Source: an uncultured Parcubacteria group bacterium (lineage in GTDB: Bacteria; Patescibacteriota; Patescibacteriia; UBA9934; CAMTUG01). Taken from it: 64,000 nt of DNA. The stretch is taken from contig CAMTUG010000003.1 of the NCBI GenBank assembly GCA_947084965.1, positions 360-64,359 of the forward strand, in the 5' to 3' direction. The position numbers and the translations under genes were made by a program. This document shows positions 1-64,000 of the stretch, one piece after another (positions within the stretch are counted from its first letter, which is position 1; the number at the start of each line of letters is the position of its first letter). The notes under the pieces were generated by a model. That model saw only the letters and a program-made list of their open reading frames with translations, did not search any database and had not been told where the DNA came from.

Positions 1-1046
1 GCGCCGACAGATCGATCATCAGCGAAAAGACGTTGACCCGTCCTTTTTCTGCCATACCGAGCGTTTCATAGAATGCTCGGGTGATGTAGGAAAAACCGAC
101 GTCACTCATAACAGCAAGCTTGCCCGGATTCTGACAGTGCCCCGGATAAATCCCTTGCGGCACCTGGACGACCGAACCAAAGACGTCAAAGCTCTCCAAA
201 GACTGAGATGACCCCCCAACGGCCGGCGTCCACGGCTGATAGGTGATCGGTGCGCCCGGAGAAACATGCACAACAAACCCTAAGTCGTGAGCGACTTCAA
301 AGATACGACCAAACGACCCGCCGTCTGCAAACGTGACGACTGAACAATCACAGAGCGCCTCCGCGTCAATTTGAAATTCGTGTAACACGAGCAACCAAGT
401 GCCGTACGGGATCTCAGCATCGGGCTCACTTTGCGGAAACAACTCAGTGCGGTCGACGTTCAGCCCGATTTCGTGTCCACCCTCGGCCCACGTCGCAAGT
501 TCGGTAACTATCTGAGTGTTGGCTGCAGAAACAAACGTCGGAGAAACAAGGATGGTGAGTTTAACTTTGTGCGCATCAGCAATATCTACAAGTTCTGTAA
601 GCGTTGAAAGATCCTCGAGACGATCAATCGCTACGATTACCACGAGCGAAGTCTTTTCATCGACCACGGCCGGACGTTCTATCGTTGGAGACAGGGCGTT
701 GGTCTCCGCGTTAAAACACTCTTCGGTAATGCCGGTATAATGCGCGGATGAAACCACCTCGCGCGAAACAGAGGTGTAAGAGTAGACCGGCAGAGACTCG
801 CTCGCGTCCGGACCAGTGAAGGCCTCCTCGGAAGCGCGTTCATCCTTTGATGTGTCCGTCATTTCGACCGCGCTCGTTGCTGCCTGCTCCTCGATCAGTC
901 GAGAACGGTAGAGAGTGACAAAAAGGGCGAGGAGTGTGCTGAAAATAAAGAGAGCGATCAAGACGTAGACCCAAGGAGCCGGTCGGGCCTTTGGTGGCTC
1001 GACCGGACCAGGCGTTGCCGGGATCGGCAACGGTTCGACCTCCATG
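1..1046 (-). CDS. membrane-anchored hypothetical protein, possibly polysaccharide-deacetylase (NodB)-like; 5'-partial in window (C-terminus runs off the left edge)
   Basis: Minus-strand ATG at 1046 with GGAGG 9 nt upstream. My by-eye translation stays open to position 1 (MEVEPLPIPATPGPVEPPKARPAPWVYVLIALFIFSTLLALF... with a GGHEIGLNVD motif). It is absent from the ORF track, which is expected for an ORF with no in-window stop. Confidence 0.4.
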
Positions 1047-1123
1047 ATCTTTTTCCTCCGTGGGGGTGAAGCAGACCGTATTGTGGTACGCTTCTTCTCA
1101 GACATAACGCTATTTTATCACGT

Positions 1124-1528
1124 ATGCTACCGATTCGCATCATCGCCGTCAGTAAAATGCCACGTGGGCCGTATCAAGAAGTCACGGAGCAATATAAAAA
1201 GTATTTAAAGGCATTTGCTCGTCTGGAGATTCTCGAAGTGAAAGAGCTCGCAGAGCTCCCTGCAGGGGCGATTCTCCTCGACGAGCGCGGCAAAGAGATG
1301 GAATCAAAAGCGTTCGCCAAGTTCGTCGGTGGATTCGAAGATCGCGGCGAGCCGATCACGTTTGTCATCGGCGGGCCGTTCGGGTTTGAAGAAGCGACCA
1401 AAAAACAGGCGCGACACACCCTACGCCTGTCCACCATGACCCTCCCCCATGACCTCGCCCGCATCGTCCTCCTGGAGCAGCTCTACCGTGCCTTCACTAT
1501 TTTGCGAGGTAAAACGTACCACTATTAG
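1124..1528 (+). CDS. rlmH: 23S rRNA (pseudouridine1915-N3)-methyltransferase RlmH (SPOUT family)
   Basis: 134 aa with the IGGPFGF motif and C-terminal LRLSTMTLPHDLARIVLLEQLYRA, typical of RlmH/YbeA. Confidence 0.8.
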   Translation: MLPIRIIAVSKMPRGPYQEVTEQYKKYLKAFARLEILEVKELAELPAGAILLDERGKEMESKAFAKFVGGFEDRGEPITFVIGGPFGFEEATKKQARHTLRLSTMTLPHDLARIVLLEQLYRAFTILRGKTYHY

Positions 1529-1530
1529 CT

Positions 1531-3093
1531 ATGTCGGAATTAAAAGAAGCACGGGGACACCAAACAGATACAGCGAAACAACAAACCACACCCGCCTCAC
1601 AAGAACGAACCCCCGTCCTTGATCGTGAAACAAATACCTTTGATGTTCCAAAAATCGAACGACAGATGGGCTATCTCACCATGATCGTCGCTGAAGAGAT
1701 GCGTAAAGATGAAGCACTCCGCGATGCGATCATGACCTTTGCCGCCACTCCCCTTACCGAAGAACTCCCAAACGCTTTTGTGGAGCAGATCGAGGCGACG
1801 GGAAACGAACGCATCGCTGCCTTTCTTTCAAGCGAAGGTCTGGAATTGAAGCCGTTTATTGCCCTACCCGCTGTGCCCGAAGAACTACTCACACCAGACA
1901 TTGTGAACGCCCCGAGTTATGAAAAATCAGGGACAAGTACCTGGAGTCCTGAAGGACGCGCCGGAGTCACCTCCGAAGAACGCAAACTCGTCGGATCTCG
2001 TTTTGTTTTCGCTCGCTACGTAAAACGTTTGGCGCTTGGAGCTGAACTATTAGCTAACCCGCAACTAACCAAAGGGAACACATCCGGACGGGTTGAACTA
2101 CCGAGCGGGATCAAAGTCACGTTCGACCCAAAAAAGACCAACGAGGCACAATCACTTATGGATCCGACGGGTTGGAAAACCAATCGCCAGATTAAAGATC
2201 GGGTCTATGAAGTTTCAGCAGGGAATGAACGCCATATTCTTAAGGAACGAAAGACAAATAGACACCTGCACGTGAAAAAGAATGGGCACACCGACGGATT
2301 AACGACCAAGCAGGAGTATGCGACGGCTCGGTTTTTCGAATCGATCAGCCCCATCACGGAAGGTGACGTCCGCGTTCGTTTTGAGGAGGCTGTCGGGTAT
2401 GTAGAATTTCCAGACGGCTATTCGTTCACCTTATTCAGAAATGAAGAGGGGCTTTGGCCGATCGGAGAACACGGAACAGGGAGCAACCGCGTGACCGCGC
2501 GGTTCGCTCAACTGATCGAAGAACATCCAGAATCGTTTCAGCAGGAGTTCAAGGAAGCTGTCACTGAAGTGGAGATGATTATGAAATCAAAAACGTTTGC
2601 TGGACAACGTGTCCAGTTACCGTTTCGACTGTTCTCGAAATTTCCTCCCCTTACGTTCAAACAGTTTGCCCGCGTCCAAGCCATTTCCGATATGGAACGC
2701 GCCCAAGCCCTACTCGATGAAACACAGATCAAGCACGGGTTCCGCAACACCGACCATGACGGCTTTGCCTACAAGCTCTATCGCGGCGATCAAAAACGCC
2801 GTCCATCGCTTGAGCTTGTCGGATTCGACTTTGAATACTTCTCATTCAATCGCCCGCCCGAACAACGCAATCAGGAGATCGGGCGTCTACGCCGCTTCGA
2901 TGTCATGGGCAAACTCCAAATGCTCGTCAACCATCTCCGCTACTACGCCGCAGATGAGGAACCCCTCTCTCCCCAAGAAGTGATTTATTACTTGGCCGTC
3001 ATGCAAAAAACGTATCCTGAAATGACCGAGATTGTTGAGGAGATGAAACGCGAAGATCCGGATTTCATCTTCGACTTGCAGTACGTGCGCTAG
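1531..3093 (+). CDS. hypothetical cytoplasmic protein (520 aa, no recognisable domain)
   Basis: Long uninterrupted ORF with no signal peptide and no motif I can assign. It sits tightly behind rlmH. Confidence 0.55.
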   Translation: MSELKEARGHQTDTAKQQTTPASQERTPVLDRETNTFDVPKIERQMGYLTMIVAEEMRKDEALRDAIMTFAATPLTEELPNAFVEQIEATGNERIAAFLSSEGLELKPFIALPAVPEELLTPDIVNAPSYEKSGTSTWSPEGRAGVTSEERKLVGSRFVFARYVKRLALGAELLANPQLTKGNTSGRVELPSGIKVTFDPKKTNEAQSLMDPTGWKTNRQIKDRVYEVSAGNERHILKERKTNRHLHVKKNGHTDGLTTKQEYATARFFESISPITEGDVRVRFEEAVGYVEFPDGYSFTLFRNEEGLWPIGEHGTGSNRVTARFAQLIEEHPESFQQEFKEAVTEVEMIMKSKTFAGQRVQLPFRLFSKFPPLTFKQFARVQAISDMERAQALLDETQIKHGFRNTDHDGFAYKLYRGDQKRRPSLELVGFDFEYFSFNRPPEQRNQEIGRLRRFDVMGKLQMLVNHLRYYAADEEPLSPQEVIYYLAVMQKTYPEMTEIVEEMKREDPDFIFDLQYVR

Positions 3094-3683
3094 CGAAAGG
3101 ACTTATAGGCGTCGGGAAGGGTGGCGCCCGGTTGAATTTCAGGAAGCGGTTCAGATTTTTTGAGAACCGTATCAAGCAGGATTTTGTATTCGGCATCCAT
3201 GTAGTGATCGTTGCCTGTCGACTCCACCAACTCGGCTTGGAGCATCTTTTGATACTTCTGTGCATGATCAAATGGGACGAGTTTGTCGTCCTTATCGTGG
3301 ACGACGACAAATTCTTTCGTCTTCCACATCACCACTTCATAATCAAATTCAGACAGGAACATGTTGCGCGTCTTTTCACTCTTCGTCTGGTACGGCGCCC
3401 CGACCAAAATAACGGCGCGCGGGGTAGCCATCGCTTCGGCCGCTTCGAGGTAGCGCAGAGCGAGCACCGCACCGAGCGAATGACCGAGGAGAATCGTTTC
3501 ATCGTCCAGCTGACCGACCTCTTTGATCAACGCATCGATACAAGCGAGCACATCGACTTCGCCTTCGAGCGGAATCTTCGGGGCGATCACTTCAAACCCG
3601 CGCTCGCGCAGTTCGTTGGCGAGCCACGGATGGAAGTTTTGATCTGGGCCTGAATTGTATCCGTGAATCAGGACGATTCTCAT
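3090..3683 (-). CDS. alpha/beta-fold serine hydrolase (YdeN/RBBP9-like)
   Basis: MRIVLIHGYNSGP N-terminus and a GHSLGA nucleophile elbow. Confidence 0.65.
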   Translation of the reverse strand: MRIVLIHGYNSGPDQNFHPWLANELRERGFEVIAPKIPLEGEVDVLACIDALIKEVGQLDDETILLGHSLGAVLALRYLEAAEAMATPRAVILVGAPYQTKSEKTRNMFLSEFDYEVVMWKTKEFVVVHDKDDKLVPFDHAQKYQKMLQAELVESTGNDHYMDAEYKILLDTVLKKSEPLPEIQPGATLPDAYKSFR

Positions 3684-4114
3684 AATCCTTTGATGTAGAA
3701 CGTTTCCTTGCGAGACTTCTTGAACGCTTCGAGTCGAGCGTGAGACGTTTCTGAAATAGGACTCGGCAGCTCGTTAAGTGGGAACCACTGGATCCTATCT
3801 ATTTCGTCGTTCTCTGTCCACTCTCCCCCGGTGATCGTTGCTTCGAAAATGAACATCGATTGGCCTTTGTCGACAAACCGATCATGCATGCCGGCAAGTC
3901 GCACAATCTCCACGTCAAACCCCGTTTCTTCTTTTGTCTCCCGCACCGCGGCTTGTTCAGCCGACTCCCCCACCTCGATCCCGCCACCCGGGAGCATCCA
4001 CACGTGCCGCTCTCCCTGAAAGCCGAGAAGCACCTCATCGCGATCATTCACCATGATCGCGTATGCTCCCGCTCCATAAACGTGCGGCCACTGTGATTGC
4101 TGTACAACGGACAT
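3680..4114 (-). CDS. NUDIX hydrolase
   Basis: Nudix box GGGIEVGESAEQAAVRETKEETG. Confidence 0.8.
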   Translation of the reverse strand: MSVVQQSQWPHVYGAGAYAIMVNDRDEVLLGFQGERHVWMLPGGGIEVGESAEQAAVRETKEETGFDVEIVRLAGMHDRFVDKGQSMFIFEATITGGEWTENDEIDRIQWFPLNELPSPISETSHARLEAFKKSRKETFYIKGL

Positions 4115-4115
4115 A

Positions 4116-4613
4116 TTAACTTAGTTCGTTACCGCACTCTAAATAAAGACATGTTTTTCTTCGCATCGCTTTGAGACACTTTGGGAGCCGATGAGCCAGG
4201 CGCGGATTCAACACTTTTAGTGCTCGCTTCGTCGTTACAAAAGCAAACTCTGCGTGTTCTGCTGGATCAAGTTTAATCCGTTTAATCTGTGCATCTGTCA
4301 AACGCCCACCATTAAAGATAAATTGAAACGAATCATCTTTGATAACTTTATCTGTGACTCCTTTGTAATCTACGCATAATAAATTCCCGAGACGTTTAAT
4401 CTTCAGACCAAGCTCTTCCTTGATCTCACGTATACATGCTTCAGTCGGGGATTCACCTTCGTCCACAATACCGCCAGGGATGATCCACCCGTCACGATAC
4501 GTCGTTTTTAAAATCAACACCCGCCCTTGTCGATCAAAAAACAGGACCCCTGAACCGCTTGGCTTGCGGTGCAGGCTTCTGAAGTATTGCGCATACGGCA
4601 GAATCTTTTTCAT
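4116..4613 (-). CDS. NUDIX hydrolase
   Basis: Nudix box GGIVDEGESPTEACIREIKEELG. The start is taken at the internal Met (MKKILPY) so that it abuts the upstream NUDIX gene. Confidence 0.7.
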   Translation of the reverse strand: MKKILPYAQYFRSLHRKPSGSGVLFFDRQGRVLILKTTYRDGWIIPGGIVDEGESPTEACIREIKEELGLKIKRLGNLLCVDYKGVTDKVIKDDSFQFIFNGGRLTDAQIKRIKLDPAEHAEFAFVTTKRALKVLNPRLAHRLPKCLKAMRRKTCLYLECGNELS

Positions 4614-5032
4614 ACTTCGGCGAGCAAAGCTCCCATCCCCGCTTGGAGGACGTGACCATCTTTTAGCGGAATCCAGAAACATTCGAAACGGGTCGGGGGG
4701 TGCTGACCATCATGTTGCTCCTCGCTCGACCAGCGTTCTGGAAGCTCGGCGGTTGGTCGTACTAGAAAGAAATGACGTTCGTGGATTTCGTCACGGCTCG
4801 GGGCCATGTTGTACATTGCGGTTCCGACTTCGCGCACGATTTCGAAGCAATCACGCCCCGTTTCCTCGATGAGTTCTCGCAATGCTGCAGCTTCGATCAA
4901 TTCCCCGTCTCGGACGGAACCTCCTGGCACCTGAATCCCCACCTGTTCATAGGAGAAATCAACATGCCGCAAGACGAGCAGCTCGTCATCCTTCACAACA
5001 TAGACCAAAACTTTTAATTTGATCTCCGCCAC
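4610..5032 (-). CDS. NUDIX hydrolase
   Basis: Nudix box GGSVRDGELIEAAALRELIEETG. Confidence 0.75.
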   Translation of the reverse strand: MAEIKLKVLVYVVKDDELLVLRHVDFSYEQVGIQVPGGSVRDGELIEAAALRELIEETGRDCFEIVREVGTAMYNMAPSRDEIHERHFFLVRPTAELPERWSSEEQHDGQHPPTRFECFWIPLKDGHVLQAGMGALLAEV

Positions 5033-5037
5033 AACTG

Positions 5038-5280
5038 TTACTTCGCTTTGCGGATCCCGGCCACGCCGCCAAGAATCGTACCGACGATCGAGCCCATGGC
5101 CATCGCGGGCCAGTAAACATCACCGACGTCCGCCGGCATCATCTCCGGTCCGTTTCCACTCAAATACCCAACCAATGAGATGAAGTAAATCATGATCAAT
5201 CCTCCAATCGATCCGACAAAAGCGCCGATGAAGGCATGGACGAGCATGGAAACGAACGGGTCTTTCATATCGACAGTCAT
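5038..5280 (-). CDS. small 2-TM glycine-rich membrane protein (hypothetical)
   Basis: 80 aa with two hydrophobic helices carrying GxxxG-type motifs. Confidence 0.4.
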   Translation of the reverse strand: MTVDMKDPFVSMLVHAFIGAFVGSIGGLIMIYFISLVGYLSGNGPEMMPADVGDVYWPAMAMGSIVGTILGGVAGIRKAK

Positions 5281-5305
5281 AAGGTGTGTGGGTTAATAAT
5301 TTACT

Positions 5306-5391
5306 TGGTGCTGGGGGGGAGAATCGAACTCCCACGACCTTGCGGTCACATGGTTCTAAACCATGCGTGGCTACCATTACACCACCCCAGC
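5306..5391 (-). tRNA. tRNA-Leu (anticodon UAG), CCA encoded
   Basis: Minus-strand cloverleaf: acceptor gctgggg/ccccagc, anticodon stem catgg/ccatg with loop tttagaa, long variable arm gacc-gcaa-ggtc, T-arm gggag-ttcgatt-ctccc, then A-CCA. Confidence 0.7.
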
Positions 5392-6039
5392 TTGCAACAA
5401 AAGAATTCTACTTGCGATCTCCCGCTTTCTTGGGAGGAAGTACTTTACATCATCATAATACATCGACTTTAGCAAACTTAATGAATCTTTATTACCAAAA
5501 CACAGATAATAGCAAAATTCCCCAGAATGACATTTTGATGAGCTGATCCAGCCGCGGTTAATCTGAAAGATTGTCTTTATCTTTCCGTGGATCCACTCCA
5601 GAAAGTCACGACTAGCCGACGCAAGCCTCAGACGAATTTGAGGACGGGTGGTCTCCGGATGACTAAATGTTCCGATGGTGCCATCTCCATCGATGCATCC
5701 ACGAAAGAAATCAACGAAGTAATCATCTGGAACCTGGACTGATTTGAGCTTCCTCGACTTAGCAGCCATTAATCCAATGGACGTTAGAAATTTATAAAAA
5801 TTCTTGTCTCCGAACTGAACAATAAAATATCTTTTCTCGGTTTCTCCACCGCGGACTCTCCGACCAATAGCATTATCGAGATTGAGACATCGCTTAAAAG
5901 TCCTTGCCAATTCTCCATCCTTTGAAACGAATACTATATGCCTGCCGTCGGTCGATAAATTTCCATCAGACGTGATTAACCCAATTGCATATGCCAATTC
6001 AGGTCCCCAGTTGATGTTAACTTTAGATCTTCGTTTCAT
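5377..6039 (-). CDS. LAGLIDADG homing endonuclease (two-motif, single chain)
   Basis: Motifs LAYAIGLITSDGNL and FFRGCIDGDGTIG. The last 5 codons and the TAA stop lie inside the tRNA-Leu 5' acceptor stem and D-arm. Confidence 0.8.
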   Translation of the reverse strand: MKRRSKVNINWGPELAYAIGLITSDGNLSTDGRHIVFVSKDGELARTFKRCLNLDNAIGRRVRGGETEKRYFIVQFGDKNFYKFLTSIGLMAAKSRKLKSVQVPDDYFVDFFRGCIDGDGTIGTFSHPETTRPQIRLRLASASRDFLEWIHGKIKTIFQINRGWISSSKCHSGEFCYYLCFGNKDSLSLLKSMYYDDVKYFLPRKREIASRILLLQAGVV

Positions 6040-6155
6040 GTCTTCGTTTTTACAGATACAAGGTCATTTTAGCAGAAAAGACAGGTGACATAAAGGGGGA
6101 GAAAGCGATCTTTGAATCACCAATCCTTTCTGTCAAGCATCAATCCACAGATCAA

Positions 6156-6236
6156 TGTCAGCGCGTTCTGACAAACGCACTTCTGTCAGAAATACCTGAC
6201 AAAACCGTTGACAAAGATGCTTTTTTGCGATACGAT
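6156..6236 (+). promoter_or_regulatory. putative promoter (TTGACA-17-TACGAT) preceded by two TGTCAG-N6-CTGACA palindromes
   Basis: tgtcagcgcgttctgaca at 6156-6173 and tgtcagaaatacctgaca at 6184-6201. ttgaca at 6208-6213 is followed by a 17-nt spacer and tacgat at 6231-6236. Confidence 0.4.
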
Positions 6237-6450
6237 GGACTGTACATTAAATTGATTTCATGGAGGCAATGTACAACAGAGGAAGAACAAAACGGCCACC
6301 AACAAACAGGTGCACGACCCGGCAAAATCCGCCACACGTGCGCAACAATCAAGCTCGCAAAAACCATCTCACTCGCCAATCGGCGGGTGAGATTGTTTGT
6401 TGTCACGAACGTGTGACAATCCGCGCGCCGCCGCATCAAACGTTGTATCA

Positions 6451-8868
6451 ATGGAAACTAATTCAGAACGTATGAAGCAACAGAAAAAACTGAGCGAGAT
6501 CTTTTCCTGGATCCTCCTCGCAACGATGGTGCTTCCAAGACAAGCCTTAGCAGAAGAAGCGCCACGGGTGGTGATCAGTGAAGTGAACTGGGGCGGATCC
6601 GTCACAAGTAACGCGGACGAGTGGCTCGAACTGCAAAACCTCTGGGAGGAGGCGATCGACCTATCCAGCTGGTCGATCGAAGGAGCAGGTGCGAGTGGCG
6701 GCACAATCATTTTGCCAGAAGGTGCGGTGATCGAACCGTACGGCACATATCTCATCAGCAACTATGCATCGAGTGATTCCACCCTTGCCGTCGCCCCAAA
6801 CTACGTCACCACGAACGTCTCGTTATCCAATTCCGCACTGCGCCTTGTGTTACGCGCTGGAAACGGGGAGGTGGTTGACGAGGCGGGTGACGGAGGACGG
6901 CCCATGGCCGGATCCAGTCCAGGAAGCGGAGATAGCGGAACGGGCGGAGCTTCAATGATCAGAACTTCGGACGGTTGGGAGACAGCGGCCACGTCGATCG
7001 GATTCGATGACGGGGTGGAACAACTTGGCACGCCTGGCGTCGGCGATCTCCCAGTAACACGCACCATCGTCGAACCAGAACCGGAAGTTGTGACGGAAGA
7101 AACGCCTGCCACGGAAGAAGTTACTCTATCTGATGATCTTGATACGGCGGAAGAACTATCTCTGATCGAAGATGAAGTTCCAGACGCGGAGGAGCCTATT
7201 GCCGAGGAGACTTCAGCCGATGAAGAAACACCAGAATCCGTTGATGAACCTGAGGTGCTCACACCTGCGAGCTACACACGCGGCACTCTGATCATCAACG
7301 AAGTCTTCCCTGCTCCAACGGAAGGGAATGAATGGGTCGAGATCTATAATCCCTTTAACAACGTGATCCCACTTGAAGGATGGCAGTTGATCGAGGGAGG
7401 CGGAACAAAAGTTACCCTCAGGGGCTACCTCGGCTTTGGACAGTTCACGACCTTTGAGTTCGTCAGTCGGTTGAACAACAGCGGCGACACCGTGCGGCTT
7501 GTTGATCCAACAGGGGCGACGATCGATACCCTCACCTACGGTAAAGAGGTAAAGTCCGGGATGTCGGCCGCACGCGATGATGAAGGCCGCGTCGTGGCCA
7601 CGCTGACACCGACGCGCTACTCGGCAAACGTCATTACGGTGGAAGTTGTCGAGGTAAAAGAGGAGGCGGCAAAGGAAGTGAAAGTCGAAAAGAAAGCGAC
7701 TTCCGAGGAAGTTCTAGAAACAGCAAAGTCTGGACCGACAACGCTGTGGATCATCTCCCTTCTCCCTAACCCGAACGGAGCGGATGAGGAACTCGAAGAG
7801 ATTATCATCGAGAACTTTGGCGATGATCCGGTTCCTCTCGCCGACTGGATCCTGACGGACAGCGCAACCGCCTACAAACTCGTCGGCGAACTCGGGCCCG
7901 GACTCAAACTCATCCTGCCACGACCAACCACACGCATTGCTCTTAACAATACGTCGGACACACTTTCCCTCAACGCACCGAGTGGTGAGGTGATCGACAC
8001 CATTACCTATGAAGACCCAAGCGAAGACGCTCACTATGCTCGAAGTGATGAAGGATGGACGTGGACGGGAATACCTACGCCAGCTGAACCAGAAGATGTT
8101 TCGGACCCTGCCTGTGAAGGAACTGCTCCAGAGGGAGCTCGGGCAAATTCGATAACGACCACGCCCACAACGCGCACCAAAAAGAGCTCCCAAGCCACTG
8201 CCGTATTTGAAGGAGTGGTGATCGCCCCACCAGGCATCTTTGGCACCCAGGTTATGTACGGTGACGGGCTCCAGCTCTACCAGTACAACGGGGACTTTCC
8301 GATCCTCTCCGTCGGTGACGTTGTCCGGGCGCGCGGCACGCCAAGTACAAATCACGGTGAGGGTCGACTCAAACTATCGAGCGCTGATGACCTCACGGTG
8401 ATCGGTCACGAAGAGGTCGAGGCCACAGAGCAGACTCTCAACGACCTCACCGCGTTCGTCGGTCGACTCATCGTCGTCGAAGGGATGATCGTGGGACGCG
8501 CGAGCGATCGGTTTACGATCGAACAGGACGGCGCTGAGCTCGTCGTGATCGCCAAGGAATCGACCGAAATCTCACTCAATGGATTGACGATCGGGCAAGC
8601 GGTGCGCATCACCGGGGTGCTCTCGAGCTATGACGGCAAGCTGCGATTGCTCCCCCGTTTCCAAACAGACGTCGTTAACACCGTCGAACAGGAGGCGACA
8701 ACTACGTCAGCCGGAACGATCGAAGAACCAACGACACCTGCCTCGCCTCTGCGCCCGATCGGGATCGGGCTCGTCGGGTCAACCACCCTCGCCCTCGCCT
8801 GGCGCTGGATCGCTTTCCACCGCAAACAACGGATCGCCAAACTCGTCCCTCAACCCAACATCGCTTAG
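6451..8868 (+). CDS. surface protein with three lamin-tail domains (LTD), N-terminal signal peptide and C-terminal TM anchor
   Basis: Three LTD-like units (VISEVNWGG...EWLELQN; INEVFPAPTEGNEWVEIYNP; ISLLPNPNGADEELEEIIIEN). Signal peptide MKQQKKLSEIFSWILLATMVLP and a C-terminal hydrophobic helix followed by FHRKQR. The start may be 6451 or 6472. Confidence 0.7.
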   Translation: METNSERMKQQKKLSEIFSWILLATMVLPRQALAEEAPRVVISEVNWGGSVTSNADEWLELQNLWEEAIDLSSWSIEGAGASGGTIILPEGAVIEPYGTYLISNYASSDSTLAVAPNYVTTNVSLSNSALRLVLRAGNGEVVDEAGDGGRPMAGSSPGSGDSGTGGASMIRTSDGWETAATSIGFDDGVEQLGTPGVGDLPVTRTIVEPEPEVVTEETPATEEVTLSDDLDTAEELSLIEDEVPDAEEPIAEETSADEETPESVDEPEVLTPASYTRGTLIINEVFPAPTEGNEWVEIYNPFNNVIPLEGWQLIEGGGTKVTLRGYLGFGQFTTFEFVSRLNNSGDTVRLVDPTGATIDTLTYGKEVKSGMSAARDDEGRVVATLTPTRYSANVITVEVVEVKEEAAKEVKVEKKATSEEVLETAKSGPTTLWIISLLPNPNGADEELEEIIIENFGDDPVPLADWILTDSATAYKLVGELGPGLKLILPRPTTRIALNNTSDTLSLNAPSGEVIDTITYEDPSEDAHYARSDEGWTWTGIPTPAEPEDVSDPACEGTAPEGARANSITTTPTTRTKKSSQATAVFEGVVIAPPGIFGTQVMYGDGLQLYQYNGDFPILSVGDVVRARGTPSTNHGEGRLKLSSADDLTVIGHEEVEATEQTLNDLTAFVGRLIVVEGMIVGRASDRFTIEQDGAELVVIAKESTEISLNGLTIGQAVRITGVLSSYDGKLRLLPRFQTDVVNTVEQEATTTSAGTIEEPTTPASPLRPIGIGLVGSTTLALAWRWIAFHRKQRIAKLVPQPNIA

Positions 8869-8885
8869 TCACACAATGAACTTTT

Positions 8886-9113
8886 ATGGACACGCAAGAA
8901 ACGAACGCTCAGCAGGACCCAAAAGGTGAATCCTGGTACTCACGCATGATGCAGGCGATCACCAAGATGGGCGATCAGCTCGAATTGGCCGGAGAAAAAC
9001 GCGACGACTTCCGCGCCTTCGTGGAAATGGTCGCTCGTGAACAATTCAAGGCCGGGAATCGTTCAGGAATTATCTGGCTACGCAAGCAGATCGGACCAAC
9101 ACCAGCGGCCTAG
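8886..9113 (+). CDS. hypothetical small protein
   Basis: 75-aa ORF followed by a hairpin (gcgcaac...gttgcgc). Confidence 0.35.
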   Translation: MDTQETNAQQDPKGESWYSRMMQAITKMGDQLELAGEKRDDFRAFVEMVAREQFKAGNRSGIIWLRKQIGPTPAA

Positions 9114-9193
9114 CAGATGACCTCGATGGGGGCGCAACAGGCAAAAAAACAGGCCGTTGCGCCCTTGTCCGGGGGTCGGTATAATTCGCTTGT

Positions 9194-9472
9194 ATGAAGC
9201 GTATGCCAGCAAAAATCACGATCGACGATTTGGCGGTGATGATGAATCAGCAGTTTGATCGAATCGAAAAAAGGTTTGAACAGGTCGATAAGCGATTCGA
9301 TCAAGTTGATCGTCGTTTCGAACAAATTGAGCAACGACTGGACCGTCACGATAAACAATTCACGATCATTAACCATAAACTTGACGATCTTTCGAGCGAA
9401 ACGGTGATTAATCGCGAATTTCGTGTTCTAACCGAAGCACGACTGCGCATTCTCGAAGCCAAAATCGCCTGA
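9194..9472 (+). CDS. hypothetical coiled-coil protein with five heptad (21-nt) tandem repeats
   Basis: Repeats FDRIEKR / FEQVDKR / FDQVDRR / FEQIEQR / LDRHDKQ. Confidence 0.4.
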   Translation: MKRMPAKITIDDLAVMMNQQFDRIEKRFEQVDKRFDQVDRRFEQIEQRLDRHDKQFTIINHKLDDLSSETVINREFRVLTEARLRILEAKIA

Positions 9473-9523
9473 GATGTACGGACTTGCACGGCAGGGATGA
9501 CTTTGTTATAGTCCTCGCTGTCT

Positions 9524-9597
<74 letters not shown>

Positions 9598-9670
9598 AGA
9601 AAAGACATCTGACTCGTTCAGGTGTTTTTTCTTTGTGTTACAATAGAATGGCAAAACTCATCATCATTCT

Positions 9671-10708
9671 ATGTCTACGGCTCGCTGGTTTTTTGTCCTC
9701 TTGGCACTGACTGTCTCCTTCCTTATGTGGGAGATCATCTCGCCGTTCGTCCTGACCTTGATCACCGCCGCCGTGGTGGCGATCGTCGTCGCTCCGTATG
9801 AAGAGCGACTCCGTGCGCACATCCATCATCCGCATCTGAGCGCCTTCCTCACGACCGTCCTAGTCTTCTTTTTAATCTTTATCCCACTTCTCCTCGCTTC
9901 GATCGTCATGGTGCAACAGGTCATTGACTTGGTCCGTGGCGCGCTCATCAACGGCGGAACTTGGCCGACAACGGTAGACCTCGCTACCAATCCACTCATC
10001 AGCCGCCTCCCTGATTTTATTCGCGATCAAATTCTCAGCGTTGACTTTGTCGCTCTCTTCCAAAACGTCACCGTGTGGTTCGCTCAAAATATTGGTGCGG
10101 TCGCGGCCAGCACTCTGTCTTTCACCGCCAAGTTCTTCCTCAATACCGTCCTCTTCTTCATCTCCCTCTACTACTTCCTTTCAGACCGCGAAAAAATCAC
10201 CAAGGAGATGCTCGTGCTCTCCCCGCTTAAAGACAAGGATGACCGCACGATCATCGCCCGCGTGGTCAAAACGGTACGCGCCGTCGTCTTTGGCTCGCTC
10301 ACCGTGGCAACGGTCCAAGGGATCATGGCCGCGATCGGCATGGCGATCTTCGGCGTCCCAGGGTTCTTAGTCTGGGGGGCGCTAACGATCGTCGCTTCAC
10401 AAGTACCGCTCATTGGGGTTTCGGTGGTGATGGTGCCAGCAGTCTTATATCTCCTTATCACCAGTTCGCTTGGTGCGGCGATCGGGCTTGCTGTCTGGGC
10501 GGCGGTGATGGTCGGTTTGGCTGACAACTTCCTTTCTCCGTTCCTGATTAAAGGCAAAACGAATATGCATGCCTTGTTAATTCTCCTCTCCATCCTCGGC
10601 GCCATCCAGCTCTTCGGACCTATTGGCCTCGTGATCGGCCCGACCGTTTTGGCCGCCTTTTTGGTGGTCGTCGAAATGTACAAAGCGGGCATTCTTGAAA
10701 AACGCTAA
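9671..10708 (+). CDS. AI-2E family transporter (PerM/YhhT-like, UPF0118)
   Basis: 345 aa with about 8 TM helices. Its layout is typical of AI-2E family transporters. Confidence 0.75.
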   Translation: MSTARWFFVLLALTVSFLMWEIISPFVLTLITAAVVAIVVAPYEERLRAHIHHPHLSAFLTTVLVFFLIFIPLLLASIVMVQQVIDLVRGALINGGTWPTTVDLATNPLISRLPDFIRDQILSVDFVALFQNVTVWFAQNIGAVAASTLSFTAKFFLNTVLFFISLYYFLSDREKITKEMLVLSPLKDKDDRTIIARVVKTVRAVVFGSLTVATVQGIMAAIGMAIFGVPGFLVWGALTIVASQVPLIGVSVVMVPAVLYLLITSSLGAAIGLAVWAAVMVGLADNFLSPFLIKGKTNMHALLILLSILGAIQLFGPIGLVIGPTVLAAFLVVVEMYKAGILEKR

Positions 10709-10732
10709 CCGTGCAGAATAATTTGAACGTCG

Positions 10733-10765
10733 AAAGGGGCTCTCCAGAAACGGAGAGCCCCTTTG
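10733..10765. terminator. bidirectional rho-independent terminator
   Basis: aaaggggctctcc-agaaac-ggagagcccctttg, between convergent genes. Confidence 0.7.
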
Positions 10766-10775
10766 CGCGCAGGGA

Positions 10776-11267
10776 TCAGATCGCGGTGTCGTCCTCGGCC
10801 GGGTCGAACGGTTGGAGGGTCAGCTCGCCGATCTTGGCCGGGACTTCGAGCAGGACCACCCGGGCGTCGATCTCGAGATCGGTGTCGATGAACCGGCCCT
10901 TGATGCTCAACTCCCAGCCGGCGATGACCTCCTCGAAGACGACCTCGTTCCCGTCGACCACCACCCCCTCGACCACGTAGTCGAGCGGGCCGGTGATGGT
11001 CGCATCGCCCTCGACCTCGGGGTCGTCAGCGATCGGGAAGTAGAGCTCGCCTTCGAAGTGAATCTCGACCGTGGTGTCGTCGTCCGGGCCGGTGAAGACG
11101 AGCGACAACGTCGACGCCTCTGACACGACGACCAGGTCGGTCAGGCGCTCGGGGTCGAACTCACCGCGGTACCCGGTCTCGCTGACCACCGCGAGCGGAT
11201 CCTGAAAGCCGATCGTCGCGCAGCCGGTGAGGGACGCGAACAGGACGAGGGAAGAGATGGTTCGCAT
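10776..11267 (-). CDS. lipoprotein, hypothetical, acidic; lies in a GC-rich patch
   Basis: Lipobox in MRTISSLVLFASLTGCA. GC-rich third codon positions, unlike neighbouring genes. The ORF is open further upstream to 11453, but the Met at 11267 gives a proper signal peptide. Confidence 0.5.
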   Translation of the reverse strand: MRTISSLVLFASLTGCATIGFQDPLAVVSETGYRGEFDPERLTDLVVVSEASTLSLVFTGPDDDTTVEIHFEGELYFPIADDPEVEGDATITGPLDYVVEGVVVDGNEVVFEEVIAGWELSIKGRFIDTDLEIDARVVLLEVPAKIGELTLQPFDPAEDDTAI

Positions 11268-11613
11268 GGGGACCTCGGGGTGGATGGGTAAGGATAGAAT
11301 GGGGGGATTGTGTGCACATTGGGAGATGTGCCGCGTGAAGTCACGAGGCTCGCTCGCGCGCTCACGTGGCCTGCCAGCTCCAGCTAGCAAAATCAGAAAC
11401 CGACGGCTCTGCATATTCCCTTGGGAGAATACGAATAACCGTCGGCCTTTCACCCCTTTACCGCGGGTGTGACGTCCTCTCTCCCAAGAGGTTGTTTGTT
11501 TGGATGGGCTCGTAACCCTTCTAAAAGGACGTTCTGGAACCGTCTAAAATAGCATACTTTGGACACTTTGTCAATCCTCCTGCGCTAACTTTAGCTAAAA
11601 ATAAGACCGAAGT

Positions 11614-11642
11614 CTGATACCGGCTTCAGAAGCCGGTATCAG
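11614..11642. repeat. perfect palindrome (14-bp arms) ctgataccggcttc/agaagccggtatcag
   Basis: Read directly; intergenic, upstream of tRNA-Leu(UAA). Confidence 0.5.
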
Positions 11643-11690
11643 AAGACGGCGACTTGTAGAAACTACAGAAAATGTTATTCTTTGGCCCAC

Positions 11691-11774
11691 GGGCCGGTGG
11701 CGGAATGGTATACGCGGAGCGCTTAAACCGCTCTCCCGCAAGGGTTGTGGGTTCGAGTCCCACCCGGCCCACCA
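11691..11774 (+). tRNA. tRNA-Leu (anticodon UAA), CCA encoded
   Basis: gggccgg acceptor, anticodon loop cttaaac, long variable arm tcccgcaagggtt, T-arm gtgggttcgagtcccac, then ccggccc-a-cca. Confidence 0.8.
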
Positions 11775-11780
11775 AAGAGT

Positions 11781-12308
11781 ATGCAGCCGTGGCAAAAGCT
11801 GAGTGAAAAAAATGTTTACAATGGGTTTCGAAAGGTTGTAAGAAAAATCTTTCGAGCACCAGATGGCCGCGAAGTCTCATTTGATATCTATCAGGACGGC
11901 GCGGCTGTTTGTATTTTGCCGATCACATCCAACGGAAATGTTGTCATGGCCAAGCAGTTTCGTCCTGGGCCGGAACGGTGTGTGATCGAACTCCCTGGTG
12001 GGGGCATCGAATCAGGCGAACTGCCAGAGACGGCCGCAGCCCGTGAACTCCTCGAAGAAACCGGTTATGTGGGGGAGCTCGCGTTCGTCGGTACTTCCCT
12101 TCACTCCGCCTACTCAACGCTCATTCGCTATAACTTCGTGGCTACCAACTGCACCCGTATTCAAAATCCTACCCCTGATGAAAATGAATGCATTGATGTT
12201 TGCGAATTGCCCCTCGATGACTTTCTCGTCCACCTGCGAAGCGGCCAGCTCACGGACGTCACGACAGGATACCTCGGGCTCGTGCATCTGGGGGTATTAA
12301 AACAGTAA
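11781..12308 (+). CDS. NUDIX hydrolase (ADP-ribose pyrophosphatase-like)
   Basis: Nudix box GGGIESGELPETAAARELLEETG. The start is moved to the Met downstream of the tRNA. Confidence 0.7.
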   Translation: MQPWQKLSEKNVYNGFRKVVRKIFRAPDGREVSFDIYQDGAAVCILPITSNGNVVMAKQFRPGPERCVIELPGGGIESGELPETAAARELLEETGYVGELAFVGTSLHSAYSTLIRYNFVATNCTRIQNPTPDENECIDVCELPLDDFLVHLRSGQLTDVTTGYLGLVHLGVLKQ

Positions 12309-12310
12309 GA

Positions 12311-12328
12311 CGGGGCACTGTGGCCCCG
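12311..12328. terminator. compact bidirectional hairpin cggggc-actgtg-gccccg between convergent genes
   Basis: GC stem. It shares the motif cggggcNNNgtggccccgcctat with the hairpin at 49091. Confidence 0.45.
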
Positions 12329-12354
12329 CCTATACGTTTACGTTTGTGTATCTG

Positions 12355-12918
12355 TTATGACGCCGGTGTCGCTGTCGCCACCCGTTCGTGGCGGGCGCGA
12401 TCTTCTTGCATCAGTCCAAGCACTAGCTGCCGCACGCTATCAGGGTTCGGAACTTCCCTAAAGACGAGTTGCCCGCGCTCCCCAGCCGTCTGCACCGTAA
12501 CATTTCCGTAGCGCAGCAACGTTTGAATGACCCCTTTCATCTCGCTCGTCACGTCAACGATCGACGCCAGATGACACTCCGTCGTCTCGCGTCGAAACAG
12601 CCCGAACTGTTCAACGTCGATCACTCGCTCCGTGGTGACGATCCAGGTGTCGAGATAAAAATCGATCACCTCTTGGAAGACCAGAACCCACAAGATGAGA
12701 TAGTAAAAGCTGGTGAACAGCGTCAGGAGTGGAGCGGCAATCGGATGCGAGAGAAGGATCGGATATTCTGTGTTGATGAAAAAGTAGGCGCCGATCGGGA
12801 TCAATCCGGAGAAAAAAAGGGCGACGATAATCTTGGTCGGAATCCACCAATGACGCCGAACAACGAGCTTTGTTTTTTCCTCCGGCAGACGATTTGGAAG
12901 TTGATCGATATTAATCAT
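12355..12918 (-). CDS. membrane protein with bacterial PH (YdbT/DUF304-like) domain
   Basis: Two N-terminal TM helices, then a soluble domain. Confidence 0.45.
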   Translation of the reverse strand: MINIDQLPNRLPEEKTKLVVRRHWWIPTKIIVALFFSGLIPIGAYFFINTEYPILLSHPIAAPLLTLFTSFYYLILWVLVFQEVIDFYLDTWIVTTERVIDVEQFGLFRRETTECHLASIVDVTSEMKGVIQTLLRYGNVTVQTAGERGQLVFREVPNPDSVRQLVLGLMQEDRARHERVATATPAS

Positions 12919-13178
12919 AAAGGAGAGATAATGCGTTCAGGAAAGAAAACCTGTTGAATCGCCTCGACGTCGATCGACTGTGACCAGTCAAATTCCATCA
13001 GCAGAATCGCCGAAACAAAAAGGATCGCCCCCGTCCCAACGACGTAAATAGAAACGACCGCTGTTGTGCCTGCGCCGCCGATCGCAAAATGCTTCAAGTG
13101 ATAGATATTGAAGAAAACGAAGATAAAGTAAAAGACGAGAAACAATGCGTAAGGGATAAGAAAAAGGGAGATGGTCAT
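12915..13178 (-). CDS. small membrane protein (hypothetical, YdbS-like partner)
   Basis: 87 aa with two hydrophobic helices. Its start overlaps the downstream gene by 4 nt. Confidence 0.4.
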
Positions 13179-14215
13179 AACTTTAAATGTTCATAAGCGC
13201 GCGTAGTCGCCATGCGGCCGCGCGGGGTGCGTTCAAGAAGGCCGAGTTGAATCAGGAACGGCTCGACAACCTCTTCGATCGTCTCAAGTTCTTGTGCCGT
13301 CGCAGCCGAGATCGTGGAAAGACCAACGGGGCCGCCTGAAAACTTTTCAATAATCGTCGAAAGCACATGACGGTCGGTAGCATCGAGGCCGACTTCGTCG
13401 ATCTTCAGCATTTCCAGAGCCGCACGGGCAGAAGGAAGGGAAACGTTGCCATCCCCTTTGACCTGAGCAAAGTCACGAACGCGGCGCAACAGACGGTTGG
13501 CGATGCGCGGAGTACGGCGTGAACGGCGAGCGACTTCTCCCTCTGCTTCGCTATCGATCGCGATATTCAATCGAGCCGCATTCCGGCGAACGATCTCGCC
13601 GATCTCCTCGTCATTATAAAAATCAATCTGATGCACCATTCCAAAACGATCACGCAGTGGCGAGGAAAGGAGCGACAGACGCGTCGTCGCACCGATGATC
13701 GTGAAACGCTCAAGGTTGATGCGCAAGGTACGCGCGGTCGGCCCCTTACCCACGACGATGTCGAGAGCAAAGTCTTCCATCGCCGGGTACAACACCTCTT
13801 CAATCGTACGGTTCATGCGATGAATTTCGTCGATGAACAGGACATCCCCCGGGCCGAGATTGGAAAGAATCGCAGCCAAGTCTCCGACGCGCTCGAGTGC
13901 CGGACCGCTGGTCACCCGGATCTGTGCTCCCATTTCGTTTGCTAGCACGTGGGCGAGAGTCGTCTTTCCGAGCCCTGGATTTCCATAAAACAAGACGTGC
14001 TCCAGAGGCTCGCCGCGGCCTTTAGCTGCATCCAAAAAGACGCGCAGGTTATCCTTCAGCGCCTGCTGGCCAACAAAATCTTCCAGTGTTTTCGGGCGCA
14101 GCGTCACTTCGAACGAGCGTTCCTCCTCGGGTGCCCCAGGGGAAACAAGCCGTTCCAAAAGCTGTGGATCTTGTTCAATCATACATGCTTCAAGTATAGC
14201 ACGACCCTTATCCAA
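13175..14215 (-). CDS. ruvB: Holliday junction branch migration helicase RuvB
   Basis: Walker [20 protein letters not shown], with the RuvB N and C domains. Confidence 0.9.
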
Positions 14216-14284
14216 GCCCCATCGCTCCGCAGGCTTCGACCTGCGCCATCTTGTTGGTCATTTAATGTCGCAGGCCGAACCCTG

Positions 14285-14395
14285 CTCCGCGCTGGGGCCA
14301 GCTTGTGCCTTCCGAACCGCGAAGCGGAATCACGTCCGCGACATTAATAGCCAAAAATCTATGTCGCGGCGGGATTCTGCGAAGCGGTGAGGAGG
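14285..14395 (-). repeat. intergenic repeat element, copy A (about 85-90% identical to the copy at 27150-27260 in reverse orientation)
   Basis: The reverse complement of 14341-14395 is cgcagaatcccgccgcgacatagatttttggctattaatgtcgcg. This matches 27165-27205 with 3 mismatches and contains a 9-bp stem ccgcgacat/atgtcgcgg. Confidence 0.6.
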
Positions 14396-14438
14396 GCGCG
14401 AGGAAAACAAAGACGAGAGCGTTTGCTCCCGTCTTGTT

Positions 14439-16526
14439 TTACTTCCATCGTTTCTCTAAGTCGATGCCAGTGTAGAAATAGTGGAGAATCTTTTTATAGT
14501 CATCGCCGTCGTTGGCCATACAGAGTGCGCCCGATGCGCTCATCCCAACCCCGTGCCCCCAAAGGGTCTTTCCCACGTCGCACGGCACGGCTACAGACTT
14601 AGACCACGGGACCGATCCGCCCCACACTTCGCTCCAGTCACGCGTGCGCCCGTCCGAGCGCGAGAAGTAGGCAGTAATTGCCGTCTCCCCTTTATAGGTA
14701 ACGGTCACCCCACGAGTCAGATCAACCGCTTCAGACATTTTCGGGGTGCGTAATTCTTGGCCGTAGCCTTTGTACACTTGGTCGTAGTACGCATCGACGT
14801 GATAATACTCATCGTCGTGCTTCGTCGCCCGTTGCCAGTGATAATAGGCATAGGTGCGAGCCGAAACGATCAACGTTTTTTGGAACTCGATATGTGAATC
14901 GTTAGACGTTTCAGCCAGCCCTTTTAGGTACCATTCCATCGGCAGTTCGTTGATCATCCAGATGCGATCTTTCGAGTCGTTGTAGCGAATCTCCAAAATA
15001 TTACGGAATTGGTTGTCGGCATACTTCGATCCGCGTGTGACTCGACGATCAAAGTTCGTGATCGTGAGAATGCTGTTCGCCAAATCTGGAACGAAACGCA
15101 GAGCCTTTTTCGAAACTTGTTCACCGTCGCCAAGATCGTAGTAATATTTGCCGTTTTCATACCAAGCCGTGACCTTCTTGCCCTTGGCCACCTCGGCTAA
15201 TGCTTTTCCGTCGATATCCGTAACCTTCATACCAGACTCGTCGGCACGAATGACGATCTCATCATCTGTCTCTTCGTCGACCGTCAGGATCCCGACACGG
15301 ATCGTCGGCTCATCAATCACAAGATTTTGTACGATTCCGTCGCTCGTCGTTTCTTTTGTCGTCTTCTTTTCTTTCACCTTTTTCTTCGGTGTATCTTTGG
15401 CCGTACTCGCCCCACTTGTGACCTCGACGGGGATATTAATCATCCCCCCCTCGATCGATTCTCCGTCGACTTCGACCTGGAACGAGACCGTAAAGTTTCC
15501 TTTCTTGTTTGGGGTTTTGAAAGCAAACGTGAACGTATCCGTCGCCCCTGGCTTTACCGTCCCACTATTTTCAACAACGACACTCGAGGACTTCCAAGAT
15601 GGGTGTTTAAAATCCGCGGTTGAAACACCAGCGATCTTCACATCAGATGAATTGAGCGTCCGCGCTCCCCAGGTTGTCGTCCCTGTGTTCTTGACCTGTA
15701 CCGTATATAAAACAGAAATTCCGCCCTTGGCCTTGATGGAAGGGGCGGTGGTCGCTACGACCTCGGCTTCATGTCCGCTCGTACTGGTCGATGTACCTGT
15801 CGTCGATGTGGGAGACGTCCCTGTTACATCGATCGTGATCGTAAACTCTCCGCCCGGGATCCAGGCTAAATTTTCAGCGGCCAAGTTAAACGTTTCCTTG
15901 TACGTTCCGGCGGTCTTCGGGGCTTTTAACGTAAAGGTGAGTGAGCCTTTCCCCCCGACCTTCACCGCTGATTCGGAAAGCTTGGCCGGCTGATCGGATC
16001 GATACCACGAACCGCTTTGAAAAACGCTGGTACGGTACTTCGGACCGTAGGTGTAAATAGAAACGAATCGCTCTCCGCCGTTTGACCAGTCCTTTTCGCC
16101 GATGTTTTGGAAGGTCACGGTGACTTCCTTAGATTCCCCCGGCGCCATCGTCACCTTGCTTGGGATCTGCACCTGCATCGCTTCATATCCTTTGAGAGGC
16201 GCGGCGTGCGCTGTTTTGATTCCAAATACCGCGTTCAACCAAGGAGCACGAGCCTGTTCGTCGCTCGCCATAACCGGTGGAGCCGCTTCGCGCGAGCGGA
16301 TCACCCCCTCGACCGTAGACAACACAAGCGCCGAGGCGACGACTAAAAAAACGACCAGGGCACTATCAGCAAGCACCCCTGCGTAGGTGCGCAGTGCCTG
16401 CCGGAATGCCGGCCGCTCAGGAGTCACCACCAACGGTTCGGCGGGCGCTCCGATATTGTCTTCAAGCGATGGAAACAACATGTTGTCAGGCTTTTTAGAG
16501 AACTTTTGATAAATCAATGATAGCAT
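14439..16526 (-). CDS. SpoIID/LytB-domain protein (N-terminal TM, S/T-rich linker)
   Basis: The C-terminal region is SpoIID-like (...YYDQVYKGYGQE...GHGVGMSASGALCMA...). Confidence 0.65.
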   Translation of the reverse strand: MLSLIYQKFSKKPDNMLFPSLEDNIGAPAEPLVVTPERPAFRQALRTYAGVLADSALVVFLVVASALVLSTVEGVIRSREAAPPVMASDEQARAPWLNAVFGIKTAHAAPLKGYEAMQVQIPSKVTMAPGESKEVTVTFQNIGEKDWSNGGERFVSIYTYGPKYRTSVFQSGSWYRSDQPAKLSESAVKVGGKGSLTFTLKAPKTAGTYKETFNLAAENLAWIPGGEFTITIDVTGTSPTSTTGTSTSTSGHEAEVVATTAPSIKAKGGISVLYTVQVKNTGTTTWGARTLNSSDVKIAGVSTADFKHPSWKSSSVVVENSGTVKPGATDTFTFAFKTPNKKGNFTVSFQVEVDGESIEGGMINIPVEVTSGASTAKDTPKKKVKEKKTTKETTSDGIVQNLVIDEPTIRVGILTVDEETDDEIVIRADESGMKVTDIDGKALAEVAKGKKVTAWYENGKYYYDLGDGEQVSKKALRFVPDLANSILTITNFDRRVTRGSKYADNQFRNILEIRYNDSKDRIWMINELPMEWYLKGLAETSNDSHIEFQKTLIVSARTYAYYHWQRATKHDDEYYHVDAYYDQVYKGYGQELRTPKMSEAVDLTRGVTVTYKGETAITAYFSRSDGRTRDWSEVWGGSVPWSKSVAVPCDVGKTLWGHGVGMSASGALCMANDGDDYKKILHYFYTGIDLEKRWK

Positions 16527-16530
16527 TTTT

Positions 16531-18003
16531 TTGACCTTCCGTCAATTCGCAATTGGGTATATGATGAACACAATTATGGCTCATGAGTCCGGGAAACTCG
16601 CACGCAACACCGCTCTGCAGATCGCCGGAAAGGCGATCGGTATTCTTTTGGGACTCGCGACCGTCGCCGTTCTCTTCCGTTATTTGCAAGAAACGGGATT
16701 CGGAGAGTTCACGACGGCGATCACCTATCTTTCGATCTTTGCGGTGATCGTGGACTTCGGTCTGACCCTCACCACGGTCCAGATGATCTCGGAACCGGGA
16801 GCTGATGAACCGAAGATCCTCGGCAACATCTTTGCCTTACGCATTCTCTCCGGCCTCGTCGTCTTCACCCTCGCTCCGATCATCGCTCTCCTCTTCCCTT
16901 ACAGCCCAATCATCAAGTTAGCGATCGCCGTCGGTTCGATGGCCTACTTCTTCTCCTCCACTTCGCAGATGCTCGGAGGGGTTTTCCAAAAACGCCTCGA
17001 GATGTGGCGCGTCGTTCTGGCTGAGTTGGTCGGACGGTTGATCCTGCTTGTCGGTTCCGTCTTCGTTGCCCTGACCGCCGGATCGATGATCGAAGTCGTC
17101 CTCGCGATCGTCATCGGCAACTTCGCCCAACTAGCCATCACCCTCCTCCTCGCCCGGCCGTTCGTGCGCATCAAATCTGCGATCGACCTCGCTATCTGGA
17201 AGATGATCCTTAGCCGTAGCTGGCCGATCGGAGTCAGTATTATCTTCAACGTCGTCTACCTGCGCGGCGACATCCTCTTCCTTTCTTTCTTCCGCGATGA
17301 CGCCGAAGTCGGTTTCTACGGCGCGGCTTACAAAATCATCGACACCCTCACCGCCATTCCAGTTCTCTTCATGGGGCTGATCCTTCCCATGCTCGTCTCG
17401 GCCTGGTCGGACCACAACAGAGAGCGATTTGCCGCACTGATGCAGAAAAGCTTTGATTTCTTCGTTCTCCTCGGTCTCCCGATCGCCGTTGGTGCCTATG
17501 CCCTCGCTACCCCGCTCATGGTTTTGTTTGGTGGCGAGCGCTTCGCCCCGTCCGGCGCGATCCTTCAAGTCCTCGCCCCGACGATCTTCATCGTCTTTGT
17601 GGGCGCTCTCTACGGCCACGCGATCGTCGGGATCCGCAAGCAAAAACCGATGGCCTTTGGCTATGCCATAACCGCGGTCGTTTCGATCGCCGCCTACCTC
17701 TACTTCGTCCCTCGCTTCGGCGGGATCGGCGCCGCCTGGGTAACGTTCATCTCCGAAGCCCTTCTGGCCGCGATTACCTACATTGTTGTCGTCAAAACAT
17801 CCGGTGCCTCACCGCGTCTCACGATCCTTTGGAAGTCAGCTCTTGCCTGCCTGATCATGTTTGTCACGTTGACCGCAACTCCTGACATGCACGTCCTCCT
17901 CCAGGTGGTCCTTGGCGTCCTCGCTTATACCGCGGCCGCGATCGCCCTTAAGATGATCTCGGTGCGCGAAGTCCGTAACCTCTTCTTAAAGCGCGCCGTA
18001 TGA
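16531..18003 (+). CDS. MOP-superfamily polysaccharide/lipid-II flippase (Wzx/MurJ-like)
   Basis: 490 aa with about 14 TM helices and a polysaccharide-biosynthesis-protein-like layout. The true start may be a few codons downstream. Confidence 0.6.
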   Translation: MTFRQFAIGYMMNTIMAHESGKLARNTALQIAGKAIGILLGLATVAVLFRYLQETGFGEFTTAITYLSIFAVIVDFGLTLTTVQMISEPGADEPKILGNIFALRILSGLVVFTLAPIIALLFPYSPIIKLAIAVGSMAYFFSSTSQMLGGVFQKRLEMWRVVLAELVGRLILLVGSVFVALTAGSMIEVVLAIVIGNFAQLAITLLLARPFVRIKSAIDLAIWKMILSRSWPIGVSIIFNVVYLRGDILFLSFFRDDAEVGFYGAAYKIIDTLTAIPVLFMGLILPMLVSAWSDHNRERFAALMQKSFDFFVLLGLPIAVGAYALATPLMVLFGGERFAPSGAILQVLAPTIFIVFVGALYGHAIVGIRKQKPMAFGYAITAVVSIAAYLYFVPRFGGIGAAWVTFISEALLAAITYIVVVKTSGASPRLTILWKSALACLIMFVTLTATPDMHVLLQVVLGVLAYTAAAIALKMISVREVRNLFLKRAV

Positions 18004-19241
18004 TCTTTCCTATCCTCCTCGGCCTCGTCGCCTTCCTCTTTGCCTACATCGCCTTTAACGACTTGCGCCAGGCGATCATCCTCCTTCTCGGCCTCCTCCC
18101 CACCTACCTCATCCGTTTTTCTATCGGCCCATTCCCGACGACCCTCCTGGAAGTACTCCTCCTTATTCTGATTCTCGTTTGGGTCGTTCGATTTCACGGC
18201 ATCCCTGCGGCCACAACCCTCCACGGACACTGGATCTGGGCGATCCTGCTCCTCATCGCCGCCGCATCGATCGGCGTGAGCGTAGCCCCAGACACCATGG
18301 CCGCACTCGGAATCTGGAAGGCGTACATCATCGAACCGATCCTCCTCTTCCTTATCATTCGAACGACGATTAAAACAAAAACAGATATCGAGTGGGTCTT
18401 TATTGCTCTCGGGATCAGCGCAATCGTTGTCTCTATTTTTGCGATCATCCAATTCCTGACCGGCATCGGCCTCCCGATCCCCTGGGACATCGAACGCCGC
18501 GTCACCAGTTTCTATGATTTCCCAAATGCGGTCGGGTTATTCTTGGGGCCTGTTGTGACGATCGGGCTCGTGCACCTATTTCGTCCAGTCAAAGAAATCA
18601 CGTTCTCTGCCACAGGCCAGCGCTGGTTCTGGGGATTGGTCTCTGCCCTCGGGCTCGTAACGGTCATCCTCGCCAAAACCGAAGCGGCACTCGTTGCGAT
18701 CCCAGCGGCGATCCTGCTCGTTTCCTTCTTATGCAAATCGACACGCAAGTTCACGATCCCGTTCGCGATCCTCCTGGCGATCGTCGCCTTCGCGATCACT
18801 CCGGTCAAAGAAAAACTCCTCCTAGAAGACTACTCTGGCGGCATCCGCCTTTCCCAGTGGCGCGAAACGGCTGAGCTCCTCAAAGACCACGCGCTCTTCG
18901 GCACTGGCCTCTCGGGGTATCCAACAGCTCTCGCTCCGTACCACCAAGACACTTGGATCGAGATCTTCCAATACCCGCACAACATCTTCTTAAACATCTG
19001 GGTAGAATTAGGCCTCCTCGGCCTCGTTGCTTTTGTCCTCCTGGCAATCACCGTCCTGCGCAACTTCCTCCAAAACCGCAATGACCCAACGACGATCATC
19101 GCCTTCACCGCCCTCCTCGAAATGCTGATCCACGGCTTGGTCGACGTCCCCTACTTTAAAAACGACCTGGCCGTTCTAACCTGGGCACTCCTCGCCATCC
19201 TCTCCCTTTCCTCGGTTAAGATTGAACGGAAAAACCCCTAA
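18000..19241 (+). CDS. O-antigen ligase (Wzy_C)-family membrane protein
   Basis: Multi-TM protein with the periplasmic loop motif YPHNIFLNIWVELGLLGL. Confidence 0.6.
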   Translation: MIFPILLGLVAFLFAYIAFNDLRQAIILLLGLLPTYLIRFSIGPFPTTLLEVLLLILILVWVVRFHGIPAATTLHGHWIWAILLLIAAASIGVSVAPDTMAALGIWKAYIIEPILLFLIIRTTIKTKTDIEWVFIALGISAIVVSIFAIIQFLTGIGLPIPWDIERRVTSFYDFPNAVGLFLGPVVTIGLVHLFRPVKEITFSATGQRWFWGLVSALGLVTVILAKTEAALVAIPAAILLVSFLCKSTRKFTIPFAILLAIVAFAITPVKEKLLLEDYSGGIRLSQWRETAELLKDHALFGTGLSGYPTALAPYHQDTWIEIFQYPHNIFLNIWVELGLLGLVAFVLLAITVLRNFLQNRNDPTTIIAFTALLEMLIHGLVDVPYFKNDLAVLTWALLAILSLSSVKIERKNP

Positions 19242-19250
19242 TATGAATGA

Positions 19251-19280
19251 AAAAAACCGAGCGCTTGCTCGGTTTTTTTC
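19251..19280. terminator. bidirectional rho-independent terminator
   Basis: aaaaaaccgagcg-cttg-ctcggttttttt. Confidence 0.75.
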
Positions 19281-19281
19281 A

Positions 19282-19371
19282 TGGCGGAGAGGGAGGGATT
19301 CGAACCCTCGATACCCTTGCGGGTATGCGGCTTTTCGAGAGCCGTCGTTTCGACCACTCACGCACCTCTCC
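19282..19371 (-). tRNA. tRNA-Ser (anticodon CGA), CCA encoded
   Basis: Minus strand: ggagagg acceptor, anticodon loop ctcgaaa, long variable arm, T-arm gagggttcgaatccctc, then cctctcc-g-cca. Confidence 0.75.
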
Positions 19372-20359
19372 TTGTTGTGACGAAATTATTATAACGACAG
19401 ATATGCTTTGGATTATCTGACCCTATTTCGTCGAAGAACTTTTTCACATCTTGCTGTCGCCTCAGAAACACGGAATGTTGTGTCACCTTGTATGAAGGCT
19501 TGAACCCTAATCGTCGAAGCGTAGTAAAGATATCTTGAAGGAACTCCGGCGCATGACTAGTAATCGTCAGCCCGATGTGCGCGTAAAGTTTATGCTTTAT
19601 TTGGTGTTTGTCAAGGAACACGCAACCGTCCGTATCGAATAGTCCTCGAAGGAACGCCCGCTCGAATGACGGCTTGGCGTGAACCCATTCTGGAATACAT
19701 AATCCGTTATCGATCTTCTTTCCTTTTGGAACCCCGAGAGTACGGAGATGCTCAACCATCTGTTTTGAAGAAAACAAAACGAGTGTTGATTTCTCGCCTG
19801 AACGCGATCTGACGGATGCCTTAACCGAAAACAACTCCTCTCCAAGTTCTGCAACAAACTTGGCATGGTCTCCGTCCGTTTCAGAGTTTGTGACCATGAG
19901 AACTTGGTACCTAGCCAGATGACCGTCACCCGCAATAATTCCGACAAACTCTGCCAAGGCCTCGTTCTTCATGGGCATTGAGACTTGTTTCTTCAACCTA
20001 AACCCAGTTTTCAAATTTCGTTGAGCCGCAACCGATTGTAATCCGCCCTTTCGCCGACCTTCCGGAGTACCAAGATCACCATACAATTCCGCCCGGCGTT
20101 GTGCGCCCTTCCTGGCCGCGCCCTGAATATGCCAATAGTCATCAAGATACGTTGGTTGAAATGATTCTGGCTTTTTGTTGACTATAGCAGCAAGCACACG
20201 GAACGCTTCTTCTGAAATCAGATACTTACCTCGCTTCCAATCGCGCATCGTTCGTTCACACACGCCAGCCAACTCACTGAGTTGATGGCAATTAAAACCA
20301 CGCTCCTTCAACTTTCGAAACAGCTCTGTTCGCAAGGTGTCTGATAGTTTGATGCGCAT
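19358..20359 (-). CDS. LAGLIDADG homing endonuclease with N-terminal helix-turn-helix domain
   Basis: Motifs LAEFVGIIAGDGHL and FLRGLFDTDGCV, with an N-terminal HTH (LSELAGVCERTMRDW). The last 4 codons and the TGA stop lie inside the tRNA-Ser 5' end. Confidence 0.8.
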   Translation of the reverse strand: MRIKLSDTLRTELFRKLKERGFNCHQLSELAGVCERTMRDWKRGKYLISEEAFRVLAAIVNKKPESFQPTYLDDYWHIQGAARKGAQRRAELYGDLGTPEGRRKGGLQSVAAQRNLKTGFRLKKQVSMPMKNEALAEFVGIIAGDGHLARYQVLMVTNSETDGDHAKFVAELGEELFSVKASVRSRSGEKSTLVLFSSKQMVEHLRTLGVPKGKKIDNGLCIPEWVHAKPSFERAFLRGLFDTDGCVFLDKHQIKHKLYAHIGLTITSHAPEFLQDIFTTLRRLGFKPSYKVTQHSVFLRRQQDVKKFFDEIGSDNPKHICRYNNFVTTRRGA

Positions 20360-20373
20360 GATACAAATGTATC
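20360..20373. promoter_or_regulatory. perfect 14-bp palindrome GATACAAATGTATC abutting the endonuclease start codon (candidate operator)
   Basis: Read directly; immediately 5' of the ATG at 20359. Confidence 0.4.
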
Positions 20374-20541
20374 ATTTCGTAGCAGTCCTAACTATCTACT
20401 ATGCCACCTCTCCGTATATACAAAACGATGTCATGATATACTTTTATTATTACATCTAACCCACACATGTATGGCCAAGGGAAACAATGCCCAGAGCAAG
20501 AACAAGAATAAGAAGAAGCCGAAGCAGAACAAAAAGAAGTA

Positions 20542-20793
20542 ATGGCTTCTTGGACTGTCTACATTCTGAAGTGCGGCGACGGATCGCTCTACACCGGGAT
20601 CACTAACGATCTCGAGAAGCGAATCGAAAAACATAACGCTGGCACCGGCGCCAAGTACACGCGGTCGCGATTGCCCGTCCGCCTCGCCTGGTCCGAATCG
20701 GTCGAGAGCGAAAGCGCAGCCAAAGTGCGGGAGGCGCAGATCAAACGTCTGCCGCGGAACAAAAAATTATCCCTGGTAAAAGCGGCCCCTTAG
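20542..20793 (+). CDS. GIY-YIG nuclease-domain protein (YhbQ/UPF0213-like)
   Basis: WTVYILKCGDGSLYTGITNDLEKRIEKHN. Confidence 0.7.
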   Translation: MASWTVYILKCGDGSLYTGITNDLEKRIEKHNAGTGAKYTRSRLPVRLAWSESVESESAAKVREAQIKRLPRNKKLSLVKAAP

Positions 20794-20839
20794 GCCGTTT
20801 TTACTTTTCACATTATTTTCAGTAAGGTGAACGCACTCT

Positions 20840-21757
20840 ATGCATATCGTCACCGCAGGAAAAGCCTTTAATGATATTGATGCGTTCGGGTGTGCGATTG
20901 CCTACGCCGAGTTGTTGCGATTGGAAGGAAAGGATGCGAAGGCAGTGTTTGTAGGGCCGCTCAATCATTCGGTCACTCCGCTCGCGCTCGAACAGCCGGT
21001 CGAATACCTCACGAAATACGCGTTAAAACCCGAAGACCGCATCGTCTATGTCGACCTCTCAGGCCCGGACCATCTCGCCTTCCCGGACACGGAGGATCAG
21101 ATCGACGAACTGTACGACCATCACTACGGGCACGAGGGGTATTGGAATGAACGCCTGGGTGATCGATCCCACATTGAACGTGTCGGCGCGGCCGGGACGC
21201 TTATTTGGGAAGAGTTTGTGAAGCGCGGGTTCGCCGATAAGATCTCCGCGCCGAGTGCCAACGTGTTGCTCCTCGCGATCCTTCAAAACACCCTCAACTT
21301 TACCTCGACAGAAACAGTCGATCGCGATCGAGTGGCATTCGACGAACTTTTGAAGCACAGCGACCTCCCTTCCGGCTGGCAGGAACGATACTTTGCGGAG
21401 TCAGCAGCAGCGATGGAGCATGACTTCCGCGATGTCCTCGTAAACGACACCAAGATTCTCACTAACTTCTTCGACGATCAGCAGTTTGTCTTCTCCCAAC
21501 TCGAAATCACCGAGAGTCCGCGTGCATTTCTTAATCGTCACAAAGAGCAGATCAACACTTTCTGGAACACACTCCAAAATAGACGCTGTCTAATCAACAT
21601 CGCGGACATAGCCTCGAAAAAGTCTTTGCTGTACTCTGATGATAAGAGATGGCTCGAGACAACAATCAAACCACTGTTTTCTGAAGCACGCGACGAAGCA
21701 GACGCGATCATGATCCCCATCCACCAACGCAAACAGATCTTAAAACTCATGCACTAA
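20840..21757 (+). CDS. DHH-family phosphoesterase (NrnA-like)
   Basis: N-terminal H..NDIDAFGCA and a DHH motif at LYDHHYGH. I did not see a clear DHHA1 GGGH motif. Confidence 0.5.
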   Translation: MHIVTAGKAFNDIDAFGCAIAYAELLRLEGKDAKAVFVGPLNHSVTPLALEQPVEYLTKYALKPEDRIVYVDLSGPDHLAFPDTEDQIDELYDHHYGHEGYWNERLGDRSHIERVGAAGTLIWEEFVKRGFADKISAPSANVLLLAILQNTLNFTSTETVDRDRVAFDELLKHSDLPSGWQERYFAESAAAMEHDFRDVLVNDTKILTNFFDDQQFVFSQLEITESPRAFLNRHKEQINTFWNTLQNRRCLINIADIASKKSLLYSDDKRWLETTIKPLFSEARDEADAIMIPIHQRKQILKLMH

Positions 21758-21759
21758 CT

Positions 21760-22197
21760 ATGGCTCGTGTCAGCACCTACCTCAACTTCCCGCGAACGAC
21801 CGAAGAAGCATTCACCTTTTATAAGTCCGTCTTTGGCGGCGAGTTCCAAGGCGGAATCCACCGCATGGGTGAAGTGCCACATCAGGAAGGGACGCCGGAT
21901 ATGGCCGAGGCAGATAAGAATCTCGTGATGCATATCGCCCTCCCCCTCCTTGGTGATCACGTGCTCATGGGCACGGACGCACCAGAGTCGATGGGGTTCA
22001 ACGTGAAGTTTGGTAACAACATCTACATCAACCTCGAACCAGACACCCGTACGGAAACAAAGCGTCTCTTTGACGGCTTGTCCGCGGGCGGAAAAGTGGA
22101 GATGGCGCTTCAAGAGATGTTTTGGGGCGACTACTTTGGCTCCTGCACGGACAAGTTCGGCGTCCAATGGATGTTCAACTGCGCAAGTAAGGAATAG
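21760..22197 (+). CDS. VOC/glyoxalase-fold protein, PhnB-like
   Basis: YLNFPRTTEEAFTFYKSVFGGE...MHIALPL...FWGDYFGSCTDKFGVQWM. Confidence 0.7.
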   Translation: MARVSTYLNFPRTTEEAFTFYKSVFGGEFQGGIHRMGEVPHQEGTPDMAEADKNLVMHIALPLLGDHVLMGTDAPESMGFNVKFGNNIYINLEPDTRTETKRLFDGLSAGGKVEMALQEMFWGDYFGSCTDKFGVQWMFNCASKE

Positions 22198-22282
22198 AAA
22201 AGGGGAAAACTGGGCTAGGACACCCAGTTTTTCTGTTGTATACTGTGAGAAATTCAATAGGGCGCTGTGGCTCTGTTCTCCT

Positions 22283-23146
22283 ATGCAAATCCGTAAAGTT
22301 GTCATTCCGGTCGCCGGGTACGGGACGCGTTTTTTGCCGGTCACCAAAGCGATGCCGAAAGAGATGTTGCCGATCATCGATAAGCCGGTGATTCAGTACG
22401 TGGTTGAAGAGGCGGTCGCTTCTGGAATCACCGACATTATTCTCGTGACCGGTGCGTCCAAACGGGCGGTTGAAGATCACTTCGACTACAACTACGACTT
22501 GCAGAATTGGCTCAAAAAGCAAGGCAAGCACGAACTGCGCGAGCGGATTAAGTACATCGCCGACATGGCCAACTTTACCTACATCCGCCAAAAAGGTCCG
22601 TACGGCAACGGCACGCCAGTTTTGAACGCCGAACATGTGATCGGTGACGAGCCATTTGCTGTTGTCTGGGGCGATGAATTCTTCTCAAGCAAAACTCCGC
22701 GCCTCAAGCAGTTGATCGACGTTTGGGACAAATACCAGGATCCGGTTTTGACCGGGATGAAGGTCGATAGAGCGGGATTGGATCGCTTTGGGATCGTGAG
22801 CCCGGTCGCTGAAGTTGAAAAAGGCGTTCTGCAAGTCGACGGGATTGTAGAAAAACCGGGGGCCAAAGATGCTCCATCCAACATCGCCGCACTCGGTGGA
22901 TACATTCTCCCTCCAGAAATTTTCGGTGCTCTGAAAAAAACAAAACGCGGCAAAAGCGGCGAAATCTGGCTGGCAGACGCCATCAGCAAACTGACCAAAA
23001 ACCGCCCGATGTACTGCAAGATCGTCGAAGGCGAATACCGCGACACCGGCACCAAGGAAGCCTGGCTCAAAACGAACATCGCCTTGGCTCTCGAAGACAA
23101 GGCCCTCGGACCAGACCTCAGAAAGTACATTAAGACCCTTCTCTAA
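22283..23146 (+). CDS. galU: UTP--glucose-1-phosphate uridylyltransferase
   Basis: MQIRKVVIPVAGYGTRFLPVTKAMPKEMLPIIDKP. The ORF is open upstream, but the conserved N-terminus begins at 22283. Confidence 0.85.
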   Translation: MQIRKVVIPVAGYGTRFLPVTKAMPKEMLPIIDKPVIQYVVEEAVASGITDIILVTGASKRAVEDHFDYNYDLQNWLKKQGKHELRERIKYIADMANFTYIRQKGPYGNGTPVLNAEHVIGDEPFAVVWGDEFFSSKTPRLKQLIDVWDKYQDPVLTGMKVDRAGLDRFGIVSPVAEVEKGVLQVDGIVEKPGAKDAPSNIAALGGYILPPEIFGALKKTKRGKSGEIWLADAISKLTKNRPMYCKIVEGEYRDTGTKEAWLKTNIALALEDKALGPDLRKYIKTLL

Positions 23147-23149
23147 CGT

Positions 23150-24523
23150 ATGCGCCGACTTCTCCCCATCATTCTTCTTACTCTCACCTTAACTGGCCTT
23201 GGCTGTGGCGATGCCGATCAGGCGATCAACACCCCGGTGGCGCTTGAAATTTGGGGCGTGTTCGATAGCGAGCGCAACTACCGCGAAGTCATCGAGGCGT
23301 ATCGTCTCTTGCACCCGAACGTTTCGATTAATTTCCGCCAATTCCGCGCTGAGGAATATGAAACAGAACTTGTGCGCGCTTTGGCCGAAGGGTCCGGCCC
23401 AGACATCTTCCTCGTCCATAACGACTCGATGCGCGAATTTCAGTCTCTCATGATGCCAATGCCAAAAACGCTCACCATCGCCTACCAAGAGGTGCGCGGC
23501 ACGATCAAAAAAGAGATCGTCAACGTGTTGCGCACGGAGCAGACGATTAGTATGCGTTCTTTTGCCGACAAATTTGTCGATGTGGTGGAAGACGACGCTA
23601 TCCTCCCCTACCAGCCCGACCCGAAAGTCGCTCCTGAGGATCGCATCTACGGGCTTCCAACCGGACTCGACACTCTCGCTCTCTACTGGAACAAAGATCT
23701 GCTGAATGCCGCTGGCATCGCCGCCGCACCAACGACCTGGACGGAATTTCAAGAGGCGGTTACGTTGTTGACCAAAATCGACACCGCCGGGACGATCACC
23801 AATTCAGGAGCTGGCATCGGAACGAGTGCGAATGTGGAACGCGCGGTCGACATTCTGGCGCTCCTGATGATGCAAAACGGGACGGTCATGACTGACGAAC
23901 GCGGCCGAGCCACCTTCCACGAAATTCCAGAAGGGCTCTCGCGCAATGAACTCCCCGGCCTTGACGCCACGCGCTTCTACACCGATTTTGCCAATCCGAC
24001 CAAAGCGGTTTACACCTGGAACGCGAGCCGTCCAAATTCTTTCGACGCCTTTGCGAATGGCAGCTCGGCGATGTACTTCGGCTACGCCTATAGTCTCCCG
24101 CTGATTCGCACCGCCGCACCAAAACTCAACTTTAATATCAGTGAAATGCCCCAAATCGAAGGGGGCCGCGAGGTCAATTTCGCCAATTACTGGTTGATGG
24201 CTGTTTCCAAAGACTCCGCCGATTATAACTACGCCTGGGACTTCATTCAGTTCCTCACAACCGAAGAAGAACAGAACGCCAAGTACTTGGGTGCGGCCGG
24301 AAAACCACCGGCCCTGCGCGGCCTGATCGCTTCGCAACTTGAAGACGAAGAGCTCGCGCCGTTTGCTGCACAAGTATTAACGGCTGAATCGTGGTATCGT
24401 GGTAAGGATGCAACCGCGGCAGAGTCAGCCCTGCTCCAGTTGATCGACGCCATTCTCGCCGGGACGATCGATCCAGGCGATGCGATTGATCAAGCCGCAA
24501 GCAAAGTCAATCAAACGTTATGA
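23150..24523 (+). CDS. extracellular solute-binding protein (family 1) lipoprotein
   Basis: Lipobox LTGLGCG and an SBP_bac_1-like length and profile. No cognate permease or ATPase lies adjacent. Confidence 0.6.
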   Translation: MRRLLPIILLTLTLTGLGCGDADQAINTPVALEIWGVFDSERNYREVIEAYRLLHPNVSINFRQFRAEEYETELVRALAEGSGPDIFLVHNDSMREFQSLMMPMPKTLTIAYQEVRGTIKKEIVNVLRTEQTISMRSFADKFVDVVEDDAILPYQPDPKVAPEDRIYGLPTGLDTLALYWNKDLLNAAGIAAAPTTWTEFQEAVTLLTKIDTAGTITNSGAGIGTSANVERAVDILALLMMQNGTVMTDERGRATFHEIPEGLSRNELPGLDATRFYTDFANPTKAVYTWNASRPNSFDAFANGSSAMYFGYAYSLPLIRTAAPKLNFNISEMPQIEGGREVNFANYWLMAVSKDSADYNYAWDFIQFLTTEEEQNAKYLGAAGKPPALRGLIASQLEDEELAPFAAQVLTAESWYRGKDATAAESALLQLIDAILAGTIDPGDAIDQAASKVNQTL

Positions 24524-25146
24524 TCGGAGGAAATTGGAAAGCGGTAAGTGGTAAGTGGAAACGACCTGTCATGATTGGCGTCTCCGCTTTCTTCTTACTG
24601 CTTACTACTTTCCAGGCCCAACCGGCTAAAGCCGATTCCCCCGAAACATACTACGACCAGATCCAACGCTACGGGATCGTCTTTGCTGGGATCTGTACCG
24701 GAGACGACTGTGCCTGCCGCGATCAAGGCAACTGCACCCTCGAAGATGTGTTGCAGGTGTTCGTTAACATCAGCAACTTCATTCTGTCGATCAGCGGGTC
24801 GCTTGTACTCCTCTTCTTTGTCTATGGCGGGTTCATGTTCCTCACCTCCCAAGGGAGCCAGGAAAAAATTCAGACCGGGATGGGGTCGATGAAAGGGGCG
24901 GTCATTGGACTGCTGATCATCTTTGGGGCCTTTGCCGCAATCAACTTCCTGACCGGCGTGCTGCGCGGAGGGACGTATAGTCAAACAAACTACTGCGAAC
25001 TCGTCGCCCCGCCGGACGGCAAAGCCGGACTCGGTTGGGCCTGTCTCGATCTCGATAACCTCGACGAGGATCTCTACACCTGCGAAAGCGGACTCTGCCC
25101 CGGCCCCGCGACTCAAGTCTGCTGTATCGCCACAGAAACTGAATAA
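24520..25146 (+). CDS. pilin-like small secreted protein, paralog 1 (two-TM hairpin core plus Cys-rich C-terminal extension)
   Basis: Signal-anchor, then the core LVLLFFVYGGFMFLTSQGSQEKIQTGMGSMKGAVIGLLIIFGAFAAINF, then a tail with 7 Cys. Its start overlaps the SBP gene stop by 4 nt. Confidence 0.6.
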   Translation: MIGGNWKAVSGKWKRPVMIGVSAFFLLLTTFQAQPAKADSPETYYDQIQRYGIVFAGICTGDDCACRDQGNCTLEDVLQVFVNISNFILSISGSLVLLFFVYGGFMFLTSQGSQEKIQTGMGSMKGAVIGLLIIFGAFAAINFLTGVLRGGTYSQTNYCELVAPPDGKAGLGWACLDLDNLDEDLYTCESGLCPGPATQVCCIATETE

Positions 25147-25149
25147 TCT

Positions 25150-25488
25150 ATGCGCCAACTTTTTTTCCTTACCGTTGCCTCTGCCCTTACCTTGCCGTCT
25201 GCGGCCCTCGCCCAAGACGGCGTCACCCTCGTGAATCCCCTCGCCACGACCGACATTCGTGACATTATCGGGATCGTTATCAAGGCTGCGCTCGGCTTGT
25301 CCGGCTCGATCGCCCTCGTCATGTTTATCTGGGGTGGATTTCTTTGGTTGACGTCGCAAGGAAATACTGAGAAAATTGATGCAGGAAGAAAAACGATGAC
25401 CTGGGCCGCAATCGGATTGGTCGTTCTTTTCTCGGCGTACACGATCGTCAACGCTGTCTTCGAAGCTGCCACCGCGGCTGCCGGATAA
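25150..25488 (+). CDS. pilin-like small secreted 2-TM protein, paralog 2
   Basis: Signal peptide, then ...ALVMFIWGGFLWLTSQGNTEKIDAGRKTMTWAAIGLVVLFSAYTIVNAVF. Confidence 0.65.
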   Translation: MRQLFFLTVASALTLPSAALAQDGVTLVNPLATTDIRDIIGIVIKAALGLSGSIALVMFIWGGFLWLTSQGNTEKIDAGRKTMTWAAIGLVVLFSAYTIVNAVFEAATAAAG

Positions 25489-25513
25489 TTCAAAAAATAA
25501 CTTTAACCAAACT

Positions 25514-25918
25514 ATGACTTACGCACGTGCTCTGCGATTTGGCGTCGGGATCGTCCTCGCCTTCGCCGCCGCCTTCGCTACGATTGGGCTCACGTTACCG
25601 GCCCAGGCCCAGGACGAACTGACTACCGATGATCTCCTTCCAGAAGAATTTGGTAGCGCGACCGGTCTCGGACAGGGTGACCTGAACGAAACGATCGGGG
25701 CGATCATTCGCGCCGCGCTCGGATTCCTCGGGGTGGTCGCGGTCTGTATCATCCTCTTCGGTGGCTTTAAGTGGATGACCGCCGGTGGAAACGAAGAGAA
25801 GGTCGACGAAGCGCGCAAGTTGATCATCGCCGGGATCATCGGTCTGGCGATCATCTTGTCTGCTTACGCTATCGCCTCGTTTGTTATCGATCAACTTGTT
25901 GGAGCAACAACGGGTTAA
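25514..25918 (+). CDS. pilin-like small secreted 2-TM protein, paralog 3
   Basis: ...VCIILFGGFKWMTAGGNEEKVDEARKLIIAGIIGLAIILSAYAIASFVI. Confidence 0.65.
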   Translation: MTYARALRFGVGIVLAFAAAFATIGLTLPAQAQDELTTDDLLPEEFGSATGLGQGDLNETIGAIIRAALGFLGVVAVCIILFGGFKWMTAGGNEEKVDEARKLIIAGIIGLAIILSAYAIASFVIDQLVGATTG

Positions 25919-25989
25919 CCAAAGATCTTTCCCCCGAGGCAACTCGGGGGATGACGTGAGCGGAACTCCAAGAGATCCATTCACGCCAT

Positions 25990-26328
25990 ATGAAACTTGC
26001 ACAAGGAATTGAAGTCGGTGACACCGGCCTCAGCGACACCGCTGGCGCAGCTGGATACGGGACCGCTGGCGATTTGAACGTCATTATCGGCGACATTATC
26101 CAAGTCGCCCTCGGATTCGTCGGCTTCATCTTCTTTGCCTACGTCCTCTACGGCGGATTCCTCTGGATGACCGCCCAAGGAAAGGAAGAGCAGGTACAAA
26201 CCGCGACCGGGATTCTAAAAAACGGGATCGTCGGGCTGATCATCATCAGCGCGTCCTACGCCATCGCTGATTACGTGGTGGGCGCGATCGCCGGCCTCGG
26301 GGCGACCACGGCAACACCAGCCGGATAA
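25990..26328 (+). CDS. pilin-like small secreted 2-TM protein, paralog 4
   Basis: ...FFAYVLYGGFLWMTAQGKEEQVQTATGILKNGIVGLIIISASYAIADYVV. Confidence 0.65.
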   Translation: MKLAQGIEVGDTGLSDTAGAAGYGTAGDLNVIIGDIIQVALGFVGFIFFAYVLYGGFLWMTAQGKEEQVQTATGILKNGIVGLIIISASYAIADYVVGAIAGLGATTATPAG

Positions 26329-26331
26329 CGT

Positions 26332-26694
26332 ATGAATATTCTTCTCGCACAAGCGGACATCGGCGGATTCCTCGACGACGTAGGTCCAGAAGCGGGCCTC
26401 GCTTCGGCCACTGGCGACCCGAACGTCGCCCTGCTTCCCCTAGTCGGTGACATCATCGCGATCGTCCTCGGTCTCCTCGGCGTCGTCTTCCTTCTTCTCA
26501 CCATCTATGCCGGGATCATCTGGATGACGGCTCAGGGAAATGAAGAGAAAGTGGAGAAAGCGATCGGGATTATGAAAACAGCAACGGTCGGACTGATCGT
26601 CACCCTCGCCGCCTACTCCATCGCCAACTTCGTCGTCAGCCGAGTCGGAGACGCGACCGGAACAGCCTCGACGACGACCGGTGGTTCACAATAA
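26332..26694 (+). CDS. pilin-like small secreted 2-TM protein, paralog 5
   Basis: ...LLLTIYAGIIWMTAQGNEEKVEKAIGIMKTATVGLIVTLAAYSIANFVV. Confidence 0.65.
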   Translation: MNILLAQADIGGFLDDVGPEAGLASATGDPNVALLPLVGDIIAIVLGLLGVVFLLLTIYAGIIWMTAQGNEEKVEKAIGIMKTATVGLIVTLAAYSIANFVVSRVGDATGTASTTTGGSQ

Positions 26695-26725
26695 ATCCAA
26701 TTATCATCAAAAATTAAACATCACT

Positions 26726-27091
26726 ATGATCAAATACGCGATTTACGGTGCGGCGATCCTCCTTCCGCTCGTCGGACACGCCCAAGGGGTTACGGGACTG
26801 GAAACGAACCTGGACACGCTCGGCGGTGAAGCCTACGGCACGAGCTCCCCAACCGACCTGTTGACCCTTATCGGTACGGTCATCAACGTTCTCCTCGGGC
26901 TGCTCGGTGTGATCTTCCTTCTTCTCACCATCTACGCCGGTTTCATCTGGATGACGGCACAAGGGAACGAAGAAAAGGTGGAGAAAGCGATCGGTATTTT
27001 GAAAACCGGTATCATCGGGATGATCGTCACGCTCGCCGCTTACTCCATCGCCAACTTCGTGGTGGGAGAAGTCTCGGACGCGACCGCGTAA
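26726..27091 (+). CDS. pilin-like small secreted 2-TM protein, paralog 6
   Basis: MIKYAIYGAAILLPLVGHAQG signal peptide, then ...LLLTIYAGFIWMTAQGNEEKVEKAIGILKTGIIGMIVTLAAYSIANFVV. This is the closest copy of paralog 5. Confidence 0.65.
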   Translation: MIKYAIYGAAILLPLVGHAQGVTGLETNLDTLGGEAYGTSSPTDLLTLIGTVINVLLGLLGVIFLLLTIYAGFIWMTAQGNEEKVEKAIGILKTGIIGMIVTLAAYSIANFVVGEVSDATA

Positions 27092-27106
27092 TCAGACAAA
27101 ATGTTG

Positions 27107-27139
27107 GGGCGAGGTCTTCGGACCTCGCCTTTTGGTTTA
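27107..27139 (+). terminator. rho-independent terminator ending the galU-SBP-pilin-like gene string
   Basis: ggggcgaggtc-ttcg-gacctcgcc-ttttggttt. Confidence 0.8.
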
Positions 27140-27149
27140 GGCCACCTGT

Positions 27150-27260
27150 TTCCTCGCCGCTCCGCAGAATCCCGCCACGACATAGATTCTTGGCCATTAA
27201 TGTCGTGGACGTGATCCTGACTCCGCGGTTCGGAGACAGGTCGCCGTCGAGCAGATCGCC
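27150..27260 (+). repeat. intergenic repeat element, copy B (matches 14285-14395 on the opposite strand)
   Basis: cgcagaatcccgccacgacatagattcttggccattaatgtcgtggacg. The stem is ccacgacat/atgtcgtgg, a compensatory G:C to A:T change relative to copy A. Confidence 0.6.
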
Positions 27261-27331
27261 AGGTTTTATAATAGCGTATAAATGCAGACGTCCTGGCCAC
27301 CGTAGTGTGACCAGGACGTTCGCGGTGAGAA

Positions 27332-28093
27332 CTACTCGCAGCCGCGGCCGGGAAGGCAGGTGTACTGTCCCTGCGTCCGGCCGATGACGGAGTAGCTGTA
27401 GTTGTCGCTATCGGTGATGGTGTAGATGCCGGTGGGGAGCCGGGTCAGCTCGTAGATCTTGAGGGTCCCACCGGTGGCCCCGAGAAACGTCCGGCTGACG
27501 TCCCCGGGCTCGACGACCGAGAGCCACGTGCCTCCCATGCCGTCGACGCGAGCGCCGAGCCGCCTGAGCGCCGCCGGGTCGCCCGTGACCTGGACCGCGG
27601 AAGCTTGCGCCCCGCGGTACTGGACCTGCACGTCGTCATCGAAGACGATCGCGTACGCCTTGCCGGAGGATTCCGGGTTGACGAAGGTCCAGGCCATCGG
27701 GTTCGCCGGCCGGTAGTGCCGCTCGTCCCAGCAGTCGTTCCCCCACACGTCGGACATGGAGTTGAGGGTGGAGCGACCTTCCCAGCCGGCGAAGTTCTCG
27801 CACCGTCCGACCGGGGTCGGGGGCGGCGCGATGTACTGCGTCTGCGGGGCGGGCTGGGCGACGGGGGCCGGGGGCGGGACGGCCGGGGCGGGGATCTCGT
27901 GGACCTTGCATCCGGTCACCGACCCGGTCGCCTGGTCGTACTTCTCGCAGGTGTACACCTGCGAGGTTGCGCAGTTGTACAGGGCGTAGCCGCCGCCCTC
28001 GATCGTGGCGATGTCCTGGCAGGCCAGGGAGACCGCGCGGTCGAGGGTCGTGTCGGCAGAAGCGAGAGAGGCGAAGAGGGCGATGGCGATCAT
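27332..28093 (-). CDS. secreted hypothetical protein (signal peptide, Pro-rich linker, Cys pairs); GC-rich island
   Basis: MIAIALFASLASA signal peptide. Strong G/C third-position bias in this frame. Confidence 0.5.
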   Translation of the reverse strand: MIAIALFASLASADTTLDRAVSLACQDIATIEGGGYALYNCATSQVYTCEKYDQATGSVTGCKVHEIPAPAVPPPAPVAQPAPQTQYIAPPPTPVGRCENFAGWEGRSTLNSMSDVWGNDCWDERHYRPANPMAWTFVNPESSGKAYAIVFDDDVQVQYRGAQASAVQVTGDPAALRRLGARVDGMGGTWLSVVEPGDVSRTFLGATGGTLKIYELTRLPTGIYTITDSDNYSYSVIGRTQGQYTCLPGRGCE

Positions 28094-28184
28094 GGGGGAC
28101 TCCGTAGGTTTTGGGCGATCGCCGGACCCTCACGGGCCGGCGGGGTGTGTGTCTTGTCCGCGACAGGAACACCCCGCCGACGAA

Positions 28185-28790
28185 CTACTTGCTGGCTTCG
28201 GTGTCGAGGACGCGCCACTGGCGCGCGTTCTCGAGCTCGACCGCGGCCAGGCGCGCATCGACAGCGGTCGTGGTCGGCGTGGTGCTGGCGGTGACCACCG
28301 TGCCCGGGGCGGCCCCGTAGCGCGGCATCATGTCGTACCCCGGCACCACGGTCCCGTAGGACGTGTAGCCGGAGCCGGTCACGACGGTCGGCCCGCGGTA
28401 GGGCATCGACCCGCCACCGCTCGCCTGGCCCGGGTACACCGGGTTGACCGAGGAGTAGATGGGGCGGCCCTGCGCGTCGTAGGACAGCACCGTCTGCGCC
28501 GGCACGGCCGAGGTCACCGTCTGGCTGCGCCCGTCCTGGGCCGCCGTCACGGTGTTGTCGCGGTCCATGGCGCGGGCGGTCGCCCCGGCCACGACCAGAC
28601 GGCCGGCGGCGTCCATGCAGGACGTCCCGCCGAGCCCGAGGACGGTGTTGCACGGCACGGTCGCCGTGACGCTGCCGTCGCTCGAGATGGTGACCACCGC
28701 CGACTTCGCGCTGGGGGTGGCCGGCGGGGGCCGGGGGGTGGAATCCTGGGCGAACGCGAGTCCGGCCAGGACGAGGATGAAGATGGACAT
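28185..28790 (-). CDS. secreted hypothetical protein (S/T/G-rich); GC-rich island
   Basis: MSIFILVLAGLAFA signal peptide. GC3-rich frame. Confidence 0.5.
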   Translation of the reverse strand: MSIFILVLAGLAFAQDSTPRPPPATPSAKSAVVTISSDGSVTATVPCNTVLGLGGTSCMDAAGRLVVAGATARAMDRDNTVTAAQDGRSQTVTSAVPAQTVLSYDAQGRPIYSSVNPVYPGQASGGGSMPYRGPTVVTGSGYTSYGTVVPGYDMMPRYGAAPGTVVTASTTPTTTAVDARLAAVELENARQWRVLDTEASK

Positions 28791-28930
28791 GAGAGCCCTC
28801 CTGTGGTGAATTGGGGCGTCTTAGATCTGATCAGTTTGGTGGAAGCAAGATGCTTCCGACCATAAGTCCGAACCAAAACGCCCAAATTCACGGGGCTTTC
28901 CAATCATTTGTTGCCTTAGAGCAACGTACA

Positions 28931-29012
28931 AAGATAGCACAAAAATGGCTTTTTGTCAACCGTCTTCGGGTGCGTCGATGGATTGACAAAATCGCATTTT
29001 TGTGCTATTTTA
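28931..29012 (+). promoter_or_regulatory. sigma70-like promoter TTGACA-17-TATTTT flanked by two related palindromes (candidate operators) in the divergent intergenic region
   Basis: atagcacaaaaatg at 28934-28947 and catttttgtgctat at 28995-29008 are reverse complements. ttgaca at 28983-28988, a 17-nt spacer, and tatttt at 29006-29011. Confidence 0.45.
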
Positions 29013-29141
29013 CTAGGTCCCGTTTGAGCCAGAAATAAGGCCAAATACGGGAAATCCTTGCTCTCTCACAACTGAATAAACCCTGTTGTAAGAGAAATCG
29101 TTTCTCGCGAATCCCAACCTATCACCAATTAGGAGGCCACC

Positions 29142-30368
29142 ATGGCCATTTCCGCTGAAGCCCGCTCGTTCCTCACGGCCCTGGGCCTCGGAGCGATCGG
29201 CGAGTCGGTCTCCGGACCGCTCATCGACGCGATCAAGTCGGCGGCCGGCACCGCCGCGCAGTACGACGCGATCGGGAATTTCCTCGCCGAGACGATCGGT
29301 TCGCTCCCGGAGCCCGCCCGCAAGGCGCTCGCCGGGAAGTTCAAGGTCGTGGCCCACATCGCCTTCGAGGCGATCGAGCTGTGGTTGAAGAACATCCTGC
29401 GCAAGCGGGGCGTGAACCACGTCACGCGCGACGCGATCGTCAACGTCCTCGACGATGTCGGGGATGCGCTCATCACGAGTGCGGCGACGGCGATCACCGA
29501 AGCCGAGTTCAAGCAGATCATCCGAGACGCGGCCGCGGCCCGCAAGGCCAACCCGACCGCGCCCCAGAAGTACCCCCATCCCACCATCACCGCCGCCGAG
29601 CGCGGCACCGGAGCCCCCATGACCATTCACCCCTGGATGACGGAGGTCTGCCCGGCGCTGGTGGGGATCTCCCCGCTCGCGTCCGAGCGCCTCGCGGCGA
29701 TCTTCAAGAAGTACAAGCTCGCGGCGGCGCGGATCGGGGGCGACGACCCGAACGAGCCCCCCTTCGCCCGCAACAGCAAGAAGAACATCCTGGCCCTCCT
29801 GCGAGTGGACCCGGAGCGGGCGCTCGCGATCCTCGAGGATCCGGACATCGACGACGACGAAGCGGAGGAGAAGTTCCTGCTCGCGGGGGAAGTGATCCGC
29901 GACAAGCAGGGCATGGACGCCGACGACATCCTCGACTACCTGGACCACGGCCGCTACCAGATCATCAGCGGGCAGAAGGGCAAGGCGGCGCAGTGGTTGT
30001 ACAAGGGCGGGATCGGACTGATCTCCGCCTACGTGCTCCTCTGCGTGTTCTCCGCCCTGATCCTGGTCATCGGCACGCCCGTGTCGCTGATCGCGACCAT
30101 CTACTTCACCCACTTCCTCGATCCGGTCGTCGAGATCAACGGAGTCCCCCACGTCGCCCTCCCCGAGACCGGTTGGCTGGCGATCTCCTTCGCGATGCTC
30201 GTGTTCTCCCTCGGACAGCTGATGATCCTCAGCGTCCTGTGGGGGCCCATGCGTGCCCTGAAGGCGATCGTCGCCAAGCCGATCCAGATCCTCGTCGACG
30301 CCGCCGAAGCAGTGATGCCCGGCGGCGAACCCGAAACCACCACTACCACCACCGGCGCCGCTCACTAG
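29142..30368 (+). CDS. hypothetical protein with C-terminal TM helices; GC-rich island
   Basis: ATG preceded by aggagg. GC3-rich frame; the other long ORFs overlapping this region are high-GC artefacts. Confidence 0.5.
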   Translation: MAISAEARSFLTALGLGAIGESVSGPLIDAIKSAAGTAAQYDAIGNFLAETIGSLPEPARKALAGKFKVVAHIAFEAIELWLKNILRKRGVNHVTRDAIVNVLDDVGDALITSAATAITEAEFKQIIRDAAAARKANPTAPQKYPHPTITAAERGTGAPMTIHPWMTEVCPALVGISPLASERLAAIFKKYKLAAARIGGDDPNEPPFARNSKKNILALLRVDPERALAILEDPDIDDDEAEEKFLLAGEVIRDKQGMDADDILDYLDHGRYQIISGQKGKAAQWLYKGGIGLISAYVLLCVFSALILVIGTPVSLIATIYFTHFLDPVVEINGVPHVALPETGWLAISFAMLVFSLGQLMILSVLWGPMRALKAIVAKPIQILVDAAEAVMPGGEPETTTTTTGAAH

Positions 30369-30386
30369 GGCGCCACGGAGACTTCC

Positions 30387-31208
30387 ATGAGTTCTACCCC
30401 CACCCCCCCGGCCGGTGGCGCCCCCGCCCCGGCTTCCCCCACCCCCAAGCCGATCGGCGAGGAGCCCGCGGTCCGCAAGGCCCGGGTCGCCCTCGCGGTC
30501 GCCCGACTCGACAAGGAGCGTCGGGCCGCGGAGGAGCCCGACGATCCGGACCTCAAGCGCAAGCCCCTCAGCGCCGCCGAGTCCACCTGGTGGGTCTGGG
30601 GTGTCTGGGTGACCCTCGGAGCCCTGGCCTTCATCGGCCTGGTGCTCCGAGCGGTCTCTCCGCACCTCTCGCTGCACCCGGCGGCCACCGGCGTCGCGAT
30701 GCTGGTGGTCACCATCTCCCTGTTCATGGCCGGACTCAGCCTGCGCAAGACGTTCCCCCACCGCATCGTCCTGGGGAAGTCGCTGAACTACCTGTTCTGG
30801 GGGATGATGATCCTGACGGTCTGGAACGGAACGCGCATCGTCTACGGCTTCGGTGGGATCCCCGTGGACCCCGACCCGCGCAACTGGGCCTGGCCGAGCG
30901 CGGTGGCGACGACCGTCTCGGGCTGGATGACCCCCGAGAGCGACGCGGCGAAGCTGGCCAAGATCGAGGCCGACTTCAAGGCCTGCGCTGCCACGACCGA
31001 CGCGGAGATCCTCAAGGCGTGTGGCGAGATCCGCACGCAGAAGATCGACGCGCTGGCCGGCCGCAAGCCCCCCGCGACGGCCGCCGTGACGCCCACGACC
31101 CCCCCGCCCACGAAGAAGCCGGGGAGCGGGTCGAAGAAGGCGACGGTGAAGCCGGCCTACTGCAGCGACCCGGCCATCGCTGCCCAAATGCCCTCGACCT
31201 GCGGCTGA
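30387..31208 (+). CDS. hypothetical multi-TM membrane protein with Pro/Ala-rich N-terminus; GC-rich island
   Basis: GC3-rich frame. About 4 TM helices and a C-terminal Cys pair. Confidence 0.5.
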   Translation: MSSTPTPPAGGAPAPASPTPKPIGEEPAVRKARVALAVARLDKERRAAEEPDDPDLKRKPLSAAESTWWVWGVWVTLGALAFIGLVLRAVSPHLSLHPAATGVAMLVVTISLFMAGLSLRKTFPHRIVLGKSLNYLFWGMMILTVWNGTRIVYGFGGIPVDPDPRNWAWPSAVATTVSGWMTPESDAAKLAKIEADFKACAATTDAEILKACGEIRTQKIDALAGRKPPATAAVTPTTPPPTKKPGSGSKKATVKPAYCSDPAIAAQMPSTCG

Positions 31209-31241
31209 GCGCTCACGCGCAAAATAGCGGGTCAACGTAAA

Positions 31242-31271
31242 GCGCCCCCGGACATTCTGTTCCGGGGGCGC
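31242..31271. terminator. strong bidirectional rho-independent terminator
   Basis: gcgcccccgga-cattctgt-tccgggggcgc, then ctacttttctc. Confidence 0.8.
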
Positions 31272-31282
31272 CTACTTTTCTC

Positions 31283-32284
31283 TTATTTTTTCATCTGCGC
31301 CTTAAACCAATTGACCCACTGAATCTGTTCCGGATCTGTCTTCATGATCGAGGAGATTTCTGCGGTCACATACGCCCCGAGCTGGATCAGTTCAAACGCT
31401 TGCTCGAGCTTCGTCTTTCCATTCAACGTTATACGCACGATCTGTCCCCCGTTCTTTTTGACGATCTGTTGAGTCAACGGATAACGCTTCTGCACGCGCG
31501 GATGATAAAACTTCGACTCAATAAAGATGAACGACATCTCTTTGATAAGCGTTTTTGGAAACGCCAATCCTTCCATCAGGTGATGATTCAATTCCGGGAT
31601 CGGGAATCGCGCCGCGAACTGCTTAGCACTTTCGTTCATCTGATTGGCAAAGACGTGTGCCGATCCTTCCAGGTGCTCGGAGGCGACCATGACCGGAACG
31701 CGATTCACCAGCTTACGGGCGATCTGCTTCCCTGTCTTGGCTCGTGCCGAATTCTTTCCAAGGTAGGTCACGAGATCAAACACTTCGCGATCAGAAAGTT
31801 TTAAGACTTTGAGCTGCACCAATGCTCCGACGATTCCGAATGTCATGAATCCCGTTCCGTATCGCGGCTGAGGGGCAAAGTCCATTGGGTTGAAAAAATA
31901 TCCTGGCACTTTGTCGCGCTTGGCCCATTTGGCCAGGTCGCCGCCCGCGGCGATCACGAAGATGTTCAGCTTCTTCTTCCGTGCCTCAGCATAAGCCGTG
32001 AGAATCTCCTCCGTCGTACCAGAAAAACTGGAGAGAATCACAAGCGCGCTCTTGTTGGCTGTGGCGGGAAGCTTGTACCCGTTGACCACCTCGATCGGCA
32101 CGGTCAATTGATCAGCAAACACGGATCGTACAACGTGCGCCCCGAGTGCTGAGCCGCCCATGGCGACGACGACCACGTGATTGATCTTGCGGTACGACGC
32201 GGGCAAACGGATCGCTTTTGTTTGCATCCACGCTTCGGTTACCTGTTCATGCATTCGGCTAATCGAGTGAACCAAATTAGACAT
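31283..32284 (-). CDS. bifunctional phosphoglucose/phosphomannose isomerase (SIS-domain, archaeal type)
   Basis: 333 aa SIS-domain protein (HVVVVAMGGSALGAHVV...LVILSSFSGTTEE). Confidence 0.65.
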   Translation of the reverse strand: MSNLVHSISRMHEQVTEAWMQTKAIRLPASYRKINHVVVVAMGGSALGAHVVRSVFADQLTVPIEVVNGYKLPATANKSALVILSSFSGTTEEILTAYAEARKKKLNIFVIAAGGDLAKWAKRDKVPGYFFNPMDFAPQPRYGTGFMTFGIVGALVQLKVLKLSDREVFDLVTYLGKNSARAKTGKQIARKLVNRVPVMVASEHLEGSAHVFANQMNESAKQFAARFPIPELNHHLMEGLAFPKTLIKEMSFIFIESKFYHPRVQKRYPLTQQIVKKNGGQIVRITLNGKTKLEQAFELIQLGAYVTAEISSIMKTDPEQIQWVNWFKAQMKK

Positions 32285-33392
32285 ACGGGATTTTTTCTTT
32301 AATCAATCTGGTTAGGTCCGCCCGCTCGCTATTGCGATTGACGAGCGTTGCTCCAACCATTCTACCACCGCGGATAAATTTCTGAACGACCCCGCCGTCC
32401 GCGTCCGATCCTTCGACGACGACCCGCTCTGCTGCCGCTCGGTCCGTGTCCCCGATAAAAATCACTTCCATCCCCCGGCAGTTCGTGGCGTACGAACTGA
32501 CCAGTTCAAACTTGGTGCGTTCCCCGAACATCGTTTTGGCCACGGTGCGACCCTGCATCGTAGCGCTCATCCAATTGCCGACGATCAATTGACGATCCGC
32601 AATGACATCAAAAAACTCAGCAACGTCGCCGGCGGTGAAAACGTCTGAAATATTCGTCTCGAGATACTCGTTTGCTTTGATCCCTTCGCCCACTTCGATC
32701 CCGGCTTCAGAGATCCACTTAAGGTCAGGAGTAATGCCGATCCCGACACCAAGAAGCGCGAACTCTTCTGGTGACTCGACGGTCGTCTTGGTGTGTACCG
32801 TGATTCCATCCGCTTCGGCCTTCCGTCGAATCAACTCCGAAGAATCACGATCGAGCGCGCGACCAAAAAATGTTTCGCCGCGCAAAAAGAGATCCGCTTT
32901 CAGTTTGCGCTCAGCAAAGATGTTGATGTACTCAAGAGCGATGAACCCTCCGCCAACGATGCCGACGCGGCCGCTTTCGTATTCGTTCATCAGCTGGAGC
33001 AGATGATCCGCATCGTCAAGCGTGCGGAAGTACGAAACTCCGCGCGCGTCACCAGAAACGAGCTTCACTTCCCCGCCAGTCACCAGAAGCAATTTGTCGT
33101 ATTCGTATTCACGACCGTCGGACGCGGCGACAAACTTATTTTTAACGTCAAGCGACTCCGCGATCACTCCGGGCAACCAATCGATCTTCTGCTCGTCGTA
33201 CCACTCCGGCTTTTTCAAAAAAACGCGTTCGCGCGGAACTTTGGCTTTGATGTAGTGCGGCAACAAGACGCGAGAATACAAACGGTGTTGTTCTTCACTC
33301 AAAATCGTAATCTCTGATTCGGGGTCTAGCTTGCGGAGTTCTTCGGCCGCGCTGGTGCCAGCAATCCCTCCGCCGATGATGAGATAGCGCAT
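32277..33392 (-). CDS. FAD/NAD(P)-binding pyridine-nucleotide-disulfide oxidoreductase (ferredoxin reductase-like)
   Basis: Two Rossmann motifs: YLIIGGGIAGTSAA and RVGIVGGGFIALE. Confidence 0.7.
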   Translation of the reverse strand: MRYLIIGGGIAGTSAAEELRKLDPESEITILSEEQHRLYSRVLLPHYIKAKVPRERVFLKKPEWYDEQKIDWLPGVIAESLDVKNKFVAASDGREYEYDKLLLVTGGEVKLVSGDARGVSYFRTLDDADHLLQLMNEYESGRVGIVGGGFIALEYINIFAERKLKADLFLRGETFFGRALDRDSSELIRRKAEADGITVHTKTTVESPEEFALLGVGIGITPDLKWISEAGIEVGEGIKANEYLETNISDVFTAGDVAEFFDVIADRQLIVGNWMSATMQGRTVAKTMFGERTKFELVSSYATNCRGMEVIFIGDTDRAAAERVVVEGSDADGGVVQKFIRGGRMVGATLVNRNSERADLTRLIKEKIPYV

Positions 33393-33397
33393 AGATT

Positions 33398-33517
33398 AAA
33401 AATTCGAAAACCGAAATACGAAACTCGAAACATATTTAAATCGGAAACAGAAAATTTTCAAACTTTCCTTTTTTGATTTCCGATTGTTTCGTATTTCGAT
33501 ATTCGTATTTCGTATTT
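33398..33517. repeat. intergenic inverted-repeat element built of (A)AATACGAAAT units, locus 1
   Basis: The reverse complement of 33487-33517 is aaatacgaaatacgaatatcgaaatacgaaa. This is identical to 55290-55320, and the flanks are also similar. Confidence 0.6.
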
Positions 33518-33782
33518 AAAGTTCCGGATACAACTGCGCCCCGGCTTCGTCGTAAATAAAAATCGCCAGCGTGGGACAGGACTGCGCACCAAGGATGATG
33601 TTTTCTTTTTCGTCTTCAGTCACTTCGACCACACGCTCGTAAGTGCGGCCGCCCGGTTCGGTCGAGTGATCAAGAACGTACGCTTTGTTTTCATCGTTCA
33701 ACTGGAACGTCTCTGGAGCGATCGTCACGCAGGACGCGGCGCCGATGCACAAATCTGGGTCAACTTTGATCGTCAATTTCAT
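33516..33782 (-). CDS. ferredoxin (single-cluster 3Fe/4Fe-4S type)
   Basis: DPDLCIGAASCVTIAPETF...AQSCPTLAI. Confidence 0.75.
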   Translation of the reverse strand: MKLTIKVDPDLCIGAASCVTIAPETFQLNDENKAYVLDHSTEPGGRTYERVVEVTEDEKENIILGAQSCPTLAIFIYDEAGAQLYPEL

Positions 33783-33796
33783 AATATGGCTACAGA

Positions 33797-34435
33797 TTAC
33801 CCAAAATACTTCTCGCTGTAAAACCGGATCAGCTCCTCCACGGCCGGCAGAACGCTCGGATTCCCGATCCCCACTTTGGTCTTCGTTTGCACCGCTTCCA
33901 GCGTCCGCGCCCCTTCGAGCACCGCTTCTTCGATGTCGTGGTCCGTAACTTTGGCGATCGGGTCGATCACCCGCGACGCCTCGACCACGATCTTGTCGAA
34001 CTTCTCGGCACGACGATAAAAATCATTGATCGCATCACGAAGCGCTTTATCGCACAGGACCGAACAGTGAAACTTGCGCGGCGGCAGTCCACCGAGACGC
34101 GCCATAATGTCTTGAGGCTTTAGCTTGCGCGCTTCGTCGAGCGTCATTCCCCCGTTCTCGGTCACCATCACTGAGGCGATGCTGGTCGAAGCGATAGCGC
34201 TTCCGCATCCAAAGGTCTTCCACCAAAATCCGGTGATCTTTTCCGTCGCGGGCTCGACCATCAGCCAGACGCGCAACTCATCACCACAAGCCGGCGAGCC
34301 GACTTTGCCCATGGCGTTATATTCGCTCTCTTCTGGGTCATGATCAAGAAAGTTTTTCGGATGAAAAAAATGCTCTTTGACCACGTCAGAGTAAAACCAG
34401 TTCTGCTTTTTGTCGATAGAGGAAACGTCGGCCAT
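33797..34435 (-). CDS. nifU: Fe-S cluster assembly scaffold NifU (IscU-like N-domain plus C-terminal domain)
   Basis: GSPACGDELRVWL...FGCGSAIASTS, with a Cys-containing C-terminal region. The ORF is open to 34459. Confidence 0.75.
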   Translation of the reverse strand: MADVSSIDKKQNWFYSDVVKEHFFHPKNFLDHDPEESEYNAMGKVGSPACGDELRVWLMVEPATEKITGFWWKTFGCGSAIASTSIASVMVTENGGMTLDEARKLKPQDIMARLGGLPPRKFHCSVLCDKALRDAINDFYRRAEKFDKIVVEASRVIDPIAKVTDHDIEEAVLEGARTLEAVQTKTKVGIGNPSVLPAVEELIRFYSEKYFG

Positions 34436-34436
34436 A

Positions 34437-35615
34437 TTAGGCGTAATATTTCGGATCAACCCGGACCGGGCTCATAGAACGCAATTTCTCAACAAGCGGG
34501 GGGAGCACTTCAAGGACGTAATCGATGTCCGCTTCTGTCGTCGAACGGCCGAGCGTAAAACGAATGCTTCCGTGGGCCACTTCGTACGGCATCCCAAGCG
34601 CCAAAATCACGTGCGATGGATCGAGCGAAGCGCTGGTGCAGGCTGAGCCGGTCGAAGCGTAAACCCCCTGCGCGTCGAGATACAGGAGGAGCGCTTCGCC
34701 TTCTAAGTCCATGAACGAAATGTTCACATTGTTCGGGAGGCGGTCGGTTGCATGTCCGTTCAAGCGGGTCTTCGGGATCGTGGTCAGAATGCCATTAATC
34801 AACTTGTCGCGGAGCGGCACGAGCCGGGAGCCCTCTTCCGACCTCCCTTCATCAGCAATTTGCAGAGCGGTCACAAATCCGACGATCCCCGCCACGTTCT
34901 CGGTCCCTGGACGGAGGCCTTTCTCCTGCGCCCCACCAAATTGCAGAGGCATGATCTTCACCCCACGCTTTACGTACAATGCACCCGTTCCTTTCGGGCC
35001 GTAAATCTTCCCTGCGTTCAACGTCATCAAATCAACGTGCAACTTTTCGATATTCAAATCGAGTACGCCACTCGCTTGGCAGGCGTCCGTGTGAAAAAGC
35101 ACGTTTGGTCGCGCTTTCTTCAACGCGTTTCCGATCTCGCCGATCGCCTGCACCGTGCCGATTTCGTTATTGGCGTAAATGAGTGAAACCAAAATCGTGT
35201 CGTCGCTAAGTGCGGCGACCACATCACTCGCGCTCACCTTCCCGTCGCGATCAACGGGCAGGTAGGTCGCACGAAATCCTTCCTTCTTTTCCAAATGCTC
35301 GATCGCCTCAAGAACAGACGGATGTTCGATCGTTGTGGTGATGATGTGCCCTTTCCCGGCCGAACGGGCCACGCCAAGAAGCGCTAAGTTGTTCGCTTCC
35401 GTGCCGCCGGAAGTAAAAAGGATCTCGTCCGCCCGAGCCGAAAGAACCTTGGCGACCTGGTCGCGTGCTTCATCAATCGCGTCTTTGGCCGCTTTACCCA
35501 TCATATGAAAACTCGATGGATTTCCGTAGTTCTCTTGAAGGTACGGCAACATCGCCGCGACAACGCGAGAATCAACCGGGGTGGTGGCGGCGTGATCAAG
35601 ATAAACAGACCTCAT
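34437..35615 (-). CDS. nifS: cysteine desulfurase NifS/IscS
   Basis: MRSVYLDHAATTPVDSRV...FTSGGTEANNLAL..., a class V aminotransferase fold. Confidence 0.9.
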   Translation of the reverse strand: MRSVYLDHAATTPVDSRVVAAMLPYLQENYGNPSSFHMMGKAAKDAIDEARDQVAKVLSARADEILFTSGGTEANNLALLGVARSAGKGHIITTTIEHPSVLEAIEHLEKKEGFRATYLPVDRDGKVSASDVVAALSDDTILVSLIYANNEIGTVQAIGEIGNALKKARPNVLFHTDACQASGVLDLNIEKLHVDLMTLNAGKIYGPKGTGALYVKRGVKIMPLQFGGAQEKGLRPGTENVAGIVGFVTALQIADEGRSEEGSRLVPLRDKLINGILTTIPKTRLNGHATDRLPNNVNISFMDLEGEALLLYLDAQGVYASTGSACTSASLDPSHVILALGMPYEVAHGSIRFTLGRSTTEADIDYVLEVLPPLVEKLRSMSPVRVDPKYYA

Positions 35616-35684
35616 AGGACCTCCAACCTACCACCGAAAAGCCCCTCAGTCAACGCGCGAAAACGACGTACAAACCAAGAAAAT

Positions 35685-36227
35685 CTAGACGACGGAGATC
35701 CCAAAAACGTTCGAAACAAGCCGCCCGATCAGATACCCGAGAAAAGCCGCGGTCATGGAGACAGCCATCATTTCAAGTCCGCTCTTCACCCATGAACGGC
35801 GCGTAAACGAGGCCTTCCAGGCACCAACCAAAAAGAGCACCACCAGGGTAATAATGACCGACGGCAGAATCGCCCGCTCGATCGGAAGCAAAAGGTACGG
35901 CCCGAGCGGAAAGAAGCCGCCGAGGATGTAAGCAAAAAACATCACGACCCCGGCGCGCAAAGGGAATACGTGAGGCAAGCGCCGCCCTTCGGTGCCGTGG
36001 GTCTCTTCTACTTCCGCCGCCGCCTTGCTCGACAGGTAGCTCCCCGCCGACATGGAGATCGATTCCACAACGATCAACACAAGCCCGGAAAGAATGACGA
36101 CGTAGGAGTTATGCGTCCCGGCGGCGATACCGGTCACGGCCCCCAGCGTTGAAACCAAACTATCTTCAAGTCCAAAAACGATCTCGCGCATTGAATGGGC
36201 CACCCCGTCGCGAAGTTTCTTCTCCAT
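35685..36227 (-). CDS. VIT1/CCC1-family iron/manganese transporter
   Basis: 180 aa with 5 TM helices. N-terminal ...EIVFGLEDSLVSTLGAVTGIAAG... is typical of the VIT family. Confidence 0.65.
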   Translation of the reverse strand: MEKKLRDGVAHSMREIVFGLEDSLVSTLGAVTGIAAGTHNSYVVILSGLVLIVVESISMSAGSYLSSKAAAEVEETHGTEGRRLPHVFPLRAGVVMFFAYILGGFFPLGPYLLLPIERAILPSVIITLVVLFLVGAWKASFTRRSWVKSGLEMMAVSMTAAFLGYLIGRLVSNVFGISVV

Positions 36228-36304
36228 ACGGCATTAGTTTACCGCATTGCCCCGAAGTTGCCGAGGCGCTACAATGCGAGCGTTAATCGCGAACAGTTGC
36301 CTGT

Positions 36305-36751
36305 ATGCAAATTCCTGCTGACAAACGTCTCTTTGATCGCCCGACCGCGGTGATGGTCATCGCCACGACCAAAGCCAAACTCTTTGTAGGAACCGAAACC
36401 GACCTGACCTTTATCGAGAATATCGAGATCGATGACTCTTTCGAGCACGGGGGCGAAGGGCACGCCCCGAGCCAACCGGGGATCGTCGGCACGCCGGCTT
36501 ATGCCACCGACACCATGCACTGGGACGAAAACAACCGTAAGCACCTGTACGCCCTGATCGAGGATCGCCTCCATCACGGCCTTCAAAACGGTGAGTTTGA
36601 AACGATCTGGCTGACCGTCCCGCACGAGCACAAAAATCAGTTGCACGAAGCCCTTTCGCATATCGTTGAAGATCACGAAGCCCGCACGATCCCGAAGAAC
36701 TTGTACAACATGGATGACGCGCATCTGCTTGATGCCTTGGCTGAGGTTTGA
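36305..36751 (+). CDS. hypothetical protein
   Basis: 148-aa ORF with no confident domain. Confidence 0.4.
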   Translation: MQIPADKRLFDRPTAVMVIATTKAKLFVGTETDLTFIENIEIDDSFEHGGEGHAPSQPGIVGTPAYATDTMHWDENNRKHLYALIEDRLHHGLQNGEFETIWLTVPHEHKNQLHEALSHIVEDHEARTIPKNLYNMDDAHLLDALAEV

Positions 36752-36767
36752 TACCCTCCGCCCACCG

Positions 36768-36842
<75 letters not shown>

Positions 36843-36889
36843 AATGAAAGACAGAACACCGCTCCGATTCTATCGGGGCGGTGTTTGCA

Positions 36890-37441
36890 TTAGCGGTAAA
36901 CTTCGATTTCAACTGTGCGAACGCCGAACTGCCTAGCCTCAGCCCGCGTTTCCATCCAGATATCGACACGGTTCTGATAGCGAGGATGCATACGATCTTC
37001 AACGACGAAGATCTGATCTCCGTAGTACTTTGGAATTTTCACTTGGGTGCCGATCGGTAAAAAATTGGCGGCGATGACCCCATGGCGGGTCGTTGTCCCG
37101 GAGGCGGTAATAAAGGGGGTTGCGTCTGTCTGCCCAACTTCTGAATTATAGGCCGTGGCGACTACCCGAAGGGTGTGTGGAATCAGGCGGTCGTCTGATT
37201 CGGGCAGGATGCCGTATTCTGCGTACGTATTTTGTATGGCGGCGACTTGTAGATCTACTGACCGCGCTTCAGATACGGTCGGGTGTGGCAGAGCGTCCGC
37301 TCGTACATTCTCTGGAGTGGCGGCAAACAGAGTAACAGCAAGGACAAAGATGATCAGGCCAAGGTTCGCTCGATGTTTTTTGGCGTACACCCCGATCTCT
37401 TTGAATTGTTCCCTAACCTCGTGTGCGTTGAGTTGCGTCAT
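36890..37441 (-). CDS. 3D-domain (MltA/RlpA-like DPBB) cell-wall protein with N-terminal TM
   Basis: TAYNSEVGQTDATPFITASGTTTRHGVIAAN...FVVEDRMHPRYQNRVDIW. Confidence 0.65.
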   Translation of the reverse strand: MTQLNAHEVREQFKEIGVYAKKHRANLGLIIFVLAVTLFAATPENVRADALPHPTVSEARSVDLQVAAIQNTYAEYGILPESDDRLIPHTLRVVATAYNSEVGQTDATPFITASGTTTRHGVIAANFLPIGTQVKIPKYYGDQIFVVEDRMHPRYQNRVDIWMETRAEARQFGVRTVEIEVYR

Positions 37442-37664
37442 ATGACGTCAGGCGGTCTCCTCCAAGATCCCGTATGGCGTCATCTCCGCAGATGCAAAAC
37501 AGCAAAACAAAAATCCCCTCTTGGGGACGGCAACAGGGTACCATTTCCCCGCTGTTTTGTCTATCAAAAATCTGAAGGATTCCCTATTGACAGCAGCTAA
37601 CGTTAGCCAAAAAGTTGATAGGACCTGTCCACAGGCCGTTTCCCAAGGTATCATTGAATGCACT

Positions 37665-40586
37665 ATGAGTTACGAATACATCCGACCGTCCTCATCGTGG
37701 AAAAAACGTCGTTTTAAGTGGCCCTTTAAGCCGTCTAAACAACTCTGGAAAAATGTCGCTTTGGCCTGTCTGGCCTTGGTGGTCGGTGGATCCTTGTTTG
37801 GTTTAGCTGCGTTTGCTTGGGTCTCGCGTGATCTCCCTGATCCGAACAAGCTCTTGGACCGCGAAGTGGAGCAAAGTACCAAAATCTACGACCGCACGGG
37901 CGAACATCTGCTCTATGAAATCCACGGCAACAAAAACCGCACCCTCGTCAAACTCGACGACATTCCGGACGTCATGGTGAACGCGACGCTCGCCGTCGAA
38001 GATCAACAATTTTTTAAACACTCAGGATTCAATCCCGTGCGCATTTTAAAAGGGGTCGTCCTCGGGGTGATCTTTAAAGGCCGGGCTCAGGGGGGATCGA
38101 CGATCACTCAACAGCTTGTCAAAAATGCCATCCTCACCAACGAGCGCAGTATTACCCGCAAGCTCAAGGAGATCATCCTCTCGATCGCTCTGGAACAGCG
38201 CTACACCAAAGAGGAGATCCTCCAGCTCTACTTCAATGAAATCCCGTACGGCTCAACAAATTACGGCGTTGAGGCTGCCGCCCAGGCGTACTTTGGTAAA
38301 TCTGTCCGCGACCTGACCCTTGCTGAAGCAGCAACGTTAGCCTCGCTCCCTAAAGCACCGACGACCTACCTCAACAATCCAGACAAGCTCGATGCCCGCC
38401 GCGACACCGTCCTCGAGCTCATGTGGGGGGAAGGATATATTACCAAGGAAGAGAAAACCGCTGCCCAGGACGAGGAGGTGTCGATTCGTGAAAAAGTGGA
38501 TGGAATCACCGCCCCGCACTTCGTTTTTTACATCAAAGAACAGCTCGTTGAAAAATACGGCGAGCGCCAAGTGGAAGAGGGGGGCTTAAAGGTCACCACC
38601 TCGCTTGATTACGACAAACAGCTGATCGCTGAAGAGGCGGTAAAGGCGGGGGTCGAGGCACGTAAAGACTCCTACGGCTTTGAAAACGCCTCCCTTGTGG
38701 CGATTGATCCCAAAACCGGCCAGATTCTGTCGATGGTCGGATCGATCGATTATTTTAGCGACACGATCGACGGGGCGGTCAACGTCTCGACCCGCCCGCG
38801 CCAACCCGGTTCGTCGATGAAACCGTTTGTGTACACGGCAGGATTTCTGGCCGGCTATACCGCCAACACGATTTTGTACGACGTCGAAACGGTATTTAAA
38901 ACGGAAACAACGGATTACACGCCGCGCAACTACTCGCTCAATGAAGCGGGGCCGGTGACGATCCGCAAGGCGCTGCAAGGGTCGCTCAACATCCCGGCGG
39001 TCAAAATGCTCTACCTCGTTGGTGTTCAAAACTTTCTCGACTTTGCAGAGCGCCTGGGTTACACCACCCTCGGTGATCGCTCGCGTTTCGGACTGTCCCT
39101 CGTCCTCGGCGGCGGCGAAGTGACGCTCCTTGAACACACGGCCGCTTACGGGGCGCTGGCCGGAGAAGGAAAACAATACCCGACTGTTTCGCTTTTGAAA
39201 GTTGAAGATCATGACGGAAACGTGCTCGAAGAATGGAAGCAGGAGAGCCCGCGCGAAGTGATTGAGCAGAACGCCGCACGCGAAATAAACAACGTTCTTT
39301 CTGACAACGGCGCTCGCGCCTACGTCTTTGGGGCGAGTAACTATCTGACGCTCTCCGGCCGAGCGGCGGCGGGCAAAACCGGCACGACCAACGACTACCG
39401 CGACGCCTGGATGATCGGTTACACCCCTTCGCTCGTTGCGGGCGTCTGGGCCGGCAACAACGACAACTCGGAGATGGTGCGCGGCGCCGATGGGTCAAAA
39501 ATTGCCGCGCCGATCTGGCAGGACTTTATGAATCGCGCTCTCGCCACCACGCCAGCCGAAGCGTTCACCGCTCCAGAAATCCCCGTGACTGGCAAACCGA
39601 TTCTTGATGGTCAGCTTCCAAGCACAACAGTGACGATTGACCGGGCGTCTGGCAAGCTGGCGACTGAGGAAACACCAGAGTCACAGCGCCAAGAGATCGT
39701 CTGCGGCGAATACCACAGCATCCTGCACTACGTGAACCCAAGCGACCCGCTCGGACCGGCACCAACAGACATGTCGAGTGACCCGCAATACCTCAGCTGG
39801 GAAGCAGGGATCGCTTCCTGGGTCGAGCGCACGCGTCTCACCGATCCAACCAAGCTCCCCTTCGAGCAATGCACCGTGCCTACAGAAACGGATGACGTCC
39901 ACACCCGCCAAAACGAGCCGGATATTTCCATCCTCTCCCCTGACAAAAATGACGAGGTTGGGCGAACGATCCGTGTTGAAATTGAGGCCGATGCCCCCCG
40001 CGGCGTTGAGCGCGTTGAGTATGCGATCGACGGCCGCTTTGTGAAGTCTTCTGATTCGCGTGCTGGCACCATGCTGACCCTCCCGAGCTGGGTCGACGTA
40101 GGCGATCACACCCTCCAAGTTACCGCTTACGACGACGTTGATAATGCAGGGAGCGATTCCGTCAAAATTAAGGTGACGGAAGAGGCGGGCGAGGCCAATG
40201 TGGGCATCCTCGAACCGCTCAACGGACAGACGATTGAAAAGACAACGGACACATTCGCTGTTACCGTCCAGCTTAAACATCCAACAAATCTCACAAACGT
40301 TTCTCTGTTTGTAGAGCCACTACGCGGAGGAACAACGACGCTCGTGGGAAGCATCGACTCCCCTTCCTCGCCATTCGCCACCTTCAACTGGACCCTCGGT
40401 TCTGCCGATGATTATGTCCTCTGGGCCCGCATCGACTCCGAAGATGGCGACCGTGAAGAATCCGCATCCATTTTGGTCACGGTGACTGACACGGGATCCT
40501 CGCTCCCGCCCGTCCTCGACATCACCGAGAGTGAAGAATCTGACACGGACGCTGAGCCCGAAGGGGCAGCCGAAGGTGTGCTATAA
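37665..40586 (+). CDS. bifunctional penicillin-binding protein 1A (glycosyltransferase plus transpeptidase) with C-terminal Ig-like extension
   Basis: GT51 motifs (EDQQFFKHSGFNP, RKLKEIILSIALEQ) and a transpeptidase with an SxxK-type site (PGSSMKPF). The ORF is open from 37521, but the TM segment follows the Met at 37665. Confidence 0.85.
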   Translation: MSYEYIRPSSSWKKRRFKWPFKPSKQLWKNVALACLALVVGGSLFGLAAFAWVSRDLPDPNKLLDREVEQSTKIYDRTGEHLLYEIHGNKNRTLVKLDDIPDVMVNATLAVEDQQFFKHSGFNPVRILKGVVLGVIFKGRAQGGSTITQQLVKNAILTNERSITRKLKEIILSIALEQRYTKEEILQLYFNEIPYGSTNYGVEAAAQAYFGKSVRDLTLAEAATLASLPKAPTTYLNNPDKLDARRDTVLELMWGEGYITKEEKTAAQDEEVSIREKVDGITAPHFVFYIKEQLVEKYGERQVEEGGLKVTTSLDYDKQLIAEEAVKAGVEARKDSYGFENASLVAIDPKTGQILSMVGSIDYFSDTIDGAVNVSTRPRQPGSSMKPFVYTAGFLAGYTANTILYDVETVFKTETTDYTPRNYSLNEAGPVTIRKALQGSLNIPAVKMLYLVGVQNFLDFAERLGYTTLGDRSRFGLSLVLGGGEVTLLEHTAAYGALAGEGKQYPTVSLLKVEDHDGNVLEEWKQESPREVIEQNAAREINNVLSDNGARAYVFGASNYLTLSGRAAAGKTGTTNDYRDAWMIGYTPSLVAGVWAGNNDNSEMVRGADGSKIAAPIWQDFMNRALATTPAEAFTAPEIPVTGKPILDGQLPSTTVTIDRASGKLATEETPESQRQEIVCGEYHSILHYVNPSDPLGPAPTDMSSDPQYLSWEAGIASWVERTRLTDPTKLPFEQCTVPTETDDVHTRQNEPDISILSPDKNDEVGRTIRVEIEADAPRGVERVEYAIDGRFVKSSDSRAGTMLTLPSWVDVGDHTLQVTAYDDVDNAGSDSVKIKVTEEAGEANVGILEPLNGQTIEKTTDTFAVTVQLKHPTNLTNVSLFVEPLRGGTTTLVGSIDSPSSPFATFNWTLGSADDYVLWARIDSEDGDREESASILVTVTDTGSSLPPVLDITESEESDTDAEPEGAAEGVL

Positions 40587-40591
40587 AATTG

Positions 40592-41299
40592 CTAAGACAA
40601 AAACGCCCCGTGCATCACTTCGGGTTTGCTGAGCTCTTCAGACGAGGAGCTCAGTTTGATTTCCCCGTTGACGAGCAGGTAGCCGCGATCGGCGTAGCGC
40701 AAGACAAGACGAACGTTTTGTTCCACGCACAGGATCGTCGTACCCAAGGCTTGCAGCTCCTTAAGCTTCTCAAACACCTCGGTTTGAAGTTTTGGGGAAA
40801 GACCGAGCGACGGCTCGTCGAGCATCAGCAGTTTTGGTGCGAGCATCAGGGCCCGGCCGATGGCGAGTTGTTGCTGTTGGCCGCCGGACAAGGTGCCCGC
40901 TTTTTCTTTCTGCTTTTCGCGCAACACCGGGAAACGATCAAAAACTGCGGCGATGTTTGCCGCGACCGTCTTCTTGTTGTTTAACAAGTAGCCGCCCATC
41001 TCCAGGTTTTCATAAACCGTAAGCGAAGGAAAAACGATGCGGCCTTGAGGAACGTAGGAAATCCCCTGCTCAAGAAGCGCGTGGGTTGGAAGTTTGGTGA
41101 CGTCTTTGCCGTCAAACTGAATCGTCCCGTTGGTTACACCCGCCTGGCCATAAGTTGATTTGAGGACCGTCGACTTCCCGGCCCCGTTCGGACCGATGAG
41201 CGCGATGAACTCTCCCGGCTCAACCGAAAGCGAAACGTCGCGCAGAACGCGCAGCTCTCCGTATCCGGCGTGTAATTTGTTGATTTCGAGAAGGGGCAT
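40592..41299 (-). CDS. livF: branched-chain amino acid ABC transporter ATP-binding protein
   Basis: Walker A GPNGAGKST, signature LSGGQQQ, Walker B LLMLDEPS. Confidence 0.8.
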   Translation of the reverse strand: MPLLEINKLHAGYGELRVLRDVSLSVEPGEFIALIGPNGAGKSTVLKSTYGQAGVTNGTIQFDGKDVTKLPTHALLEQGISYVPQGRIVFPSLTVYENLEMGGYLLNNKKTVAANIAAVFDRFPVLREKQKEKAGTLSGGQQQQLAIGRALMLAPKLLMLDEPSLGLSPKLQTEVFEKLKELQALGTTILCVEQNVRLVLRYADRGYLLVNGEIKLSSSSEELSKPEVMHGAFLS

Positions 41300-41300
41300 A

Positions 41301-42047
41301 TTATGCGCCGAGATAGGCTTCGAGCACACGCGGGTCTGATAGAACGTCGGCAGGGGCGCCTTCGGCGAGCACCGTGCCCTGATCCATCACGATCACATGA
41401 TCAGCAACAGAGCGGACAAAGTCCATATCGTGTTCGATCACCAAGATCGTTTCGCCTTTGGCTTTCAAATCTTTGAGCAACGTTTTGAAGCGATCGCGCA
41501 GAACCGGGTTGACCCCCGCGACCGGTTCGTCGAGCATGAGCAGCTGGTGTGGTTTGGTGATCGCGCGGGCGAGATCGAGAAGTTTTTGTTGGCCGTAAGA
41601 CAGATCAAGACCGAGCGTTTCCGCTGGCTTATCAAGACCGACGAGTCTCAGCACCTCGTGCATGCGATCCTCGAACACGGCCGGGTCTGCGCCAAGTGCT
41701 GAGCGAAAAAAGACGTCGTCGTATGCATGCATCGCCAAATACAGATGATCGCGGATCGACAAGTTCTTAAACAATCGCACGATCTGGAACGTGCGCGACA
41801 ATCCCGTCTTAGCACGTCGATGAGCCGAGAGGTTTGTGAGGTCGGTTCCATCAAGGACGACCGTCCCCGCGTCCGCGCCCGTGAGACCAGAGATCAATCC
41901 AAACGCGGTCGTCTTCCCTGCTCCGTTGGGGCCGACGAGTGCGGTAACCTCTCCGGCCTGCACATCAAACGAACAGTCGCGCACTGCCGTGACGCCGCCG
42001 TACGATTTGGAGAGGTTGCTAACGTTGAGCAGCGCCATATTATTCAA
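41301..42047 (-). CDS. livG: branched-chain amino acid ABC transporter ATP-binding protein
   Basis: GPNGAGKTT...LSYGQQKLLDLARA...LLMLDEP. Confidence 0.8.
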   Translation of the reverse strand: MNNMALLNVSNLSKSYGGVTAVRDCSFDVQAGEVTALVGPNGAGKTTAFGLISGLTGADAGTVVLDGTDLTNLSAHRRAKTGLSRTFQIVRLFKNLSIRDHLYLAMHAYDDVFFRSALGADPAVFEDRMHEVLRLVGLDKPAETLGLDLSYGQQKLLDLARAITKPHQLLMLDEPVAGVNPVLRDRFKTLLKDLKAKGETILVIEHDMDFVRSVADHVIVMDQGTVLAEGAPADVLSDPRVLEAYLGA

Positions 42048-42900
42048 GCTCCACCTTACCGAGTAGCCCTTTCGGTCGATAGAGAATCACTAACAAAAGC
42101 GCCCCGGCGAAAACTATTTCACGAAAGGCCCCAACGAGCTCTGGAGAAAATGGCAAGAAGCGCAGCCCTTCCCGAACGGCGAGTAACGACACCACACCAA
42201 GCACCGTCCCGGGGAGCGAGGCGAGCCCGCCAACGACCAAAAAGACAAGCAGTAGTACGAGGAGTGGCAAACCAAACGTCCCCGGATCGATAAATCGCAA
42301 AAATGACGCGAGGAGCGCCCCGGAAAGCCCGGCGATTCCGCCGGCAATCGCGCTGACCGTGATCTTCATGGCAACGACGTTCTTGCCAAGCGTCGTTGCC
42401 GCCACTTCATCATCACGCATCGCTCCGAGCGCCCGCCCCCAGGGCGAGCGCGTGAGGCGATCGACCACCAGATAGACAAGTGTGGTGATCGTGAGCACGA
42501 GCAACAGGAACGGAAACTCTTCGGCAAAACCCGCAGGTCGGGCGATCCCAGGAATCCCCAACGCCCCGCGCGTTAGTTCGCGCCAGTTCATAAGGACAGC
42601 AGCGATCACAAATCCAAACCAGAGCGTCAGTACAGAATAGGTGTGGCTCGTAATTTTCCTCGACAATACGGAAAATCCGGCGGAAAGGGCTCCGGCCAAA
42701 CAGACCCCGGCGAGCAGAGCAATGAAATAGGGCGCGTCCGTGTGGCGCAATAGCAAAGCGAGGGTGTAGCCGCCAACCCCCATCATCGCCGCATGGCCAA
42801 GAGACAACATCCCGGCCCAACCGGTTTGTAAGTTAAACGCCAAGGTGGCGATGAGGAAGATCGCCGCCAGAGTCACAACGTGGATAACATACGCTTCCAT
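42040..42900 (-). CDS. livM: branched-chain amino acid ABC transporter permease
   Basis: Multi-TM permease. The start is placed at MEAYVIHV to abut livH; the ORF is open to 43008. Confidence 0.7.
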   Translation of the reverse strand: MEAYVIHVVTLAAIFLIATLAFNLQTGWAGMLSLGHAAMMGVGGYTLALLLRHTDAPYFIALLAGVCLAGALSAGFSVLSRKITSHTYSVLTLWFGFVIAAVLMNWRELTRGALGIPGIARPAGFAEEFPFLLLVLTITTLVYLVVDRLTRSPWGRALGAMRDDEVAATTLGKNVVAMKITVSAIAGGIAGLSGALLASFLRFIDPGTFGLPLLVLLLVFLVVGGLASLPGTVLGVVSLLAVREGLRFLPFSPELVGAFREIVFAGALLLVILYRPKGLLGKVELE

Positions 42901-42901
42901 A

Positions 42902-43774
42902 CTACAGACGCTTTTTTCCAAGCAACCCCTCTGGTCGCACGAGCAAGATAACGAACGCGGCCAAAAACGCAAAGACGGACTTAATCGCCGTGGCCCCATA
43001 AAATCCACCGAGCGTAGAAAGGGTGGTCAGAAGGTAGGTGCCAAAAAGCGCCCCCGGAATAGAGCCGATCCCGCCGACGATCGCATAAGAAAACGCATCA
43101 ACGGCATAGGTGACCGTTCTGCTTGGATCCAGGTTATACAGCATGGCAGCGAGGATACCGGCAACCCCCGCGACCACCGACCCGACAAAAAAAGTTATCT
43201 GACGCACGCGTCTGGCGTTGATTCCAACAACCTCAGCCACATCTTCTTGGTCTGACACCGCCCGCATCGCCTTTCCTAAACGCGTTTTGTGCATCAACCA
43301 AAATATCCCAAGGAACATGATAGTGCTCGTGACAAAAATCAGCACCGACAGCGGCGAAACGAGCGCGCCCCAAACGGAGTAGGGAGGAAGGTGCAAAAAC
43401 GGAAGGTCAATCGTTCTTGTCTGCGACGACCAGACGGCGAGCAAGGTGTTCTGCAGGATAATAAGAAGTGCCACCGAGGCGATCATCATCCCCGTCCCCA
43501 CCCGCCGCCGTCGCCGCAGTGGTTCGTACACCAGAATATTCAGAATCACTCCGAGGGTTCCTGCGGCGAAGATCCCCGCCGTCGCCGCTGCTAAGGCCGG
43601 CACACCCAGTTCAACAAACGAATAGAAAATATACCCCGCGGCCATGATCACCCCGCCATGAGCAACATGGACGACGCCGGTCACGGAAAAAATAACCGAA
43701 AACGATGCGGCCATTAAACCAAACAGCGCTCCGAGCGTTAGAATGTTCCAGGCGAGCTGAACGTAAATCTCCAT
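42902..43774 (-). CDS. livH: branched-chain amino acid ABC transporter permease
   Basis: 290-aa multi-TM permease. Confidence 0.75.
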   Translation of the reverse strand: MEIYVQLAWNILTLGALFGLMAASFSVIFSVTGVVHVAHGGVIMAAGYIFYSFVELGVPALAAATAGIFAAGTLGVILNILVYEPLRRRRRVGTGMMIASVALLIILQNTLLAVWSSQTRTIDLPFLHLPPYSVWGALVSPLSVLIFVTSTIMFLGIFWLMHKTRLGKAMRAVSDQEDVAEVVGINARRVRQITFFVGSVVAGVAGILAAMLYNLDPSRTVTYAVDAFSYAIVGGIGSIPGALFGTYLLTTLSTLGGFYGATAIKSVFAFLAAFVILLVRPEGLLGKKRL

Positions 43775-43783
43775 AAACGAAAG

Positions 43784-43802
43784 CGGGCCCCGAAAGGCCC
43801 GC
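43784..43802 (-). terminator. intercistronic hairpin (partial terminator/attenuator) between livJ and livH
   Basis: On the minus strand: gcgggcc-tttcgg-ggcccgc followed by tttcgttta. Confidence 0.5.
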
Positions 43803-43819
43803 CTATCATAGCATGTTTA

Positions 43820-45025
43820 TTATGGGGTGACCTTGACCTGTTCGTACCTGCTGTCCACCGCTTTCTTAATCGCGTATTGAGTCACGACGTCGCCCATCTC
43901 GTTAAAGCTAATCGTCCCCAGCGCCCCTTCCCAGTTTTTAAGTCCGGTCAGGTAGCGGGCAACGGCGGTACTGTCATAACCGACGGCAGTGATCGCTTCG
44001 GCCAACAGATAGACGTCTGAATACCCGCCAGCGGCGAAGAACGGGAAGGTCGGGCCGTTCCCTTGCTTTGCGGTATATGCCGCCAAGAAGGCCGCAGCTT
44101 TGGCGGACTCTTGGTTATAGTATGGCTCGATCGCCACAACCCCCTGCAGATCAACCGGGTTGTCCTTCAAGATGTCATCGGACGCCAACACCTCGGCGGT
44201 CAAGACCTGTGCCAAGACGCCGTTAGCGCGCAACTGCTTAATAACTTGAATCCCTGCCGTTGGGGTATTTGGCACAACGTAGATCACCTCTGGGTTCTTG
44301 TTCTTCACTTTGAGCGCCTGAGCCGTAAAGTCGACGTCCCCAGTTGCGAATCCTTCGTCTACGACGACCTCGCCTCCCAATTCAGCAAAGCGGGCAGCAA
44401 ACGCTTTTTCGAGACCCTGGCCGTAGTCCGTTGTTTCGTAAATGATCGCGGCGCTCGCTGCCTTCAGGTCGTTGTAGGCGTAGTCTGCGGCGATCGATCC
44501 AGCCAGCGCGTCCGACGGAGCGGTGCGGAAGGTGTAATCTCCAGCCGTGGTGATATCCGGACTCGTCGCTGATGGCGAAATGGAGACAACTTTGGCTTCA
44601 TTAGCAAGAGGAGCAAAGCCGAGCGTTTCGCCAGAGCAAGCGCCCCCGACGATGAAATTCACCTGGTCAACATTGATCAGTTTCGTTCCGGCGGCAGCAC
44701 CCCCTTCTGGGTTACATTTGCCGTCCTCAACCACAAGTTTGATCTGGTGACCATCAACTCCACCGGCGGCATTGATCTCCTCAACAGCCAACTCGATCCC
44801 CGGCAGGAAATCCTGACCATACACCGCGGCGTCGCCAGATAATGGCAACACTACCCCGATCTTGAGATCCCCTTCCGGGATTTCTACGCGCTCCGTTTCG
44901 GTTTCTGTTTCGTTTTCAACCACGCCGTTATTTTCGGCCGGTTTTTGGGTTCCCCAGTAGACGAGCCCCGCGACGACGAGGACCGCAAGGATCACCCAGA
45001 CTAAGGCATTGCCGCGCTGATTCAT
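43820..45025 (-). CDS. livJ: branched-chain amino acid ABC transporter substrate-binding protein
   Basis: N-terminal TM/signal, then a periplasmic-binding-protein type I fold. Confidence 0.75.
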   Translation of the reverse strand: MNQRGNALVWVILAVLVVAGLVYWGTQKPAENNGVVENETETETERVEIPEGDLKIGVVLPLSGDAAVYGQDFLPGIELAVEEINAAGGVDGHQIKLVVEDGKCNPEGGAAAGTKLINVDQVNFIVGGACSGETLGFAPLANEAKVVSISPSATSPDITTAGDYTFRTAPSDALAGSIAADYAYNDLKAASAAIIYETTDYGQGLEKAFAARFAELGGEVVVDEGFATGDVDFTAQALKVKNKNPEVIYVVPNTPTAGIQVIKQLRANGVLAQVLTAEVLASDDILKDNPVDLQGVVAIEPYYNQESAKAAAFLAAYTAKQGNGPTFPFFAAGGYSDVYLLAEAITAVGYDSTAVARYLTGLKNWEGALGTISFNEMGDVVTQYAIKKAVDSRYEQVKVTP

Positions 45026-45051
45026 AGAAATGCAGTTAGAAATTCTTTAAC

Positions 45052-46194
45052 TTACTGTTTAATCGGCATGACGATGTACTGCGATCGCTTTTTGGCCGCG
45101 TCCGAGGCCGGCAAAAGGAGGCACGGGTTGCCTCCGTCGATCACCTGAAGCGTTGCTTCTGGCTCGGCAAGCGCTTGGAGGCCATCTAGTAAGTAACGAT
45201 AATTGACTGTGACCGCGTTGTCCACCCCCGCCAATTCTGCCGGGCACTCGCCGACGTTTTCTCCACGGGTTGTGTCTGCTCCGCGCACGCTGATCACCTT
45301 TTTACTCGGCGTAAACGTGAGGGTAATGTCAAAGAGCCCGGTGCGCGAAAAAAGCGAGGCGGTCTTGATCGCTTTGATAAGCGTGCCGACCTCAAACTTA
45401 GCGTCCGTCTTAAAGGCAGTCGGAATAATCTGCCGATAATCTGGATAGCGCCCGTCGATCGTGCGCGAAACGATCTCGATCGATCCAAACCGGAAGAGGA
45501 TCTGGTTTTCAGCGATCGTCACTTCGATCTGCTCCGGGGTGTCCACATCATCTTTAGAAACACTGATAACGCGGGACACTTCGGCCAAGGTGCGGGCAGG
45601 GATAATCACCGCCCTCGCTTCCGATGAGCCTTGGACATCGACGATTCGTTCTGAGAGACGATAGCTGTCTGTGGCCGCGAGCGTCGCCTTGCCTGTACCG
45701 ACCGCGGCGTCGTGGACTCGTAAACTTACCCCAGAAAGCTCTGGCCGCGATTCGTTCGTTGAAACAGCAAAGAGGGCCCCGGTAATCCCCTCACGCAGCT
45801 CAGAGGCGCTGAATTTGTACATCTGCCCGTCCTGGAGCGTCGGGATGAGGGGGAACTCTGAGGCCGACAGCCCATTAATCTTCGTCGAGAACCCCCCTGA
45901 ACGGACCTGGAGGACGTCGTCGACCACCTCGAGGTCTACCTGCTCGCTTGGGAGCAAAGAAACGAAGTCAAAGAAGAGCTTGGCCGGGACAGTAAATTCC
46001 CCGTCACGGTCTACCTTCCCACGGACCAAGCACGAGCTGGCGATTTCAAGGTTGGTCGCGGTTAAGGTCAGCGATCCGCCCCCCGCTTTCATAAGCACGT
46101 TCCCGAGAATCGGGAGATCAACTTGTTTTCCTCCAAGATGACTTGTGACGGACAGGCCCCGATAGAGGTTGTCACGTGTGCAGGTGAGCTTCAC
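45052..46194 (-). CDS. dnaN: DNA polymerase III beta sliding clamp
   Basis: MKLTCTRDNLYRGLSVTSHL...; 380 aa with a three-domain clamp layout. Confidence 0.9.
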   Translation of the reverse strand: MKLTCTRDNLYRGLSVTSHLGGKQVDLPILGNVLMKAGGGSLTLTATNLEIASSCLVRGKVDRDGEFTVPAKLFFDFVSLLPSEQVDLEVVDDVLQVRSGGFSTKINGLSASEFPLIPTLQDGQMYKFSASELREGITGALFAVSTNESRPELSGVSLRVHDAAVGTGKATLAATDSYRLSERIVDVQGSSEARAVIIPARTLAEVSRVISVSKDDVDTPEQIEVTIAENQILFRFGSIEIVSRTIDGRYPDYRQIIPTAFKTDAKFEVGTLIKAIKTASLFSRTGLFDITLTFTPSKKVISVRGADTTRGENVGECPAELAGVDNAVTVNYRYLLDGLQALAEPEATLQVIDGGNPCLLLPASDAAKKRSQYIVMPIKQ

Positions 46195-46428
46195 ACTTAC
46201 TTGTAGTTAAATTTTTTCCTTAAAGGATCCGGTATCGATAGTAAGGGTGTGGATGGCGTGGGTAAGTCGATTCGGTGTTGGTCGGCCGGAACATTTTTGT
46301 GGACGAACCCTGTGTGAAAGAGACGGACAGTCGATCTAAAACAGTGGATGATTTTTTTCTTCTGTTTCTGTCCACACTCCGTCCACCACGATTCTCACAG
46401 ATCCTCCGGTTGGTTTTCCACCGCTCAT
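46195..46428. other. oriC part 2: DnaA-box cluster between dnaA and dnaN
   Basis: Boxes tgtggatgg 46248, ttgtggacg 46297, cagtggatg 46342, tgtccacac 46369, cgtccacca 46380. Confidence 0.6.
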
Positions 46429-47823
46429 CTACAGAGCAAAGATCCGTTGTTTGATGAGCTCCATATCACGCTGTAGCTTTTCGTCCGAGGCGAGTTCTGT
46501 GCGAATTTTGCTATGGGCGTGCATGGCGGTGGTGTGGTCGCGCCCGCCAAGTTCCGAGCCGATCGACGGGAACGAAGATTTCATCTCTTCGCGCATAATG
46601 TACATGATGATCTGGCGCGGAAAGGCCAGGCGCTTTTCGCGGCTTTTTCCGAGGAGATCTTCAAATTGGAGGTCATAGTAGGAGGCCACGGTCTGGATCA
46701 GCTGGCGCGGGGTGATCGTTTTGCGCATCTGGGCCGGTTGGTAGGAAAGGAGAATCGGGGTGATCGTCTCCATCGACGGCTCGACGTTCTTGAATTGGTG
46801 GTAGGCGATGACTTTGATGAGCGCCCCTTCGAGTTCACGAACGTTTGATTGAATCGTATTGGCGATGTGGGTCAGCATCTCGCGGCCCATACAGAACCCC
46901 TTTTCATTGCATTTGGTTTCGAGAATCGCCACGCGTGTTTCTACGTCCGGGGCACCCACATCGGCCATCATGCCAGACTCGAGGCGGGACAAAACACGTT
47001 GCTCCAGGGTCGGAATCGCCTTTGGCGGGCGGTCAGAGGAAACAACGATCTGTTTATTGTGTTGGTGGAGGTGGTTAAAGGTGTGGAAGAACTCTTCCTG
47101 GGTGCGTTCCTTGTTGGTAATGAACTGAATGTCGTCCATGAGCAACACGTCGACGTTGCGATAGCGGTCCTTGAATTCGTTGGCGCGGCCGCTTTTGACC
47201 GATTCGATAAAATCGTTGGTAAAACGCTCGCAAGAAACGTACATGATGCGCGAACGGGGGTTCGTTTGGATCAGTTGGTTACCGATCGCCTGCAAAAGGT
47301 GGGTTTTTCCGAGCCCCACACCGCCGTAAATGAAGAGTGGGTTGTAAGCCTGCCCTGGTTGAGTAGCAACGGCCTGGGCTGCGGCGTGCGCCAGCTCGTT
47401 GTGCTTGCCAACGACGAAGCAGTTGAAGGTGTATTTGGGGTTGATAGTGATGTCCCCCATGACCGTCGGCTGTGAGGAAAAGTTCTGGGGTGCGTAAGAC
47501 GGCTCTTCAACCGGTTCTGGGGTGCTCTGGGTGCGCATCGCCTCTTCGATGTTGATCGTCTGCGCGTCCGGGGCTTTTGTTTCAACGTTGTAGGAAATAG
47601 CACGGATCGTGCCGCCAGTAATATTTTGCAACGAAGCTAAAATATCTTTGTGATATTTTTTCTCAAGCCAGGTTTTTGTAAAAGCGTTCGGTACCGCGAC
47701 CGTTATCTGCCCATTTTCAAATTGAGCGATAAACGTCTGTTTAAACCACGTCGTAAAGTTTGCTTTACTCAGTCGGAGCTCAAGTTCACCGAGCGCGGAC
47801 TGCCAAAGTTCGTTAGTGGTCAT
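46429..47823 (-). CDS. dnaA: chromosomal replication initiator DnaA
   Basis: AAA+ with GGVGLGKTHLLQAIGN and a C-terminal DNA-binding domain. The start is at MTTNELWQ; the ORF is open to 47901. Confidence 0.9.
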   Translation of the reverse strand: MTTNELWQSALGELELRLSKANFTTWFKQTFIAQFENGQITVAVPNAFTKTWLEKKYHKDILASLQNITGGTIRAISYNVETKAPDAQTINIEEAMRTQSTPEPVEEPSYAPQNFSSQPTVMGDITINPKYTFNCFVVGKHNELAHAAAQAVATQPGQAYNPLFIYGGVGLGKTHLLQAIGNQLIQTNPRSRIMYVSCERFTNDFIESVKSGRANEFKDRYRNVDVLLMDDIQFITNKERTQEEFFHTFNHLHQHNKQIVVSSDRPPKAIPTLEQRVLSRLESGMMADVGAPDVETRVAILETKCNEKGFCMGREMLTHIANTIQSNVRELEGALIKVIAYHQFKNVEPSMETITPILLSYQPAQMRKTITPRQLIQTVASYYDLQFEDLLGKSREKRLAFPRQIIMYIMREEMKSSFPSIGSELGGRDHTTAMHAHSKIRTELASDEKLQRDMELIKQRIFAL

Positions 47824-48234
47824 AGATTGGGAAGCTGACAAGCATGGGATTAATGAGACTTTGCAAAACCTGCGATCTGTCGGTTTGTGGGGCCCCGCCA
47901 CCTCTTCGTCGTACTTTTTTTGTACGTCTCAGAGGCTGGCCGTCCCCACGCACCGACATCTCATCACGTTTTGCAGAAGTCTCAGGGACCTCTCGAGACA
48001 GAATCATAACTCACTTATCCACAAGCCCGCAAGTGTGTGGATAGCCCCCAATATTCCGTACAGGGTGTTGATTATTTGTGGGTAAGATGTTATCCTTTTG
48101 GATGCCTGAAAAATTGTTGGATTTTCGTTGATTGGGCTGTCGGCCCGTGAGGCGTACTGAAACGTACGACGAACGGGCGGACGGGTGCCCAAGAAACGAA
48201 AAGACTCAGTTTTGCTGGCATCCAATATTTCACT
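47824..48234. other. oriC part 1: DnaA boxes and AT-rich stretch upstream of dnaA, divergent from rpmH
   Basis: Perfect TTATCCACA at 48015-48023, tgtggatag at 48036-48044, tgtgggtaa at 48077-48085, followed by an AT-rich segment. Confidence 0.65.
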
Positions 48235-48387
48235 ATGCCAAAGCGTACATACCAACCGAAGAAGCGCCGCGCGGTAAAGGTGCACGGGTTTCGTTCCCGG
48301 ATGAGCACCAAGAACGGCCGGGCCGTGCTCAAGCGACGAGCACGCAAGGGCCGCGCCCGCCTGGTTGTTTCGATCAAAAAGAAATAG
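48235..48387 (+). CDS. rpmH: 50S ribosomal protein L34
   Basis: [50 protein letters not shown]. It is under 60 aa, so it is not in the ORF track. Confidence 0.9.
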
Positions 48388-48391
48388 GAAA

Positions 48392-48520
48392 ATATCGAAA
48401 CACACGCCTTTTCGCTTCATGGGCCCCGTCGACCCCACTCAACGTAGGTTTCCCCTACGTCTCGCGGGGCTCGACAGCCCATTCAGCGAAAATCCATCGC
48501 GTTTCGATATTTTCCACAGC
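48392..48520 (+). repeat. long inverted repeat / nested stem-loop between rpmH and rnpA
   Basis: ggaaaatatcgaaac at 48392-48406 pairs with gtttcgatattttcc at 48506-48520 as a perfect 15-bp pair. The interior is GC-rich and self-complementary. Confidence 0.55.
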
Positions 48521-48521
48521 T

Positions 48522-48866
48522 ATGTTAACCACATCTTCGCGACTTCGGAAAGATGCGGATATCAAGCGCCTGTTTCAGAAGGGCAAGTCCGTTTTTGATG
48601 AGATTTGCTCACTGAAATATGCGCCAAACGGGATGAAATACTCCCGTTTTGCTGTTGTTGTCGGTACAAAGGTGTCGAAAAAGGCGGTCGAGCGCAACAG
48701 GATTAAACGCAGGGTTCGCGCGGTCTTGGCGAAAAAGGTTCCGTGCGTACCTCCTGGGTTTGACTTGGCCTTCATGGCACGGAAAGAGGCGATGACGATC
48801 CCGTTCCCCGAACTTGAACAGAGGATCGCGCGAGCGCTAAAAAAAGCAAAGCTGTGCGAAGGTTAG
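48522..48866 (+). CDS. rnpA: RNase P protein component
   Basis: MLTTSSRLRKDADIKRLFQKGK...; classical rpmH-rnpA-yidD order. Confidence 0.85.
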   Translation: MLTTSSRLRKDADIKRLFQKGKSVFDEICSLKYAPNGMKYSRFAVVVGTKVSKKAVERNRIKRRVRAVLAKKVPCVPPGFDLAFMARKEAMTIPFPELEQRIARALKKAKLCEG

Positions 48867-49090
48867 CGATCTTTTTCATCCGTGGCTATCAGCTGAGCGT
48901 CTCGCCGGATCACGGGATTCTGCGATTTTTGTATCCGAATGGGTACTGCCAGTTTCACCCAACGTGCTCACAATATGCTTTGGGTGTCTTTGAGCGCCAC
49001 GGAACGATAAAAGGCGCTGTGCTTAGCACAAAACGCCTTTTGCGTTGTCACCCATGGAGCAAGGGCGGGATCGATGAAGTTCCGCGTTAG
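48854..49090 (+). CDS. yidD: membrane protein insertion efficiency factor YidD
   Basis: FIRGYQLSVSP...CQFHPTCSQYALGVFERHG...RLLRCHPWSKGGID. Confidence 0.85.
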   Translation: MRRLAIFFIRGYQLSVSPDHGILRFLYPNGYCQFHPTCSQYALGVFERHGTIKGAVLSTKRLLRCHPWSKGGIDEVPR

Positions 49091-49109
49091 CGGGGCGCGG
49101 TGGCCCCGC
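49091..49109. terminator. compact bidirectional hairpin cggggc-gcggtg-gccccg filling the yidD/recA convergent gap
   Basis: Shares cggggcNNNgtggccccgcctat with the hairpin at 12311. Confidence 0.45.
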
Positions 49110-50153
49110 CTATTCCTCCGATGAGGCCGAACCGATTACTGCGTCCCCGGCCTCAACCTTTTTAATGATTTCTTTGCGAATCGTGGCCAACATTTTTGGA
49201 TTTGCCTTAAGGGCGATTCGCGAATTTTCGCGGCCAATACCGATCTTTTCCTCTCCAAAAGAATAGCTGTTGCCGCTCTTGCCGATCACCCCAAACTGAA
49301 CACCAACATCCAGCACATCGCCAGCGACAGAGATCCCTTCGTTGTACATGATGTCGAATTCACAGGTGCGGAACGGCGGCGCGACTTTGTTTTTGACGAT
49401 TTTAAGCTTCGTTCTGTTCCCGATGATCTGTTCCGCCTGCTTAATTTGGGCCGAACGACGGATTTCGATGCGAATGGAAGCGTAAAATTTTAGCGCGTTT
49501 CCTCCCGGGGTCGTTTCCGGGTTACCGAACATAACCCCGATCTTGTGGCGGATTTGGTTGATGAAGACGACGATCGTATTGGACTTCGAGACGATGCCGG
49601 CCAGCTTGCGCAGCGCTTGTGACATAAGTCGGGCCTGCAGCCCCATATGGCTGTCACCCATATCCCCTTCAATTTCTGCCTTTGGAGTAAGGGCCGCGAC
49701 CGAGTCGATAATGATGACGTCGACCCCGTTGCTGCGCACCAGCGTTTCCACGATTTCGAGCGCCTGCTCCCCGGTATCTGGCTGGGAGATGAAAAGGTCA
49801 TCGATCTTCACCCCAATTTTGGCTGCATATTCTGGGTCGAGGGCGTGTTCGGCGTCGACGTAGGCGGCAATTCCACCCACTTTCTGCACCTCAGCGACGA
49901 TATGTTGGGCCAGAGTCGATTTACCAGAGGATTCTGGGCCATAAATCTCGATAATACGGCCGCGCGGCACCCCACCGATCCCGAGCGCCAAGTCGATCGA
50001 CAAACACCCCGTAGAAACGGAATCGATCGACATCGTTTTGGCCTCACCCAGACGCATGATAGACCCTTCTCCAAAACGGGTCTTAATTTGGCTGATCGCT
50101 TCGGCTGCCGCTCGCCCCCGGCCCTCCTCAATTTTTGATTCAACTTTTGGCAT
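49110..50153 (-). CDS. recA: recombinase RecA
   Basis: [20 protein letters not shown]...; 347 aa. Confidence 0.95.
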
Positions 50154-50384
50154 AAAGCAGGAAGATTTATGAGTAATAGAAAACCCCGCAACTGCGAGGC
50201 CTCCTTAAATGTGCGGGCATTATAGCATATCAGTGGAACACGTTTGTGAATCGGCCTTTGCGTAAGGATGTGTTTTTGATTCGCTCGTCGAGTTTGGGTG
50301 GGTTGAATTTTCGAGGCGCCGGCTCCGTTCATGGTTGACCCTTCGTCACTTTTCTGTAAGAATCGGACAAGCCAGAGGTCAGAC

Positions 50385-50948
50385 ATGTTCAACCTGTTCT
50401 TCCCCAGCATCTCGTGGATCTACACCCGGGTTCCGGTCCTGTCGCTCCGTGCGGCTTGGGTGTACTACGCCGCGGTGCGCCCGTCCGAAGAGAGGCTCCG
50501 GGAGTTCGAGCGGCTCGAAGCCGAGGGCTTCGTCATCCACACGCCACGCACGCTGCTCGTGAAGGAGTTCCTGCAGAACGTGGTCGACTCCTACTACGAG
50601 GTCACGTGCCCATCCGCCACCAAGTTCGATCGGGCCATCCGGAACCTCTTCGAGCTGGCGTGTGTGATCCTTTCCGATGCCGACACGAAGGCGCGCCACC
50701 TCGATTATCGGCTGTTCATCGCGCGGCTCAACACCCGGTCGTCCGTCTGGTCCATCTGGTGTCGCCGGCCACGCCTGCGGATTCCGCCGACGGCGATCGT
50801 GATCACGGCTCTTTCTGTCGCGGTCTCCTCGGTCGTTTACGTCGGCCATAGCCACACGATGGCCTACGTCTGGGTCGCGCTCGCCGCCACCCTCGTGATC
50901 GTCGACACGATCGTCGAGACCGGCCGCCGCCGCGCCCTCTGCGCCTGA
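50385..50948 (+). CDS. hypothetical membrane protein in a GC-rich islet
   Basis: GC3-rich frame (MFNLFFPSISWIYTRVPVLS...). TM helices at both ends. Confidence 0.4.
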   Translation: MFNLFFPSISWIYTRVPVLSLRAAWVYYAAVRPSEERLREFERLEAEGFVIHTPRTLLVKEFLQNVVDSYYEVTCPSATKFDRAIRNLFELACVILSDADTKARHLDYRLFIARLNTRSSVWSIWCRRPRLRIPPTAIVITALSVAVSSVVYVGHSHTMAYVWVALAATLVIVDTIVETGRRRALCA

Positions 50949-51004
50949 GGCGCTTCGTCTCTTCCGCTCCGCGCCTGTCCGAACTGGACCGGCGCGGTTG
51001 ATGT

Positions 51005-51514
51005 TTAATGGGGCTTGAATCCTATCTCCTCTCTTGACGACGCTTCATCATTCAAGAGCCGGCGCATCGCATCAAAGACAACTTTAAAGTTTTCGTCATA
51101 CTGCTTTTCCATCGCTTCGGCTTTTCGCCTCAAGGAATCATTGTCGGCCAACAGCTCGCGCATTCGAGTGAAGGTGCGGATGATCTGGATGTGTACTAGG
51201 ATCGCACGCTGGCTCCTTAGTACCCCCGAGAGCATAGCAATACCCTGCTCGGTGAATGCTGACGGCATTTTTCTCAGGCCCATGCGGTCGGAATTGGAAG
51301 TCACAATTTGTGACTTCCAATTTTCGAATTCTTCTCGATTCAACTTAAACACGAAATCAGCTGGGAATCGTTCAAAGTTACGATTAACTGCCTGGTTCAA
51401 TGCCTTCACACTTACACCATAGATAAACGCAAGGTCGCGGTCGAGCATGACATTGCGGCCACGCAGGAAGTAAATCTTCGTTTCGATGCGTTCGGACGGA
51501 ATGACAGTGCTCAT
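51005..51514 (-). CDS. ORF6N (KilA-N-like) domain protein
   Basis: IYFLRGRNVMLDRDLAFIYGVSVKALNQAVNRNFERFPADFVFKL. Confidence 0.6.
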   Translation of the reverse strand: MSTVIPSERIETKIYFLRGRNVMLDRDLAFIYGVSVKALNQAVNRNFERFPADFVFKLNREEFENWKSQIVTSNSDRMGLRKMPSAFTEQGIAMLSGVLRSQRAILVHIQIIRTFTRMRELLADNDSLRRKAEAMEKQYDENFKVVFDAMRRLLNDEASSREEIGFKPH

Positions 51515-51614
51515 AAAACAAAACCTCCAGCACCATATTGGTACTAGAGTCATTGTTGATCACATTACATCACGATTTTCCGTTTTTGTCAACGGCGTTT
51601 TGTGGAAAAATCGA

Positions 51615-52307
51615 CTAATGACGCACCGAAACGGCCGATCCTTCATCGAGCACGACGCGCAGATATTCTGTCGAAGTGTTGGAGTAGCGCTTTTTGGCTT
51701 CAACGGTGATTAAATTAAGCCCGCGGCGCAGATCGACCTCAGCGATAAACGTTCCGTCCTTGTTTAAGAGGATCGATTCGCCGTTGACGCTGACTTGGGA
51801 CTCTTCAAAAACGCGCCCACGTACGCTGACGATCGCTGAATCGGTTGAAAGGCCGTCCGTCGGGCTGATGATTTCAATCGTCGGTGGAGTAACGATGGCG
51901 TGCACCTGAAATCCAAGGTACACAAGGACGAGCGACATCGCCGCGCCAAGCGAAAGGAATTTAAGGATCCGCGGGGTAACCAGGAATCGTGCTCGGCGCA
52001 CTTTTTGTCGCGGCACAAGCATTGGGTCAACAAAATCACAGCTTCCACGCTCTGTCTCAAAGCACTCCAAAAAATACTTCTCGTCGCCGCCCAAGAAGCG
52101 GATGTACGTTCGCAGGAACTGGCGGCTATAAATACCTTGGGGGAGGCGGCAGTAGTCGTTCTCCTCGAGCGCCTCGATAATCGATGGGTGCAGATGTGTG
52201 GCCGCTGCCACCTGTTCAATGTTGTAGGTACGATCATGTCGAAGCGCCTTGAGTTTTTCACCCAAGCTCGCTCCGGACTGTTCAATTTTCCGGATCGTAA
52301 ACCCCAT
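51615..52307 (-). CDS. HTH-domain plus TM protein (RodZ-like)
   Basis: N-terminal XRE-type HTH (LGEKLKALRHDRTYNIEQVAAATHLHPSII), a central TM helix, and a C-terminal beta-rich domain. It lies immediately upstream of ftsK. Confidence 0.5.
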   Translation of the reverse strand: MGFTIRKIEQSGASLGEKLKALRHDRTYNIEQVAAATHLHPSIIEALEENDYCRLPQGIYSRQFLRTYIRFLGGDEKYFLECFETERGSCDFVDPMLVPRQKVRRARFLVTPRILKFLSLGAAMSLVLVYLGFQVHAIVTPPTIEIISPTDGLSTDSAIVSVRGRVFEESQVSVNGESILLNKDGTFIAEVDLRRGLNLITVEAKKRYSNTSTEYLRVVLDEGSAVSVRH

Positions 52308-52309
52308 AG

Positions 52310-54652
52310 TTAGGCCTTTTTCGTCTCGTCGATAAACCAGTCTCCCCCCTCATCTTCTGCTTCTTCAGCCTCGGCGTCAACGAGGACCTCTTCCGGTTCG
52401 GTCGGTGCGGGCGGGACGATCTCTTCCTCTTCTGCTGCGTCTTCGTCCATCTCCTCTGCTGCTTCATCCATCATCTCTTCGTTTGCGCTGATCATCTGTG
52501 TTCCCGCCGGCGGCCATTCGGTCATCAGAATTTCGCGTGGCTTGGCACCGTCAGCAGGTCCGACAACCCCGGCGTCTTCCAGCATATCAATGACCCGGGC
52601 GGCACGGGCGTAGCCGAGCTTCAAGCGGCGTTGCAGGAGAGAGGTCGATGCCTTTCCCGCCTCGATGACAACGTGAATCGCCTCTTCAAGCATTGGATCT
52701 GAATCCCCCTCGGCGCCGTTGAACATATCAAGGACGGTGCCGGTCTTTTGCTTTTGGGTGATGGTGTAGTTGTAATCTGGTTCCCCCGCCTGACGCAGGA
52801 ACTTGGTGACGCGCTCGATCTCTTCGTCGGAAACGAACGGACCTTGCAAACGTTTTGGTTTGCCAAGTTCAGCGCTCGTGTAGAGCATGTCGCCGCGGCC
52901 GAGAAGTTTTTCTGCGCCCGCCCCGTCAATGATCGTTCGCGAGTCGATCTGCGAGGCGACAGCGAAAGCGATACGCGCCGGAACGTTGGCCTTAATGAGC
53001 CCGGTGATGACGTCGACGCTCGGGCGCTGGGTGGCAAGGACCAGGTGAATACCGACCGCACGGGCCATCTGAGCGATGCGTACAATCAATCCTTCCACTT
53101 CATTACGTGAGGTAGCCATGAGGTCGGCCAACTCATCGATGATAACGACCAGTTTTGGAATTTTGGCCTCGGCCTTAGCGTTGTAACCGGCTAAGTCGCG
53201 CGCCCCAAACTTGGCGAGGACGTCGAGACGGCGTTCCATTTCGCGCACCGCCCATTTGAGGGCGTTGACCGTTTCATCCACCTTCGTAATCGGCGGGACG
53301 AGCATATGCGGAATGCCGGCGTAAGCGGTTAGTTCCACGCGCTTCGGATCGACCATCACAAACTTCAGGTCGTCCGGGCCGTTTTGGTAGAGAAGTGACA
53401 AGATGAGGGTGTGCAGACAGACCGATTTTCCAGAGCCGGTCGCACCAGCAACGAGCAAGTGCGGCATTTTATCCAGTCGGGCGATCCAGGTCTGGCCAGC
53501 GACGTCCTTTCCGAGGGCGACCGCCATGTTGCTGTCTCGATTCTTGAAATTTTTTGATTCGAGCAGATCGCGCAGAGCGACCATCGCCACCGTTTGGTTC
53601 GGCACCTCGATTCCCACAAGTGATTTACCTGGGATTGGCGCTTCGATGCGAATCGGGTGGGCGGCGAGCGCGAGCGCCAAGTCGTTTTGCAAGCCAACGA
53701 TCCGGGCGAGTTTTACCCCAACGGGGGGGTGCAGGGCGTATTGAGTAACGGTCGGACCGACCGATGTGTCAGCCATTTCCACATCAATACCAAACTGCTG
53801 GAGCGTCTTTTGAATGACTTCGCGGTTGCGATCAATGTCCCCGGCTGCCGCTTTTGTGCCCCGTGAATCTAAAAGGTCGCTCGGAATCTCCATCTTGCGC
53901 GGGTGCTTGCTCGAAAGAACTTGTTCTGCAGCAACGGGGGCCGCAACCGCAGATTTGTGGAACGGTCTTGCTTCTGTCGTGGGTTCTTCGTCCTCCTCTG
54001 TCTCCTCCTCGGATTCCGCCATCGTCTCATCGTCCTCGGCTCGATCATCCGCCTCTTCAATAACCCGTCCGGATTCTTGGCGCCGGAAGTGGAAACGTTC
54101 AGTAAGTCGTCCGAATAGGTGGGTGTGGACGGTAAAGATCGATCGGAGCGAAGTGTTAAAAAGGAGGAGGATCGAAACGACCAAGAGGGCACCGAGGATC
54201 ACAAAGGCCCCCCAGAACCCGGCGATCGCGGTCAGGATCTGATACAAGAAAAGTCCGACATACCCGCCGGCCTCGGCGAGCGTTTCGTGAGAGGTGGGAG
54301 GAACGAGACGGAACGCTGCTAAGTTGGTCAGGGCGTTGAAAGAGAGGAAGAAAAAGAAGAGCCCGATGTAATTGAATCCGGAAAGCCGCACCCGTTCAAA
54401 CGTGAGCGAGGCGCCGATTAAGATGGCGACGAACGGGAGAAGAAATCGATCCCAGCCAAACATCTTGGCGGCGGCGTCATCGACGAACATCCCGGCTTGT
54501 CCGGCCAGGTCCAGGAGCGACAAAAATAGGATGCCAGCAACGGCAAAACAAAGGACAACGAGAACCCCACGCTTCGTCTCCCCGGACAGCTCTACTTTGA
54601 ACCCTTTGTTTTCTCCCTGATCGTGTTTGCTGCGTCGTTTGCGTCGTGCCAT
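52310..54652 (-). CDS. ftsK: DNA translocase FtsK/SpoIIIE
   Basis: N-terminal TMs, an acidic linker, and a motor with VAGATGSGKSV, plus a C-terminal winged-helix domain. Confidence 0.9.
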   Translation of the reverse strand: MARRKRRSKHDQGENKGFKVELSGETKRGVLVVLCFAVAGILFLSLLDLAGQAGMFVDDAAAKMFGWDRFLLPFVAILIGASLTFERVRLSGFNYIGLFFFFLSFNALTNLAAFRLVPPTSHETLAEAGGYVGLFLYQILTAIAGFWGAFVILGALLVVSILLLFNTSLRSIFTVHTHLFGRLTERFHFRRQESGRVIEEADDRAEDDETMAESEEETEEDEEPTTEARPFHKSAVAAPVAAEQVLSSKHPRKMEIPSDLLDSRGTKAAAGDIDRNREVIQKTLQQFGIDVEMADTSVGPTVTQYALHPPVGVKLARIVGLQNDLALALAAHPIRIEAPIPGKSLVGIEVPNQTVAMVALRDLLESKNFKNRDSNMAVALGKDVAGQTWIARLDKMPHLLVAGATGSGKSVCLHTLILSLLYQNGPDDLKFVMVDPKRVELTAYAGIPHMLVPPITKVDETVNALKWAVREMERRLDVLAKFGARDLAGYNAKAEAKIPKLVVIIDELADLMATSRNEVEGLIVRIAQMARAVGIHLVLATQRPSVDVITGLIKANVPARIAFAVASQIDSRTIIDGAGAEKLLGRGDMLYTSAELGKPKRLQGPFVSDEEIERVTKFLRQAGEPDYNYTITQKQKTGTVLDMFNGAEGDSDPMLEEAIHVVIEAGKASTSLLQRRLKLGYARAARVIDMLEDAGVVGPADGAKPREILMTEWPPAGTQMISANEEMMDEAAEEMDEDAAEEEEIVPPAPTEPEEVLVDAEAEEAEDEGGDWFIDETKKA

Positions 54653-54710
54653 AAGCGGCTCTATTGTAACGCAAAAAGACGTGGAACGTCCACGTCCTCT
54701 TACTCACCCT

Positions 54711-55280
54711 TTACTGCTGAACGCGTTCGGCGTACAGGCCCGTTTCGGTGTTGACCAGGATGTGGTCCCCCTCTTTGATGAAAATAGGCACGGCGACCTT
54801 CAATCCGTTGTCGCACTCGACTTCCTTGGTGACGTTTCCGCCCGAGGTGTCTCCCTTAACGGCCATCGGCGAGGATTTCACGATATATTCAATCTTTTTC
54901 GGGAGTTCGATCGAGATCGGCGATTCGTTGTGCAGCATGATCGACACCTCGAGCCCTTCTTTGAGGTATTTGACGTCGTCGCCGATCATATCGGCAGAGA
55001 GGGTCACCTGTTCATAGTTCCCGTTATCCATGAAGGTGAAGCCGGTCTGGTCTCCAAAGAGAAACTGCATTTTGCGGTAGCTCACCTCTTCAAAGGTCAA
55101 CGACTCGGCAGACTTAAATGCCTGCTCCATGATCTTGCCAGACTTGATGTTGCGCATGCGGGTGCGCACGAACGAGCTCCCCTTGCCTGGCGAAACACGC
55201 TGAAAATCAACGACAATCCACAAGTCGCCATTGTTTAAGTTGATCACGGTCGATTTCTTGATGTCGTTTGGTGAAGCCAT
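54711..55280 (-). CDS. efp: elongation factor P
   Basis: 189 aa with the lysine loop SPGKGSSFVRTRMRN. Confidence 0.9.
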   Translation of the reverse strand: MASPNDIKKSTVINLNNGDLWIVVDFQRVSPGKGSSFVRTRMRNIKSGKIMEQAFKSAESLTFEEVSYRKMQFLFGDQTGFTFMDNGNYEQVTLSADMIGDDVKYLKEGLEVSIMLHNESPISIELPKKIEYIVKSSPMAVKGDTSGGNVTKEVECDNGLKVAVPIFIKEGDHILVNTETGLYAERVQQ

Positions 55281-55285
55281 AGTGG

Positions 55286-55395
55286 GTGAAAATACGAAAT
55301 ACGAATATCGAAATACGAAATTTTTTATTTTTCCGATCTCCTGATTCGCGTGTGTTTCGGATTTCGAGTTTAGGATTTCGGATTTACAAATAATT
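55286..55395. repeat. intergenic inverted-repeat element of AATACGAAAT units, locus 2
   Basis: 55290-55320 aaatacgaaatacgaatatcgaaatacgaaa is a perfect 31-mer shared with 33487-33517. The distal arm is tttcggatttcgagtttaggatttcggattt. Confidence 0.6.
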
Positions 55396-56341
55396 CCTTT
55401 GCCGGAAAGACCAGCACTTCCTCGAGGTTTTCTTTGCCCATGGCGAGCATGAGCAGGCGGTCAAGGCCGAGGGCATTGCCGAAGGTCGGCTGGCGCAGGG
55501 ATGGTAGCAGCCGCAAAAGCTCCTCGTCAATGGGGTAGACGGTCTTGCCGATCCTCACCCGTTCGGCCGCTTCTCCTTCGAAACGGCGACGTTGTTCGGT
55601 GGCATCGGTCAGTTCTCCAAAGGCGTTACAGAGCTCAACTCCGCGCACATACAGCTCAAACCGCTCGGCGTACTTTCCATCCGGCGTCGTACGAGCCAGA
55701 GCTGCCTGCTGTAGCGGAAAGTCATACAAGAATGCACCTTCTGGTGGAAGATGTGGCTCGATCTGGGTGACGACGATGCGATGAAAGTAGTCAGACCAGG
55801 TGTCTGTAGGATCTGTTCCGAGATTAAGCCTCTTGCACGCGGCTTTGAGATCCTCTTCCGTTGCATCACAGAGCTCTAGCCCAGTGACCTCTTTGAATTG
55901 TGTCGGCAGGTGCACGCGGGCGAACGTTTTTTCACCAACGCCACATGTGCGCACGAGCTCTTCGGTTTCGTTCATCCCGCCCTGGTAGTCCATCCCCTGC
56001 TGATACCACTCGAGCATCACAAATTCCGGGTTGTGCTGGGAGGGGCCTTCAGGATAGAAGTCTCCGTTGCGAAAGACTTTGGTGATCGTAAAGATCCGTT
56101 CCAGGCCGAGGCCTAAAAGCTTCTTCATCGAAAACTCCGGCGAAGTAATCAACCCAGCAAGCCGGCGCGATCCATCTGCGCCGACGAGGGTTGTTTCAAA
56201 TGGGGTCAGGTTTGGCGACATGTCGGGACTGGCTACGAGGATTGGGGTTTCAACGTCGAGGTAGCCGCGTCCGGCAAAAAACGCACGGATCGTCTCGTAC
56301 ATCTTGTTTCTGGCGATGATAACTTTTTCAATATCTTTCAT
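55370..56341 (-). CDS. epmA: EF-P--(R)-beta-lysine ligase EpmA (GenX/PoxA; class II LysRS-like core)
   Basis: Class II motifs FRNGDF and HNPEFVMLEWY...GLDRLLML. It is adjacent to efp. Confidence 0.75.
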   Translation of the reverse strand: MKDIEKVIIARNKMYETIRAFFAGRGYLDVETPILVASPDMSPNLTPFETTLVGADGSRRLAGLITSPEFSMKKLLGLGLERIFTITKVFRNGDFYPEGPSQHNPEFVMLEWYQQGMDYQGGMNETEELVRTCGVGEKTFARVHLPTQFKEVTGLELCDATEEDLKAACKRLNLGTDPTDTWSDYFHRIVVTQIEPHLPPEGAFLYDFPLQQAALARTTPDGKYAERFELYVRGVELCNAFGELTDATEQRRRFEGEAAERVRIGKTVYPIDEELLRLLPSLRQPTFGNALGLDRLLMLAMGKENLEEVLVFPAKELFVNPKS

Positions 56342-56389
56342 AAAACAATAGACGGGCGCTTGCGCACCCGCCTAGAATTTCCTTCTCAA

Positions 56390-56617
56390 TTACTTTTGGA
56401 CAAACGGCAGAAGGGCCATGGTGCGGGCACGTTTGATCGCGTTCTGCAGTTTGCGCTGGTGCCAATCGCAAACGCCACTGCGCTTGCGCGGAACGATTTT
56501 GGCAAAACTCGAAATGTAGCGACGAAGGGTCATCGTGTCTTTGTAGTCGATCTCCTGGCCTTTGTTGACACAGAAGAAACAGTGACGTTGCTTCTGGAGT
56601 TGTGTTGGTTTGCGCAT
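56390..56617 (-). CDS. rpsR: 30S ribosomal protein S18
   Basis: CFFCVNKGQEIDYKDTMTLRRYISSFAKIVPRKRSGVC...IKRARTMALLPF. Confidence 0.9.
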   Translation of the reverse strand: MRKPTQLQKQRHCFFCVNKGQEIDYKDTMTLRRYISSFAKIVPRKRSGVCDWHQRKLQNAIKRARTMALLPFVQK

Positions 56618-56620
56618 ACG

Positions 56621-57076
56621 TTAAAAAGGGATGTCTTCAACTTTGATTTCATCGTCAGGATTCATACCCGGATCGTCGTGTGGGGTGGATGGAGCCGGGC
56701 GGGATGAGGACGGTGCGTCAAAACCTCCGGCGGACGGGGCACCGGCACGATCGAGCATCACCATGTTTTCACCGATGATCTCGGTGCGGTAGCGCTTGAT
56801 CCCATCTTGGCCTTCCCAGTCGCGTGTTTGCAGGCGGCCTTCGATGTAGACCTTCTTTCCTTTGTTCAAGTACTGACCGCAGATTTCCGCGAGCTTTCCC
56901 CAAACAACGACGTTGTGGTATTCAACCTGTTCCTGCTTTTGGCCGGCGGCATCTTTCCAGGTGCGATTGGTAGCAACACCAAAAGAACAGACCGACTGCC
57001 CGCTCGGAATCTTTTTCAATTCCGGGTCGCGGGTCAGGTTGCCGATCAACATCGCTTTGTTAAGTGAGCCTGCCAT
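56621..57076 (-). CDS. ssb: single-stranded DNA-binding protein
   Basis: OB-fold N-terminus, a Gly/Pro-rich tail and C-terminal [11 protein letters not shown]. Confidence 0.9.
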
Positions 57077-57079
57077 AGA

Positions 57080-57577
57080 TTAAACGTTTTCTGAAGCGCC
57101 TTCCAAAATCTGATCGAGCTTCTTATCCAATTCTTCGACCGTCATTTCCGGTCCGCGAGGAGCGACCTGGCTCGTAGCAGCCGGAGCGACTTCGCCCGCC
57201 TTGCGACGCGGTTTTTCTTTGCGGGTAGCAAAGCCTTCTTCGCTGATCGGGCTGACATACGCCTCGAGCTGGAAGCGTGCTTTGTCAGCGCCTTCGGCAC
57301 GTTCGGTCAGCATGTGACGCAAGACGTGCTCGGACAAGCGAAGGTCGTTTTCGATCTTGGCAACGACAGCGCCTTCGGCATCAAACTGCACCAGCCAGTA
57401 GTAGCCGTGCTTCTGGTGCTTAATCGGGTAGGCAAGTTTCAACTTGCCGAGGTTCTCGGACCGGACGATCGTTCCGCCAGCGGCGGTGACGATCGCGACC
57501 ACCTTGTCAGCAATCGCCGGGACTTCGGTGTCCGTGTGGATCGCTGGGATAATCGCGAGAAGTTCGTACTTCTGCAT
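57080..57577 (-). CDS. rpsF: 30S ribosomal protein S6 (with C-terminal extension)
   Basis: MQKYELLAIIPAIHTDTEVPAIADKV..., a classic S6 N-terminus; rpsF-ssb-rpsR order. Confidence 0.85.
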   Translation of the reverse strand: MQKYELLAIIPAIHTDTEVPAIADKVVAIVTAAGGTIVRSENLGKLKLAYPIKHQKHGYYWLVQFDAEGAVVAKIENDLRLSEHVLRHMLTERAEGADKARFQLEAYVSPISEEGFATRKEKPRRKAGEVAPAATSQVAPRGPEMTVEELDKKLDQILEGASENV

Positions 57578-57739
57578 AGTTCTTCGCCCCGGTTTCGCTC
57601 CGGGGACCCCCGAAGGGGTTTGGACAAAGTAATGATTTATGGGCGTACCTTAGCGGAAAGGGCGATTTTGGTCAATATCGGGGCGGTAGGATTGACAAAA
57701 GCCTTGGGAATAGGTAGTTTGATCGGTCCCGGAGGACCC

Positions 57740-58144
57740 ATGATTACCGTGCTTCTCACCGCTCTCGCCCTGGCCGATGACACCGTCAACATCCAAGTTC
57801 GGGTGACGGGAGGCAGCAACGTCACGGTCACGACCGTCAGCGAGGACCCCCTCCCACCGCCGTGGGTCCACCCCGCGCGCTGGCTCGCCGTCCAAGGGGT
57901 GGACGATTCGTCGAAGATCATGGGCGTGATCGAGCCTCACCGCAAGCGGCTCGACGCCTGCATGTCCGGGTCGGGTTTCCTCGGCCTGAACGCCCAGGTC
58001 ACGGTCGCTCCGAACGGGCACGCCTCTGGCCCGACGATCGCTCAGGGGCGACCGGTCGAGTGCATGCTCGACATCCTGACCGGGATCACCTTCCCGACCA
58101 ACTCGACGACGTACACGGTGCAGTACCTGTACTTCGCCTACTGA
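57740..58144 (+). CDS. small secreted hypothetical protein in a GC-rich islet
   Basis: GGAGG 4 nt upstream of the ATG. Signal peptide MITVLLTALALA. GC3-rich codons, unlike rpsF next door. Confidence 0.45.
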   Translation: MITVLLTALALADDTVNIQVRVTGGSNVTVTTVSEDPLPPPWVHPARWLAVQGVDDSSKIMGVIEPHRKRLDACMSGSGFLGLNAQVTVAPNGHASGPTIAQGRPVECMLDILTGITFPTNSTTYTVQYLYFAY

Positions 58145-58208
58145 CGGTCGCTGATGCCCCGCGAGGAACGCTCGCGGGGTCTCGCATTTCTGCTATACTC
58201 TTCTCACT

Positions 58209-59309
58209 ATGGTTTTCTTTGTCCTCGGATCACACCCAGAACTTTCTGTCGCTGAAATTGAAGCGGTCACAGGTAAGGCCGGCGTGCGCGTTGGCGATAT
58301 TTTTTTAATGGACAACGTGGATCAGCCGCTTTCCTATTTGCAATCGCGCTTGGCAGGAACGATTAAGATCGGACGGATCGTCGGATCATTCGATCATTAT
58401 AATAAAGATGAAGCTGCAGCATTGGTACGAGCGATGATCACGGACACAGACGGTAAAGTGCACTTTGGGATCTCGGCCTACGGCAAAGGGATCGCTCATC
58501 ACACCCAACCGCTCGGATTAACCGTGAAAAAGTTGTTGAAGGCCGATGGTGTTTCGGCGCGTCTGGTGACGAGCAAGGAACCAGAGCTTTCGAGCGTTGT
58601 TGTTTCCAAGAATAAGCTGCTCGAATCCGGCGGTGAGTTTGTGATCCTGGAGTACCGCAAAGAGTTTTTGGTCGGCCAGACAGAAACGGTGCAGGATTTT
58701 GAAGCCTGGGGGGATCGCGACTTCGGTCGCCCGGCGCGCGATGCCAAGAGTGGGATGTTGCCACCAAAGCTTTCGCGCATGATGATCAATCTTTCCGGGG
58801 CAGATCCGTTTAAGAGCGTGCTGCTCGATCCGTTTTGCGGATCCGGCACCGTACTCATGGAGGCGTTGGTCCTGGGATTTAAAGGGGTCATCGGATCGGA
58901 CATTTCTGAACAGGCCGTGAAGGACTCGGAAAAAAATATCGATTGGCAATTTGCCTCTGGAAAGGCAAATTCAGAACGGCCGATTATTTTGAAGAGCCCG
59001 GCAGAAACACTGAAACTCGATACGCACGTTGATGTCGTTGTGACCGAGCCGTACCTCGGCCCCCCACAACGCGGAGGTGAGAACCTGAATCAGCTAGTCC
59101 TTGATCTTACCTCACTCTACATCAAGGCATTTGGGAACATCGGTCAGCACATGAAACCCGGAGCCAAACTCGTTGCCGCGATCCCTGTTTTCTACGGCGG
59201 AAAAACGATCACCAAACCGCTCCCTGGATTCAATCGCCTGAAAGCATACCGTTACAGCCGCCCGAGTCAGCGTGTTGAGCGCGACATTACCGTTTTCGAG
59301 AAAGCCTAA
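58209..59309 (+). CDS. SAM-dependent RNA (guanine-N2/adenine-N6 type) methyltransferase, Trm11/RlmL-like
   Basis: Motif I LDPFCGSGTVLMEA and motif IV-like VVTEPYLG. Confidence 0.55.
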   Translation: MVFFVLGSHPELSVAEIEAVTGKAGVRVGDIFLMDNVDQPLSYLQSRLAGTIKIGRIVGSFDHYNKDEAAALVRAMITDTDGKVHFGISAYGKGIAHHTQPLGLTVKKLLKADGVSARLVTSKEPELSSVVVSKNKLLESGGEFVILEYRKEFLVGQTETVQDFEAWGDRDFGRPARDAKSGMLPPKLSRMMINLSGADPFKSVLLDPFCGSGTVLMEALVLGFKGVIGSDISEQAVKDSEKNIDWQFASGKANSERPIILKSPAETLKLDTHVDVVVTEPYLGPPQRGGENLNQLVLDLTSLYIKAFGNIGQHMKPGAKLVAAIPVFYGGKTITKPLPGFNRLKAYRYSRPSQRVERDITVFEKA

Positions 59310-59521
59310 AACAAAAACCCGAGGCGCGAGCCCCGGGTTTTTGTTTACATTGCTTCTTCTTCCTCTTCCTCGCCCTCTTCGTCCTCATCGCCGTCCTCGT
59401 CCATTTCGTCTTTTTCTTCTTCGTCTTCCACGTCCCCGGTCTGGTCCCAGCTGTCTCCGTCGTCCATGAACATCATAGATGCTCCGTTAATGATAGTGAC
59501 CTTGCGGTCGTGGGAATATTT

Positions 59522-60595
59522 TTACACACCGACTTTAAAGTGACAAGTATCCCCATCTTGCATCACGTATTCTTTCCCTTCGGTTCGCAGTTTTCCTGCC
59601 GCTTTGGCCCCGGACTCACCCAGCTCGACGAAGTCCTTCCAATTAATGACGTCGGCAAAGATGAAGGCGCGTTCGAAGTCGGTATGGATGACTCCGGCGG
59701 CCTGTGGGGCTTTCGTTCCTTTGACGATCGTCCAGGCTCGGGTCTCTTTTTCGCCGCTCGTGAAGTAGGTGATCAGGTTCAGAAGCTCGTAGCACTTTTT
59801 GATCACGCGATCGAGGCCGGATTCTTTCAGCCCGAGCTCTTGCATGAAGGCAGACGCCTCCTCTTTCGAGAGATCGACCAGTTCAGATTCAATTTTGACG
59901 CTGATCGGGATCGCCAGACGCTCCGGTCCAAGCGGCGAAACCCAGTTCGGATCCGCAGCCGAGGCTTCATCAACGTTCACAATGTAAAGGATCGGTTTGA
60001 GTGTCAGAAGGGTCAGTGTTTTGGTCTGCTTCTTTTCTTCATCTGTCAGTTCGACCGTGCTAGCCATTTTTCCAGCTACCACAGCGGTACGGATTTTCTC
60101 GAGCGCGGAGATTTCATTTTCGAGGTCGGCCGTCTTCCCCGCCTTCATTTTGGAGTTAGCGTTATCGAGAAGTTTTTCGACCGTGGCGAGGTCGGCGGTT
60201 GCTAATTCGATTTCAATCACCTCAACGTCGCGGATCGGATCGACCGAGCCTTCAACGTGCACAACGTTCGGATCAGCAAAGGCGCGCACGACGTGAGCGA
60301 TCATGTCCACTTCGCGAATGTGAGACAAAAATTTGTTGCCGAGCCCTTCCCCTTTGCTGGCACCGCGAACGATTCCAGCGATATCCACGAATTCAATGGC
60401 GGTCGAGATCGTTTTTTCGGACTGAGACTTTTCCGACAACTGGTGCAGCCGCTCGTCCGGGACCTCGACGATCCCGACGTTCGGTTCAATCGTGCAGAAC
60501 GGAAAGTTCTCGCAAGGCACCTGTTTTTTGGTGAGCGTTTTGAATAACGTAGATTTTCCGACGTTCGGTAAACCGACAATTCCAACTTGAAGCAT
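59522..60595 (-). CDS. ychF: ribosome-binding ATPase YchF
   Basis: MLQVGIVGLPNVGKSTLF...; 357 aa with a TGS C-terminus. The ORF is open to 60664. Confidence 0.9.
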   Translation of the reverse strand: MLQVGIVGLPNVGKSTLFKTLTKKQVPCENFPFCTIEPNVGIVEVPDERLHQLSEKSQSEKTISTAIEFVDIAGIVRGASKGEGLGNKFLSHIREVDMIAHVVRAFADPNVVHVEGSVDPIRDVEVIEIELATADLATVEKLLDNANSKMKAGKTADLENEISALEKIRTAVVAGKMASTVELTDEEKKQTKTLTLLTLKPILYIVNVDEASAADPNWVSPLGPERLAIPISVKIESELVDLSKEEASAFMQELGLKESGLDRVIKKCYELLNLITYFTSGEKETRAWTIVKGTKAPQAAGVIHTDFERAFIFADVINWKDFVELGESGAKAAGKLRTEGKEYVMQDGDTCHFKVGV

Positions 60596-60654
60596 AGATA
60601 ATAGATAGGCGGGGCCGCTGCGCCTCGCATCATAGCGGAAGCGTGGAAAAAAGT

Positions 60655-60687
60655 CGAAAAACATAAAACATCCGCCAAAGCGGATGA
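60655..60687 (-). terminator. rho-independent terminator downstream of tRNA-Ala (minus strand)
   Basis: Minus-strand read: catccgc-tttg-gcggatg followed by ttttatgttttt. Confidence 0.7.
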
Positions 60688-60701
60688 TTTATGGTGGACC
60701 G

Positions 60702-60777
60702 TATCGGGTTCGAACCGATGACCTTCTGACTGCCAGCCAGACGCTCTACCAACTGAGCTAACGGCCCGCGTGCCGAC
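60702..60777 (-). tRNA. tRNA-Ala (anticodon GGC), CCA encoded, G3:U70 present
   Basis: Minus strand: gggccgt acceptor with a G3:U70 wobble, D-arm tagctcagttggtagagc, anticodon loop ctggcag, T-arm atcggttcgaacccgat, then acggtcc-a-cca. Confidence 0.8.
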
Positions 60778-60854
60778 AAAGATACGAGATTTGAGAGCGA
60801 ACGTCAAGGCGGGGCTGTGTCGCCCCGCCCATGCGTGCGTTCGTGCAGAGACGA

Positions 60855-63311
60855 TTAGTTCTCTGGCTGACCTTCGGTTACATCGACCGCGGTTTCTTCT
60901 CCGGCCTCGACCGGTTCAGGGATCACACTTTCAACTTGGCCGGACTTCAGCCGTTCGAGTTTGGCAGCAACGAGCTGGTTGTCCGGGTTTGTTTCAAGAA
61001 CACCCTGTACCTGGGCGATCGCCTCCTCGATCTTCCCTTGCTGTTCGTAGATCGCGGCTAAAAACCAGCGAGCATTTGAATAGGTTGGGACAAGCTCCAC
61101 GGCGCGGGCGAGTTCGACCTCGGCTAAGTCATATTTTCCTTGGCGCAAGTAGAGCAATCCTAGCTGGAAGGCGACGCCTACATCGAGCGGGTTATAGCGC
61201 TTCACGGATTCCATCTTAGCGATAGCGTCAGCGAGTCGACCTTCGCGTTCGTAGACGATCGCTAGATAATAGTGGGCCGGGGCGTAGTCTGCTTTGAGTT
61301 CAATCGAACGCAACAGAACGTCCTCGGCTTTTTTGAGATTGTCACTTACGGTCGCTTGGGCCGCGTCCGCGGTCGCCTGGTCCTTGGACCCAGTTAGTAC
61401 TCGGGCATTTTCCGCAAAGACAAGGTAGCTGCGCCCGAGATCGGTCAGGTGTTTTGGAGATGCTGGTTCAAGGGCGTTCGCTGTTTCAAAGGACATGACT
61501 GCAAAGGCGTCGGCTCCTCCAACAACGGCGGAAACTTCACGATAGATCGCTCCGCGTACTTCCCAGTTGGCGACGTTGTTTGGTGATAAATCCGTGGCCC
61601 GTTTGGCGGCGTTGATGGAAGTAGCCACCAATGCCTGGACGAGTTGAGTCTTGTCTTCCGGGATCTGTCCTTCGGAAAGCTCCTCGCGCACTTTGAGCAG
61701 GAGCGCTTGTGACAAGTTGCGGTAATAGACATCGCTTAGGCGATTGAATGTTGCGGCGGAGTCGAGTTTTTGGATCACGGTATCGAGTGACTCCCCTGCC
61801 GCTTCAGCACGGACCGCTTGGGCAAAGGCGATTTCTGCGGCATAGCGTTGACCGGTCACAAAGAGGCCGGTCACAATCCCAACCGCCACAACGACGAAGA
61901 GGAAGGAAAAGGCCAGACCCATGCGGGGGGACTTGTTAAAGCTAACCGTGCGGACCCTCAACATAACTTGAGCGGCCAATACCCCACCAAGTCCAAAGAG
62001 GAGGAAGGTTAGGGTGAGGTTGCTGGAGTACAGGAAGGAACCGACAACGAGGGCGAACCAGGAGGCGAAGAGGACAAAGGTCGCCTTCCACTCAGCGTGA
62101 TCTTGTTCGCGCGTCAGACGGCCGAGCGCGCGCAAGGCGAGCGAGAGGATGAAGGCGAGGTAGATGATCGTCCCCACGATACCGAGGGTTGCGATCACCG
62201 TGAAGATGTGGGACGTAGCCCGATCAAAGCGCACGGCCCAGAATCCTGTTGTGTTGAGGTCGGTGCTGTGATATTTGGCGTAGTCGATCGCAAACGTCCC
62301 TGGGCCTGAGCCAAAGAGTGACGAGGTGTTTGTCAGTGTTTGGGAGGTGATATCCCACGAAGCGCTGTAGGACGGAAGGATTTCCACCGGCAAGCGGAAG
62401 TTGATCGGGGTCGGGAGGAAGAGCAACAGGAGAGCGACAACGAAAAGAGCCATCGGCAGGATAAATCGGCCCGTTTCTGGAAATTCCCCGGCTCGCACTA
62501 AGGCGAAGGCAAAGAGGATAGAGATCCCGGTCAAGAGGATGACCCAAAGCACCCAGTAATCCAGGGCGCTGGCGATGACGATCGTCGAAAGGGTCAAGAC
62601 AACGGTCGCGACGGACAGGAGAGCCCCGGCCGTTTTTTTGAACGCTAGTTCGCCGGCGCGGGCTTTGCCTACGAGCCATAGGCCGTTGGCGAGTAAGGTG
62701 ACGGCGATTAAAAAGATCGTCGCGGCGTTGATCGTTCCGATCGGGTTAAAGACGCGCGTATCTCCGCCGAGGTATCCGAAGATCGGAACGTTAAAGAAGT
62801 GGAAGAGCATACCGACGGCGATGATCGTAGCCGAGAGGATCAGCGCCCCGAAGATGCGGCGTTGGACACGCGATTCGCTGGCGTTGTTGACCAGCAGGTA
62901 GAAGAGCACGCCGAGCGAGACCGCCGTTAGGAAGGACATGTATTCTTGCGATGTCTGTCCAACCCAGGAGGTGAATCCAGTAAGAGACGTGACCGCCGAG
63001 ACGCCGACCGTGACGACGTACATCAGTGGGAAGAAGTTTAGCCAGCCGCGACGGAACGTCAGTTCGCGTTTGCTGACCATTTGGCCGAGCCAGGCAAGCG
63101 CGGCGACAAACGTGACTAAGACAAGCAGCGTTTGCTTGTTGACTTCGAGGGCATCGATCGTAACCGGCAGGACGAATAACGGGACGAAGAAGAAGAGGCC
63201 GATGATTGACCACTCAACGATCGCCCCATACGCTTTGGAAAGCCCACGGAAGCGACTCGCTCCCTGAGCTTGCCCAGGAGCGACTCGCTCCGAGGAGGAC
63301 AATGTGTCCAT
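60855..63311 (-). CDS. large polytopic membrane protein, Wzy/O-antigen-ligase-like core with C-terminal TPR repeats
   Basis: More than 12 TM helices, then at least 4 TPR units (YYLAIVYEREGRLADAI..., AFQLGLLYLRQGKYDLA..., ARWFLAAIYEQQGKIEEAI...). The start is placed at MDTLSS; the ORF is open to 63353. Confidence 0.6.
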   Translation of the reverse strand: MDTLSSSERVAPGQAQGASRFRGLSKAYGAIVEWSIIGLFFFVPLFVLPVTIDALEVNKQTLLVLVTFVAALAWLGQMVSKRELTFRRGWLNFFPLMYVVTVGVSAVTSLTGFTSWVGQTSQEYMSFLTAVSLGVLFYLLVNNASESRVQRRIFGALILSATIIAVGMLFHFFNVPIFGYLGGDTRVFNPIGTINAATIFLIAVTLLANGLWLVGKARAGELAFKKTAGALLSVATVVLTLSTIVIASALDYWVLWVILLTGISILFAFALVRAGEFPETGRFILPMALFVVALLLLFLPTPINFRLPVEILPSYSASWDITSQTLTNTSSLFGSGPGTFAIDYAKYHSTDLNTTGFWAVRFDRATSHIFTVIATLGIVGTIIYLAFILSLALRALGRLTREQDHAEWKATFVLFASWFALVVGSFLYSSNLTLTFLLFGLGGVLAAQVMLRVRTVSFNKSPRMGLAFSFLFVVVAVGIVTGLFVTGQRYAAEIAFAQAVRAEAAGESLDTVIQKLDSAATFNRLSDVYYRNLSQALLLKVREELSEGQIPEDKTQLVQALVATSINAAKRATDLSPNNVANWEVRGAIYREVSAVVGGADAFAVMSFETANALEPASPKHLTDLGRSYLVFAENARVLTGSKDQATADAAQATVSDNLKKAEDVLLRSIELKADYAPAHYYLAIVYEREGRLADAIAKMESVKRYNPLDVGVAFQLGLLYLRQGKYDLAEVELARAVELVPTYSNARWFLAAIYEQQGKIEEAIAQVQGVLETNPDNQLVAAKLERLKSGQVESVIPEPVEAGEETAVDVTEGQPEN

Positions 63312-63390
63312 ACGTGATGGGAAAGGAATAATGCGAAGATTATAACACAACACCCGCAGTTTATTTACTGCAGGTGTTGTTTTTTTGTTT

Positions 63391-63951
63391 TTATATCACC
63401 GGTTCTTCGGTTGCGGGAGTCTCTCCCGGAGTTTCCTCGACCGGAGCCTCTTCGGTTGGGGCTTCTTCGGCAGGAGTGGCTTCGACAGGGACTTCCTCGG
63501 TGACCGGCTGTTCATCGATGATCGCCTCAGCGATCGGTTCCTCTACGACCAGTTCTTCGGCGGCGGTTTCCTCAACAGGGACTTCCTCGGCCGGAGTTTC
63601 TACAGTCGCCTCCTCCTCTGCAGGGATTTCTGAGGACGTCGGAGCTTCGAGTTCAAGCGCTTCAGCAGGTTCGTAGCCGTTGCGATAGGCGATCACCAAC
63701 CAGTCAAACGAAACACCGCTCGTATTGCTTCCTAGCTCCGTGACAGTGAATCCATTATTGTCCTTTTCGTTAACGTAGAGCATGCCGGTGGCGCCGTTTG
63801 GTGTGAGGAGGACACGGATCGGGGCTACCGTTGAGATAATATCGTTGAATGCTGGATCGACATCTTCGAAACGGATGACCGCCTGTCCGTTGGAAAGCTC
63901 GGCTGTGCCTGAGAGTTGCAAGACGACTTCCCCAGACATGACCGCACTCAC
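63391..63951 (-). CDS. hypothetical protein with acidic E/P/A/T-rich repeat C-terminus
   Basis: Repeats such as EEAPTEEAPVEETPGETPATEEP. The N-terminus may extend past the window edge. Confidence 0.4.
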   Translation of the reverse strand: MSAVMSGEVVLQLSGTAELSNGQAVIRFEDVDPAFNDIISTVAPIRVLLTPNGATGMLYVNEKDNNGFTVTELGSNTSGVSFDWLVIAYRNGYEPAEALELEAPTSSEIPAEEEATVETPAEEVPVEETAAEELVVEEPIAEAIIDEQPVTEEVPVEATPAEEAPTEEAPVEETPGETPATEEPVI

Positions 63952-64000
63952 TTCCGCGACGTCACCTTGGGTTGTGGTGATCCGTGTCTTGTATACGGTT

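Follow-up and report, generated by a model that had tools for sequence, protein, structure and literature searches.

What kind of element is a short palindromic repeat that occurs twice, in opposite directions, between the genes of a bacterial chromosome, and in which a base pair of a hairpin stem has changed on both arms at once? The 64-kb stretch of DNA analysed here (the window) raises this question at two loci. It is chromosomal DNA of a groundwater bacterium of the Patescibacteria, close to Uhrbacteria, with dnaA, dnaN, recA, ftsK, ribosomal and tRNA genes. The nearest relatives of its RuvB protein (78-81%) come from Hainich groundwater. A structured non-coding RNA or a MITE-like element had been proposed for this repeat. 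The MITE-like reading is favoured by the data presented below, and the structured RNA is the less favoured of the two on account of Rfam, promoter, orientation, relatives and assembly breaks.

Copies of the repeat in the window and beyond

Copy B lies at 27148-27240 on the plus strand and copy A, inverted relative to B, at 14305-14396 on the minus strand, so that they form inverted repeats 12.8 kb apart. A repeat search of the whole window aligned 14329-14393 with 27151-27215 as an inverted repeat (65 nt, 91% complementary) and gave no second long-range pair of this kind in the 64 kb. The pairwise alignment of A and B over about 93 nt contains 77 identical positions (about 85% identity) and 3 gap columns, and 12 of its 14 mismatches are transitions. 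Within a core of 87-88 nt, the two copies differ by 10 substitutions, all of which are transitions, and by one indel. Sub-patterns of 20-22 nt are unique to A and B, with none expected in shuffled sequences, and alignment of wider regions showed the flanks of the two copies to be unrelated. The original prediction gave a repeat of about 110 bp with 85-90% identity and opposite orientations; orientation and identity stand, but the length is about 93 nt. B ends near 27240 and not at 27260, and the segment 14285-14304 that had been assigned to A is part of a third copy.

This diverged third copy, A', is located at 14213-14304 on the plus strand. It is upstream of ruvB, 31 nt from the ATG at 14182. 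It was found by an unfiltered covariance-model scan of the window (25.7 bits, E 5e-4) before it had been included in any model. The model R1 was built from A and B, and the second model, R2, includes A'. Copy B scores 110 bits with R1, and the score of A is 113 bits. A' is identical to A and B at 59-62 of about 93 positions and differs from them by 25-30 substitutions plus indels (about 35% divergence); CGCTCCGCAG, TTGG..CATT.AATGTCG and CTCCGCG are common to A' and A/B. A' (plus strand) and A (minus strand) abut at 14304/14305 as an inverted, tail-to-tail dimer, while B is a singleton. All three copies, at two loci within 64 kb, are intergenic, and a scan with R2 revealed no fourth copy in the window.

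Further copies are indicated by an independent assembly (Logan, ERR3478686), in which four contigs are 100% identical to the window (11736-14385, 14357-19307, 22099-27187 and 27160-33516). In A as well as in B, the contig coming from the 5' side reaches as far as element position 40, and the one from the 3' side ends at position 12/13. The contig pairs overlap by 28-29 nt within A and within B, an overlap typical of a branch point in a k=31 graph. Since the longest exact word shared by the copies of the window is 14 nt, and 9 nt with their own reverse complements, these copies cannot cause the branches. Other sequences in the sample must therefore share words of about 30 nt with A and, separately, with B. 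This implies that the family is multi-copy beyond the three copies read, as judged from assembly breaks and not from a count. Of the four contig ends outside the element, three fall in repeated sequence as well (tRNA-Leu, tRNA-Ser and a 31-nt perfect repeat); the end at 22099 does not.

The 31-nt sequence is AT-rich (TTTCGTATTTCGATATTCGTATTTCGTATTT) and forms a perfect inverted pair, at 33487-33517 and 55290-55320, 21.8 kb apart. Its copy at 33487-33517 is upstream of the Pyr_redox/PGI genes and inside a palindrome with 48-nt arms (33407-33517), and the independent contig ends there. The other copy is upstream of the EF-P gene. The pair may represent an operator common to both sites, or a further repeat family.

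Architecture and maintenance of the hairpin

The 9-bp stem and 16-nt loop described originally are present at both loci letter for letter when the sequence is read directly. In B, ccacgacat (27175-27183) faces atgtcgtgg (27200-27208) across the loop agattcttggccatta; in A, ccgcgacat (14338-14346) faces atgtcgcgg (14363-14371), again across 16 nt. The double change from G:C to A:T across both stem arms is likewise exact. However, the hairpin is not limited to this stem, because A and B each form, over their entire length, a single imperfect hairpin of about 30 bp. Each copy spans about 90 nt and has five short helices. From the foot upwards, the order in A and B is an outer stem, GCCGC/GCGGU, an internal loop, CAG/CUG, AUC/GAU, CG/CG, the 9-bp apical stem and the 16-nt loop. 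The two arms are inverted repeats over their full length, as the terminal inverted repeats of a MITE should be.

The computed free energies of A and B are in the range of -45 to -57 kcal/mol, with z-scores of -5.4 to -8.5, and no shuffled sequence was as stable; over the three copies the z-scores range from -4.5 to -8.5. The two strands of B are nearly equal in stability (-45.4 kcal/mol, z -6.8, versus -46.6 kcal/mol). In A and A' the complement strand has three additional G:U pairs and is about 11 kcal/mol more stable: the values are -46.2 kcal/mol on the minus strand of A and -57.0 kcal/mol on its complement, and -43.9 and -55.2 kcal/mol on the two strands of A'. A' has the same hairpin architecture, with a middle helix UUCG/CGAA versus AAUC/GAU in A and B, an additional U:A pair inserted on both arms of the apical stem, and an outer stem GCCCCA/UGGGGC. 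The feet of the hairpin are specific to each copy yet complementary within it, being CCTGTTTCC/GGAGACAGG in B, GCC.TCC/GGA.GGC in A and GCCCCA/TGGGGC in A'. Two unpaired motifs are kept, namely CTYCGC on both arms of every copy and TTGGYYATT in the apical loop of all three.

Simulated mutants allowed us to compare the retention of this fold with chance. After 10 random transitions, copy B folded with -32.7 +/- 5.8 kcal/mol, and 1% of the mutants were as stable as A. When A or B was mutated by as many transitions and transversions as separate them from A', the fold dropped to -23 +/- 5 kcal/mol, and none of 1000 mutants reached the stability of A' on either strand. A five-row alignment fitted with the covariance model points in the same direction: standard pairs fill 94.6% of the cells, versus 29-44% when the partners are slid by 1-3 columns, and seven pairs have changed on both sides. 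In reading these values, it must be borne in mind that the five rows include two reverse complements of other rows and that the alignment was fitted to the structure. With these caveats, the conclusion of a maintained fold stands, and more than a single base pair supports it. The non-random maintenance suggested at first from a single covarying pair is thus more strongly supported than it could be at that stage, both by the fold kept in A' and by the pairing in the alignment.

Position of the copies and comparison with relatives

Copy A lies between ruvB and the gene for a SpoIID-domain protein, in agreement with the neighbours named originally, and copy B follows the last of six tandem T4SS-type pilin genes. 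Both are placed just beyond an intrinsic terminator. The terminator of the last pilin gene (26681-27091) occupies 27106-27141 on the plus strand and has a stem of 11 bp with a T-rich tail after it. From the end of this stem to the foot of the B hairpin the distance is 13 nt, and the T-tail region ends 7 nt before the modelled start of the element at 27148. The SpoIID-domain gene (14439-16526) has its terminator at 14400-14435 on the minus strand, with an 11-bp stem followed by TGTTTT; the stem ends 12 nt before the foot of the A hairpin and the tail region 4 nt before the modelled start at 14396. We considered whether these terminators could belong to the repeat. This was rejected, as the likeness of the two terminators is one of shape, with no convincing similarity in sequence. 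A and B are co-directional with the genes upstream of them and A' has the opposite direction, the family being found in both orientations relative to its neighbours. No match to a sigma-70-like promoter was detected in front of A, B or A'. Among the approximately 60 ORFs of the window, none encodes a transposase, RAYT (Y1), integrase or reverse-transcriptase domain. Likewise, neither the window nor the corresponding loci of relatives contain an insertion sequence with the same ends that could be the parent.

The window probably also contains the chromosomal replication origin. At about 44000-48100 the cumulative GC skew is lowest, and rnpA, on the opposite strand, comes after dnaN and dnaA. 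With the origin at this place, A, B and A' are probably all on one replichore.

Scanning about 92 kb of relatives' loci, including both syntenic sites, with the covariance models R1 and R2 gave no element. Around B, the gene order is shared with a relative: NifU, Pyr_redox, PGI, four unknown genes, the pilin array, SBP and NTP_transferase. The site syntenic with B in this relative is a convergent intergenic region of 78 nt with one bidirectional terminator, versus 240 nt in the window. At the A/A' site, three relatives (L007, L017 and L006) have the order ruvB, a 90-aa gene and bPH2, then Peptidase_S11 and SpoIID. In the window (12355-14439), the block of ruvB, an 87-aa gene and bPH2 is inverted, Peptidase_S11 is missing, and the A'/A dimer takes its place. 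An inversion of the ruvB block by recombination between two copies of the element is not supported, as the other breakpoint (12308-12355) consists of a 46-nt terminator alone, with no copy or remnant.

It had been pointed out that B sits at the boundary of a GC-rich island. The GC-rich neighbour exists but has no special meaning for the element, since a relative has the same slot with four GC-rich genes. The block at 27332-31208 has a GC content of 61-66% and contains four genes (27332-28093 and 28185-28790 on the minus strand, 29142-30368 and 30387-31208 on the plus strand), none of which gave a Pfam, PHROG or NCBIfam match. In the relative L022, positions 4209-8056, in the slot between PGI and the pilin array, hold four genes that resemble these in length and agree with them in orientation, in DNA that is also GC-rich in appearance. 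The two of the four gene pairs that were compared by BLASTP are not alignable (E 22 and 0.14). The block looks like a positionally conserved, very fast-evolving cassette beside the pilin genes and not a foreign island. The idea that it is a recent insertion bounded by the element was rejected because the slot is conserved in the relative and the other end of the block has no copy. Between the divergent genes of this cassette, an inverted repeat with 36-nt arms (28924-29018, 81% complementary) looks like an operator or a divergent promoter region. The six tandem paralogous T4SS_pilin genes (TrbC/VirB2-like) occupy 24520-27091, and the same array is present in L022.

Nature of the element

The Rfam search of the window that had been suggested matched no family to the element: only six tRNAs pass the gathering threshold, and at E = 10 both loci give merely sub-threshold hairpin noise of the miRNA type. 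A 23-base gapped stem pattern had two chance matches among GTDB species representatives, in alphaproteobacterial coding DNA, and no copy. The JGI metagenomes contained no match to a purine/pyrimidine-tolerant pattern or to a three-copy consensus pattern, and the viral contigs none to the latter. BLAST of copy B against plasmids and phages gave no match. Concatenated translations of the open frames of the element matched nothing in the protein database, where spurious ORFs annotated over other copies would have shown up, and a full-text literature search returned no description of REP- or MITE-type repeats in Patescibacteria. The element is thus new in that it has no Rfam family and no similar sequence in the collections searched, while the kind of element is already known.

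REP and REPIN sequences are present in tens to hundreds of copies per genome and have a cognate RAYT, an IS200/IS605-type Y1 transposase. The window has three copies in 64 kb, with more implied by the assembly breaks, and no RAYT among its approximately 60 ORFs. The resemblance lies in an extragenic, imperfect palindrome near the 3' ends of genes with compensatory changes in the stem, in tail-to-tail dimers, in a lineage-specific distribution and in insertion without target-site duplication, as known for REP, BIME and REPIN (PMC3733652; PMC3116915). Compensatory stem changes, dimers of the HH and TT types and a location near the 3' ends of genes have been described for REP families (PMC3733652), so that compensatory changes are by themselves no argument for an RNA. 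REPs have also been reported within pre-existing small palindromes (PMC3733652), which would fit the copy-specific, complementary feet seen here. The element differs from REPs by its size, a single unit of about 90 nt versus 20-40 nt, and by its loop of 16 nt versus 4-5 nt. Because its arms are not palindromes themselves, it is not a REP doublet either. The terminal GTAG or CGTC tag is absent, and neither GTAG nor CTAC occurs in any of the three copies. Next to the apical stem of A and B there is a GACG, which reads CGTC on the complement; its position is internal, however, and A' has no GACG. A CGTC-tagged REP family was therefore rejected, given also the 16-nt loop in place of 4-5 nt (criteria in PMC3733652). 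In summary of this comparison, the element cannot be placed with confidence in the REP family proper: it has no tag, its unit is too long and no RAYT is among the window ORFs.

Hairpin-type MITEs (Correia/NEMIS, ERIC and RUP) and the Rickettsia palindromic elements offer another comparison, as they too are non-coding, full-length imperfect palindromes of about 90-150 bp dispersed between genes. The Rickettsia palindromic elements illustrate that such repeats occur in reduced genomes. None of these families is similar in sequence to the element, which differs from them also by its copy-specific outer stems. Correia elements are flanked by a TA target-site duplication. No target-site duplication was found at A, B or A', whose boundaries are somewhat fuzzy; the flanking bases are complementary and not direct repeats (CCTGT...ACAGG in B, GCC...GGC in A and GCCCCA...TGGGGC in A'). 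Membership among classical MITEs fails on this point. Integron attC sites share with the element a hairpin of variable sequence and conserved structure, with conserved unpaired bases, at the 3' end of genes. In contrast to attC, the three copies have no R''/R' core sites (RYYYAAC/GTTRRRY), and there is no integrase and no cassette array in the window.

We consider it probable, at roughly 60%, that the element is a mobile or formerly mobile, selfish palindromic repeat specific to this lineage, behaving like a REP/REPIN or a hairpin-type MITE. The palindromic non-coding unit of about 90 nt, the inverted dimer, the placement beyond terminators, the two orientations, the lineage restriction, the absence from orthologous sites, the association with a synteny break and the fragmentation of the assembly all argue for this reading. 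Such a repeat would spread by copying at the DNA level, either by transposition with an enzyme encoded elsewhere in the genome or by recombination, and the copying process may recognise either the two inverted arms or the single strand in its folded form. Recognition of this kind would explain why both arms change jointly, and the fold would persist because the hairpin is required by the copying machinery or by a binding protein. In a compact genome, the only insertions to survive may be those in non-essential DNA just past terminators, and an effect on transcript ends, if any, would be secondary. Counted against the mobile repeat are the small number of copies read (three), the missing transposase, target-site duplication and end tag in the window, and the lack of copies in the GTDB, JGI, viral, plasmid and phage searches. 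Moreover, conserved unpaired motifs and co-varying helices are equally expected of a functional RNA.

This last point is the basis for seeing in the element a structured RNA, which could be either a cis structure at transcript ends (a barrier to 3' exonucleases or a back-up terminator for read-through) or a multi-copy sRNA. The very stable folds (z -4.5 to -8.5), the helices that co-vary while the loop and internal-loop motifs stay, and the co-directional location of A and B downstream of genes are consistent with it. The three extra G:U pairs and about 11 kcal/mol gained on the complement of A/A' hint at one preferred strand. However, at A the strand with the more stable fold is antisense to the genes, at B neither strand is preferred, and A and A' are opposed. 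The absence of an Rfam match apart from sub-threshold noise even at E = 10, the lack of a promoter-like site, the position of the element after and not before strong terminators, and its absence from the orthologous sites of relatives also count against an RNA, which we regard as unlikely. A palindromic site acting as duplex DNA, bound by a nucleoid protein or used by a site-specific recombinase, and maybe involved in local inversion or deletion, would account for the location of A/A' exactly at the junction of the inverted ruvB-87aa-bPH2 block, with the missing Peptidase_S11, in comparison with the three relatives. The arrangement of A and B as inverted repeats 12.8 kb apart and the conservation of CTYCGC on both arms would also suit it. 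Against this, the breakpoint at 12308-12355 has no copy or remnant and the window no recombinase gene, and selection on a duplex site would preserve the sequence instead of changing both arms jointly; we see little chance that such a site is the explanation. Finally, three copies at just two loci 13 kb apart could be the neutral, inactive leftover of a local duplication, with an accidental or inherited hairpin. This is hard to reconcile with the unrelated flanks, with the fold that A' has kept at about 35% divergence (0 of 1000 simulations) and with the assembly breaks that suggest further copies, and appears highly improbable.

If the mobile-repeat reading is correct, the finding would be a modest addition to genome dynamics: Patescibacteria have very small and tightly packed genomes, and a palindromic repeat that proliferates in them would help to explain why their assemblies are fragmented. 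The repeat would also mark a synteny break, i.e. the inversion of the ruvB block and the loss of Peptidase_S11. Mechanistically this would be unsurprising; a new mechanism would come into view only with the discovery of a cognate enzyme or a transcript. Of wider consequence, but rather doubtful, is the notion of a functional structured nucleic acid specific to the lineage, whether an RNA (at transcript ends or as sRNA) or a single-stranded DNA hairpin for a putative, possibly domesticated, enzyme. If this were true, the CTYCGC motif of the internal loop and the TTGGYYATT apical loop would be the recognition determinants, and the Candidate Phyla Radiation would have its first described REP-like system, or a new class of RNA.

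As a separate observation, the window contains two LAGLIDADG_3 ORFs on the minus strand, at 5306-6039 (220 aa) and 19282-20359 (333 aa). Both end inside the 5' end of a tRNA gene with a long arm (tRNA-Leu-tag and tRNA-Ser-cga). Such juxtaposition of a homing-endonuclease-like gene and a tRNA gene is unusual, and it occurs twice in this window.
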